Assembly: GCA_010356995.1 (NCBI GenBank)
Contig: ML996700.1
Coordinates: 620,001-684,000, forward strand
DNA: 64,000 nt
Reading direction: 5' to 3'
Source: Trichodelitschia bisporula
Lineage: Eukaryota
This document shows, piece by piece, positions 1 through 64,000 of the stretch; positions within the stretch are counted from its first letter, which is position 1; each line of letters begins with the position of its first letter. Both the position numbers and the translations under genes were made by a program. The notes beneath the pieces are model-generated. The model worked only from the letters and a program-made list of their open reading frames with translations. It was not told the origin of the DNA and did not search any database.

Positions 1-640
1 CGTTGTGGGGCGATGCCGATGCCGATGCACCACCTGTGCCGCTTGCGGAGACAATAGAGACGACACTCTCCCTACTGGTAGAGCGAATCAGGGCATCCAT
101 AATGACAACCGTCTCAATGGCTTGTGGTGGTGATTATCAGCAGTAGCTAGTCATGATTAAGACGGGAACCTTTTTCTAAAAGGACATTTGCAGACCAGAA
201 GACACGGACAGCTGGACAAGTTCAAATACAGTACGGACAGGCGCATGAGAGAGCCGCGATAGAGTGATACCTGTAGCTGAGATACGGTGCCTCGAACAAA
301 AGGCGAGGTCTAGCTCTTGACACCATATTAAGAGCCGCTTCGAATGGTTGGACATGGCTGGGCATGCTGAATGATGACATGGGAGCGAACTGCTGGGGGT
401 GGTTCCTGTTCCTGTGACCTTGCTGGCCATCCTATCGCAACATGCAGATCGCATGGCTTCTGGCAACGTGCAGTAACAATCCTCCGAAGCTGTTGGAATT
501 GTGGTGGGGCACAGGGAGAGGCTACGAAAGGAACAAGCTATCTTGATAGAGCTCAAGGTTGATTTCAATACCTCCGTACAATTGCCATCTGTTTCTTACC
601 ACATGCCATCGTCACTCGAATTCTTCCCCGCACATGGCCG
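1..640 (-). CDS. possible 5' part of a multi-exon hypothetical gene running off the window start
   Basis: Minus-strand donor-like sites (GTAAGA near 599, GTATCA near 270), a CTGAT branch plus AG near 121, and an open Ser-rich frame (IETVVIMDALIRSTSRESVVSIVSASG...) reaching base 1. No family recognised. Confidence 0.3.
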
Positions 641-844
641 CACATGGCCGCCCGAAAGCGACGGCGAGTCGTTGGCAAATGACGCCTTGTGGCGCAGGCG
701 AGGCATTGCGCCTGCATCTCTTGGCGCCTGGGATGTTGCTTTTTCAGATCGTGGAAGAAAAGTCCGAGCGCCAGAAAAGTATTCATCCTCAGTAGCTCTT
801 GGAACTGTAGCTCTGGGATCAACTCACCTTTGTAAAACCATAAC

Positions 845-3800
845 ATGTCTTCTTCTTCGAGCACCGATGAGCCTGTAGGGATATGCAATCATAGCCCATG
901 TGTCAAACGACGGAAGCAGACCAACCTCAAAGAGGACAGTGCCGTGCGCGCCCTCGCAGCCTCGAATCGCGAGCACCGCAAACGCTCGCGCATCTTCGCA
1001 CCGTTTCGGGTACGGATTTCCTTCAGCTAATTGTGGTAAAATGTGTCTGCTAACACCTCCCTTCTCAGACTGTTGGCCTCGTGTCTCCTACCGAAGTCCC
1101 TTTCACGACCGTACCCCTCGGCAAGACCACCTTCCAAATCACCACGTCCGTAGGTCGCAGCCTGCAGACATACGATCTTCGTCGCGGCCTGAATCTCGTC
1201 TTCGTCACGCGACCGCAAACACCAGAGCTCATCACTGCGACGACATCATGGAAGGGCTGTGTCCTGGCGGCCTGGGGAGGCAAGAAAGGCGATGCGTGCG
1301 GCGTATGGGTGTACAAGCGCGGCCAAAAGGTCGACGAGCTCCAAATGCCCGACGGGTGCGAGCCGGTCAAGCAGCTGCTCACCTTCGGTTCGTGGATTGT
1401 GGGGTGCTGTGAGACACGCATCGAAGTGTGGAGCGCGTCTTCTAATGAGCACTATACCACCCTTTTCCCACGAGGGAATGTGCAGCTCACGGGCGGCATT
1501 ACGAACATGCCGACATACCTTAATAAGATCCTTGTGGGAAGATCAGACGGATGTGTCGACATTTGGAATGTCAACACAGGGAAGCTCATTTACACCATTC
1601 TACCACCCGCCTCCGATTATGGTGCCGTCACAGCGTTACAGCCCTCGCCGGCTCTCTCGCTGTGTGCCATCGCCTACGAAGCCGGCCCGGTCATCATCCA
1701 AGACATTCGCACCGATAAACAGGTCATTTTGCTCAACAACGCCATTGGCCGCACGCCTCCTGTCACGTCCATTTCCTTCCGTACCGACGGACTCGGCGCC
1801 GGCAATGATGGTCGCAAGGACGGTGTCATGGCTACGGCCACGCGCACGAACGGCGACGTCACCTTTTGGGATTTGAACGACGGCGGACGCAGGATGGGCG
1901 TACTGCGCGGCGCTCATAACCCTCCCTCCACCGTGGATGGCCAGCCGGCGGGAGGCGTAAGCAAGATTGAGTTTCTTGCTGGTCAAGGTGTCATCCTGAC
2001 CAGTGGCTTGGACAATGCACTTAAGAGCTGGATCTTTGACGAAGCGCCGTTTTCGCCAGTTCCGCGAATCCTACACTCGCGTAGCGGGCATGCTGCACCC
2101 GTGTCTTGTCTCGAGTTTCTGCCGGCCAACTCTGAGGGTGCAGACTACGACGGCAAATGGCTGCTCAGCGCGAGCAAAGACCGCAGCCTCTGGGGCTGGA
2201 GCTTGCGACGCGATGGACAAAGTACTGAGCTCAGCCAAGGCAATATTCGCAAGAAGGCAAAGAAAATGGGCTTGCTCAACGTCTCGCTGCTTTCGGAGGG
2301 CCGTGGTATCTCAGCGGAGGAGCTCAAGGCTCCACCGATCACGTGCATGGCCTGCTCACTCAACCGTGACGGCGGCATGGGCACGATGCCCGGAAGCAAA
2401 GAGATTTGGATGCCTTCTGGCAGAGGAAAAACTACGCAAAACACTGCGGATAGTAGCATCACGGGCTGGGAGAGTGTTGTTACCGGCCATGAAGGGGACC
2501 GCTTTGCGCGTACCTGGTTTTGGGGCCGCAAGAAAGCTGGTCGCTGGATGCTCGAGACCGGAGATGGAACGATTGTGACTTCTGTTGCTGTTTCTCCATG
2601 CGGTTCCTTTGCCCTCGTTGGCTCGGTCGCTGGTGGCATCGACATGTTCAATCTGCAGTCCGGCATACATCGCCAGCGCTTCCCACCCAAGCTTACGCAA
2701 ACTCAGGCAAAGCGCCTCAAGGCCCAACAGGGTGAACTAAGTGGGTCACCCATCAAGAGCGGGAAGCATACCGCTGCCGTCACCGGTGTTCAGGTCGACA
2801 GCCTTAATCGTACCGTCGTATCGTGCGGTGCCGATGGCAAAGTCAAGTTCTGGAACTTCGCTACAGGAAAGCTTGAGCACGAACTCGAGTGGTCCATTAC
2901 CTCCGTCACTGGCGTACGCTACCATCGACCCAGCGACCTCATGGCCTTTACTTGTGCCGATTCCACGATCCGCATCATCGACATCACGACGCGTCGAGTC
3001 GTGCGTGAACTCCACGGCTCTACTGGTCTAATCGCTGACTTCATCTTCTCTCCCGACGGCCGCTGGCTTCTGGCTGCTGACTCTGCCTCCGTAATGCGCG
3101 TCTGGGACCTGCCGACATCGCATCTCATTGAAGCCCTGCGCTTCCGCTCCCCAGCAACAGCACTAGCCTTCTCTCCTGCAGGCGATTTCCTCGCCACCGC
3201 TCACCCAGACTCGCAGGGCATTTCTCTATGGTCCAACCGCGCGCTCTTTAAACCGCCTCCTACTCGCGCTCTCTCACCCACCGACATCTTCGACGCAGAC
3301 ATCCCTACCGCCTCCGCCGAGGGCGGCGAAACCCTCCTAGAGTCGGCATTCAACGACGAAGCACCGAGCGACATGGACGTTATAGCGCCCCCCATAGACC
3401 AGCTGTCAGACTCACTCTTAACGCTCTCCCTCGTCCCGCGCCCCCGCTGGCAAGCCCTCCAGCACCTGGACGTCGTCCGCGCGCGCAACAAGCCCATCGC
3501 CCCGCCGAAACCGCCCGTCAACGCCCCGTTCTTCCTACCTAGCCTCGGGGACACAAAGCCCGGGGGTAAGGATTGGCTGGTCCAGGCTACGCGGGATGCG
3601 CGGGCGCAGGTTGAGAGCAGGGTTCTTCGGGCGGCGATGAATGTGCGCGCGGATCCGCTGTCGCTGGCTCTCAAGGAGTTTGCGGTGCGGCGCGATTCGG
3701 CGCCCGTGGTAGGGTATCTTGCTTCTTTAGTGCCTGCGGCGGGGGAGCTTGCGATTCGGGGACTGGATGCGCGGGCGCCGTATGCGGAGATGGTGGCTTT

Positions 3801-4026
3801 TATAGAGGCGTTGACGGCAAGGGTGAAGGCGAGGAGGGACTTTGAGGTGTGTCAGGTGTGGTTGGGGGTGTTTTTGAGGTTCCATTCTAGTGTTGTTATT
3901 GAGAGTCGGGAGGTTAGGGGGGCGTTGGAGGGGTGGAAGGGGGTTGTAGATGGGGAGGTCGAGAGGCTTGGGGGGGTTGTGGGTTTTGTGAGGGGGGTTG
4001 GAGGGTGGGTTGCGGGGGTTTTGTAA
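845..4026 (+). CDS. UTP21: U3 snoRNA-associated WD40 protein Utp21 (SSU processome); exons 845-1009 and 1069-4026
   Basis: SRIFAPFR|TVGLVSPT joined across a GTACGG..GCTAAC..CAG intron (1010-1068); multiple WD40 repeats; Utp21 C-terminal motif RNKPIAPPKPPVNAPFFLP. Confidence 0.93.
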
Positions 4027-4644
4027 GGTGCTGGAGCGGTTCGGGGTAGTTCTAGAGCGCGGGATTGGGCGCTGGCTCGTTGTATCGGTCATCGTTGTGA
4101 TGGTTGTTCTCATATCATGGCACATGGAATAGTCCGGCCAGTCGGATGCTAAGCACTGGAAGGTACAAAGATTATCAAACTTGTACAAGCTATAAACGAT
4201 TAAATCTTCTCAACGTTGATGTACCCGTATTTGCTTGGTAGAATTTTTCCCTGGCGACGCTAGTGCCCCAGGTAACCACCGGATACAAAGTTATCTATCA
4301 ACTCGACAACACACTGCCGAACACAGCCTTGCCGATGCTACGCAGCTCCGAGGATGCCAAGACCGAAGGCCGTTCGTGTGGTTCATGGCCTTGGCCTGCA
4401 GCAACGCACGGGCCACCCATGGTCCACTCCACATGACGCCGACCGCACTGGAACTCCAGGTCCATCTGTAGGCGTTATCCATACTCCAACTACATGCTCC
4501 TCGAACTTCTTCGCGTTTAACGTGCTTCCCACTCTCCGCCCTTCTTTTTTCTTGCGCATACATCACTGTACCAGAACATAGAGACGGAGATTTCAACCTT
4601 CTAACTGTCTACCACTTCTTGGGCATCTGCCCTGGCGTTCAGCT

Positions 4645-7600
4645 ATGGCACTCGCCCAGAAGGACGCGCTTGAGCGTGTCTTTCAAGAACTCAAGTCCAA
4701 GTGAGTAGCGACTCGGTAACTATATGACGTGCTAATGTGAATAGGAATGACGATGTGCGAGTGAGGGCCGCAGCCACGCTGCGACAGAACTTGGAAGCTG
4801 CACACCGAGGTGAGCGCTGGCAGAGCTGCGCTGCCTGTAGGACACACTTACAAAAGTGTAGAACTGCCTACCATACAATTCTCAGCTCTCTACGGCGATG
4901 TCATCCAGCGCATCGGCGGACTCATCGTCCAGGGAAGCGACACAAATGACCGTCTCGGTGGTATTCAGGCGCTCAATGCGCTCATCGACTTCAAGGGTGA
5001 CGACGCCGGTCAGAAAACCACGCGGTTTGCCTCATACCTTCGCTCTGTCCTCCGTGGATACGATACCTCGGCCATGATCGCTGCGGCGCGCGTCCTCGGC
5101 AAGCTCGCTTTGCCGGGAGGGACGCTGACAGCGGAACTGGTTGAAGCTGAAGTCAAGTCAGCACTCGAAAACATTCAGAACGACCGGCAGGAAAACCGTC
5201 GCTTTGCCGCCGTTCTTACACTTCGCGAGCTCGCTCGGAGCTCCCCCACACTTCTCTTCTCCTGGGTGCCGCAAATCCTCGAAGTCATCTGGGTTGTTTT
5301 GCGTGATCCGAAAGTCATAATCCGCGAGTCGGCGGCCGAGGCCGTGAGCGCCTGCTTCGAGATCATGGTTGCTCGTGACTCGGATGTGCGACAGAAGTGG
5401 TTCACCCGCGTCTATGACGAAGTCCTCACAGGGTTCAAGACGGGCAGCCCAGAGGCCGTTCACGGCTCGCTGCTCACTCTGAAAGAGCTTCTGAAGGAGG
5501 GCGCCATGTTCATGAGCGGACCGCGGTATCGCGAAGCTTGCGAGCTCGTCATGCGATACAAGGACCATAAGGATGCGCTAATTCGGCGGGAAGTCATCGC
5601 TCTCATCCCCGCTCTGGCCGCATACGCTCCACCTGAGTTCACGAGCGGCTACCTTCACCAGTCGATGATGCATCTACAAGGTCTTATCAAGCGGGACAAG
5701 GATCGCAGTGCCGCATTTGTCGCAGTTGGCAAGGTCGCCAGCGCGGTGGGTAGCTCCATCGCCCCATACCTCGAGAGCATCCTCGGCTACATCAAGGAGG
5801 GGCTCACGGCAAAGACCCGCAACCGGAACGTCAACGAAGCGCCGATCTTCAAATGTCTCAGCATGATCTCGATTGCGGTTGGTCAGGCTCTGAGCAAGCA
5901 CATGCTGTCGTTGCTCGGCCCGGTCTTTGCGTGTGGCCTGAGCGAGTCACTCACCCAGGCTTTGGTTGACATGGCTCACTACATCCCGCCTGCAAAGTCT
6001 ATCATCCAGGAAAATTTGCTAGATTTACTCAGTCAAGTTCTCAGTGGGCGCCCGTTCATGCCGCTCGGGAGCCCGTACCATACCGCTTCCCTGCCACAGA
6101 TTTGGACGCGGGACCACAAAGACCCGCAGACCATTGAGCACAGCGAGGCGGAAATTGCGCTGGCGCTGAACACGCTTGGGACCTTCGACTTTACTGGCCA
6201 TGTCTTGAACGAGTTCGTGCGCGATGTCGCTATCCGCTATGTTGACGCAGACAACCCGGAAATCCGCAAGGCCGCGGCACTCACGTGCTGCCAGCTCTTT
6301 GCGCACGACCCGATTGTGTTCCAGACTAGCCACCACGCGATCCAAGTGGTAGGCGATGTCATTGAGAAGCTGCTCACCGTGGGTGTGGCGGACCCTGAGC
6401 CGGATATCCGCCGCACCGTGCTCCTGTCTCTGGACGCTCGATTTGACCGTCACCTGGGAAAAGCCGAGAACGTGCGGACGCTGTTTCTTTGTCTGAACGA
6501 TGAGGTTTTCGCCATTCGGGAGGCCGCTATAACCATCATTGGCCGGCTCACCACTGTCAACCCGGCATACGTCTTCCCTTCGCTTCGCAAGGTCCTCATT
6601 CAGCTCCTTACTGATATCGAGTACTCGAACAGCGCCCGCAACAAGGAGGAAAGCGCTCGGTTGATCAGCCACCTCACCGAAGCGTCCTCTACCCTCATCA
6701 AGCCTTACGTTCAACCGATGATCAAGGTTCTCCTTCCCAAGGCCCGGGACCCGAATCCTGAGGTCGCCTCCACCACGCTGCAGGCCATTGGACACCTTGC
6801 CAATGTCGGTGGCGAAGAGATGAAGGAATTCATTCCGATGCTCATGACCATCCTGATTGAGAACTTGCAAGACCTCAGTTCAGATTCCAAGCGCACAGCC
6901 GCTTTGCACGCGCTTGGTCAGTTGGCGCTCAGCTGCAGTTATGTCATCGAGCCGTACAAGCAGTACCCCGATCTCTTGATCATCCTGAAGAACATTGTCA
7001 AGAATGAGCCGGCTGGGTTGCTTCGCCGCGAGGCGGTTCGGCTCATCGGTATCCTCGGTGCGCTGGATCCGGATGAGCAGGAGAAGCTGGTCGAACAGTC
7101 GCCTGAAAACAACCTCGTGGTTGAAGCCCAGGCTGTCACCGATGTGTCGTTAATCATGAATGGCATCACTCCGTCCCTCGAGGAGTATTATCCCACGGTC
7201 GTCATCAACACATTGATGGGATTACTCCGCGATCCTTCTCTCACCCAATACCACACGCAGGTCATCGAAGCGGTGATGAACATCTACCAGACCATGGGCC
7301 TGAAGTGCGTGCCCTTCCTGGGCCAAGTCGTCACCGGCTTCATGTCCGTCATCCGTGCCGCCGGTGTCGGTGCGGCAGAGGGTTACTTTAACCATCTCAG
7401 CCAGCTGGTGCGCATTGTCCGGCAACACATCCGGCCATTCCTCCAACAGATCCTCGATACCGTTCAGGAATTCTGGAGCGCTGCTCCTCAACTTCAAGCC
7501 ACGATCTTGTCGCTCATCGAAGCTATCGCGCGCTCTCTCGAGGGAGAGTTCAAAATCTATCTCGCCAATGTACTACCGTTGATGCTTGGTGTTCTCGACC

Positions 7601-10600
7601 AGGACGTGTCCCCAAAGCGGCTTCCCTCACAGCGCGTGTTACACGCTTTCTTGATCTTTGGATCCAGTGCTGAGGAGTACATGCACCTCATCATCCCGGT
7701 CATCGTGCGCATGTTCGACAAGCCGGGTCAGCCAGCGCACATTCGCAAGCAGGCTATTGAGACTCTTGGTCGGTTGTCACGGCAAGTTAACATTACCGAG
7801 TTCTCTGCGAAGATCATTCATCCTCTGGCTCGTGTGCTGGCTGGATCTGACAGCAGCCTCAAGCAGACGGCGCTTGATACTCTGTGCGCCATGATCTTCC
7901 AGCTGGGGCCGGACTACATCCACTTCATTCCGACTATCAACAAGATTTTGACTACGCACAAAGTTCCCCACACCAACTACACCCTCATTGTGTCGAAGCT
8001 TCAGAAGGGCGAGCCTCTGCCGCAGGATCTCAGCCCGGATGAGCGTTATGGTGACGACGAGGACGACCACATCATTGCCGATTTGCCGCCCAAGAAGCTC
8101 GCTGTGAACCAGCAGCATCTTAAGAATGCTTGGGAAGCCTCGCAGAAGTCGACCCGCGAGGACTGGATCGAATGGATGAGGCGATTTAGCGTCGAGCTTC
8201 TGCGTGAGTCGCCTCAGCAGGCTCTGCGTGCTTGCACCACGCTCGCTAGCGTGTACAACCCGATTGCACGGAGCTTGTTCAACTCAGCGTTCGTTTCTTG
8301 CTGGACCGAGCTGTACGACCAGTACCAGGAGGAGCTGGTGCATTCCATCGAGACGGCACTTACCTCGCAGGATATCCCGCCGGAGATCTTGCAGATGCTG
8401 CTCAACCTAGCCGAGTTCATGGAGCACGACGATAAGGCGCTGCCTATCGATGTGCGCGTTCTCGGCATGTACGCGGCCAAGTGTCATGCTTTTGCTAAGG
8501 CGCTACATTACAAGGAGCTTGAGTTCAACGCTGAGCAGAATCCCAGCGCTGTTGAGGCGCTCATTAGCATCAACAACCAGCTTCAGCAGTATGATGCGGC
8601 GTTTGGCATCCTGCGCAAGGCCCAGAACTACCACGATGTTGAGCTCAAGGAGACCTGGTACGAGAAGCTGTTCCGCTGGGAAGAAGCGTTGCAATCTTAT
8701 CAGCGTCGCGAGAAGGAAGATGGAGAGGCCTTCGAGACTACTATGGGCAAGATGCGCTGCCTGCACGCTTTAGGCGAGTGGGAGACTCTTTCGACCCTTG
8801 CACAGGACAAGTGGATCCACGCTAGCAGCGACATGCGCAAGGTGATTGCACCCCTTGCTGCTGCGGCTGCCTGGGGCCTAGGCCAGTGGGAGCTGATGGA
8901 CAACTACCTCGGCGTCATGAAGTCCAGCTCGCCGGATCGGTCGTTCTTTGGTGCCATTCTCTCCATCCACCGCAATCAGTTCGAGGACGCGCACATCCAT
9001 ATCGATAAGGCGCGTGGTCTGCTTGAGCAAGAGCTCAGCGCACTTCTGGGCGAGTCCTATGACCGGGCCTATCTTCAGATTCTTCGCGTGCAGATGCTTG
9101 CCGAACTCGAGGAAATCATGGTCTATAAGCAAAATACCAACAATCCCGAGAAGCTGGCCATTATGCGCGAGACCTGGATGAAGCGCCTCAGGGGCTGCCA
9201 GGCGAATCCGGAAGTGTGGCAGCGCATGCTCAAGGTGCGCGCGCTGGTCATCTCGCCCAAGGACAACCAGCAGATGTTCATCAAATTCACGAATCTCTGC
9301 CGCAAGAACCAGCGCATGGGCCTGGCCGAGAAGTCTTTGGCCGGGCTGTTGGACACCAACGACAAGGTTTCGGACGTAATCCAGCGGGAGAATCTCAACA
9401 TTCCCTACCCTGTTGCCTACACGACGTTCAAGTTCATGTGGGCGAACAACGAGCGTGGCCTTGCGCTTGAAACACTCAAGTCCTTCAGTAGCCGTGTTGC
9501 GGATGAGCTGCACGCTCGCGCCCGCGAGATCAACATGCACGCCACTGGCTCGGCCTCTGGTATCAACGGTGCCAATACGGCCATGTCGCTCGGCGCGAAT
9601 AACGTCGCCCAAGCCCAAGCGCAGAAGGAGCTTACGGCGGACTACAAGCTGCTGGCGAAATGCTATCTCAAGCAAGGCGAGTGGCAGACTGTTATGATCG
9701 GCGGCGACTGGCACAGCGAGTATGCGCACGAGATCCTGGCTTCGTTCAATGCTGCTACGCGCTACAATACCAACTGGTACAAGGCGTGGCATGCGTGGGC
9801 GCTGGCCAACTTTCAGGTTGTCACGTCTTACAGCAATCAGGGCGATCGCGAGAGTGTGGAGATTCCGATGTCTGTCATCTCGGGCCATGTTGTTCCAGCA
9901 GTTGAGGGCTTCTTCAAGTCTATTTCGCTGTCGTCGACTAGCTCGCTGCAGGATACGCTGCGGCTTTTGACGTTGTGGTTCGCGCATGGCCACTACCCCG
10001 AAGTCAATTCCGCTGTCACTGAGGGCATAGGTACCGTTAGCGTCGACACCTGGCTCGAGGTTATCCCGCAGCTCCTTGCGCGTATCAACCAGCCTAACAC
10101 GCGGGTCCGTAACTCCATCCATAAGCTCATCAACGAAGTGGGCAAGGCGCACCCGCAAGCCATGGTGTTCCCGCTCACCGTTTCGATGAAGTCCGATCAG
10201 TCGTCTCGGCGCTCCCGTCACGCGCGCGAGCTCATGGATGCCATGCGCCAGCACTCGCCGAACCTAGTGGATCAGGCCGACATCGTCAGCCACGAGCTCA
10301 TCCGCATTGCCGTATTGTGGCATGAGCAGTGGCATGAGGGCCTGGAGGAGGCGAGCCGGCTGTACTTCGGCGATCACAACATCGACGGCATGTTTCAGAC
10401 GCTTGCTCCGTTGCACGCGATGCTGGATAAGGGTCCCGAGACGTTGCGCGAAATCTCCTTTATCCAGTCCTTTGGCCGCGAGCTCCAGGAGGCGCGGGAC
10501 TGGTGCCAGACGTACAAGACGTCGCAGGAGATTGGCGATTTGAACCAGGCTTGGGATCTGTATTACCAGGTCTTCCGCAAGATTCAGCGCCAGCTGCCGT

Positions 10601-11985
10601 CGCTTATGACGCTTGAGCTGCAGTATGTGTCGCCTAAACTTAAGTCGGTGCTGGATCTTGATCTTGCCGCTCCGGGTACGTATGAGAGCGGTAAGCCTGT
10701 TGTTCGCATTGTGTCGTTTGACCCGGTTGCGTCGGTCATTCAGTCCAAGCAGCGTCCGCGCAAACTGGTTCTCAAGGGTAGCGACGGAATTAACTACCAG
10801 TATCTGCTCAAGGGGCATGAGGACATCCGCCAAGACGAGCGCGTGATGCAGCTCTTTGGACTGTGCAACACCCTGCTGAACAACGACATTGAGTGCCGCA
10901 AACGCCACCTCAACATCCAGCGCTACTCTGCCATTCCGCTGTCGACACAGTCCGGCCTTCTGCGATGGATTCCCAACAGTGACACCCTGCACATACTGAT
11001 CCGCGAATACCGCGACAGCCGCAAAATTCTGCTCAATATTGAGCACCGCATCATGCTGCAGATGGCGCCAGACTACGACTCTCTGACGCTGATGCAAAAG
11101 GTTGAAGTATTCGGCTATGCGCTCGACAACACCACCGGCCAAGATCTATACCGTGTGCTCTGGCTCAAGAGCAAGAGCTCGGAGGCCTGGCTCGGCCGGC
11201 GCACCAACTACACGCGCTCACTCGCCGTCATGTCGATGGTCGGCTACATCCTGGGCCTAGGCGATCGCCACCCGTCGAATCTAATGCTTGACCGCATCAC
11301 GGGCAAAATTATCCACATCGACTTCGGCGACTGCTTCGAAGTCGCCATGCACCGGGAGAAATACCCAGAGCGCGTGCCCTTCCGCCTCACGCGCATGCTA
11401 ACCTACGCCATGGAGGTCAGCAACATTGAAGGGTCCTACCGCACGACGTGTGAGCACGTCATGCGTGTCCTGAGGCAGAACAAGGAAAGTGTCATGGCAG
11501 TCCTCGAAGCTGTAAGCATAGCCCCCTTCTTTCTTAATTGGCCCGTGCCTGACAAGCGCTCTCCTTCGGGAGACGAGCAGTTCATTCACGACCCTCTCTT
11601 AACTTGGCGTCTCAACGCGCGGGAATCGCCCCCTGAACCGACGTTCCAGTCCGAGCGGAGGAACAGCATTATGGCCGGCATACAAGAGCGCCCTGGTGCG
11701 GCGGCGCTCGCGGACGGTGGGCGGCCTGATACCTTCCGGCCGCGCAATCGCAGCAGTGCGTTTGCGAGCAGTGCGGCGCGTGCGGCGGAGGACCCGGAGG
11801 CGAAGGAGGTGCAGAATGCGCGGGCTATTCAGGTGCTCGCGCGGGTGAAGGACAAGCTTTCCGGGCGCGACTTCAAGGGGCATGAGGACTTGCGCGTGGA
11901 TATGCAGGTCGACAAGCTGATTCGAGAGGCGACGAATCTCGAGAATTTGTGCCAGCATTATATTGGCTGGTGTAGCTTCTGGTAG
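4645..11985 (+). CDS. TOR: TOR serine/threonine kinase (HEAT, FAT, FRB, PI3K-like kinase, FATC); introns 4701-4744, 4810-4861, 11512-11580
   Basis: FRB motif LWHEQWHEGLEEASRLYF; kinase motifs LLKGHEDIRQDER, GLGDRHPSN, HIDFGD; FATC end LCQHYIGWCSFW*. Start MALAQKDALERVFQELKSK at 4645 restored by two short GT-AG introns. Confidence 0.97.
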
Positions 11986-12281
11986 GGAGCTGGGGAGTGT
12001 GGGTGGGGTGGGGCGTTGTGCGGGGGTATATGCGGTGTTATGGGCGTACGGGGGCTACCTTGTCGGGATGGGTATAGGGGGCATAGGTTATGATCTTCGA
12101 CAGCGGTAGGTGTTGGGATCTGGTTTGCTTCGGGTATCGATCGGTTGCGGGCGGGTTGCTAGATGGACCGTATAGGCCCGGGTATGACATGTGTGCTCTG
12201 CGGTTCGAATGGTGATGCATAGAAAGTGACTCCTTCGTCTAATTCTAACTTTTCCCCGCCAATCTCCCAAACACATCAAGT

Positions 12282-13447
12282 CTAATGCAACGCCCTCAGT
12301 ATCCTGAGCACATCCGCCGTAACCCCCATAGCCGTAACTTCCGCCCCCGCCCCCGCACCCTGGATAATCAACGGATTCGCCCCATACCGCTCTGTATAAA
12401 TGCTAACAATATTATCACTTCCCTTCAGCGCCGCGATCGGATGATCCACCTTGAAAATCTCAAGCAGACACCGCACTTCGCCCTTCGCCACATCGATCTT
12501 GCCCACGTACCGCACCACCCCGCCCATGGCTTTCGCTGTCGTCTCGTACGCCTTCATCTTGCCATCGTATTCTGGGAGTCGGGCCAGGAACTCGTCTGCC
12601 GATCCTGCGGACTCCAGTTCTTTGGGAATGAGAGACTGGACTTCGAATGAAGTCGGCGACTCGACGTCCACGCCCACCAGCCGGGCTAGGATCGTAAGCT
12701 TGCGCGCTACATCGAGGCCGTTCAAATCGTCCCGCGGATCGGGCTCCGTGTACCCCTTCTCCTTGGCCTCGCGCACAGCGGCGGAAAACGGCACGCCCGT
12801 CCCCGCCCCTGGGACGGGCTGGAAGGAGTTGAACAGGAAGGACATGGTCCCACTGAACACGCCTTCGATTTTGGTAACGCGGTCGCCAGTGTCGACGAGG
12901 TCGTGGATTGTGGTTAGGATGGGCAGGCCGGCGCCGACGGAGGATTCGTGGTAGATGTACCCCCCGCCTGTGTGGCCGTTGTTGGCAGAGGCGGATTGGA
13001 TGGCGTTCCAGGTTGTGCGGGCGGAAAAGGCCTTTTTGCTGGCTGTGGCAATGTGGATTCCTTTTTGTAGGATGAGCGGGTAGGTATCCGCTAGTTCTTG
13101 GGAGCTGGTGTTATCGACTAGGATTATGGGGTCTTTGGATTTGGAGAGAAGGGACGCGAGGTCGGAGGGGGAGGGCGTGGGAGTGGTGCTGGAGGAGAGG
13201 GTGGACGTCCAGTTGGTAAAGCTGAGGGGGGTGAAGTCGTTGAAGAGCATTTTTGTGCTCCGGGCTAGGAGTACGAGGTTGAGGGATGTGGGTGAAGGGG
13301 CGCTGGCGAGACGCTTTGAGAGGGTTTCGAGCTGGGAGATGAAGGCTGTGCCGACGCCGCCGGTGCCTGTGGGGTGTTAGATATTTCGAAGTGAAGTCGA
13401 GGAGGGGACCAACCGATGACGGCGATGTTGACCTGGCGGGGAGGCAT
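12282..13447 (-). CDS. HOM6: homoserine dehydrogenase; intron 13367-13413
   Basis: Spliced N-terminus VNIAVIG|TGGVG (Rossmann fold); motifs ESSVGAGLP, EGVFSGTMS, GYTEPDPRDDLNGLDVARKL, GAGAGAEVTA. Confidence 0.95.
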
Positions 13448-13750
13448 TTTGATAGCGAAAGGAGCGGTGCTGGTGCTGAAGTGGGTAATGGGCTGGAGAA
13501 GGGGAATTGGCGATCGGGATGCAAGGGAGACGTTTTATGTATCACGACATTCGCGAAAGCTTTTCACCGCGAGCTTCCCCGCTCCGATCCCGAGACACCC
13601 CGCAATTGATGTGCGCCATAGCGTGCTGTGGCGCCGGTGGCGCGGCGGTACGGCAAGCCACACCCGCAACGACATCACCACTTCTCAACCTCATCAACTT
13701 CATGGACTTCACCAGCGCACCCGCACCCACGCCTCTCTCACATCAACACC

Positions 13751-14884
13751 ATGCCCCCAAAAGACTCCTCCCTCTACGGGCTCCCGCGCCCAAAAAAGAC
13801 CGCCACGGCAAAGCCCATATCCACCTCAACCCTCGCCTTCACCAGCACACTCAGCAGCCTCATCTCCTCGCGCAGCATATCCGACGCGCCCAAACCCACC
13901 AAGAAGTCTACAGGAAAGAAGGACGACATCTTCAGCACCCACAACCGTGGCGCTCTCAAACGCGCCGCCGCCGATATAGCCCCCACTCCCAACGGGCAAA
14001 CACACAGCACCGACTCGCCAGATCTCGACCCGCACACCCTGCGCCGCACACGCCGGAAGCTTGAGGAGAAGGCCCGCTTGTATGCTGCGCTTAAGCGTGG
14101 CGATGTGGATGATGCGGAGGGGAAGTATGCGGTCGATTTTGACCGCAAGTGGGCGGAGGAGAATCCTGAGGACAAGGAGGCGGTTTCGTCAGAGGGTGAG
14201 GACGACGACGATTCGGACGGCGACGAGATGGTCGAGTACGTGGATGAATTTGGGCGGACGCGGAAGGGGACGCGCGCGCAGGCAGCGCGGGAGGCGCGCT
14301 TAATCCGTGCCAGGGAGGAAGGGAGGGCGGAACCGGATATATTCTCGTCACGGCCTGCGCCGCCGTCGCAGCTGATTTACGGTGATGTGATCCAGACGGC
14401 GGCGTTTAATCCCGAAGCGCGGATCGCGGAGGCTATGGCTGAGTTGGCGGCGAAGCGGGATCGGCCGGATACGCCCCCGCCCGAAACGCATTTTGATGGA
14501 AGGGGGGAGATGAGGGAGAAGGGGGTTGGCTTCTTTCAGTTTAGTGCGGAGGAGGGGGAGAGGGAGAGGCAGATGGAGGAGTTGGCGGCTGAGAGGAGGG
14601 AGACGGAGAAGAGGCAGGAGGAGGCGAAGAGGAGGGTTGAGGAGAGGAGGAAGCTGGTTGAGGAGAGGAGGAAACTGGTTGAAGAGAGGAGGCGCGCTAT
14701 TGGGGAGAAGAGGGGCAAGCTCAAGGCGGATAAGTTTTTGGACAGTCTGGCGGGAGAGATGGGGGGAACGGAGAAGCCGGAGAGTGGGGGGAAGGAGGGG
14801 GACGTGGACAAGGGCAAGGGGCCGGAGAAAGACAGGGGCAAACATCGGGCTGTGGACAAAGGGGATGGGAGTTTTGGGCCTTGA
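13751..14884 (+). CDS. CCDC174/DUF4078-like coiled-coil protein
   Basis: Intronless ORF from ATG 13751; motifs LEEKARLY, VDFDRKW, VEYVDEFGRTR, HFDGRGEMREKGVGFFQFS followed by an E/R-rich coiled coil. Confidence 0.8.
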   Translation: MPPKDSSLYGLPRPKKTATAKPISTSTLAFTSTLSSLISSRSISDAPKPTKKSTGKKDDIFSTHNRGALKRAAADIAPTPNGQTHSTDSPDLDPHTLRRTRRKLEEKARLYAALKRGDVDDAEGKYAVDFDRKWAEENPEDKEAVSSEGEDDDDSDGDEMVEYVDEFGRTRKGTRAQAAREARLIRAREEGRAEPDIFSSRPAPPSQLIYGDVIQTAAFNPEARIAEAMAELAAKRDRPDTPPPETHFDGRGEMREKGVGFFQFSAEEGERERQMEELAAERRETEKRQEEAKRRVEERRKLVEERRKLVEERRRAIGEKRGKLKADKFLDSLAGEMGGTEKPESGGKEGDVDKGKGPEKDRGKHRAVDKGDGSFGP

Positions 14885-15157
14885 GCAGTACCATACTGGG
14901 AGAGCTCTCACACTACGATACCTCAACAACAGAATATGCTATCACCACGGCAAAAGCCACTTAGACGAACATCACCAGGCACTATAGCTCGAGGTTGATG
15001 TAGCAAAACAAACATTAAAATTACTATGGTGCAAGATGCTACCCCGCCGATCTAGTGACCGTGTCGTAGATAGCAAAGCAGACGCGAAATAGAAGTGCGC
15101 GCTGAAAATACAATCTTATCATCGCAGCGCCTTGTCGTGTATGGTTCCAATCACCGA

Positions 15158-18100
15158 CTAGACGCTGCTTCCCCCTCCTCTAGCTTCACCGCGTTCTGCC
15201 CCCTCACCACGGGGTCTTCCTCCATTTCCACCGGGTCTTCCATCACGACGAGGTCTTCCATCACCGCCTGGTCTTCCATCCCCACGGGGTCTTCCCTCAC
15301 CACCTGGTCTTCCATCACCACGAGGTCCCCCATCATCACGCGGTCTCCGATCCCCTCTCCCACGGTTCTCCGAATCCCCTCTCCCACGTCCAATTGTCAC
15401 GGGTCTTCCGTCACCTGCATGCCCTTCACGCGGTCTCCCATCACCCCCCCGTCCCCTCTCACCCCCCCCTCCCCGTCCCCTATTCTCACCCCGTCCCTGT
15501 CCACGCCCACGATTCCGCTCCGCCGGCGTCGGCGTAGTTTGCATATTCTCCCTGCGCTGGGCCCGCCTATCAGCCGGCGGCACAGTTGACCATTCCGGCG
15601 TAGGTTGGGGCTTACCCGACGATGGCTCCGCAGAGGTACTATAGCGGGGGCTCTCCAGGCCCGACGGCGCAGGCGAAGGCGTAGTGCTGGGCTCAGTCGA
15701 TGACGGCTCCGATGTCGTAGGCGTAGGACTGGGCTTAGCAGGCGTAGGGCTGGGCTTAGCCGGTGTAGGGCTGGGCTTGGCTGGAGAAGTCGGCGACGGT
15801 GAAAGGGTAGGCGTTGGTTTAGCCGGGGCGGGGGATGGCGAGGGCGTCGGGCCGGACTTAGGCAGGGCCGGTGCTGGTGAGGGCGTGGGGCCGGACTTAG
15901 GCGGAGTCGGCGATGGCGAGGACGTGGAACCGGACTTAGGCGGTGACGGCGACGCCGAAGGCGGAGGCCCGTTGCTCCAGGCCGGCTTAGCCGGCTGCAG
16001 AGCGGGCTTGAGCGGGGGCTCGGGTGCCTGGGGCGCGGGCTTAGGGGCCGGCTTAGGGGCCGGCTTGTGGGGGCCCTTGCCTCGCCCGTCGGCGCCCTTG
16101 CCCTTGCCCTTGGCCGGGCCACTTTGACGATCCCGCCGATTATCCCATTCGCCGCCTGGGGCGAACTTGGAATCGATTACACCGCTCCATTTCTTGTTGT
16201 CGGTCGCGGGCTTCTCGGGCGTAGGGTTGGACCGGCCCGAGGACGGCGCTGGCGAGGGCGTATGAGACGACTGACGCGACGAAGGCGTAGGGCTAGGCTT
16301 AGCCCCGGACGGCGATGTCCCGGACTGAGGCCGATTCCACGCCGGCTTGGCTGACGGCGCCGCGGGCTTCGAGGGAGCCGGTTTTGTGGACTGCCCGTTA
16401 TTCGTCCGGTTTTCGGGGGCGAACCTCGAGTCTTCCAGAGTTCCGAGCGGTTTCTTGCCGGTCGTGGGCTCGAAGGGCTTGGTGTTGGGATTGAAGGGCT
16501 TGGATGTGGGATCGAAGGCTTTGGCATTGGGATCGATGGAGCTGGACTTGGTAGGCGTAGGGCTGGACTTAGCTGGAGACGGCGATGCCGAAGGTGCAGG
16601 GCTGGACTCAGCCGGGGACGGGCTCAATGCCGGAGGTGTAGGCGAGTGAGTGGCCCTGGTATGCTTAACGGTTTCCGTACTCACGGCCTTGCCGCCTGAG
16701 GTCTTTTTGTGAACCTGGGTGACATCTGAGGACTTCACAGGGGTCTGAAGCAAGTCTTCAAATAGCTGTTCTTCAAATGTGCGCAGGTTGGCGGCATCGG
16801 CGGCTTGAATAATCTTGGGCGCATTTTTCCAATCGGCAAGTGCGCTCGCCGGGGTCTTGCCGGGCGGAAGAGGCGTTGCTGTAGGGGCAGGCGTAGGCGT
16901 TGGCTCAGCCGGTGCTGACTCAGCCGGGGCCGTCTCCGGTTTCGAAGGCGAAGGCGTAGGCGTGGGCTCCAGCATGGATGGCGGGGTGGGAGCCTTCCAC
17001 GTCGGCTCGACTGGCGGCGGAGCGGGTGTGTGCACCGGAGACGGTGGGGTAGGCGGGCACTCCTCAAGCGGCGGAGACGGCTTCTTAATAGCCACCAGCT
17101 TCTTCTTGGCGGGCTTGGGCCCAGGAGCAGGAGCAGGCTCAGTAGGCGCAGACGCAGGAGCAGGAGCAGGTTCAGTAGGCGCAGACGCAAGAGCAGGGGC
17201 AGGCTTGGTAGGCGCCGTCGTAGGTGCCGACTTCTTCACTGACCTCCTGCGGCCCCTGGTCCTCTTCTTGGTAGGAAATCCCCACGGCGTGGTGGGAGCA
17301 GGCTCGAGCTCGGTGGGCGTAGAGCCCTGCTTCGACTTGCCCGGCGGGGTGTACAGCGGCCGCTTTGGCTTCTTGGTCGGTTTAGGGTCGATGGGCCGAG
17401 GGGCCGACTTCTTGGTACGCTTGGACTTGGCATGCTGCAGGTCATACTCACCGCTCGGGCCCCATTTGCTGTTAATTCCTAGCTCGCCGTCGTACGGCTC
17501 ATTCATCGGCCCGTCCATTACTTCGCCTTCAGAGGAGCTGTCTCCTTCGGCGGGCTTGTCGGTCGAAACAGGAGGTAGTTGGTCCGGCTTCTTGGTCGGC
17601 TTGGGGTCGACGGGCTTCGGGGCCGGCTTCTTGCTAGGCCTGGACTCGGGATACTGAAGGTCATAATCACTGCCCTCATCCCACCTGCTGCCTAGTGGCT
17701 TGCCGTCGGACCGCGGATTTAACGCCCCGTCTACTATTTCGCCTTCAGAGGAGCTTTCTCCTTCAACAGCGTCGTTGGTCGAGGTAGGAGGTGGCCGGTC
17801 CGGCTTCTCGGTCGGATTGGGGTCGACGGGAGGAGGTGGCTGGCCCGGCTTCTTGATCGGCTTGGGGTCGACGGGCGGAGGAACCGACTTCGTGGTACGC
17901 TTGGACTCGGTACGTTTCGGGGCCGGCTTCTTGCTAGGCCTGGACTCGGAATACTTAAGGTCATACTCACCACCATCACCCCACCTGCTGCCTAGTGGCT
18001 TGCCGTCGGACCGTGGATTTAACGGCCCGTCTACTATTTCGCCTTCGGAGGAGCTGTCTCCTTCAGCGGGATCGTCGGTCGAGGTAGGAAGTGGCTGGTC

Positions 18101-21100
18101 CGACTTCTCTGTGGGGTTGGACTCGGTGGGCTTAGGTGGCAGAGTAGGCAGTGCCGATTCGGAGTCAGGTTCCCCATTGGCCTTAGCTTGATCATCTTCT
18201 TGGAGCGTCTCCGTGGTGGGCGTGGGAGCGGGCTCGAGAGCCGGCGTCGGCGTGGGAGCGGGTTCGGGAGCCGGCGTCTGCGTGGCAGGCGAGCGGGCCA
18301 TTTCCGCAGCCTTAGCCTGAGCACGCTCTCGGCTCTCCTCCCGTTGCTTCTCTTCGGCATCGCGGCGAGCAAGGGTGGACTTGATGTAAGGGCGGCGGTC
18401 CGGCAAGGGGCGTGGCTCATCTGAAGAATTAGTTGAAGGAGTGGTCCGGGCGGATTCTGGAATCGGAGTTTTCTTGAGGTACTCTTCTGCAAAGTTGCCC
18501 TCTTCGTCGGAGTCCAGGTCGTCCCAATGCTTCACCTGAGGTTCCGGTGTTACAGTAGCGTCATCAGTGGTAACCTCCTCAGTGGAAATATCCTCAGTGG
18601 TGACATCCTCAGTCGTAGCCTCCTCAGTCGTAGCATCCTCAGTCGTAACCTCCTCAGTAATCTCACCATGACCATCCTCCTCATGACCAGTCTCCCTCTC
18701 ATCAGCTTCCTCCTCACCAGCCTTCCCCTCATCGGCCTCCTTCTCAGCAGCTTTCTCGAAATCCTCCTCATTCGTATAGCTTGCGGGGGGGTCATCGTTT
18801 GCGGAAGTTCTACTTTCGGTCTGCTGAGTTGTTTTAGCCATCTCTTCTTCTTCGAGGGTTTCTTGTTGCTTACGCTTTTCGGCGGCCTTACGCTCCACCT
18901 CCTTACGCTTCATCTCCTTCCTTGCATCCATCGCCGCTGTGGCGTCCCGCATGGCCATCTCAAAGATCTCCTCCTCTATCGCCCGGGCGGCAGCGGCCTT
19001 TTCGGCGGCCTGGCGCTCCGCATCCTCCTCCGCCTTATGGGCATCTTCGGCGGCCTGGCGCTCCGCCGCCTTCTTTGCCTTAAGTTCGGCCTTTTTGCAT
19101 TCGCCCGCCTCCTTTCTCCGATCGCTTGAGACCTTCTTTGACCGCGCGCTCTCCGCATCGGCCTTCTCTGCTGCCGCCTTGTCAGCAGCGAGCTTGTCGG
19201 TGGCGGCCTTCTCGGCAGCGAGCTTGTCGGCGGCTGCCTTCTCGGCGGCCTGCTTCTCCTGAGCGGCCAGGTGCGCAGCAGCCTTCTCGGCCTTGTACTT
19301 CTCGGCAAGGGCCATTGCGGCGGCCTTCTTCTCCTTCTTCTTCTCTTCCAGATTCCTCCATTTTTTTTGCTTGCGCGATAGAGGCTCTTCACTGCTGGGA
19401 GCGTCCAGAGTTGGCGCAGGAGCCGGACTTGGAGTGGACGCAGGAACCTGATTAGAAGTCTGAGGAGGAACGGAGGAGCGAGTGGAGTGACGGTTGAAAT
19501 CCTCAATGAGATCATTCATAAGGTCTTCCTTGGTGACCTGGGGATTGAGCACGGGCGACGACGGCGGTTCGTTCAACGAGTTATGACTGTCGTCATTATC
19601 GTCGGCGTCGTCATCGTCCTTAGCGCTCTGCGTGTCACGCGGCTCCCAAACCGCAGGCGAAGGCACAGGAGCACGCAGAGCAGACTCGGGTACGACAGGC
19701 GTAGGCTTCGGTGCCTCCGCCGCCGGCTTCGGTGCTTCAGCCGTAGGCTTCGCAGCCGTAGGCTTTGTAGCCGGCGGGGGTCCGGAGAACTGAGGGAAAA
19801 GTGGCGTCTTCACGGGCGACTTAGGCTTCGGAGCTTTGGAGCTGGGGGTGAACTCAAATTTTTTACCTTTTCTGAGCAAGAAGCGCTCCGATGCGCCAGT
19901 GGCCGGAGGCAGGGGAGCAGGCGGTGCGGCCCCGGGAGCGGCAGGCCTCGGTTCAGTCGTTTGAGATGCTTGCTTCGGGATCTCAGGCTGTGTGGTCGGC
20001 TTGAGCACCTCAGCCGCTGGCTTTGAAGCTTCGGGCTTCTTAGCCGGCGGGGGTCCCGAGAACTGGGGTAACAACGGCGTCTTCGGTGGCACCTTCGCCT
20101 TCGGAGCTTTCCCGCTGAGATTGAACTCAAACTGCTTGTCTTTCTTCAGGGAGAAGGACTGCGGGGCGCCAATTTCCGGAGGCAGCTTCGCCGAAGTTGG
20201 GGCGGAGCCGGTCGGACCAGTGCTGGTTGGAGGGGCCGAGAGAGGGCTGTCTGGTTTTTTACGGAAGAGATCCTCAAACAACATGTTATCGAACGTCACC
20301 GCGTTTGGATGCTTCGCCGTAAGGGGGACAGAAGGACGCTTCTTGCCGCCCTTCGTGCCTTGGCCCGCATCGTCATCTGCATCGGAAGACGACGAAGACG
20401 AATCGGCCTTCTGTGGGATAAACTTCGTAAGCGACGGTAACTTGGACGTAAAGTCAAGCGGTTTATCAAAGACTGAAGGAACCCGAGCACCCGGCACGAG
20501 AGGAGGAGCGGCGAAGGGGGTGGGAGGAGCAAGCCCAGAGCTGGAGAGGGGCTCGCGGTTGGGAGCGGCTGCCTCCCGATCAAACTCGGTCATGGTGCCC
20601 GGCCTAACCCACGACGGTCGCAGCGGTATGATCTTGCGGCCCAGGCGCGGGTCATAAGTCGGACGTGGAGTGACAACGGGAGCCGGAGTCGGGGGAGGGA
20701 CAGGACCCGAAGCCGGGGGAGAAATAGCATCAACATCTGATGTTTCTGACTCATCCCCAACATGCTCAAGCATATCATCAATATCATCCTCGCTGTTGAC
20801 GTAAGGTAGGCCGGCCGGGGGCGAGGGACTCGTACGCATAGGAAGAGGTGTAGAGCCCTCGTCAGAGTCTTCTTCAAATGTCTTCTCAATGGTTTCTTCT
20901 ATCGTCCTCTGCCATTCCATCGCATCGCTATCATCGTCGGAGACCGGCGAATCGCTGCCCTTCACGGGCTCCTGGGTCTCTGTTGCGGGAGGATTGGTCT
21001 CGGTAGCTGGAGGATTGGTCTCAATGGCGGGAGGATTGGTCTCGATAGCGGGACGATTCTGTTCCGAAGTAGCCCTATTCTTCTCCATGAACTCCTGGTA

Positions 21101-23734
21101 GGCCGAGCGTCCAGTGCGCCTAAAGCGGGACGGACGAGGCATCGGCTTCGGGATGAATTTCGGTTTGGGCGCAGTCTCATGAGAAGCCTCAGGAGCCGGT
21201 TTATCATCCGCAGAAGAGTCGGAGGCCTCAGGCGAGGGTGTGCGTTCTCTCTCAACAGCTTCATCAATCACCTTCTCACTTTCCTTAGCATCACTATCAG
21301 TGTCGGAGCCCAGTTCGCTCAATGATGAGTCGCTGGCCTCCATGAGTTTCTGCACCTCCGTGGTGACTTTATCATCGCTCGTTGTTGGAGGAAATGAGCG
21401 CAGAGGAGTCTTGTACGTCTCAGAGAACTCCCTGTAGGTGGGGTACCCAGGGATGGAGGGGCGAGGCGGACGCAGCGGCTTGGGGATGAATTTCGGTTTG
21501 GCCATAGTATCAGAAACCGCACGAGCCGGTTTCTCATTCGAAGACTCGGAACGCTCGGAGGGCGAATCATGAACTTTCTCCAAGGCCTTTTCCTCCAACG
21601 CTTTTTTCTTCAAGCTTTTCATCATTGCTCCCTCCATGGCCCTCACTTCTTCAGCGGTGGAAAAACCATCATCAACGGGGGAGGACAAATTACTATCGTC
21701 GGAGGGCAGTTCACCTGGAGCCGAGTCGCTGTTCTCAACATGTTCCTCATGCTCCGATTTAACAACACTTTCAGGCCTGGCTGGTTCTTTCTCTCCCTCA
21801 TCGGAGGAAGGGCCATGGATTTCTCTAAAAGCTTCGTCGTCCTCGTTATTCGATGCGGGGCGATAGAGCTCCGAGTCCGGCTCAGGGGCTTCCTGGTCCT
21901 GATCCGTAATCGCCTCAGGAGCTGGAGGAGCCGGCGGCGTCAGAGCTGGCGGTGTCAGAGCTGGCGGTGTCAGAGCCCGGGGCGTCGGAGCCGGGGGCGT
22001 GGGAGCCAGTGGCGAGAGAGCGGGTGGGGTCTGCGCCTCTGGCGTCTGAGCCGGTGGAGTCGGCGTCTTCGGTGCCTTAGCCGGTGGCGTTAGCGTCTTG
22101 GGTGTCGGAGCCGGTGGAGTCGGCGTCTTGGGTGCCTGATCCGGTGGAGTCGGCGTCTTGGGTGCCGGAGCCGGTGGTGTCACCTTCTGCGGAGTTTGAG
22201 CCGGTGGCGTTGGGGTCTTCGGTTTCGGAGCCTCGGGCGTCGGAGCCTCGCTGACATGGTCGGGTGTAGATTCCCTAGAACTCTCTGTCCGGACATTTGT
22301 GCCGCTAGGGCTCGTCGTCTTCTCGACCCATTGCGCAGGAGGAGCTTTACCAAGGAAATTAGGAGGGTTCCTAACCCATTCAGGAGTGAGACGTGAGCTT
22401 GTCTTGGACTTCGAAGCGTCATTCTTGGGATCGGCAGCTGCGGTCTTCTTCGCTGGAGTAGTCTCATCAGCGGCAGACGCGGGAGCAGGCGCGGGAGCAG
22501 GAGCATCAACCGGAATCGCTGGCTCGGGAAGCTGAAGATCCTGAAGGGGAGGGGTGACAGCAGACACAGGAACAGACGCCAGGGTGGCGGAGACAGAAGT
22601 CGAAGGCAAATGTTTGTTCGAATCAACGGCCGAAATGAGCTTTCCAAGAATGTTCTCAATAGCCTTAGTGTTGGGAGAGATCAGCGGCGCCGGAGCCGGA
22701 GCCTGGGCAGGAGCCGGAGCTGCTGGAGCAGGCTGCACCGCGGTAGCACTCGAAGTAAACTTCTCAATGATCCGTCCAAGCGCTACGGCATTTGGAGACG
22801 AGATCAGAGGGACCGGGGCAGGAGCCGGAGCCGCTGGAGCGGACTTCGCGGCAGAAACGGTCGAGGCAAACTTTTCAAGGATCTGTCCAAGCGCTCTGGC
22901 ATTTGGAGACGAGATCAAAGTTACTTGAGCCGGAGCAGGGGCGAGAGCGGTTGTGGGAGCTGCGTTCGCATTGGATGTGACGGTGCCGGCAAGCTGCTCG
23001 AGCGCCCGGACCAAAGGCGACGGGATCGAGGGAGTATGGTTAACGACAATGACCGGCGTAGGATTGCGTCGAACCAAGGAGCGTCCACGGTGGTGAGGAG
23101 GAGACGCGGCGCGAGGGCGAGGACGGCCGCGAGGACTTGGGTCATCATCGTCATCATTGTTGTCAGATGGAGTGTCGTCGCGCGGCGCAGGTGAAAAGGG
23201 ACCGGGAGTCTTGGGCTCCAGACGTGGCGGTGCCTTAAAGCGACGGCCTGGTCTGACATCAGGGTCGCGAGGCGTCGGATCGCTCGGTGGATTATCTGAG
23301 GAATTGTCAGGGGTCAATGTCTTAGACGGGGGAGACGGCGTGGTCGGTTTTGGACCAGGCTTACTTTCATCACCGGACGAGTCGCCATTGTCAGTTCCAG
23401 GCTTGCGCGTGATGTCCACTGGAGGCTGAGGCTTGGTGCTGTTGGCAAAATAGTTGCCATTCTTCCACAGGAAGATGTTGTCGGCAACTTTGCTCCGTCC
23501 ATACTTTACCGCAGCCGCCAGCTCACTCTCGAGGTCGCTTGTGTCCATGATGGGAATGGGTGCCCGAGTCAAACGGCCGATGAAGACGATTGAAAGGGCC
23601 GAGAAAAACATGATTAGGAGCTGGGGAAAGAGAAAGGAAGCATAAGCTCCCTCAGAGAGGTGATCGTAAGCCATCGTATCAATCCGATACTGATAGGAGA
23701 AACCTGCGAGAGGTGTGTCGTTGGAAAACTTCAT
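15158..23734 (-). CDS. 2858-aa Pro/Ser/Thr/Lys/Glu-rich intrinsically disordered protein with N-terminal hydrophobic helix, PAM2-like motifs and RG-rich tail; function unknown
   Basis: 8.6-kb uninterrupted ORF; the internal repeats examined have unit lengths in multiples of 3; hydrophobic segment FLFPQLLIMFFSALSIVFIG near residues 34-53. Confidence 0.85.
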   Translation of the reverse strand: MKFSNDTPLAGFSYQYRIDTMAYDHLSEGAYASFLFPQLLIMFFSALSIVFIGRLTRAPIPIMDTSDLESELAAAVKYGRSKVADNIFLWKNGNYFANSTKPQPPVDITRKPGTDNGDSSGDESKPGPKPTTPSPPSKTLTPDNSSDNPPSDPTPRDPDVRPGRRFKAPPRLEPKTPGPFSPAPRDDTPSDNNDDDDDPSPRGRPRPRAASPPHHRGRSLVRRNPTPVIVVNHTPSIPSPLVRALEQLAGTVTSNANAAPTTALAPAPAQVTLISSPNARALGQILEKFASTVSAAKSAPAAPAPAPVPLISSPNAVALGRIIEKFTSSATAVQPAPAAPAPAQAPAPAPLISPNTKAIENILGKLISAVDSNKHLPSTSVSATLASVPVSAVTPPLQDLQLPEPAIPVDAPAPAPAPASAADETTPAKKTAAADPKNDASKSKTSSRLTPEWVRNPPNFLGKAPPAQWVEKTTSPSGTNVRTESSRESTPDHVSEAPTPEAPKPKTPTPPAQTPQKVTPPAPAPKTPTPPDQAPKTPTPPAPTPKTLTPPAKAPKTPTPPAQTPEAQTPPALSPLAPTPPAPTPRALTPPALTPPALTPPAPPAPEAITDQDQEAPEPDSELYRPASNNEDDEAFREIHGPSSDEGEKEPARPESVVKSEHEEHVENSDSAPGELPSDDSNLSSPVDDGFSTAEEVRAMEGAMMKSLKKKALEEKALEKVHDSPSERSESSNEKPARAVSDTMAKPKFIPKPLRPPRPSIPGYPTYREFSETYKTPLRSFPPTTSDDKVTTEVQKLMEASDSSLSELGSDTDSDAKESEKVIDEAVERERTPSPEASDSSADDKPAPEASHETAPKPKFIPKPMPRPSRFRRTGRSAYQEFMEKNRATSEQNRPAIETNPPAIETNPPATETNPPATETQEPVKGSDSPVSDDDSDAMEWQRTIEETIEKTFEEDSDEGSTPLPMRTSPSPPAGLPYVNSEDDIDDMLEHVGDESETSDVDAISPPASGPVPPPTPAPVVTPRPTYDPRLGRKIIPLRPSWVRPGTMTEFDREAAAPNREPLSSSGLAPPTPFAAPPLVPGARVPSVFDKPLDFTSKLPSLTKFIPQKADSSSSSSDADDDAGQGTKGGKKRPSVPLTAKHPNAVTFDNMLFEDLFRKKPDSPLSAPPTSTGPTGSAPTSAKLPPEIGAPQSFSLKKDKQFEFNLSGKAPKAKVPPKTPLLPQFSGPPPAKKPEASKPAAEVLKPTTQPEIPKQASQTTEPRPAAPGAAPPAPLPPATGASERFLLRKGKKFEFTPSSKAPKPKSPVKTPLFPQFSGPPPATKPTAAKPTAEAPKPAAEAPKPTPVVPESALRAPVPSPAVWEPRDTQSAKDDDDADDNDDSHNSLNEPPSSPVLNPQVTKEDLMNDLIEDFNRHSTRSSVPPQTSNQVPASTPSPAPAPTLDAPSSEEPLSRKQKKWRNLEEKKKEKKAAAMALAEKYKAEKAAAHLAAQEKQAAEKAAADKLAAEKAATDKLAADKAAAEKADAESARSKKVSSDRRKEAGECKKAELKAKKAAERQAAEDAHKAEEDAERQAAEKAAAARAIEEEIFEMAMRDATAAMDARKEMKRKEVERKAAEKRKQQETLEEEEMAKTTQQTESRTSANDDPPASYTNEEDFEKAAEKEADEGKAGEEEADERETGHEEDGHGEITEEVTTEDATTEEATTEDVTTEDISTEEVTTDDATVTPEPQVKHWDDLDSDEEGNFAEEYLKKTPIPESARTTPSTNSSDEPRPLPDRRPYIKSTLARRDAEEKQREESRERAQAKAAEMARSPATQTPAPEPAPTPTPALEPAPTPTTETLQEDDQAKANGEPDSESALPTLPPKPTESNPTEKSDQPLPTSTDDPAEGDSSSEGEIVDGPLNPRSDGKPLGSRWGDGGEYDLKYSESRPSKKPAPKRTESKRTTKSVPPPVDPKPIKKPGQPPPPVDPNPTEKPDRPPPTSTNDAVEGESSSEGEIVDGALNPRSDGKPLGSRWDEGSDYDLQYPESRPSKKPAPKPVDPKPTKKPDQLPPVSTDKPAEGDSSSEGEVMDGPMNEPYDGELGINSKWGPSGEYDLQHAKSKRTKKSAPRPIDPKPTKKPKRPLYTPPGKSKQGSTPTELEPAPTTPWGFPTKKRTRGRRRSVKKSAPTTAPTKPAPALASAPTEPAPAPASAPTEPAPAPGPKPAKKKLVAIKKPSPPLEECPPTPPSPVHTPAPPPVEPTWKAPTPPSMLEPTPTPSPSKPETAPAESAPAEPTPTPAPTATPLPPGKTPASALADWKNAPKIIQAADAANLRTFEEQLFEDLLQTPVKSSDVTQVHKKTSGGKAVSTETVKHTRATHSPTPPALSPSPAESSPAPSASPSPAKSSPTPTKSSSIDPNAKAFDPTSKPFNPNTKPFEPTTGKKPLGTLEDSRFAPENRTNNGQSTKPAPSKPAAPSAKPAWNRPQSGTSPSGAKPSPTPSSRQSSHTPSPAPSSGRSNPTPEKPATDNKKWSGVIDSKFAPGGEWDNRRDRQSGPAKGKGKGADGRGKGPHKPAPKPAPKPAPQAPEPPLKPALQPAKPAWSNGPPPSASPSPPKSGSTSSPSPTPPKSGPTPSPAPALPKSGPTPSPSPAPAKPTPTLSPSPTSPAKPSPTPAKPSPTPAKPSPTPTTSEPSSTEPSTTPSPAPSGLESPRYSTSAEPSSGKPQPTPEWSTVPPADRRAQRRENMQTTPTPAERNRGRGQGRGENRGRGGGGERGRGGDGRPREGHAGDGRPVTIGRGRGDSENRGRGDRRPRDDGGPRGDGRPGGEGRPRGDGRPGGDGRPRRDGRPGGNGGRPRGEGAERGEARGGGSSV
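15205..15345 (-). repeat. 18-bp coding tandem repeat encoding (R/G)GDGRP
   Basis: Recurrent plus-strand GGTCTTCC(A/C)TC units at 18-nt spacing. Confidence 0.85.
17370..18130 (-). repeat. three internal coding duplications; two copies are exactly 300 bp apart
   Basis: 17641-17760 is nearly identical to 17941-18060; the peptide G(D/E)SSSEGE(I/V)xDG occurs three times. Confidence 0.9.
21930..22235 (-). repeat. 30-bp and 15-bp coding tandem repeats (PKTPTPPA, LTPPA)
   Basis: Repeated plus-strand CCGGTGG..CGGCGTCTT units at 30-nt spacing. Confidence 0.85.
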
Positions 23735-24248
23735 CGTTGCGGAAATGAAGAATTTGAAAACGACAGTGTGGTGTAGTTGTCAGGAGACGGAGCTCAGCAA
23801 CAGAAATCGAGGACTATATCCTCAAAACGAGCAATCTTCCAAGACGCGCGGGCGCCGGTGCCAGGAGTTCGAAAACGGGGGGAAATGGAAAAACAATTGC
23901 AGCGCCTGCGCTGTCTGATGTTGCAAATGAGGGAATCAAGGGTGAGACGATAGCAACGTGACGTTGGATATGCCAAGGAGGTGGAAGCAACGAACAGTGT
24001 CCGAACAATTCCAAGGCCAATACCCGTGGGCTAAATAGTCCCGGGACAAAGGCTAAAAGCAACAATCAGTAGACAAGTGGCGATGCACAAGAGGGACACA
24101 AGAACAAAGACACTCGAGCTGGTTGGGACGGCGTGACCACCAGAGGATGCCGACAACCACACAACAAAGGCCGACACAATGAGCGGTGAAAATCGAGTCC
24201 ACAAGCAAGCGATCCAAAGGCCAGAGAGAACGAATGTTGATTGCATTA

Positions 24249-24841
24249 TCACGCGTCTTTCGCTTCGCTGCCCACGGCAACAAGCTTGCCAACAACCAGG
24301 TATTTATCCATGAAGCGCTCTTCCCAGCCTTTCAGCGCTTCCAATTGTTCGTCATCCAGGCCCTGAAGCGTATCCAACGGCCCGTTAAGGTCCTTAGTCA
24401 GCATGCTCTCGTCAAAGCTCCCGCAGGCCAGGCCACGACTGGCATCCCGTCCGGCGAAGTTGGCGTAAGGACCGCCGGGGCCATAGAAGTTGCGGCCCGA
24501 GCTGACGTCAAAGACCTTGCCACGCACAGCCAGGTAGACAGGCATACTGTTTTCACCATTATACGGGAGCAAGGTAGGCGGCGTGAAGGTCCGGAAGACG
24601 ACGGGAGGAGGGGGTGGGGGAATGGTAGCAGCCGTCTTGGGGCGTAGACGGAAGTAGACTGCCATGGCGAGGAGACTGAGCAAGATCAAGTTCAACGGGG
24701 TTGCGATGGGCATCCTGAGAGCATTAGCGAGGGTGAAATTGATGATAGGGGTTCATACGCCTCCGCGGCCGGCGGATCGTAGGATTGACCTGAGTCTGGT
24801 TAGTAATGGCGCCCTGTCAGATTGGCAAGAAACACACCCAT
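24249..24841 (-). CDS. DAP1: MAPR-family cytochrome b5-like heme/steroid-binding protein; exons 24841-24838, 24789-24759, 24714-24249
   Basis: N-terminal TM helix; motifs YLAVRGKVFDVS, FYGPGGPYANFAGRDASRGLA, KYLVVGKL. Two short GT..CTAAY..CAG introns give an in-frame MGQSYDPPAAEAMPIATP start. Confidence 0.9.
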
Positions 24842-24972
24842 ATCCTCAGAGTGCACAACGTCACAGCAGTTCAAGAGTGCGATATCACAAAAGCTGGTGG
24901 GGTGGATGGCACTTGGGAGTTAAAGTAGAGGGAGTGGGATGGCTTGACGTCGCGAGCTCCGCCTTGGCCTTA

Positions 24973-25132
24973 TCACGTGAAACGGGATGACGTTAAACGA
25001 AGATGGTGATGAGGATTTGGCATCTCAGAGCTGAAAGCTAGTCAACAGAGAGATTTATACATGATACAGTGAAAGATGAAGATTCATCTGCTACTCGTGA
25101 ATACAATTTTCTTTGTGCTTCAATTCACGTGA
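24973..25132. promoter_or_regulatory. two TCACGTGA E-box palindromes upstream of DAP1
   Basis: TCACGTGA at 24973-24980 and 25125-25132. Confidence 0.45.
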
Positions 25133-25164
25133 TTCCGCGATACCCTTTCAGCTTCGTCTGCGAC

Positions 25165-25900
25165 TTCATTGTCAATTCAACTCATCCTCTTCATCAATCG
25201 ACATGGTCTCTTTAGACTTCACGGAGGACTGAACCGGACAATAAGCCCAATTCAAATCAGCCTTCACTCAAGGTCTGAGAAGTTCATTCTCTCCGCTCTC
25301 AGCCGTCGCGATGCTTTGCCGCAGAAACGAGAGCGGCAAGACTTCAAAAATGTCCAACGACGTCGCAACCAACGCGACGTCATTCCTTAATATATAATTC
25401 GTTATGTCTGAGAGGACCAAGCCGGTCAGTTCAAATGTTCTATAGTCCACTCCTGAGCAACATGTAAGCAGGAGCCGTCGCCTAGAAGTTTTGGCCTGAT
25501 TTATATCGCCAATGAAGCTAAGAATTTCTGTTAACCATCAAGTAAACGAGCCTTGCGCCAACCCAATTCTCAGAGAAGCCAGTGCCGTGGCCTGATATTA
25601 GTGTCACAGAAAAGAGTATGTTGTCGACGAAGGCTTAAACTCACTGAACTCACCCGAATCCAAAAAATCACCTCGGTCGATCGCTGCACGAAGACTCGAC
25701 CTCTGACGCTTTACGTGAAGACCACGTCCTTCTTGGGGATTCTTGTTCCTCGACGATGCGATAGGCGAAGGGACTCTCGGAGTGAGGCCCATCCTCAATG
25801 TAAGCTGAGGATCAGTATGTCATTCGCCGGTTCTGTATAGGTGGTATCAAGGAACCCATGGTAAGCTATGAATCGAGTGGGTTCTTCTGCGGACTTACGA
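25165..25900 (-). CDS. possible small multi-exon hypothetical gene
   Basis: Minus-strand GTAAGT and GTGAGT donors (near 25898 and 25653), acceptors near 25805, 25592 and 25453, and short open frames 25604-25798 and 25268-25450. No start codon or family established. Confidence 0.3.
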
Positions 25901-26053
25901 ACAGACCTGCCGCTAACACCAGAACATTAATTTTCAAAGCAGCGTTCCTTACAAACCCTGAATGACGTGACTACTCACTCTGGATTTGGATATCGGTTGG
26001 ATTGGAGTATAATGTACAAAAAGAGCCCTGTAGCTCCCTTACTACTTCATTTA

Positions 26054-28268
26054 TCACTCGAAACGCGCTGAAGGCGACGCCTGTTTGCGGGGCTTGACAT
26101 CCAGAAGCCTCCCCAGACTCTGCCGCCCTCCAATACTCCTTTCCACCTCCTCCGATTTCACTCTCCCTCCTCTTTCCCCCTTCCATTCTCTTCTTCCCTT
26201 ACCTTCCCTTCTCACCTCCTGTTGCCTTCCTTCCTTCCTTCCCCTTTCCACCCTCCTCTCAGCTTTCACACCATCACCAGCTTCTATCTTCTCTCCCTTT
26301 AACGTTGCCTCCTTCTCCTGCCCATGCTTTTTCGCCACCAGCTCATCCGTTATCACCGCCGTAATCTTGCTTTTTGCGTTCCGGAACTTTTCCTCCATAT
26401 CCTTCCCATGCTCCGAAAAATCCCCGTGATCCAAGCACCGAGCACAGAGCCCATGCATCCAGCGCAACCTCTGCAACCACTCCTCCTTCTGACCCCCCGG
26501 CGCCTCCTTCAAATTCCTTATGCTTCCATCGACATAGTCCAGCAATCGCTCCACCCCACGGATGATGACCGGCTGGAATTTGCCGTCCAGCGCGAGCTTC
26601 ATGTACATGTCCGACGCACTAGGATCGATTTCAGAAAGCCTCTCCTCCATAAGCAAGAACATCTCCGTCGCGTCTTTGATCGCCCTATGCGATATGCGGT
26701 TCCGCACCACCGTACTCATGGTAATACGGAACGTCTTCGCCGACAGCTGCATGTGTCCCATAGTGCTCTTCAAAAACGCAAGCGCCTCGCCGCTCGCACG
26801 CGCCTGCCGCAATATCCTAAGGTAATAATGGCAGTTGTCCGAATCCGGCTTGATGTTGAACCCATTGGGGTCCGTGAATAGCTCCCAGTACTTCACTGCT
26901 GGGCCTTTGAGGAACATTTTCTGGCACGCCTCGAGCACAAGCGATAGTGTGCTATTTGAGGGACGCGCGTAGGTCAATACCGTGCCATCAGCTGGCATGA
27001 GAGCCGAGCGCTGGACCGTCAGGCGCGCCGGCACAGGGGCAAATTCCTCGCCTGCGTCAGGGTCGTCTTCGTTGACGGGTGCGCGTTCTGAGTGGCCGTA
27101 AGGGGGTGGGAGGATTTTGCCGTCTGCGTCTCTCTTCTCGTGGCTGCGGAGGCTAGGGGCGCGACGGTGGATGTTCATCGTCTGCTTGAGAAGCGAGAAT
27201 ACGTCATCCCAATCCTGAGGCAGCGTTCCGATGAGCAGGACGCGACCCATTGAGCACGCGAGGTTATCATCGACGGTCAAGAGGCCTTGGCGCCATTTGC
27301 TGATGATATCCTCCCACAGCCGCCGCGCTTGCATGACGGCTGATGCGAGGAGCTCACGTGCATCGGTGCCGTCGGTCTCCGCGGGCAGGCTTTTCAGTGC
27401 GTGCATTCGTATGGCGTGGAGGATCGTGGTGTAGGTTTGGCTATTCGCGACGACGGGACCAGTCTCTGGAATGGTTGCGACGACGCTCCAGAGGGCGTCC
27501 ATGTCGTCTGCCATTGCGCAGGCTTTGAGGGCGGCGTTTATGTGCATTATCGACGGCTTAGTGGCGGATTTGGTGGATGACATGGAGTGGTAGATTGATA
27601 GCGCCTTTGTTAACGCATTTTCAGCGTGCGCATTCGCTGCAAGGCCCTTGAGTAGGATGTGGTAGGTGTAGGCGTCCGGCGTCTGAGCGCGCTTCTTCAT
27701 CTTTGTCCGGTCAGCTAGCCATCCTGCTCCCCGGGCTGCATAATCGTACCTCATTGTAGATCTTGAGAGCAGCGTTTACCCGTCCATTCTTCAACAAATG
27801 GTTGATCAAATGATTCCATGCCACCACGCACGACATATTTTTACTAGCCGCGCGCACCAACTCCGTTGCATCAACGTCCCTGTTTTCTCCGAGCAGAGCC
27901 AGCGTCCGAGCCGCCAACTTCATCGGATCTGGAAGCCACTCAAGCTCCCGGTGAATGCTTCCGCTGCTAAGGTGTCCGCCGGAGAAGCGCCTGTCAGGGT
28001 GCATACTTCCGGCATTGCCCTGGGGTGGATCTCTGAGGCGAGTGTCCCGCTCATTGTATTGATTTGTATTCGGCTGTCTGGGCTGCTGGGCAGCCTTTCC
28101 CCAAGCATCAGAGGCGGCGCGCCAGTCATCTTGGGGTTTCGCGCGGCCGGAGAGGTGCCCTCTGATTTTGAAGTCGAAGGTAGTGGGCGTAGGGGCCGCA
28201 TAGGATCTTTGCCATTGCAGCTGGGGATTTCGGAGGCTTCGCCGGAGACAGGAGGAGCAGGTGAGCAT
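26054..28268 (-). CDS. pentatricopeptide-repeat protein, probably mitochondrial; intron 27701-27749
   Basis: PPR motif VVAWNHLINHLLKNGRVNAALKIYNE|MKKRAQTPDAYTYHILLKGL; Arg/Ser/Leu-rich N-terminus resembling a presequence. Confidence 0.88.
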
Positions 28269-28388
28269 TGGAGAGCGCTGGGAGGGTTGGCGCAGATCGC
28301 GATGTTGTTGTCGATGTGAAATACGAGGGCCGGAAAATTATCCGATGCGTGGTCAGGTGACCGTAATGGTCTTTATCGATTGAGGAAT

Positions 28389-29139
28389 CGGTGAATGCCA
28401 AAATTAACTAAACACTTCAAGAATTGGACAAAATTAAACATCTTGAACTCAAAACACCTAAGCTAAACACTTGGCGTTTCTTTTTCATCAAAACGCTCCG
28501 ATCTATAAGCCCTAGCCACACACGCCACGTATTGAGCGCACCCCCACCCCTAAACTAGATACCAGCCGCAACTGCCACACTAGCCACACCAGCCCCACCA
28601 GCCGCAAAACCCCCCCCCCTGGTCCTTCCGCGTGCTCCGCTTTCGGAAGTACGTGATGCTTGGCATGGTGTTGAGTTTGAAGCTCAAACTTAATCGATGT
28701 ATATCTCGAGAACGAGTTGAGATATCGTCCTCGGAGTAGTCGGAATCGAATTCTAAGGTCTGCTTATACATAAATCTGACGCGTTTGGGGTTCATTTCTA
28801 GCTACCTGATTTACGTTGACTTTTTAGCTTTGAAAGTGAAACTTGATCAAGTTTCCTCAGCGAAAGCAAAGGATCATTTGGAGAAAAACACACTTAGGCC
28901 AGGAACTAGGTAGAGGCATAAATAAACCTCAAACGCGTTAAATGTACGTATGAACGGACTTCAGAGTTCGATTCCAGTAACTCCGAAGGCGATATCTTAG
29001 CTCGTTCTCGAGGTATACGTCGTTGAAGTTAAGCTAAAAACTCAACATCATGCCAAGTGTTTAGCCTAGGTATTTTGGGTTTAAAATGTTTTAATTTTGT
29101 CTAATTCTTGAAGTATTTAGTTTATTCGGTCATTCGCCC
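28389..29139. mobile_element. non-autonomous Mutator-like/foldback DNA element with ~235-bp inverted arms and a 10-bp TSD
   Basis: 28389-28475 plus 28665-28808 is the diverged reverse complement of ~28905-29139; flanked by ATTGAGGAAT (28379-28388) and ATTGTGGAAT (29140-29149); AT-rich; no transposase ORF. Confidence 0.8.
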
Positions 29140-30334
29140 ATTGTGGAATTGACGCGACGTCATTTTAACTCTCTCTGCACATTTCCGACGTCGTAGAAAC
29201 TCAACTTGCAACGAAGGCAATAATCCTTTTCTATCATGATGTAGACAGCATTATGGCAGATGTGTTCTCACGCACAACGTCTTAGACTCAACGATTGACG
29301 ACGAACGTTGGCTTCCCAAAAGAAACGCCGACGCCGATGTTCACCGACGACATTTCGAGTTACCAGGACAAGTGCAAATCAGCAGGTTGTCACGGTATGA
29401 CACCCGGTTCTGCAGCTCCATGGGCTCGCACCATCACCGGGTTTGCGTGAGGCTTGGCGCTGTGCCAAGCCGCCACACTCACACTCACACACCAGGCCTA
29501 CTTACCCGCAGTCCCTGACATCTTTGCTCGTAGCTTTACAATCTACGTCTTACCCACATCTTGATCGTGCATGCGTGATTGTTGACGGTGACACAGGTTG
29601 AAGAAATACATAAAGAGTTAGTTTGTGCATTCTATAGACTTGGACCGGCTTGAAGACATGCTTCGATCAAACATCAATTGCCTAAGTAGGTACAGCAGTA
29701 CAGTATAACGTAAGTGAGTGTAAGGCTCGTCCAACGTTGAAAGCTGCCAACGCGCTCATGCGTCTCGAGAACAGCCCATTCATTTCCGCTACTCTTTAGA
29801 GGGCAGGAGAGACCCGTCCTAGGTGATTCTAGGCTCAATTGCTACGGTAACGTTAGCATGAATATGATACCAGGAAGTGCGGAAGTCGATTGAGGAAGGC
29901 CGGACTGAAGTCATGCTCAGAGAGCCCAAAGCTGCACCCGCATGCGAGTTGCTGATGACACTGCTTTTCAACGAAGTGCAGTACTCATCGACCAGGGGGG
30001 TGCCATCACTTCCTGCACCAGCCCTTGGTCCTTACCCGTATGAGGAGTGTTCGACGCAGTTGAAAGCCGGTACATAAGGATAAACGAAAGTAACGATGGG
30101 ATGAGAAAATGCCAGCAGTGGATAATGGACCGTACAAAGTTGTGGCATCGAGCCCTGCACCGAGATCACGGACATTGGGAGCCCTGAGCTGTGGGGGTTC
30201 CGGGAAGCTGGGCCCCACGGCACCATGACGTGGTCCAAGGGTCCATCGGGCTAGCGAGGCAGGGGCCGCTGATATCGGGGGAAAATCACCTCACTCGGCA
30301 TGCATCAACATCACCTCTTGAATAACTATCCATT

Positions 30335-32415
30335 ATGAAACGTATACTTGTGATTGCTGGCTCGGACAGCTCGGGAGGAGCGTAAGAAGGTCAGCCTGGG
30401 TTGGCTGGAATCCACTGACAAATTCTGAGCGGCCTCGAGGCAGATCAGAAGGTTATCGCCGCACATGGCTGCTATGCCATGACGGCAACGACGGCCTTGA
30501 CGGCTCAAAACACCAAGGGCGTATACGGGATTCACGAAACGCCGTCGGAGTTTGTCCAACAACAAATTGATGTCTGCATTGAAGATATCGGCGTCGATGT
30601 CGTCAAGACGGGTGACCATCCTCGCTTCGGGCATTACGAGTAGTTTGCTCACGCCCTCAGGGATGCTGGCATCGGCCGCCACGGTATCCGTGGTTGCGGA
30701 TGCTGTGAGGAGACACAATGTTCCCACTCTAGTTGTTGATCCTGTGCGTATTCATCGTCCAGCAACTGCCATACAGCCCGATCTTGCTCACACTTCAAGG
30801 TTATGGTATCAACTAGCGGAGCGCAACTACTCCCAGACGATGCTGTAGACCGGCTGTGGAGGGAATTGCTCCCTGTGACAACGATCCTGACTCCCAACCT
30901 GCCGGAGGCGAAAATCCTACTGGAGCGAGCGAATCTGCCATTTGAAGAGCCTGAAACTCCTGAGGACTTGGTGGGCATGGCGAAAGCGTTGCAAACACTT
31001 GGTCCGAAATACGTCCTGCTGAAAGGTGGACACATGCCATTGACGATAGACAGGAAGGTATCCCGCAATGAAGAAGACAAGCACATAGTGTTCAACATCT
31101 TGTATGGGGAACTGAAAGCAGTCATTATGGAGAGCGAGTACTTGAACTCCCGAAACACTCACGGAACTGGATGCTCTCTTGCCTGTGAGTGGCTGGGATA
31201 TTAATACTCGCCCATAAGGAGCTGATGATATTTCAGCTGCAATTGCCTGTAACCTGGCCCTCGGTCGGCCAATGGAGGCGGCCGTCAAAGCCGGTAATCG
31301 CTATGTTGAGGTCGGTATTAAAACGAGTGTCGACCTGGGTGGCGGGGCGGGGCCCATCAATCATTTCCACTCGCTCAATATCTTGCCTTTTTCGAAGTAT
31401 GTGACATATCTCTGGCGAGCACAAGGCTGATATAACCAGAGGGCACTTCGTCGAGTTTGTTCTCAGTCGGCAGGACGTACAAACTGTTTGGAAAGGATAC
31501 ACGGAGCACGAGTTTGTCAAGCAGATGGCCGACGGGACTTTGCCGCTCGAGAAGTTCAAGGAGTACCTCATTCAGGATTACCTCTTTCTCGTAAGTGTCC
31601 TGGAGTCGGCCAAGGGCTTAATAGCGAAAAGGTTGACGGCCTCGCACAGATACAATTCTCACGAGCCAATGCACTAGCGGCGTACAAATCGCAGTCTCTT
31701 GCTGATATCAACCGAGTATGGTCACAAGGCCCGCCCTGCTGGTTATCACTAACCCACACAGTCAGCGGACATCGTACGGCACGTATGCGAAGAGACAAAT
31801 CTGCACCTTACCTACTGCCAGGAATTTGGGTTGTCCAAGGAGGATATCCTCACTCGGAAAGAGAAGCAAGGTACTCCTCCCCGAGGGTCCAGGCACTGAT
31901 AACCAGCAGGCTAACCATGGACAGCCTGCACAGCGTATACAAGGTTAGTATCACGCCGACGACATGAAATTGCAACCACTGCTCATCGCCCGACAGATAC
32001 GTTCTAGACATCGGCGTGAGCCAAGATTGGATGGCTTTGCAGGCTGCTCTTCTGCCATGTCTGCTCGGCTACGGCGTCATAGCAAGGCGCTTGTATGATG
32101 ATCCGCAGACGCTCCGAGTGGGGAACAGGTACTGGAGATGGATACAAAACTATGTGGCTCCCGACTATGTTGAAGCCGTGCGCCTTGGCTGCGGTGAGAC
32201 TGGATCCTAAGTTGCGCCCGTATTGAGATCTGATGCTCGCAGAACTCGTCGAGAGTCATGTGGCTAAACAGTCGCCATCGCGCATCGAAGAATTAGTCGA
32301 AATCTTCATTCACGCGGCCCGGGTGAGTTGGTGCTTGGGATACGATGTTTAGAGCGACAATTAACACCTGCAGATGGAGACTGGTTTCTGGGATATGGGA
32401 ATCAGCAGCGCATAA
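30335..32415 (+). CDS. THI20: bifunctional hydroxymethylpyrimidine/phosphomethylpyrimidine kinase plus TenA domain; about 11 introns
   Basis: ILVIAGSDSSGGA|GLEAD, TALTAQNT, VKTG|MLA, VVDP|VMVSTSG, LTPNLPEA, VLLKGGH, THGTGCSLA; TenA-like YLIQDYLFL, PCLLGY, YWRWIQNY, ETGFWDM. Confidence 0.92.
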
Positions 32416-33117
32416 ATAGCCGGTCAAGGCTGCGGTTCTGGTTTGCTGCTATTGGGGCAGAATCTGATACCGCAACGGCAAGACATCAGATCTGTTTTTG
32501 GGAAAACAAAGAGCGCTGAAAGACTGACTACAAGGAATAGCGGAAATACCTATGCTTAGCATGAAGCAGGAAGAGAAATACCTAACATCAGACACCATCA
32601 AAAGCAGTGACTGTGTATTCTACCGTACTAGTAAGACGAACACATGTCCAAATCCGGTCTTTGATGTCATTGGCAAGTGCATGGTCCATTTGTCTCCATC
32701 AACGAAAGTGTTGCCACCATTTGGGTATGACCCCGCACAGGGTAAGAAAAAATATCCACACGTTCATAGGGCTCGGAAAAGGATATCAACTCAGTAAACT
32801 CATAGCAAACGTGGAGAGATTGAACAAACTCACTAGGCTCAGTAGCAATATTTAGATGTACCCGCATACCGAGTTTAGAAATTTATCGGTCATTGGTTGT
32901 GATTGTACATCCGTATTATCGTCGCGAACTCTGTCGGTCTACGAGTACGGATAGTACAGCGGGGAAGCGGCTTGTGTGAGCAATTTTTTTTGTCAGCCGC
33001 GTAGACGCCACGCCAAGCACACCTAAAACGTTAAAAACGGCAAGAGCAGCGGGAGACCCTGCCGGCGAAGGTTATTCCGCCCCGATCAAGGGTCTGGTAC
33101 AAACGCGCTTTGCCCCC

Positions 33118-33166
33118 GAAAGTTTTTTTCCTGCCCTACATCTTCCTCACCACCTCATCATCTCGC
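33118..33166. promoter_or_regulatory. RRPE-like (GAAAGTTTTTTTC) and PAC-like (CTCATC) elements upstream of DBP2
   Basis: Motifs at 33118-33130 and 33154-33159, 150-200 bp before the ATG of a ribosome-biogenesis helicase gene. Confidence 0.45.
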
Positions 33167-33314
33167 GCAGTTTTCCATCTGCCACTTCATTCTCTCTGCT
33201 CACTTACAACAAGTCGCCATCAACGTTTACGAATTCACATTCCTTGAACGTCGACTTCGCACCCCTCCAGCTCAGATTTCATCACACACTGCTCGCTCGC
33301 TCCAACTCGATAAG

Positions 33315-35857
<2,543 letters not shown>

Positions 35858-38800
35858 TCAAACATGGTTGGTTTTGCCGCCGTGATCCCTTGACACGTTT
35901 TACCACATTGGTTCGTTATTCGCGTTTCTCTGGAACGAGTCAGGATGCATTGTGTTGGCCTTCCAGTTCGACATTCTCGATGGACTGACGAGTACGGTGT
36001 CGTCAGCCAACATGACACCCCTCAACGTCTCTGAGTGTTTGCGAACAGGTAGGCCGAAAAGTGTTGTTTTTCAGCATGGGTGCATATTTGTGTGGGGCTT
36101 AGGGAGTTTCGGATCGTTCACTCTTACTTCTAGAAGCTCTTGTGTATGGACTTGTGGCAGTGGTTCACCGGCGCTCTAAGGAAATAGACTAATGGGATTA
36201 TCTGCCTTTGCATCTTTGCTGTGACATGCGACGCTTGATTTAGCTACGTGACCTTCCTGCTGGGCCGCACCTTCCACTGCCAACAAACCGCCTTCGGCAC
36301 AAGCCGCGCGCCACCCACCGAAGACTCAAGCGCAGCCGCATCGCGCGCGCCCAATCACCTTCCCGCGCCGCACGCGGATACACCTCGCAAGGCTGAAGCT
36401 GCAGACGGGCACGACGGCAGCAGGAAGGCTAACCGTGCCCGAGGAGCGAGGCCAGGTTAGTAACGGACGCGGACCGGACGACGGCCTTAGGTTCACGTAC
36501 GGCCTGGGGAACGGCCGGTCGTGCTTGGTTGTAGCTATGGTGCGCGCTTTCAGAGGTCTCGCCCTGTGCGGCTGGGGGTGGAGCTCGGTTTAGCTCGGGT
36601 GGTTCAGGGCGAGGATGGGAGGCGGGCATATACCGGGGGCGGAATGGGGAGACTTCGGTTTCGATTAAGGGCGGGATGCGCCTAGGCGAGCGGGCTGGAG
36701 AACGGTAACCGGCCTTGTTCACGCGCGGGATCGGCTAGGGGCCGAGGCTAGGCGTGGAGGGGTGTGGCATAGGGGGTTGGGGATCTATGATGTCGATGAT
36801 GAGAAAGGGGAAGGGGTACTTGGGTTCTGGGCTTGGTACTGCGTATTGCGGGAAGGCAGGAGGAGTGTACGGAGTAGGGGGAGTGCGGAATGGGCTGGTC
36901 GCGAGGGTTGGGCGGCGGTGAGATGATTGCTCGCATGATGGGTGCACAGTGTGGGTCTGCTCTCCGTTGCCCGGGGAGGGATCCGCGATGCTCGACGCTG
37001 GGCTGCTGGGCTGTGGAGCCGGGGACTTGGCGGGCGAGGCTGCGAGTCGTCTGACTGTGGCTCTTTTTTTATGCTGGGGTTTGGAGGAGTGGGTCTGTGG
37101 GGAGGCGATGTTACGGTTGCGTGGGAGGTTAGTGATGGGGAAGGGAGGTTGAGCGGGAGGGCGATATTGCTTGCCGTGCCCCACTCATGCTTCGTGCTTC
37201 GTGCTTGCTTGCGGGGCGGGTCCCGCGCGTGCTTGGGCGGGCGGGTTTCCGCGCTGCGATGTTCGGGCCGGCTCGGGTTGGGATGGGATGCAGGCCGAAG
37301 GGCCTGCGGTGCACATGATGTGGTACAGCGCCCTACGGCGGTGTACAGTACATTGCCGTACAGCGTGCAGGGCCTTGCGAGGGGGAGTCAGAGACAGAAG
37401 CATCGCCGCTGCGCGGTTGGACGAGATGCGGCATCTGCTTTTCTGCAGAACATTCGGGCCCCAAGGCGGGCCGGGCGTGCTGGCTTGGGAATTCGGCCTA
37501 TCATGGGGAGATGCGGGGTCTGGCGTTGAGGCTGGGCCGTTGGGGGGTGCAGGGTGGGATCGCGGCGGGTGGACGACAGATCGATTTTTGGACGCGCTTT
37601 TTTTGGGAGTGATGCAGGGCGCTGGTGAGCTTGTCTCATCGCTGATTCTGCAGCTTGGAGTGGGACGTGGGGAAAGCTGTCAGATGTCAGGATAGCGACG
37701 TTGCATGTTGCGTCACAGTCTTTTGCTTCCTCCCCCCACATCTTCGGGCATCAAGTTCGTACATTTCTGCGGCGGGCAAAAAAGGAAGTGTGCCCGGCGT
37801 CTTTTTTGCTAAACGAAGGAACGTCATGGAAACCCGGGAGGCTGGGAAATCTGCATCTGGCTATCCCACGCGCGACTCATGCGACGGCCGTCAAGGAGAG
37901 GTGACGCGTGGCGGGCGTTTGGTGCAGTTCTGCAGGCTTTGGGCCTGGTCCTTGAAGACCCTCTAACGGGAGCCACTCGGGTGATGAGAATGATCAGCGA
38001 AGGGGGAGCTTAGGTTGCCCGGGGACGGTTTGGGGGGGGGTGTCATGCCCGCCAGAGTGGTTGTAACAAGTTAACTTTCCTGATATGTATGCGGTTACTT
38101 TTTTTTTCTGCACGTTTGCGCTTCTGCTGCCCTGAAGCAGTTGCATATACACAGTCGAAGGGCTGGGCGGCATTGCTGCTTCGAGGTGGAGGTACGTGAT
38201 TCGGCAACGAAGTGTAGCACATGCTATTTGCGTCCGGAGAGCTGGGGTTCGGCATCCTGTCATTGGCCGTCGGCTGCCCGGTGGAGGACACAGCCGGTAC
38301 ATGTACGGTGCGCATTTGCTGCGGATCTGCGGGTCTCTTCTAGGAGGGCCACGGGAAGACGTCGACATGGCCTCAGGGATGCGGGAGATGCAGCTTCGAG
38401 ACCTTGAGAAGAGAAATTAGGGGTCGAGCACGAGTGCGTAATTCCGAGAGTGTTCGACGCGGCAAACGCATCCTCCCCTGATGATGAAGCTCTCGCTGTC
38501 CGGGGCAAGCATCACTAGCAAAATTGTTAGCAAGGCGGAAAGTCATGACGCTACTGTACTCACCGTCCTTTGCTTAGCTATGACTAAATCTTAAGGATCA
38601 AGAGACTTCATTTAGTCTCCGCGAAGTTTAACTCAAGCGTCCGCGTAGCCGCGAAACGCAAGCAAGGTACGCGACACTGTGACGACCACGGTGGTGCGAG
38701 TGTGAGTGGCCAAGCGCATTCTCTCCGCACCGCGTAACCACCAGCAAAACTTTAACTCAAGGTCCTTACGCGTTGCCGTGAAGCGCATGAAGGTATGGAT

Positions 38801-41800
38801 ACATTGTCACCACCGCAGCACTCGTGGTTCGTCCCAATCTCTCCGCACCGCGGAACCGCCAGCGCGGCAACGCCCGATCTTCGGAGATGGTTCGCGTCCG
38901 GGCCGAAAGCGTCAGTGCCACCTGCCACGCGCACGGTGCCCAGACCGCAGGGTTAGGGGTATCTGGGAAGACCGAGCGTTTATGATACGGGGGACCTGGC
39001 GTAGTGGCAGGCCCGCGTCAAGGATTCGATTCCCTGACGGCCACCAGGCGGCAAGGCTGCAGCAACGCAATTAATCTACCTATCTGATGGTGGCCGACGG
39101 GCGGCGTGTGGCTGGGAGTGTGGAGAAAGGCGCATAAATAATAATGCAACCACCCCACGCGAGTATGGCATCCGAATTGTGCGAGGAGCAGCAACCTGTG
39201 AACGGCGTTAAGAACGGCGTGCCGCTCTAGCCGTACATATCCCTCTTTTGCCAAGGAATGGCGTGCATACATGCCGCAATGCCGCGGTTCCTCCTTGATA
39301 CTCGTTCTTTGGTGGGCGGTAGATGCCCAATACCGCGTCACCAGCAAGTTATTTGCGCTTGGCGCGCGGCCGATTTACAGCGAGACGGAGATTCGAAGAT
39401 GCGCGTCGTGCGTCAGCGACAGCAGTACAGGAGAAATAACGTGAACAGATCCCTCGAGAGGGGCCGGTGACAGCATGAAATGGCGATAAGTGGAGAGTCG
39501 GAGGATCACAGCGAAGATGGACATCCCGCAGGATGGACACATCGCGATCCTAAGCTGAAGAGGCACAGAACAAAGGAGGAATCTCCCACGTTGTTTGGCG
39601 GCCGTGTACCGTAGTGGCCGCTGAGGTGCGGAGGTACGTCCGGGACACGCTGGCACGGCATCTTCCAGTGGCCGTGCTGTCTGAGCCTCTCCCGCTGGGC
39701 AACCTACCCCGCGTCGTCCAAGTGCCAAAACTGTGCACCATTAGCCTAAGATTCCCATGGACGATCGACGCCGATGCTGCAACCAGCTCGATGAGATGCG
39801 TCATCAACAGTTTCGCCCGTTCCCTGCTAGCTGCTCTACAAAGTTCTGTTCCTGTATATGAAAATGTGGTCTCAAAGCTGCGTTCTATGCCCGACCTCAG
39901 CGGTAAAAGCGGTTGCATCTCCGCTTCACAATGGCCCGGTAGATGGAAATATTCCTTCCAATGATTCCGCAATTGCTATCCCTGCCAAGACTGAATCCAG
40001 AAATAAGCACATGTGCATTCGGTTCGGCGAGACTTTGCATCAATTTACCCCGAACGACTCCACAAAGGATCAGGGGAACGGACGAGCTACCGTACAATCC
40101 AAATAGTTCCAAATTCCAGGAGGGATGACGCGTGGGTGTAATGGTGTATGAAGACACTTCGGTATGGAGCGTCTGGATAACCGAGGAGCTCCTCCTGCAA
40201 AGCAGCTGAACGGGCGGACGTTTCGCCGACCATCCACGAGGCGAGGAGATCATTCAGCCCTTCCCTGTTGAGGTAATTGTGGCTTGTCGCTTGTCCTTGC
40301 TGGCACCCCACCGCACGCGCACATCTTGGCAGAGCGGGTCAGAATTGGCTAGGCGCTCTAACCTGATATGGGGAAAGCCGAGCAACTGCGAGCCAGGCAA
40401 AAGCGAGCCCGCAGGAAGGGCGGGGGAGAGGGGAGGAATGAGGGCAAACCTGTCACCGCTCAAAATCAGCGATCGGAGGTGCCGTATGACCGCCGTATGC
40501 CCGTTCGCCTGTGTGGAAGGAAAAGTCTCCGAAGGGATGAGGTGCATCATATCTGGCGACATGTCCAAGGATTGCTCTGGTGTGCGCAATACGGTACACA
40601 TCGCAGATCGATGGCGCTTCCGCGTCTAAACTTAGCCTGTACGGTACTGTATCCTGCCTTCTTTAGGTACATGCCAGCTACCCTTCCTCCATTCCCGAGC
40701 AACGGCTGCTAAGGCAAACGGCCCTTGCACGACAGCAAATCCGGAGCGCGGAGGCTCAAAGTTGGCGCTATAACCGCCTCGGTCTCATGGGCATCTGATA
40801 TGTATGTGGGGAATTAACAAGGTCTGACTTCGGAGCAGTGGAACCAGCTGCCCGGATCTTGATTCCCCGTGGTAGCTCCTTACTGAAAGCCAAGCTCTTG
40901 AATTTGCCAAGGGAAATGTTGTGGCTTTCGCAGTCGTCAGCAGCCAGGGGTCCCTGCTTCGTCGCTTCTTCTGGGGAGCTTCGACGCCACCACTTTCTGG
41001 CATGCGCAAATCATCTTGGCTTTGCCAGTACCAGTGTTCCGCGGGATGCCTCGTTCGGCGAAACGTGGTGGGGAGCGGGGGAGGGGGTGGGGATATGAAG
41101 GGAGGCGGGGCAGCGGAAGCTCCACCAGATAGGATGGCATCAGCAACGTGACCTCATCTCCTCCCACCTGCATCATCCAGCCTTTCGATCGCCCATGTCG
41201 TGATTTGCCGGCCCGTGAGGTGGGACACATCGATTCCAGCCTCGGGCGCGTTATCGGAGTGGGCCGCTTTCTGCAGTATCGTTGTCATACCGTGCATGTA
41301 GTCGTATCTCCGTTGCCGAAAGAGGCCGAAATTTTTTGGGCACCACGGGGTACGGTACAGCGAAGACCCAACGTGCAGTAAAAGAAAATGCAAAGGCGGT
41401 TGACATTGATCTCACGGGACCTGTTAGGATGCACACAATGCATTGATGGCCGACTGGCATCGATGCACTGCACGGGTAGTATGAAGCATCCGCGTGGGAT
41501 ATCGCGAGCCAGTACGGGAAGCCGATGCGCTGTTGCTTGCCCTCGCAGGGCCTCGCATCGATCTCCAATCAGCGCGGTTAGCCCGAGTCAAGTATGGTGG
41601 GTACCCCGGCGCACGCTGAAGCGGAACGCGATCCAAGCGACTCCTCCTCCTGATGACATTTTCTGCAGCCCGCTTTGCCGCCGAAACGGCGGAGAGGCCT
41701 CCATGTAGGATAATGATCCTTCGCCAGGGCTGTTGATGGGAGGGGAAGCAAGGCTACTGGATACTTCAGGCCTCGACGGCAAGGAGAAGTTTGCCGTTCA

Positions 41801-44800
41801 GGTGCCCTCATGACACTATGACAGGCATGCCGTATTGGACATGCCGCATCCCACCTCTCTAGGATATTTCGAGGTAGCATAGGATGCGTATGGAGTAAAA
41901 TTGCTTCGCCTTTTGCCAGCAGGGTCTATGTGTTGCCGTCGGCGGCGCATGACAGCATGACATGTCTTCTCAGGCGTCGGTTGCGGGGGTGTGATAGCCA
42001 ACGGTCAAAGTGCGCAGAGCGTCGGCTCAGTCAGTGTCCCAGTGCTCCCATGCGATGGAGGGATCAATGCGTGGCGAAATGCGTTCTTCTCAGACCCCTA
42101 CAATGCTGGGTAGTGGAAGACTGTCGGGAGGCGCGGCTTTGACATGAGATGCTGGACTAGAATGGACGGGACCGTCGTGAGGCATCGTGTTGAAGGCGTC
42201 AAGAGCAGACTGCCGGCGTGCAGCTAAGACTCGGTCTAGGGAGGCTCAGAACGTCGAGGGGCTCAAGGAAGGGAGTCGCGAGTCGAAGTCGAGTCTATCG
42301 CGTGTTTGGAGATAGGCCTGTGGGGAAATGTGAAGCTCTTCGGCCTCGATAGTTGTGCCTGTGTGTTCCGCCTCGAACGTCAGGCAAAGGATAGGGTACG
42401 GAGTACTCGTACTTGTCGTGGCTGTGCGAGACAGGCACCTGTTCTTTGCAAAGAGCCCTTCCGAAACGTTTTCTGTTGGCTGCGTCGCTGCTGCCTCTCT
42501 TGGTCGATATGCAGCCATCCCATACTACCTTTGAAACGTCGCCTCCGAGAAGCAAACGAACGAATCTGTCGAGAAAATACCGGACGAAAAGGAAGCCTCT
42601 CAACACACACCACGATCCCCCATTCTCCATACAGGTACTCAACTCCTACTCCCATTCGTGCTGCTTCCTTCCCCCCCAATCCCCACCCAGCCGACCCACT
42701 GCTGAACTCCCAAAGATCCCCGTGGGTCTCTTTCACCGCCCTTTGCAGCATCCTTCGCCTCTTGTCTCGCCCTTCGGTGTGCCGTGCCGAATTTGCCGCC
42801 TCTGCCGCCTCCGTCGCAGTCGATTGTCGAAGCTATCGTGGCAAGGGCCCTTCAAGAGCATTCATGACGTTGGGAAAGTGTGCGGGAACGTTGGGTCTTA
42901 GCGGCTAGCTTCTCGTTGGCTTCCGCCCGGTCCATCTTTAGTGGCATCGATTGCGCAGCTAAACCCTCAGTCTCAAGTAAACCCCTCCCTTCTCTTGTCC
43001 TCCACTCGCCCATTCCCTCATCCCCTTCCCTGGCACCCCCAGCACTTCCCTATCCTTCTCTCAGGCTTTGTTTTGTTTGAGGATGTGCATGTAGAAGAGA
43101 GAAAGAGAAAAAGTCAAGGCCTGGAACTTAAGAGGGCACATCAACGGTCTTGCTCCTTCAAAACAAGCGCCCCTCGTGCTAGTCTACCCGTAGACTAAAC
43201 TCTTGCGGGCCTGGCTCCAAGCGTGAAGCTGCCTATCATCGCACTTCAATCACTGCAGACTGGCTCTCGGGAGCTAACTGACAGTGCCATTTGGCTGGCG
43301 CTGAGCTTGATCTGACCTCCCGCACTAATAGCACCCCCATCGTCATCTTTTACCTTGACAACCCCGCACCTTTTGCACATCAGCGCAGGTCGCTCTGCCA
43401 CGTTGCTGTTCTCGTGTTGCACCGTATACGAGTATTCTACACACCACGGAGGAACGAGATAGAGGGAGAAAAAAAAACCGAGGCTTAACCTTCAACGGCT
43501 GCAGTAAGAAGGCAAGTTCTCGCCCAGTCGCTTCGAAGCATTATTTCTGTCATCCACTATCCAATGCATCTCGTGTGGTGATCCCACCGCAGGCTGCACG
43601 AGTTCTCATCTCACCCCTCCCCTCCCCCCCTCCTCAATCTCCCGCGCATTCCCCTCTGGTCAGAATCATTTTAATTGTCGCCCTTGCTTACGTCTGCACC
43701 AAAGCATCGAGAAGTTTAGAAGGGACTCTCATTGCTGCTGCGGGTAGCCCGTCCCACCCAGTTTTCATTTCGCACGGTCCTTGAGTTCGTCGAACCATCG
43801 ACGGGTTTGCATGAGGTGCTAGCCGCTAGCTTCGCGTCCGTCTCCTCCGCTTGCCTGCCGAGATCTGCGACGAAAAGGCCCGTCATCATTGCCGACGGAA
43901 GCAAGCACGTATCAGGTAACCTGATAATCCACCCCTAACCGACCGCTCGGCTCCTCGTGGAACAGCAGGTGGAAGCGTGTGTGTGGTGGAGAAGGCGCAA
44001 GGAGCAAGCCATTGATCGCCAGTCGATACTCCACCAGAGGCACTAGCCAGCAAACCCCCGCCGAAGCCGTTGTGGGCGCCGCTTCCGTTTTCCCGCTCTT
44101 CACTTCGGTTCGGCAACGCGGCGTACCCGCTGGGGGGGGAAGAGAGCTAGGACCACTGCCTTTTTCTCATCATCTGGACAAGGATTGCCGCGAGATTGTC
44201 CGATTCAAGGCGCAAATCCACGTCAGTCGACAACGCCCCTTGAAGCAGAAAGTGGAAACGAGGCCATTTGGGGGAATCCGTGGGGACACCCCTTCCTTTT
44301 CCTCGCTTGTTGCTCAGGGTCTTTCCGGGGTTCCGGTGTTGCTTGGGGGGAAAGAGCATCTTTGCGACTGATAAAAAAAAGCTTCAAGAGTGTGAAAAAA
44401 GAGAAAAGGTCAGCCCAAATCCATCGACAAGGCAGACAGACTGGCAGCTGGCACGCGCACCTTTGTCATCCCTCCATAACCATCTAACCCCCCTCCCTCC
44501 ATCCCTCACATCCCCCGCCAGCATTTGTCCACAACAAAAGAACAATTCGCACGTCTCTCTCTCTTGCAGTGCTGCAAATTACACCTCTTGCATGAGAGGG
44601 CAAGGGGGGCGGTGGAGTATTCGGTCCTTCTTCGCACCCTTGACAGCTCGAATTCGCCCGAGGACGAAGGTCATTGGACAGTACGGGGCTCCGCCACTCT
44701 TTCTATCGTCTGTGCTGGACCCGCCTATCCATTTTGTTTGTTGCCTGCCAGGCCTGCCACCCACGCAGTCGCGTTCCCCCTCCACTTCGCATCGTGCCCG

Positions 44801-46402
44801 CCCGGGGTTGAGTACCGGTGTTCGTCCTTCGTCGTCGTTGGTCAGCGCTCCCGCCGCAGTGCCCGTGCACCCGCCTCCCACACCACGGTGACCACCAAAC
44901 AGTACACCACCCCCACCAAAAGTGACCCGCCCTCATCTCGTCCGCCTTCGGAGGAACTCAATCAGCGAACTGCAGGATAGCATCTATCCTCTCCCACCAT
45001 TACAAGTCGTCGTGGGCAACCGAATATCTTGTCATTACCTTTTCTTCCGCCTTCAACTTATCAATTCTCTCTTCCCACTTTTGCTTGGGACACCTGCGCA
45101 ACACTCTCATCGAAGCCTTCTCCGTCATCTCATCGCGGCGGCTTCAGACTCGGCGGCTTCACAATCGCGAAGTTGCTTCGGGTTGTGCACTAACGCCAAA
45201 GGCGCCGCGCGCCTCTCGTCGATAGTGGTGCCAATCCTGGCACTCCCGCCTCAGTCCCGTGCCACGACCACTGGGCCTTCATCCATACAACTGTCGTCGT
45301 AAGCACTTCCGCCACAGCGCGGCAGCTTTGACAGTAAAGGCGCGCCCAAGTAAAAGCTTCTGAGCGTCAAGGCGCTAGCATCGACTGTCAAGGGAGCATC
45401 AGTTTCAGTTGGCAAGAGTGTTGTCACAGTGCCAATCCAGAATCAGGCACCGTAGACTCCCCTTTTGAGGACTCCCGAAAATCCCCTTCCCGGCTCTCTT
45501 TTTACGCACATCAGCGCGAGCGTGCGTGTCTCCTGGGATCATCGTCTCTCTGGTCAATCTGTTCAGGAGGAAGGAGGCTGTCGCTAGCCGTGCCTGATCA
45601 CTCGACTTTGTACTTTTGTTGTGCTCGTTGCTTGGTTGCAAGCGTGCAACCCCCGCCTGCCTTGAGTTCCCGTCGTCGCGCAAACTTCCCCGCTAAGTAC
45701 CGCGGGGCGCCAACATATCCTAGGAGTAGTGGGGAAGGGTCTGGCAACTTTAGTTCACCTACGAGCTAGCTTGGCTCTACGGGGAGGCTGAAGAGTGCCC
45801 CAGGGAAGCCAGTGTGCCAAGAAGTTGTTCCTGAAAGACCATCTCCGACAAACGGTGGTGGATCTGGGTCTTCGGCGAGATATCGAGACGTGGGATCTTG
45901 AGGGGGTGGATTTATACACCCTTGCGGTTCGTCCCGGGAAGAGGAGCGAAAGCCAGTTGAATTTGGTTGGATTGTGGCCCACCGAAGAAGGACCGCGAAG
46001 AGTCGCTGACCGTCCGCACCCGACGCTGCCGAAAGCTTGGGTCGCCGCGCACATCCACCACAGTAACCGGCTTCTGCATCTTCCATCATTGTCGCAAGAT
46101 CAGCCCTTCATCTGCTGGGGGGGGGGTTTTGTGGATTCGTAGGCGGCTGTTCTCGGTGAAATTTCGAAGAGGGTTGTGCGGCCAAGTAAAGGGCGAAGTC
46201 GAGTCACGACAGCGCTGCTTCTGCGCTGTGAACCGAGAGTTGCGCAATTGTCAGGAAAGAGGAGGATTTGAGAGTAACGACCAGACCACAGTTTACAAGC
46301 GGACAACGCAATCGAAAGAGAGAGAAGAACGAAAACGTGGAAGTGGCCTCGGGGTTTACGGCGTCTGTCGACATCGTCAAAGTTTGCCCGAGAGAGACGT
46401 TG

Positions 46403-46432
46403 CGTGTGTGTGTGTGCTTGTGTGTGTGTGTG
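46403..46432. repeat. interrupted (GT)n microsatellite
   Basis: cgtgtgtgtgtgtgcttgtgtgtgtgtgtg. Confidence 0.9.
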
Positions 46433-46764
46433 TTTTGTTATCTTGCAGAAGGCAAATCTGCCCAGCAGGTTACGAGTACGTCGGCAGCCTCGCAAAGGAT
46501 ATTCAAAGCAATTCGAGGCGTTGGTCACCACTTACGGTATCTCCCCTTCCCAACCAAAAGTTTCTACCACGGTTTCTCTACCGAGTAACTACCTTTCTGC
46601 CACGAAGACCACCAGGGCCAACTGGATTCGCCAGCGAGTCATTCCACACAAAAAAACACACACAAAAAACGGCAAACCAAGAAAGTTCACAGGGCTTCGT
46701 CCGGCTGTTCTTGTACCGTACCCATTATCTGCGCAGCCACCATCACCTTATCCACGTACAGTAC

Positions 46765-46810
46765 CCACCACCACCACCAACACCACCACCACCGCCAGCA
46801 ACCACAACCC
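46765..46810. repeat. imperfect (CCA)n microsatellite
   Basis: ccaccaccaccaccaacaccaccaccaccgccagcaaccac. Confidence 0.85.
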
Positions 46811-47453
46811 TCAAGCAATTTGCTCTCAACCCTGGTTACTGCGAAAACGTTGTGGTGGGCCCACACAATCAAGTACACTAGAGGCCAATATTCACCAACC
46901 TCCGTTGCCACTAGCCTGCTCCCCAGATCATTCGTCTCCAAATTTTCAGTTGCCATCAAGGGCCCCGACAACCAATTACAGCGCTATTGCCCCTGCTCCC
47001 AGTCTACTGCCGAACGCCGGCCCACGCTCAATCCTCGTCAGAGCGAAGCCTGTCTGCAAGTCTGTAGGGACACTGCGAGAACAAGAAGTTAGTACCGCTC
47101 ATCACTCCGCACTTCACGAACATCTCTTCCCATCTGCACCATACTCTGGTCCACGGGGTCCATACCAATTATCACTTTCCAAACGCACGTCACCACGCTC
47201 GATATCTCCTCCAGATCCGCATCTGAATCCCAAGCTCAAAGGACCCATTCGGGAGTCGGAGTGGCGGCTAAACCAAGACGACTCGTCTGCCCCACGTCTG
47301 CACACACGAATTTGGGAAGTTCTGAAGTAAACATTTAGCTTAAGTATCTGGGTTCCCGCCACCAAGCCCGACACCACCCCACTACGATCAACTACTACGA
47401 ACTTGTCCTTAGCTTGTGCGTCGAAGTCATCGCTTGCACCCGGCGGTAACCTT

Positions 47454-49171
47454 ATGCCTGCGTCAAAATACGCGCCTCTCAACCCCGCGCACTTGGCCAA
47501 CACCAACCCTAGCACCACCCGTTCCATGCATCAAAACGGTCACCAGCCGCCCATGGATAACAGACAGACGGAATATCCGCCCCCAGGTTTGACTTCACCT
47601 TATCCACCATTCCCCGATCAGCAGTCTGAAGGCCATTCTACAGATCCGGCGTCTGCGCAGTACCCGCAGGCGCAAGACTCGCGCGCCCCGGCGAATTTCT
47701 CCTCCTCTGCCACGCCCACGTCCGAGTACGGGATGCCTCCTTCGTCAGCTCGCTCAGGTTCCTTCAACGACTATATGCGTCCCTACGCATCGCCTGCTGG
47801 GCCCGGAGCGCCTGGAGGTCCTATGCCTCAATCAAATAGTCCGTCTCTGCCTTTGCGGCCTGATGGTCAAGCAAACAACCATGAAACACATAACATGAAG
47901 TCTGACACCGAAGTTCCCATAGACCCTTCAATCGCCTCCGCGAGTCCGACATACACGGCGCCCCACGTTTACCCCCCGTACCAAAATCCTCACGAAATGC
48001 AACAGCACTACGGCCCGCCTCCGCATCCTGTAGTGTACAGTCGTCCTGAGTGGGCACCTGGCAGCTTCCAGTCGCCGCATATGCAACAACATTATCACCC
48101 GGCTACGACTGGCCCTCCTACGCCGAGCATGGTTTCTCCGGGCCACCGGCCGCCGGTGAGTGTATGAGAAACCTACAAACGATCTGTCGCCTTTTTGCGC
48201 CTCTAACATGGATACTCTAAGCAGAATAGTCACCCTCTCTCGACCGTTTACTCGTTCGTTCCCATTCCCGGCACAACGCAACATAAGCGGCCCCGTCGCC
48301 GGTACGAAGAAATTGAGCGCATGTACAAGTGCGGCTTCAATGGCTGCGAGAAAGCTTACGGTACTCTCAATCACCTGAACGCGCATGTTACGATGCAGTC
48401 CCATGGCGCAAAGCGGACCCCCGAAGGTGAGTCAGCCATATACGTTTCCCTGCGCGTGCGCACGTGTAGCACTTGTTAGATCGTTTTCGGCCGACGAGCC
48501 GACCAGTCCTCCCGCCGCTTGTCTTGGACCAGCCGAAGCCCATCACCTGTTTTTTGTTCCTGAGCGTTCTTGAACTTAGCCGCGCTGGGTGGAACGGGAG
48601 CTAGTTCAGCGTGTTCCCCCACAAACGTGGCGGTAGCCCACTTGCACAAGAGCTTGTATACTAACTTCATGCTTGCTAGAATTCAAGGAGATTCGGAAGG
48701 AGTGGAAGGCTAAGAAGAAGGAGGAGGAGGCACTCCGGAAGGCTGAGGAGGAGCGGCTGCGCCAGCAGGGCGAAGCACGTGGCGCGACGGACTCATCTGA
48801 TGGCCCTGCTCAAGGCTATGGACAGATGCGCTCAACGCTTGGTCCGCCGCCTTCGATGGGTGGCCCGCAATTACCCCCAATCACCTCTGCGTACGGTCCA
48901 AGTGGTCAGTCCTACACGGCGGGCACGAGTGCTCAGACGCAACAACAGTACGCGACGACGGCTTCAATGGACGGCATGGGACAGTATGCGCCTACTTCCA
49001 ACCATGTCTCCGGGAATGGCGGTAACAGTTACAGTAGCTATCCCCCGCCCGCCTACGGACAAGGTGGCAACGTCTACCAGCCTCCTCCTCCCCGTAAGGC
49101 TCCCTTTCCTTGATGATAGATGTGGTTAACACGATGCAGAGGATGAGAAATACAACAATTACCAGCAGTAG
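47454..49171 (+). CDS. CON7: single C2H2 zinc-finger transcription factor of the Con7/Vta2 family; introns 48156-48224, 48427-48679, probably 49094-49139
   Basis: VYSFVPIPG..HKRPRRRYEEIERMYKCGFNGCEKAYGTLNHLNAHVTMQSHGAKRTPE|EFKEIRKEWK. Start could be ATG 47454 or 47526. The last intron gives PQDEKYNNYQQ*; unspliced, the stop is at 49113. Confidence 0.88.
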
Positions 49172-52100
49172 ATGTGGTCTAGACGTGTTTGTCAACCCAT
49201 TTCGCTGTTTGCTCGTTGGCTACGGATGCAAGACCTCGCAATTGGAGTATACCCCTGATACTCGGACTTTAGTGAAAACTCACCGAAATTTATCAGTGTC
49301 GGGGTGGGTGGCACTTTAACTTTGCGCGTTAGGTTCAATTGCATTGTTGTGGCACAGAAGGGTTGCTCTTTTTTCGTCCCTTGGCTGTGTACCATGTCCT
49401 TTTGTCTATCGCCTTGCTTGTTTGTGCTCTCCTCGCGCTACGCTTTCCTTGTTCTTGCATTTTCAGCGGATAGGGGTGCCGGTAATCGGCTGGGTCCAAG
49501 GTGTTTGGGGACTGGGGGTTGGGGGGGCGGATCGGTGAAAACGAAAGGGGATTCTACGATTCCACGACCGTATTCATACGTGTCTACGGCCTACATAATT
49601 TGGGATTTTGGGGTAGACTGGAAGGGTTGGGGAAAGGAGGGGAATTCAGCGAACAAGTTGTCAGAGGCCTGTTTTCTTCTCGGGACTTTTCCCGCAAGTT
49701 GCAATGAACCATTCTTGTTCGCGATGTTGTATTGGCTTGGGTCCCGAGATAACCAAACAAGGGAGGTCAATGGTCAGGTTGTACTCTTTTTTCTCATTCT
49801 TTTGAACGCGGAACTGCTCGCTTTTCTTTCATCTTCTCCCTTTGTCCCGATGCTTCACGTTGACGATTCGGGTGGCTAGGCAACGCTGTGGTTACAACAG
49901 CTCACCGGCCCTCAATCCTCGTCGCTTGTACAATAACTAAAATCCGCTACGGGAGAAAATCGAGATTCGAGAATGAAAGCGATGGAACGCCCAACGCAAA
50001 GAACTGCCGCCTGTGTCCGACATCCTCTTGTCCCTCCCTCCCAATCGCCCTTCCCTTGTGTGTCCGCTCGTCCCTCCGTCTCTCACCTCACACAGCCAGC
50101 CCCTCCACCGGTGTCCAAGTCATGGATCTGGGTTCTTGAATGCACCACCGAGCTTCTCCGTCCCTTCGCACCCGTACGACCGCGACGTGGCGCCGGTGTC
50201 GCCCTGTGAAGCCCACATGACACCGCGGCCTCCGCTTCGGAGAGCAACTGGTGCCGGCGCCGTGAGTTTCGCGCGGTATAGACTAGGATCACTATGGCTG
50301 TGTGTGCCCTGCGCATGGGATTCTCGCCATCGCGGGGGCACTCATGCGTGCTACGGCATACTCGCCCGGTGTATACGGCGTTCTGTCCGATGTGTGGCGT
50401 GAGAGCGCGATGGGCGCCGGACGGGGTTGCCTAGTCATAGAGCCGGTGCTATGGCCCTGGCGATCGCGATTCTAGTAAGGACAGGGCGATGAGTCCGGCG
50501 ATGGGGCCCACGATCTGGCGCGGGGATCGTGGTGCAGTTGACTAACCTTAGTTCTATGATGTAGTGAGAGACGGCGCGATCCCCGGCGTGGATTCTCCGC
50601 GCCGGTGCCGGCGCTGCTTCTAGAGGGACGCGTAGGGCTGGGACTAAGGGAGCTAAAGGGCTGGTGCGCGGACGGGCCACTTCAGGCATCGCGTGGCATG
50701 TACGGATGTATACGGTACGTACGTAGTATATCTCCTTGCGCTCGTCCGTCATGGCTATCGCGGTATTCCGCATCGTCGTCCCTATCATCACTCCCACTCC
50801 CTACTGCACCGAACAGCCGTACCCCCCCCCCGCACAACGGAACTTGAAACACGGCCCTCACACCGGGGCCACCGCGGAGACAAGAACGCGAGGCCGGCAA
50901 TAAGGTACGCGGCTTTTGGGCCGGAGCGCGCGTACCGCCCGGGCATGACCTCGTGCCACGGCGGGCTGCGCACTGCATGGGAAATGAGCGGACTGGAGAG
51001 GGGATTCTGGACCGAAGGCGTACTGCTGCCCCGCGGTGGTAAAGCGGGACGGCGCTTTTGAGTAGGGCCGCGGAGGCGTTGAGGGCGCGTTTTGAGGCGG
51101 GGTGGGGTGGTTCGGCTCGGGGGATGTGGTGCCGATGCGAAATACGGGACTCGGATCTGCCGAAGAGCAATACGGCGTGGTAACACCCCGAGGTTCAATC
51201 GTAAGAATTGCTATTGCTATCACTTCTCCCTCCAAATCGCCATCGCAGTATCACAGTGTTAACACACCCCAGACACCCTCCCCACACACCCCCGCCGCGC
51301 CCACCCTGCAGCTCCCTCACACAGGCAGCCGGCGCCACAGCCCGTTTGACGGGTTGGTTACACAGCATGAAAGCGGGCGCGCGCCGTGCGGGCGCGGACG
51401 GACTGAGGGTTCGCGGGGCCCGGGCGTTTTTTTTGTGAGACGTGGGCGTTGTGGGCGGCCAATCAGGGCGAGGGCATTCGCTGCCTTGGGGGGAGGGGGA
51501 TTTAGCAAGAGGGGAGAGGGGGGTACTGTGTACGCAACTTAAGTTGCTTACACAGTGCGGTGGGCGGGTACGGCGGCCGTGGGGCCTTGGCCTACTATGG
51601 GTACAGTGTACTTTGCTGGGCTTTGCTGGGGTGGGGAGCTGGAAGGGGCACGAGGGGTGTGTGAGGGAGGGGGATGCATGCGGTGCCCGCAAGCTGCAGA
51701 TGGAGATGGAGATCTGGAGGTCGGTTGGGCGAGGGAGGGGTAAGGGGAGGGCGGGGGCGGTAGGGCAAGGCAGCCTGACCGAGCGCTGAGTGGCCCCCCC
51801 GCGTCGCCTGCAGCGCGTGGGGCGCGGGGGCGCCGGGCTCCGGGCGATCAAGCCCTATCAGCGAGTGGGAATATGGCCGTGAGGGCTGGGAATAGGGCCG
51901 CGGGGTGATATGGCTATTTCGCATTGCTCAGGAGGGAGAAGGGTTGGTTAAGCGGGTTGCGCTGCAGATACGGTGCTGTCGGCGAGGCCGGCGTGGCGGC
52001 GTGGTTGGGCGTGCGGCGTGAAGGAGGAGCGTGGGAAAGAGGAGGAGCGGAGTACCGGCCTGCCTGTGAGGCCGGGCTGCGTCTGCGGCGAGGCGGGGTC

Positions 52101-54952
52101 GTTGTCCATGCGGTGTGCCTGGTGGTTCGGGATGCCGAATGGGAAGGGGATCGGGAGGGGCCACGAGCGCCGTTGGGGGGGGACGGAGATCGGGTGGGTG
52201 CAGGCGAGGGGGTGATGGGAGGTTTAGGATGCGATGCTCGTGTGTCGGCGTCTGTGTGTCGAGGAACGCGAGTGTGGAAGGCGGAATTAGGCAGTGGGCC
52301 TAACAGCGGTCCGGTCCGGTGAAGGGGGTGGGGCAATTTTCTCCTGGACTCCTTCTGAATCCTTCGACTAGGGAGGATACGGCGAGGGGACCGGCTGGCA
52401 GGGACGCGCTACGTGATTTCACGGGGATGGTGGCGTGGTGAGATTTTGAGCCAAAGGGAAAGTAGGTACGAGCGGATAGGGAGGGACCTCCCTGCCGGGG
52501 TGTGTCTGGTGCTGATGTTGCATTTCAGTTGAGGGTTACGCGAGCGGGCGTTGCTGGCTCCTTCGTCCATTCCTTTCCTCTTGGTGCCGTGGTCCATTGC
52601 CTGCTTCCTGCAGGCCTGCTGGAGGTCACTGGGCTTTGTTCGGTGCTTTCCGAGTGGGAGAGAGCGCTTGCTGCAATGCTGCAGTGCTGTGTTTGTCGGA
52701 GGAAGGTGCCGAGTGCTTGGAACGGTTCAAACTGCTTGTTTGGCAATTGTTGCGACCTCATACTGACCTGTGCTCCTTCGGCGATAGGGCCTAGCGTTCA
52801 GTGGCGCTGCGGGCTGCTGTACCGGCATTGTAATCTCACCCGAACAAGCGAACGAGCCTTGGACCTTCTGACGGCTCACCTATCTTCGGTTTCGGGAAGC
52901 GGATGGGTGCAGCGCAGAGTGGTGGATCATGACGTTCCGTCGGCTGATGCTTCGTGCTGCCGCTGTCAATCCCGTCATCCCTCAATCTCCGGGAGTGAGT
53001 GGTTGATTTGGGAATTCGTCTCCGGCAGGCCCACACGCGAGCCGACCTGAGACAGCGATAGTATGCGATGTTTACGGTTTACGCTTGTTTGTCTCGCACT
53101 CCATCGATCTGTGGATCCCGTTGGGGAAGGAGGTTACGCCGGATGTTTAACCCTCGCTCCTCGTGTCATACCGCCGACGGTCGCACGAGAAGAGGGGAAC
53201 TTGCATGAACTACAGTTCGTCTGGCCCCGTGGTGTGGGGAGGGCAATCTTGTCCTTTCGCCCTTTCCCCATCCAATTGCATGCCGCCCTTCAAATTGGAA
53301 TAGTTGGCACAGGACTTGCTGCCCAAGTGCCACGATCCAATCCCGAGCTACTGGAGCGAAGCAACTCAGCACAACACCAATTGCGCTCGCAAATCAAGCG
53401 CAATCTTGACTCTGGTCGCAGAAAATACTACGGAGGCACCGCGGCCCCGCAGCTGAGACCTCAGCCCAGCGCTGGTGAACCAGCCCAGCCCGCGCGTTCC
53501 TGCGCCGCAGCGCGCGACGGGCGACCAGGCCGCTGTAGGCTTGATTTTTCCCAAGGATCGCTGCCCCTCCCGATCAACTGGCGGGCGACGGGCGACTCCT
53601 CCGTCACTGGCGGACAGTGCGTCTGCGTGTGGTGGAATCAGGACGCATGTCTTCACAGCAACAGCAATCCAGTCCAGTACGAGAGATTCGGATGTGGAAG
53701 GTGAAGGTGAAAGCATGCAGCTCGTCGCTGTCTCCGGCAACGGGAGGCTACTGCTCCCAGCGTGGTGCTGATGCTGGCCCTAGGCCGGACTAGTCTGAGG
53801 ATCCGCCCGAGTGCGGGATCGGGCGCCGGGTGCTAGAATGGTGAGACATGGGATAGATAGTGGGAGGCGTTGTCGGGGGAGACGTCGGTACGTACCTACC
53901 GTACGGTAGCAAGCTAACTAGCAGCTGGCGTCGGCGACATCCGATCCCGCGGGCTATCCGCAAGCGTGGTGCGCACGCCGAGCGGGAAGCGGGCCGGGCC
54001 ATGGAGACGGTCTCGCACGCGGTTACTAGCCGCCCGGCCAACTATGGTCGGCGCGTGCAGAAAGTTTGGAACGGGTCCTGTGGGGTTAAGGTTAGGAGTG
54101 GAGCTGGAACGTGGAAAGTGAGGTTCGCGCTGTGGAGTGCGGTCCACCTTCTAGACTGCGCCGGCGCATTGTTCGTCGCTGATCTAGCGGGTAAGGCTGA
54201 GGGGCCTGGTGGGGTAGGAACCTTCTAGCGCTGTTCTGACGTTCTTTGCTCGCGCACGCTATCACGGCACTAGATCGGGTGCCGGCGAGCGGCTAGGCGT
54301 GTGCGCGAAGGCATGGCTGCGACGCAAGATGCGCCTAGTTTCTAGTTCTAGTCCTAGGACGCTGTGCACCAAGGGCTTGGGCCGCTCGTCCTAGTTCTAG
54401 TTCTAGTGTCCGACATCCGGGCCGAAGCAGTGTACGATGCCGCACTCGTGAATGGCGTGAAAGGATGCCATTGCCGACCGAGTATGTCGGCTCTAAAGGT
54501 GAGTTGCTCCGTTCTACATGTCGCCACACCGAGCTTGCTATTGGACGAGCTGCCTCCTACGTCGAGCTCAGCTGGCAATCTATCAGAAGCGAGTCAACAA
54601 TGTTGCTACGTACTAGTTCTAGCTGTTTTTATGCCCGGTCTGCCCGTTCTCCTCCCTCGCAGCTAAGAGGATACTTATGCCCAGTAGGAGGGGCGCCACG
54701 ACTTTTTGCGCCAGTCCTTTAGTTCCAATTCTAGGCCAGCGAAATGCCTGCTGGAACATAAAACAGCACGTATGGATGTGCGGGAAGGCCCTTACACCAA
54801 CACCATTAGCAATAGTCTACAGCACAGCATCAAGTAACTCCATCATGCCCACCTCCTACGCCTCCTACACCGGAATCACACGTCAGTCAGACTGATCGCT
54901 TTAAGACTCGGGCGGATCGCTTTCAGACTGACTCCAGAGTGCCCTTGGTGGT

Positions 54953-57324
54953 CTAGAGCTCCGCCTTCGTCGTATCGAGCTCCGTATTGGTGCTTTCAAG
55001 CGTCGTCTTGGTAGCTCCAAGCTCTGTCTTCGTCGCCTCAAGCTGAGCCTCAAGCTGGCCCTTGACACGGCCGTATCCCGCCTGTAAGTCCGCAAGCCTG
55101 CCCTCAAGCTCGGCTTTCAGCGCCTCAATCGCCGCCGTATGGTCGGCAATGAGCTTCTCCTCAACAGCCTTGAACGCCGCCTCCTGATCACGAAGCTTGG
55201 CCTCATACTCTTCCTTTGTGGAATCGTTGTCATCGTCGGACTGGTCACATTTCTCCTCGGGCTGATCGCATTCCTCCTCGGGCTGATCGCATTCCTCTTC
55301 GGACCGATCGCTTTCATACTCGGAATGATCGCTTTCAGGCTCGGGCATACTATCTGCATCCGCTATCAGCATCGACATACACCGAGTAATCCGGAGACCA
55401 ATACCTGCGCAGAGATGGACATAGAGTCTACCCCGGATTTCACGGTTCAAAGCCCGGCGAGTGGTATCTCTCTCGGGTTTCGAGAAGTGGTTCGTACGGC
55501 CTAATTCAATATGAATGCGCAGGCCACGGTTGCCTGGAGCAAGAGTCTTGATGTAACCCATGGATCCGTCGGAGGTGAAATCGGCCCGTGACTCAAAGGC
55601 AAGTTTTCTTAAATATTTCAGTTTGCTGATAGACTTTAATGTGCCATCGTTAAACATGGATCCCCAGATGAGTAGCTCCTCCAGAAGCGGAAGGTTTGTA
55701 GCGATCGCTTCGATCATCTCGTTGGAAAAGTACTTTGAAATGCGCTGGAGGCTCAATTCTCGGAGTTGAGTGAGCTGGCAAACTGCGTGCGTGAACACTT
55801 TATCTTTATGGCCATCCACTTTTAGAGGGTTGCTAGTAAGCGAGAGGCGTTGGAGAGAGGTTTGATTTGCCAAACCGTCAAACAGCAATGGCAAGTCGCA
55901 GTTCTCCAGCTGGTGGTCGAGGAGGCGTATGGCTTCCTCTTCTAAGACTGGTGCAACCATCGCGGAAGTGCAGCCCTGGTCACATAAATGAAGGGTACTG
56001 AGATTACTGCACTTCTACAGCCAGGACGTGATCTCTACGCAGGTACTCGATAAGTCTTCGCAGTATTGGGGCCAGAAGTGGAGGCTAAGTTGAAGAGCTC
56101 TCGGAGTCGTGCAGCCCGTGAGATGCTTGAGGGCGGGAAACGTTTCGGAACGGACCACTAATTCTAGTTCCCGTAGAGACTCTTTGTGAAGGGCCAAAGC
56201 AGGGAAGCTCTGAGTCCCCAAACTTGTGGGCGCGATCAGTGAACGGAAGCGGTTCTCTGGAAGGGCCGCAAGTAACTGAGCCAAGTTTTTGTCCAGAACT
56301 GGAGAATGACTAGAGAGGTTAGCTGGTCGTCTTATCGATGATGGAACAGAAAACGGGGCTTCGGATGCGAGATAACGGGGACCACCACGTCTACCGCAGC
56401 CGCAGCCGTAGCTTATACTCACTATTTGGGCAAGATCAGCGCCTCCAGTTTCGGGCAGAACTTGCCAATGATGGCCGGTATCCTCTCATCATCCAAGGAG
56501 CTGTCGTCACAAACTTGAATCTCACGCAGATTTGGCAGTTGGGGGAGCCAGGTGACAAGATATTCGGCTTTGACTGCATCGCGTTAATCTCCCAGGCGAC
56601 AGGGAATGAAAATATATTTACCCTGGCTAGGCACCCACAAACATTCCAATATAGGACATGCTTGCATCACTGCTACTGCGAGTTAGCTAAGTGAAGGACT
56701 CGCGCTAGAACAGTCATTGGAGGCTCACATTCGCCAACGGCCCTAAGGACCATTGTGACGTCGTAATACGGCTTGAGGAAAGGGATTGGGCCTTCGATGT
56801 TCCTCGCATATGGGAGAGATCACCGGAGAAAAGGTCTCTAACTATCGTTAATGCGGCCACAACTCAAAATGAACGGCTTGAAAATACCTGGATATCGATG
56901 TTCCTTGAAATCCATAGCCGTGAAGCATATGCGCGAGACTGTCCCGATTGAGAGTTGTGATGTGTTTAGAATACGGGAACATCGTCTTCCCCATGCTCGA
57001 GAGAACAATGGACCGCCAAAGGATGGCCCATTTCTGGACGATCTAGGGCTTCTTGCGACGCAAGGCCCAAGACTTTCTGTCATCCCGGTGAAGTGGCGAG
57101 AGATGGTGGGCGCTGATAATAGTGAGCCGATGACTAGCGACTAACGGGGTGCTCTTTTGCAGTCTTCAACGTACCGATAGAGATACTTCGTAGTAGCAAG
57201 TGCCCAGCCCCGTGAGACGCAGCAGCATTTGAAGAGCGTGTTGAAATACTGCCTTTCCGACAGAACTTCGTACAGGACAAAGACAACGTCTAGAGACAAA
57301 GACAACGCCTAGAGGCAAAGACAT
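54953..57324 (-). pseudogene. disrupted F-box-like/LRR (RNI-like) gene, copy 1, with acidic-repeat and coiled-coil tail
   Basis: LPLDVVFVLYEVL..FNTLFKCCCVSRGW; WRSIVLSSMGKTMFPY; LxxLxL repeats; 19-bp frameshifting duplication at 57277-57314; in-frame TAG at 56015-56017. Confidence 0.75.
55240..55340 (-). repeat. 21-bp coding tandem repeat (EECDQPE-like)
   Basis: ctcgggctgatcgcattcctc repeated, with diverged flanking copies. Confidence 0.85.
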
Positions 57325-57679
57325 GTCGAATTGATGCCGAAAAGGATCGGCGAGTCAAGCTACCTATGTGCAGTGCTACCCCGTGGGCAGAGGATATGGC
57401 GAAGAAAGGAAGTGATAGAAGCGGTGGAGAGGTGATTGTAGGATTTTGCGAGTGACAACAGAAATGTTCGCTGATTAAATACGGTGACGCTGAAGGCAGT
57501 AGAGACGTGTCGTCTCTGGAGGACATGTTGGTGAGTCAATGGTGACGCGCGGCCAGTGATGAGGCTCGGGTCCTACTGGCAACTCTTTCGAAGGTACCTA
57601 ATGCATAAGCTCATTTAGCGTACCTAGTTATATTCCAGAGATAAAAACGTCTGGATAGCCTCGTTTGCTCTAGGGCAGG

Positions 57680-57685
57680 ACGCGT
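57680..57685. promoter_or_regulatory. MCB element (ACGCGT) upstream of RAD9
   Basis: ACGCGT about 90 bp before the ATG, with an adjacent TCGCG half-site; typical of DNA replication and repair genes. Confidence 0.5.
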
Positions 57686-57775
57686 CTTCGTCGCGGCTTA
57701 CACTTCCCCGATGCCCCGCCCTGACCCCTTCTCCGCTCAGGCAACAGCTCCAACAAACTGCCAACGCCTCTGAGA

Positions 57776-59358
57776 ATGGTAAAGCTAACCTTCACTCTGA
57801 CCCCCGACGCCTCGGCAAGGCTGCACGACGCATTGTCCTGTCTGGGCAAATTCGGGGATTCAGTATCTTTTGAGGCTCGTAAGGATCAAGTACGACCCCA
57901 AATGTTTTTGTCCCTTTGCTCTTCGTTGACCGTCAATGCCAGCTGGTCTTGAGTACCCTGAACTCATCGAAGTCCGCGTATGCGTCTTTCAAACTTGAGC
58001 TCGGATTCTTCTCTGCATTCGACTTTGCATCGGATGTCGGGCAAGATGGAAGATTCACATGTTCCATCATGGTTAAGGTACGGGTATTGACCGTCCTTTG
58101 CGAGCGCACTGTCCCTGAATAGAGGAGTAGGCATTGTTGTCGGTGTTCAAGTCTCGCGCAGCAGAAGCACGCGGAAAGAATGCCGGCATCGAAAAGTGCG
58201 AAGTAGCAGTTCAAGAAACACCGGAGGAGGCAGAGTGCCGATTCATCGTCAAGATGATCTGTGAGCATGGTGCGGGTCCTCCCTCCCACCACTTTTGTCC
58301 CATTAACAATGCTCTAGGGGTCACGAAGACCTACAAGCTGACCTACGAACCTGTTGCCGTCGTACACGCCTTGTTTGACAGGAATCTAGCCACGAATCGA
58401 TGGGTCATCCAATCCTCATTTCTCAAGGAATTTGCAGATTATTTCAGCCCAAAAGCTGAGCAACTTGACATATATGCCGAAGACGGCAAGGCCACCTTCA
58501 TCAGCTTTACTGAAAAAGTAATGAAGAGCAAAAGCGGTATGGAAGGGGTGTGATCAATATATATGGCTACTAACGGAGGACAGAAGTTCTTAAGCATCCG
58601 CTGAAAACCGCAGTGTCAGTTAACTTATCCGACTTCGATCACTTTTCAGCGCAGGAGCAGCTCCATATCGTCATTAGCGTTAAGGATTTCCGCTCCGCAG
58701 TCATGCACGCCGACACCATGAACGCTTCCGTGAGCGCATTCTATTCAAGTCCCGGACGTCCCCTCCAGTTAGCCTATGAGAAGGACAGCCTCCAGTGCCA
58801 GATGACCTTGATGACAGCAGGCGACTATATCGGACCGACGGAGTCAGACGTACCATCCGCCGCCTCAACGCGCCCACAAACCAGAGGCCAGTCCTTCTCG
58901 GCGAGTGACTCACGGAGTGAGCGCCAGAATGACATGCCACCTCCGCGGCCTTCTAACCAAGCCATTCGAAAGGGGTTGCGCGGGCTGGGGCGCAACGAAA
59001 GTAGCGGCCAGGCCGCGAGCACACGACGGGTCAGCCAGGAGTCCGATTCTCTTTTTGTCCCACTTGAAGAATCTGATCGCAGGTGGGATCCGCCGGACTA
59101 TGAGAAAGTGGAGACGCTTGGCTGGGATGCTACTGCTGACAATGTACGTTTCGCTCGGTCTTACAGGCTTGACTGATGAATTGGAGGAAAATGAACCCCA
59201 TCCGACCTTCCGAGATAGCAGGATTCCATCGGCTACCGATCTTAACAGTAACGAAATGCTGGAAGGTCTACCGCCGACTCAGCGGATCTCGCAGGTACGT
59301 ATCTTGTTGGGTGGAATCATTTTGTCTGACCGTTTCCTAGATCAAAGGAATCTGGTAG
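57776..59358 (+). CDS. rad9: Rad9/Ddc1 subunit of the 9-1-1 checkpoint clamp; 6 introns
   Basis: LHDALSCLGKFGDSVSFEA, LSTLNSSKSAYASF, G|VTKTYKLTYE, FSPKAEQLD, ISVKDFRS, PGRPLQL, TLMT; C-terminal PPTQRISQ|IKGIW*. Confidence 0.9.
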
Positions 59359-59504
59359 TAAGAGGTTAGCGAGTGGCCACGAAAGGATCGTGGACTGGGA
59401 AGACAGAGGCACAGTAGCAAGACATCATTCCATTGTCTGTAATGCGAAGGGTGCCAGCTGACGACAAGCACAGAGCTGGATGTATTGGATGCACTTTTAA
59501 CGTC

Positions 59505-60542
59505 TCATTCAATTGTTATCCAGCTTGTAGCACACCCGGCAAAGACGTTCTTGACCTTGGCTCCTGACATCAAAGTGTTCCAATCTCCCATGTCATCCCA
59601 GTCCTCCATCCCGCAATTGCCGTGCTCGCCCCATCCCCAGGCGATAACCCTGCCATCCTCAGTGGCCGCAATAACGTGCTCGCTCCCAGCTGCAAACTGT
59701 GTGATTTTAGGAAGATTGAGTGGAGAGAGCTGATGGAAGTTATCTCTACCCCAAGATATCAACTCTCCCGATTCAAGCAGAACGTAAATGGCCCCCCAGC
59801 CGGCCCCAATATCTTTCCAACCTGCGACCCTTGGTGGACAACGGGAGACCAGTGACCACTTGTCGGAGCCGAAGACTGCATGATTGCCTTCCACAGGCTC
59901 GCCTACGATGTACGTGAAGTCTCTACCACACACAGCGCGAGTAGCCCGGAAGGAAATGCCCTCGATCTTGCGCGGAGACCAGCAATTCACTGCAGGATGA
60001 CCTAGTTGCCCCTTGCGCCCCGAGCCCCAACCGTAGACTTCGCCATTTGACAAAACAGCAACGCAGTGGCTCATCCCTGCGGCAATGTGAACAACAGCCG
60101 TACCGGGGGGAGGAAAGTTAGGTATCCTTGAAGGTCCGGTACTCAGTGAAATGGCAGGACCGAGGCCGAGTTCGCCTTTGTTGCCAGTACCGAAACTGAC
60201 AACTCCTCCGTCGTCTCCGCGAGCGAGTATCGTTGCTTCCCAAGTTGCCGCACAGCCTACGAGCGGACATGATTCTGCGAAGCAAAACCAAGAGGGACTC
60301 CCGAGGGTGTGGTCGAATATACACCTGCCATCACCACTTTGACCGCATGCATATATCTTGGTTTGCTCAGACTTGGAAAGAGCTAGTGTGTGGTTACCCC
60401 CGGCGACAATTATCCATTCGGAAGGGTCTTCGCCAGCGGGCAGATGCGTCACGCCTATCGGCTTGAACCTATCGTCCTTATGTCCGAGACCAAGTTGCCC
60501 GGAGCCATTTGATCCCAGTGCATAAAGCCCCCTCAGTTCCAT
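59505..60542 (-). CDS. RCC1/BLIP-II repeat protein, likely Ats1/Kti13-like
   Basis: LYALGSNGSGQLGLG, AGGNHT, GTGNKGELGLG, GWGSGRKGQLG, AGSEH, WGWGEHGNCG, AGCATSW. Confidence 0.85.
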   Translation of the reverse strand: MELRGLYALGSNGSGQLGLGHKDDRFKPIGVTHLPAGEDPSEWIIVAGGNHTLALSKSEQTKIYACGQSGDGRCIFDHTLGSPSWFCFAESCPLVGCAATWEATILARGDDGGVVSFGTGNKGELGLGPAISLSTGPSRIPNFPPPGTAVVHIAAGMSHCVAVLSNGEVYGWGSGRKGQLGHPAVNCWSPRKIEGISFRATRAVCGRDFTYIVGEPVEGNHAVFGSDKWSLVSRCPPRVAGWKDIGAGWGAIYVLLESGELISWGRDNFHQLSPLNLPKITQFAAGSEHVIAATEDGRVIAWGWGEHGNCGMEDWDDMGDWNTLMSGAKVKNVFAGCATSWITIE

Positions 60543-61258
60543 CTTGTGTCTGATTTGAATTCCGGCTTTCTGAGGACGGATGAGATGGGGATTCTAGCGT
60601 TGCGTAGCGTGACGGTGATCGTGATTTCACCTGTGGTGCAAGGCCGTTGATAATGTAACCTTAATGGAAGCTTGTAAATGCTGTGAGGTGGACGTAGTGT
60701 TGCCAGCTAAACTTGATGGCCGATTTTGTCGGTGGGGGCGAAGACTGAGTATTTATACCGGCGTCGGTGTGCGATCTCTGAGTGAGGAATGGAGCATGAT
60801 AGCAGCACGTGACTGCTACACCAAGACCTCGCGTCCAGGCGCACAGACCACACACGTAGATAGATCTGGGAGCAGAGCTTTCTCTCCTCTCTCTCCCTTG
60901 ACATCATCAGTTCGCTCATTCACGTTTCGCTTTCTCTCATGCGAGTGACAACCTATGTTGCATGGTGTGGTTGATGATGTTGTGTTTGACATCTGATTTT
61001 GATGGGGCGACCAGGGGGGGAGGGTGCGTATGGAAGGTGTGTATGGAAAGTTTTGAGGTGTGTGTGCAATGGTACCCGGGCCGGTTGGCACCAGTATTGG
61101 GAGGTATGACTGACGATATTAGAAGGAGGCCTTGGGTATTGTTTGTGTCTACTAGTTCTAGGTAGAGGCGCCCGCTTTACGAACTGTTGGAGACTTGCGC
61201 CGCATTCATAATCTCGTACTTCCACTTAAGTAATCCATCGCTTAAATCTATTTCAGAT

Positions 61259-62640
61259 ATGTTTTCTCCCGAGATCGTGCTCATAATATGCGAAGTGCTC
61301 AGTAAAAGAGATGAGTTTAACTCTCTCTTCACCTGCTGTCAAGTATCGCGCAAGTGGGAAAGACCGGCAGTTATATACCTGTACCAGTACGTTAAAGACC
61401 CCAAACAAGGTATACTGTTAGTTCCTAGTTATCAGCTCACCATGAGGCTAGCATCTGTCATCGTTTGCCTGGTCATGAAGGCACCCCTCGCCATAGGCAT
61501 GGCGCGACGAAACGGGCCCTCCTCTGGAGGTCCGTTATTTTGTCAGCTATGGGATGCACGAGATACCCATATGCAGCGTTCATCAGAACACTCTATATAG
61601 GCCGTCTCGAGGAAATACTTCATATTGACGAATTTCAAGCCTTGCTGACTAAGTTTGTTCCAGGTTATGCATTTTGAGACAGTCCTATTAATTGTATTAG
61701 GGACTTTGACTTGGACAAGCTCTCGGCCATGGACCCTCCACTGCTACTGGGTTGCAATACAGAGGAGATTAGCAAGTATCTCATCGATAGTAAGACTCTA
61801 ACAGTTATTTAAACGCGTGTTATACAGCTAGCTAACTCATAGTAGCAGTTATCACGGCGAGCCCCATGCTACAAAGCCTGAAAGTACCTGAAGGAGGTAA
61901 GTCTATTCCCATTTTCTATCGCCTGGAGACTAATATAATAGTGGGGCCGAACTTCTCATACACTGACTTACCAAGCTGCGGAACCTCCGTTCACTAGAGG
62001 TTGTAAATGCCGACTCCATAAGCGAGCAGGGCATAATCTGTCGACACACCCCGAAACTTAAGGCGCTCGCTATGGGAATGGTACGTATAAACTACGAGCT
62101 CAATTTCTGTTCCATCAATCTTAGCACGATTAGCTAACCTCTCTAGGCGTTCGCACGGTTTAGACAAAAACGTGGCGAGGGTGATTGAAAACCTGCCGAA
62201 GAATCAGATACTGTCGTTTACCTCATGGGGTGCTTCGCGCTTGGTAGATCACACCCTCCCCACGCTAGGGAAACATAGCCAAACGCTAGGCGAGCTACGG
62301 CTCTGTATTGATAAGGACACATTCAGCGCTCTGAGCCTTCTACGAGGGTGCACTACCCTCAGGTCCATCGCAATTTAGGCCCCATGGCCTTCAAGAACAC
62401 ATTGCGCCAGAGCTCTCTCGACGACCCTTACAGAGCTCACAAAATGGCTTACAGATTGCCATACTCTCAAAACGCTGGGCTTGCATGGAGACTGTTTTTC
62501 GTTTGAGATGCTTCAGGACGTCCTAAACAGAAAACAATTCGTCTACGTCACCTGGAGGCACACTACCTACGAACACCGTTTCGGTCGGACTGGTTACCGG
62601 GTCAGACCTTATTACGGAGAATTCTCTTAAGTCTTTAAGT
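61259..62640 (+). pseudogene. disrupted F-box-like/LRR gene, copy 2
   Basis: MFSPEIVLIICEVLSKRDEFNSLFTCCQVSRKW; LLWRSVILSAMGCTRYPY; LPKNQILSF..LRGCTTLRSI followed by a stop at 62376-62378; 3' part lost; TA-rich. Confidence 0.72.
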
Positions 62641-62879
62641 AGGCTAAAACATTTGAAAAGGGTGTTCGTTGATTCCTGTAAGCGTTTCTGCGAGCGTTCC
62701 TATAAGCGTTGATTGTGCACGCGAATCGGTCAAAATGTACCTAAGTGTGTGGATTCGTGGTCATTGTTACGGGACCCTCACCGGCACGTGCCAATCACAT
62801 GGTAGCCGCTCACATTACGATTGCCTTCAGTGATCGCTCATGGTTTCCACACACAGTCAGTGTGGATCGGCAGGATCCC

Positions 62880-64000
62880 CCAAGGCTCCTGCCATGAGCT
62901 GAGGCGTTGGAGGGTATCTATATCGTAGCATTGTTGACCTGCAAACCCCAACGCAAGTTTGTTGCAGCTGAACTACAACCTCTCAAAAGGTCTGTACAGT
63001 GCCCCAGTGACAGCCATGCATCTTAAGATAGTCCTGTTAACAATTTTTAGGTACTTCTCCCGGGCTGAGCTCGCGGATTTAGGCCTTCCACGCCGTACGA
63101 TCAAGGATTGCTGGCAACAACCGATCAGTACCGTAAGCCTGTTACCCGAGGTGAGCCTCTAGCGGTTATTTAAACGCGAGTTATTCCAGTTAGCTAAGCT
63201 CCCCAACCTCCGTTCATTGGAGGTTGCGAGCGGCGACTCCTTAGGGAGCGAGGGGGCAAATCTGCCAAAGCATTCCCAAGCTCGAGAAATTAATCATATC
63301 CGGGTGGTGTGTATGAGCTACGAGCTTAATTGCTGTTCTATCGATAAGAGCACCACCTGCTGACCTCTCTAGGAGTTTTACCACCGCGGACAAAGATCTA
63401 GCAAGTATCTTCTCAGCCCTCCCCAAGAACCGGCCGTGCTCTCTTACGTCATGGGCGGGACGTAAGCCTGGCACCTCAAAGCCTTCCTGCCGTCACCCTA
63501 CATGGTGAATCTCTAGGGGCACTACAATTGGATATTGATCGCAGGAGCTTTCACGCTCTGAGCCACCTGAAAGATTGTACCGCTCTAAGGACCGTCTTCA
63601 TCCGGGCCCTCTTTCCTTCGTGATTGGAAAACAACGAAGCGCTCACAACGCTCACCGAGATTTCGTCCTGGCTTCAACAATGCCAGTCTCCAGATACTAG
63701 GTTCAAGCGGCGATGTCTTTTCGTACGAGATGGTTACACCCATCTTAAAGGAGATGAAATACACCTCCTTGAACTTACTCCTGAGTCCTGCCGGGGGGCA
63801 TTTTGGTCGGACGGGTTGCTGTATCAGACCTCTCTACGAAGCCTCGCCCTCAAGGGTCTCAAGCGCCAATCCCTCAATCATGAAGAGAGCTAGATTCTTG
63901 CGGATCTAGTTAGTCAGCTCTCGCAGCTGCGAGAGCTGCGACTAGAAATCGAAACCCAGTTTTCGGACAAGCACATTGAAAGGCTGGCCATCAATCTCCC
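62880..64000 (+). pseudogene. 5'-truncated, frameshifted F-box-like/LRR gene, copy 3, running off the window end
   Basis: DNA similarity to copy 2 including intron sequence (GTTATTTAAACGCG; CTACGAGCTYAATT); peptide remnants LTEISSWLQQC, QTSLRSLAL, SQLSQLRELRL matching copy 1. Confidence 0.72.

Follow-up and report, generated by a model that had tools for sequence, protein, structure and literature searches.

The 2859 nt immediately upstream of the CON7 start codon in Trichodelitschia bisporula (44595..47453, plus strand, of the 64-kb window, the whole stretch of contig ML996700.1 that was analysed) contain no ATG, and we consider it likely that they form most of the sense 5' leader of this gene, held free of AUG because ribosomes scan it. 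A computed scan of the window placed successive plus-strand ATGs at 44592 and 47454, a gap of 2862 nt, and counted 38 CAT between 44595 and 47453; the first-pass annotation, which had reported ATG to be absent and CAT frequent here, had thus overlooked no ATG. The second-longest ATG-free gap in the window measures 952 nt and the longest CAT-free gap 670 nt. The earlier estimate of about 40 expected ATGs was too high, the figure being 34.8 from base composition and 24.5 from a first-order Markov model, but the absence is significant all the same: the Poisson probability of finding none lies between 2e-11 (the dinucleotide-conditioned figure) and 8e-16, and 2000 dinucleotide-preserving shuffles gave a mean of 24.3 ATGs (SD 4.0) and a minimum of 11. 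ATG is the sole trinucleotide missing from the stretch, in which AT is followed by A 12 times, by C 58 times, by T 30 times and by G never. A symmetric mutational process is ruled out, because its reverse complement, CAT, is as frequent as expected.

The downstream gene (47454..49171, plus strand) was delimited from RNA joints, translation and an annotated 449-aa T. bisporula protein (P0002), which also supports the start codon at 47454 since its N-terminus, compared by eye, is the same (MPASKYAPLNP...). By its zinc-finger exon and N-terminus the predicted product belongs to the Con7-type C2H2 transcription factors: the exon (48225-48425) is 100 % identical to the annotated protein and 94 % identical to the 'C2H2 finger domain transcription factor CON7' of Fulvia fulva and to PnCon7, and the window protein has N-terminal motifs (MS.AY.. 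and MDxRQ.EY types) in common with CON7 relatives. A Pfam search of the protein gave just a weak Zap1_zf1 match, under the cut-off. Six GT-AG introns interrupt the coding region (47587-47643, 47839-47922, 48156-48224, 48427-48679, 48984-49034 and 49094-49139, plus strand); those of 57, 84 and 51 nt are in frame and kept as coding in the annotated protein, and are therefore probably alternative. The 3' untranslated region (49172..49982, plus strand) ends approximately where an RNA contig ends, at 49982, and RNA depth falls from hundreds to below 10 past about 50190. Exon 1 carries a series of in-frame ATGs; whether these point to leaky scanning was weighed, and the idea was dropped, as codon usage in so Pro/Gln/Ser-rich a region could yield them.

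Recurrence in CON7 orthologs

The best 80 of 411 relatives found were kept, and homology allowed the start codon to be located in 64 of them. All retrieved loci were Dothideomycetes-like. At least 1200 nt of upstream sequence was available for 26 loci, or 20 distinct loci from metagenomes once near-identical pairs were merged. Upstream of the homologous start, 15 of these 20 are ATG-free for at least 1200 nt, so that the recount in orthologs which the first-pass annotation had proposed as a check bears out its claim, the Aureobasidium-like clade excepted. Thirteen of the ATG-free stretches are bounded by an ATG, at 1210, 1434, 1460, 1623, 1675, 1735, 1742, 1762, 1806, 1906, 1940, 1961 and 2140 nt, and two reach the end of the contig, which sets lower limits of 1215 and 1442 nt. 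A further locus has one upstream ATG, opening a 3-codon uORF, within 1909 nt, and in every one of the 36 loci whose start was placed and whose upstream sequence is shorter, the contig ends before any ATG appears. In a test of a fixed 1200 nt upstream of 16 loci, the window included, ATG occurred 0 times against 139.1 expected; the next most depleted trinucleotide was TGA, at 0.68 of expectation, and CAT was as expected locus by locus.

The ortholog stretches stop exactly at the homologous start codon, and at their 5' edge ATG density returns abruptly to normal. When the window and all loci of at least 9 kb were searched for gaps of at least 700 nt lacking ATG or CAT, only the CON7 leaders and two others were found; one lies antisense to a giant ORF and the other adjoins the ATG-free stretch itself. 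The leader sequence of the window gave no blastn match to the 80 loci, and the ortholog leaders fall into at least six mutually non-aligning groups; what is conserved is therefore the absence of ATG and not the sequence. Taken with 15 of 20 loci and 0 against 139 expected, this sequence evidence argues that the AUG-free state is kept by selection. It is not universal among CON7 orthologs: in the Aureobasidium-like clade (six loci, three distinct; true orthologs) ATGs lie at -164, at -420 and further upstream, with 15-17 observed against 14-15 expected.

Several ortholog contigs are cDNA-like. One (L033) joins at least 1442 ATG-free nt to spliced coding sequence; two others match further loci at the start codon, L003 being 100 % identical to the genomic L048 over the 432 nt compared and L009 99.8 % identical to L067 over 461 nt.

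Transcription of the proposed leader and its 5' edge

Our RNA evidence consists of unstranded Logan contigs from two runs (X1 and X2) of one sample, whose ends do not map start sites; that they derive from RNA follows from the six coding-region introns being skipped in them. The whole stretch lies under such contigs at a depth near that of the coding region, which disposes of the possibility, raised in the first-pass annotation, that it is untranscribed: X2 has a depth of 290 over the leader and 374 at the 3' end, and X1 has 624-778 and 1112, respectively. Contigs connect the ATG-free stretch to the coding sequence across a plus-strand splice, among them a 3150-nt X2 contig (44461-46364, 46536-47583 and 47641-47838) that runs from the stretch into spliced coding sequence. 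The earlier proposal of a multi-kilobase, scanned sense leader under selection is accordingly supported by this contig, by the recurrence in orthologs and by the non-coding nature of the stretch described below.

The last upstream ATG (44592) opens a 99-codon ORF (44592..44891, plus strand) with no Pfam match, and a CT-rich repeat (44467-44514) lies just upstream of it. Near this edge the RNA depth climbs, in X1 from 107 (left of 44758) to 624 (44815 onwards) and in X2 from 128-163 to 290; a search for a promoter signal at the edge gave only a modest rise in pyrimidine past it, from 0.50 to 0.59-0.65. The main sense start probably lies at about 44.5-44.8 kb, immediately 3' of the last ATG. Further upstream, ATGs remain sparse, as the first-pass annotation had noted in counting about six back to about 42600 (42864, 43083, 43089, 43564, 43811 and 44592). 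The distal zone (42512..44591, plus strand) has 5 ATGs where 19.9 are expected (P about 8e-5) and 44 CAT, and its ATGs open uORFs of only 14, 3, 1, 5 and 3 codons. RNA contigs cover it at lower depth, and both runs share a joint at 43508>43702, for which a 193-nt GC-AG intron (GCAAGT...AG; 43512..43704, plus strand) is the only canonical reading and which takes out the ATG at 43564. The zone is possibly the leader of a rarer transcript with a more distal start, which may lie around 42.5-43.5 kb. A Pfam search of 76 ORFs around the locus recognized nothing between 36 and 47.4 kb, the nearest recognizable gene to the left of CON7 being a DEAD-box helicase at 33.8-35.6 kb.

These data bear on a first alternative, which we think unlikely, namely that there is no single giant leader and that many alternative starts are spread over the 2.9 kb, each giving a shorter leader with ATG excluded throughout. 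The stepwise rise of X2 depth (3-10 at 42-43.2 kb, then 38, 61, 128, 163 and 290), the existence of the distal ATG-poor zone and the scatter of cDNA-like ortholog contigs, which begin 80 to 1442 nt from the ATG, are all in keeping with it, but contig ends do not locate start sites. Against it, one contig crosses the whole stretch at uniform depth, L033 carries its 1442 nt or more in one piece, and the abrupt jump in ATG density at the 5' edge of the ortholog stretches fits a dominant distal start.

Antisense RNA

Spliced antisense RNA overlaps the leader, as two introns of minus-strand GT-AG polarity in the one sample indicate. The first, of 79 nt (44382..44460, minus strand; joint 44381>44461 with CT..AC ends), has a depth of about 106-107 in both runs. 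The second, of 171 nt (46365..46535, minus strand), lies within the ATG-free stretch and encloses a (GT)15 repeat (46404-46433); its joint, 46364>46536, has CT..AC ends and an unambiguous position, reading GTAAGT...AG on the minus strand. The depth of this junction (1085 in X1 and 290 in X2) is as high as that of the leader, and the unspliced 171 nt have zero cover in X2 as judged from binned depths, so that much of the RNA over the stretch in this sample may be antisense. An unspliced path is also present in X1, since an X1 contig stops exactly at 46364. We infer that the abundant RNA over the stretch is sense, and in the sampled condition isoforms with the long sense leader could be in the minority.

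It is highly improbable, in our judgement, that transcription over the stretch yields chiefly a non-coding RNA, spliced and antisense or divergent, arising near the 5' end of CON7, with the CON7 leader itself short and the lack of ATG due to another cause. Junction depths close to the total depth would suit such a unit, as would the minus strand of the stretch, in which 38 ATGs occur and no ORF matches Pfam, the pattern expected of a non-coding RNA. It gives, however, no reason why CAU should be absent from the antisense RNA; it is the CON7 sense strand that lacks ATG, and this is conserved across ortholog leaders that do not align, and the contigs link the stretch to the coding sequence through a plus-strand splice. 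Antisense RNA and a sense leader can coexist, and the two readings are not exclusive.

Content of the proposed leader

The stretch is non-coding. Its three frames hold 11, 15 and 22 stops, and tblastx and tblastn comparisons of leader ORFs with the ortholog loci found no conservation at the protein level; the only hits, a pair of weak tblastx segments in L033 (E 3e-4, 25-36 residues), were judged to be noise. Rfam gave 0 matches at E<=0.1 over 41000-50500, and small ORFs on both strands had no Pfam match. The leader includes a (CCA)n repeat (46765..46809, plus strand). In 13 of 13 leaders tested C exceeds G (GC skew -0.12 to -0.27), and folding is predicted to be weaker for sense than for antisense RNA; compared with mononucleotide shuffles, sense windows fold no more weakly, that is, structure is not avoided beyond what base composition gives.

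Initiation by some route other than plain scanning, either IRES-like and cap-independent or through non-AUG uORFs or an N-terminal extension, is scarcely credible here. Very long leaders are poor substrates for scanning, and the CON7 frame is open for 350 codons upstream (46278-47330) bar one stop. Entry near the start codon would nevertheless make AUG avoidance 2-3 kb upstream needless, and the stop codons, the lack of protein-level conservation and of any Rfam family, and near-cognate codons that are not depleted (CTG at 1.22 times and ATC at 1.44 times expectation) speak against this alternative as well. Nothing was found in favour of chance or base composition, such as a scarcity of AT or TG or a RIP-like mutation, and we count this explanation as already refuted by the dinucleotide-conditioned probability, the shuffle minimum, the presence of 157 TG and 100 AT dinucleotides and the recurrence of the feature in orthologs.

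Proposed mechanism and significance

Our working model is thus a long sense leader that is scanned. The 43S pre-initiation complex would load at the cap, scan linearly and initiate at the first AUG, and any new AUG in the leader would divert ribosomes from CON7 and be removed by purifying selection; scanning together with such diversion would leave 2.9 kb without ATG, on the sense strand only. A leader of this length probably lowers CON7 translation and makes it tunable, by analogy with WOR1 and UME6 of Candida albicans, and on the same analogy CON7 would be under translational control. The leader may also offer RNA-binding proteins a platform, and the overlapping spliced antisense RNA may add transcriptional or post-transcriptional control. 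More tentatively, and with a good deal of doubt, it is possible to speculate that much of the Dothideomycetes shares a module in which a strictly AUG-free leader of 1.2-2.9 kb with drifting sequence is paired with antisense RNA, leader length acting as a scanning-dependent throttle on CON7 as a master regulator of development and pathogenicity, and that the yeast-like Aureobasidium lineage lost its leader together with a change in developmental control. The antisense half of this module, abundant spliced antisense RNA, comes from the T. bisporula data.

The regulation of CON7 has so far been studied as transcription and splicing. A leader of about 3 kb that is AUG-free in many lineages implies that ribosomes travel its full distance and that the route is under selection, so that translational gating of CON7 becomes directly testable. 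In the available parts of published accounts, Con7-type factors govern sporulation, the formation of infection structures and virulence in several plant pathogens. The locus also offers an unusually clean natural case of selection on the absence of a codon instead of on sequence, and a plain count of ATG against CAT can expose long leaders from DNA alone. If the module proposed above were real, one could search whole genomes for strand-specific ATG deserts and so pick out regulators gated at translation with no need of RNA data.

Comparison with known systems

Upstream AUGs are generally depleted in eukaryotic 5' UTRs, as the scanning model has it, and the strand-specific avoidance of AUG upstream of the CON7 start follows the same selective logic. 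Long leaders on regulators are also familiar from GCN4 and cpc-1, which are controlled by uORFs, and from long undecoded transcript isoforms (LUTIs). CON7 resembles these in carrying a long leader on a regulator and differs in having no AUG uORFs within the 2.86-kb stretch, only upstream of 44595; a 5'-extended CON7 isoform, with few upstream AUGs in 42.5-44.6 kb and the 99-codon uORF at 44592, could act in a similar way. In Aspergillus fumigatus, according to the available part of the report, 5' UTRs average 126 nt, and those reported at 2111-2150 nt contain 30-34 upstream AUGs (PMC12810187), against 0 in the 2859 nt of the CON7 leader.

As described in the accessible portions of the literature, CON7 of Magnaporthe (Con7p), PnCon7 and FgCon7 undergo extensive alternative splicing of the coding region, with four transcripts from P. 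oryzae CON7 (PMC8475275) and 13 predicted isoforms of the C. fulvum homologue (PMC11694984); the in-frame introns of 57, 84 and 51 nt fit multiple isoforms. Within those portions, which do not extend to the original 2007 Con7p paper, a search on CON7 or PnCon7 with UTRs or uORFs found no account of an AUG-free CON7 leader.

The closest parallel is WOR1 of C. albicans, whose 1978-nt 5' UTR is reported to be free of AUG uORFs and to reduce both translational efficiency and polysome association, long 5' UTRs being found also on CZF1, RFG1, EFG1, FLO8 and UME6 (PMC4552353, in the part available). As far as that part goes, both genes are master morphogenetic transcription factors with a kilobase-scale AUG-free leader, that of CON7 being proposed from sequence and unstranded RNA contigs. 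Unlike WOR1, CON7 belongs to the Con7-type C2H2 family and to another fungal class, its leader is about 45 % longer and overlapped by spliced antisense RNA, and its AUG-free state is conserved across lineages without conservation of sequence; the effect on translation was measured for WOR1 and is inferred for CON7.

Absence of ATG upstream of CON7

By direct count, successive ATGs on the plus strand lie at 44592 and at 47454, the CON7 start codon, a gap of 2862 nt in which the stretch 44595–47453 contains no ATG and 38 copies of CAT, the reverse-complement word. Base composition predicts 34.8 ATGs for this stretch and a first-order Markov model 24.5; 2000 dinucleotide-preserving shuffles of it gave a mean of 24.3 (SD 4.0) and a minimum of 11, and the Poisson probability of finding none is 2e-11 to 8e-16. 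The dinucleotide AT occurs 100 times and TG 157 times, AT being followed by A in 12 cases, C in 58, T in 30 and G in none. The distal zone, 42512–44591, is also poor in ATG, with 5 copies where 19.9 are expected (P about 8e-5); CAT occurs there 44 times. The first-pass annotation had described the plus strand as free of ATG from 44592 to 47454, with CAT frequent and ATGs remaining sparse back to about 42600, and the counts bear out both descriptions. CAT occurs at expectation, which rules out RIP or any other symmetric mutational process as the cause of the loss.

Within the 64 kb window, the second-longest ATG-free gap measures 952 nt, and no CAT-free gap exceeds 670 nt. The 952-nt gap, at 17432–18384 on the plus strand, is merely the antisense of a single 2858-codon ORF on the minus strand (15158–23734), whose low-complexity product is rich in Pro, Ala, Ser and Lys.

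The stretch upstream of CON7 is non-coding and corresponds to no known RNA: its three frames contain 11, 15 and 22 stops, its translations have no relatives among the orthologous loci, small ORFs on both strands matched no Pfam family, and an Rfam search at E<=0.1 matched no family.

ATG-free putative leaders at orthologous loci

With the zinc-finger exon of CON7 as query, metagenome contigs yielded 411 relatives, and the analysis kept the best 80; all loci retrieved look to be from Dothideomycetes, and the trait is described here for Dothideomycetes-like loci. Start codons were located with tblastn, using as queries the full-length proteins of cDNA-like contigs, and were inspected by eye; this succeeded for 64 of the 80 loci, the N-termini being of the MS.AY.. 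or MDxRQ.EY type. Upstream sequence of at least 1200 nt was present in 26 loci, which became 20 after near-identical pairs were merged. Fifteen of these 20 have at least 1200 nt without ATG upstream of the start; 13 of the deserts are bounded by an ATG (1210, 1434, 1460, 1623, 1675, 1735, 1742, 1762, 1806, 1906, 1940, 1961 and 2140 nt) and two, of at least 1215 and at least 1442 nt, are cut off by the end of the contig. Each of the 15 leaders contains 14–41 CATs. A further locus, L046, has one upstream ATG in 1909 nt, opening a 3-codon upstream ORF (uORF). Where the start was placed but less than 1200 nt lay upstream, all 36 loci are ATG-free to the contig end. The recount among CON7 orthologs that the first-pass annotation had proposed thus extends the absence of ATG well beyond the window.

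A fixed region of 1200 nt upstream of the start, defined without using the gaps, was also compared in 16 loci including the window. It contains no ATG against 139.1 expected, and CAT counts at each locus equal expectation; the next-lowest trinucleotide, TGA, stands at 0.68 of expectation, largely because ATGA is missing. In the window and in every locus of 9 kb or longer, gaps free of ATG or of CAT reach 700 nt solely in these leaders, with two exceptions, one a gap directly adjoining a desert and the other the 17432–18384 gap of the window.

Three of the 20 loci show no depletion (15–17 ATGs in 1200 nt against 14–15 expected), and their proteins are 89–99% identical to Aureobasidium proteins. 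The long AUG-free leader is absent from this yeast-like, Aureobasidium-type lineage. The Aureobasidium-like loci (L037, L041, L042, L043, L053 and L071; 89–99% protein identity) are true CON7 orthologs, and their nearest upstream ATG lies at -164.

The remaining locus, L064, carries its leader in inverted orientation. It is identical to a second record, L070, across the shared 1662 nt upstream of the start; in both, within positions 1 to about 1680, about 1.4–1.7 kb of Pleosporales-type leader is reversed, and only some 130 nt next to the start keep the direct orientation. The result is a CAT desert of 1265–1479 nt together with 22 ATGs across 1.5 kb. A third record, L069, matches L070 at 100% identity in the 130 nt preceding the start, and its contig stops there. 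Assembly ambiguity at flanking repeats and a real inversion are equally likely; either way, the ATG-free property is tied to one strand of the sequence.

The window leader had no blastn match at the best 80 of the 411 relatives. The ortholog leaders themselves fall into at least six groups with no alignment between groups, and within groups parts only align, at 70–90% identity. By nearest named protein, the groups resemble Pleosporales (Pyrenophora, Alternaria, Epicoccum, Paraphaeosphaeria), Venturia, Teratosphaeria-like fungi and more distant lineages. To judge from these alignments, the conserved trait of the leaders is the absence of ATG and not the sequence. At the 5' side of the ortholog deserts ATG density returns abruptly to normal. 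Immediately inside the desert, pyrimidines make up 0.59–0.65 of the sequence, up from about 0.50, and C exceeds G in each of the 13 leaders tested (GC skew -0.12 to -0.27). Folding predictions make the sense leader RNA less stable than the antisense RNA, but no less stable than shuffled sequence.

In Pleosporales-like loci (L003, L024, L033, L046–L048, L050, L054, L056, L057 and L077), the proximal 100–430 nt upstream of the start align at 70–83%, whereas the distal leaders do not align. This proximal block may be a proximal promoter or an element conserved at the RNA level. In the window no such block was detected.

The CON7 gene and RNA across its putative leader

The ORF from 47454 runs across six GT-AG introns that are skipped in RNA contigs. 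Its zinc-finger exon (48225–48425) is 94% identical to proteins named in their sources CON7 (Fulvia fulva) and PnCon7 (Parastagonospora nodorum), and it matches at 100% identity a 449-aa protein from the annotation of Trichodelitschia bisporula. The N-terminus of that protein, MPASKYAPLNP, is also that of the ORF, and the start codon at 47454 is therefore well placed. In-frame introns of 57, 84 and 51 nt (47587–47643, 47839–47922 and 48984–49034) are spliced in the RNA contigs and kept in the annotated protein, and are likely to represent alternative splicing that alters the CON7 protein. They fit the alternative CON7 splicing described in reports on P. oryzae (PMC8475275) and C. fulvum (PMC11694984).

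The first CON7 ATG has a weak context (C at -3), and the first six (47454, 47526, 47553, 47733, 47775 and 47823) are all in one frame; several orthologs begin at the position of the third (MDxRQ...). The in-frame ATG run in 47454–48155 may reflect leaky scanning to N-terminal isoforms, or codon usage only. To the left, the nearest gene recognizable by Pfam is a DEAD-box helicase at 33.8–35.6 kb, and Pfam recognized none of the ORFs in 36–47.4 kb, about 11 kb upstream of CON7. RNA contigs of run X1 extend to at least 41036 despite the Pfam-blank interval (36000–47400).

The RNA source comprises two runs of one sample, X1 and X2, as contigs without strand information, which contain 83–88% of sampled words and are taken as RNA because they skip the six GT-AG introns of the coding sequence. 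A 3150-nt contig of X2 (depth 290) joins 44461–46364, 46536–47583 and 47641–47838, and the X2 contig at the 3' end of CON7 has a depth of 374; leader contigs of X1 have depths of 624, 749 and 778, and the 3' end 1112. The stretch is therefore transcribed near the level of the coding sequence and joined to it. Left of about 44.5–44.8 kb, depth falls to 107 in X1 and to 163, 128, 61, 38 and then below 10 in X2. Among the orthologs, cDNA-like contigs combine spliced coding sequence with a leader that stays ATG-free as far as the contig reaches, which in L033, the longest, is at least 1442 nt. At the start codon, cDNA-like L003 is 100% identical to genomic L048 (432 nt compared) and cDNA-like L009 99.8% identical to genomic L067 (461 nt compared).

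The contigs also reveal transcription from the other strand. A 171-nt intron inside the ATG-free leader (46365–46535) has GTAAGT...AG borders on the minus strand only, and the joint at 44382–44460 has GT-AG polarity likewise on the minus strand only. Depth across the splice junction of the 171-nt intron is 1085 in X1 and 290 in X2, roughly matching the leader itself. The CON7 leader is therefore overlapped by a spliced antisense RNA, which in this one sample may be the source of a large part of the leader depth. Arithmetic on depth bins gives zero cover of the unspliced 171 nt in X2; X1 has a contig break exactly at 46364, which indicates an unspliced path alongside the spliced one in that run. 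The joint at 43512–43704 is canonical solely as a GC-AG intron on the plus strand, and sense transcription therefore extends, at lower depth, beyond the upstream side of the desert.

Interpretation and comparison with known leaders

The only process known to us that would keep kilobases of one strand clear of ATG in lineage after lineage, while the sequence drifts, is selection against upstream starts. No such constraint is expected of an untranscribed promoter, a leader bypassed by internal ribosome entry, an intron or an antisense RNA, even though antisense RNA is present over the stretch. Given one-strand, multi-lineage loss in drifting sequence, we therefore read 44595–47453 as the CON7 5' leader, a supported reading in which we infer the strand of the RNA. 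In this leader, 43S complexes would scan from the cap and upstream start codons would be selected against. The proposal in the first-pass annotation of a long, scanned sense-strand leader under selection is supported, in that the absence of ATG recurs in ortholog leaders that do not align and the stretch is joined to spliced coding sequence. The main CON7 transcript would start near the 5' edge of the desert, and the distal ATG-poor zone (42.5–44.6 kb) is probably an extension belonging to a rarer isoform. Upstream ATGs in that zone open uORFs of 14, 3, 1 and 3 codons, with a further 5-codon uORF inside the GC-AG intron and a 99-codon uORF from 44592.

Fungal master regulators with long AUG-free leaders are already known. 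The 5' UTR of C. albicans WOR1 is described as 1978 nt long, without AUG uORFs, and as reducing translational efficiency and polysome loading, with similar behaviour reported for other C. albicans morphogenesis regulators with long 5' UTRs (PMC4552353). By analogy, translational control may be the purpose of the length of the CON7 leader. For A. fumigatus a mean 5' UTR of 126 nt is given, and the 5' UTRs of 2111–2150 nt reported there carry 30–34 upstream AUGs (PMC12810187). Among the papers searched on CON7/PnCon7 UTRs and on fungal long 5' UTRs and upstream AUGs, none described an AUG-free CON7 leader. On the reading given here, the CON7 leader is a new and extreme case among the AUG-free leaders of fungal master regulators, differing from those already known in the regulator family to which it belongs, in the comparative evidence for selection and in the antisense RNA that overlaps it.
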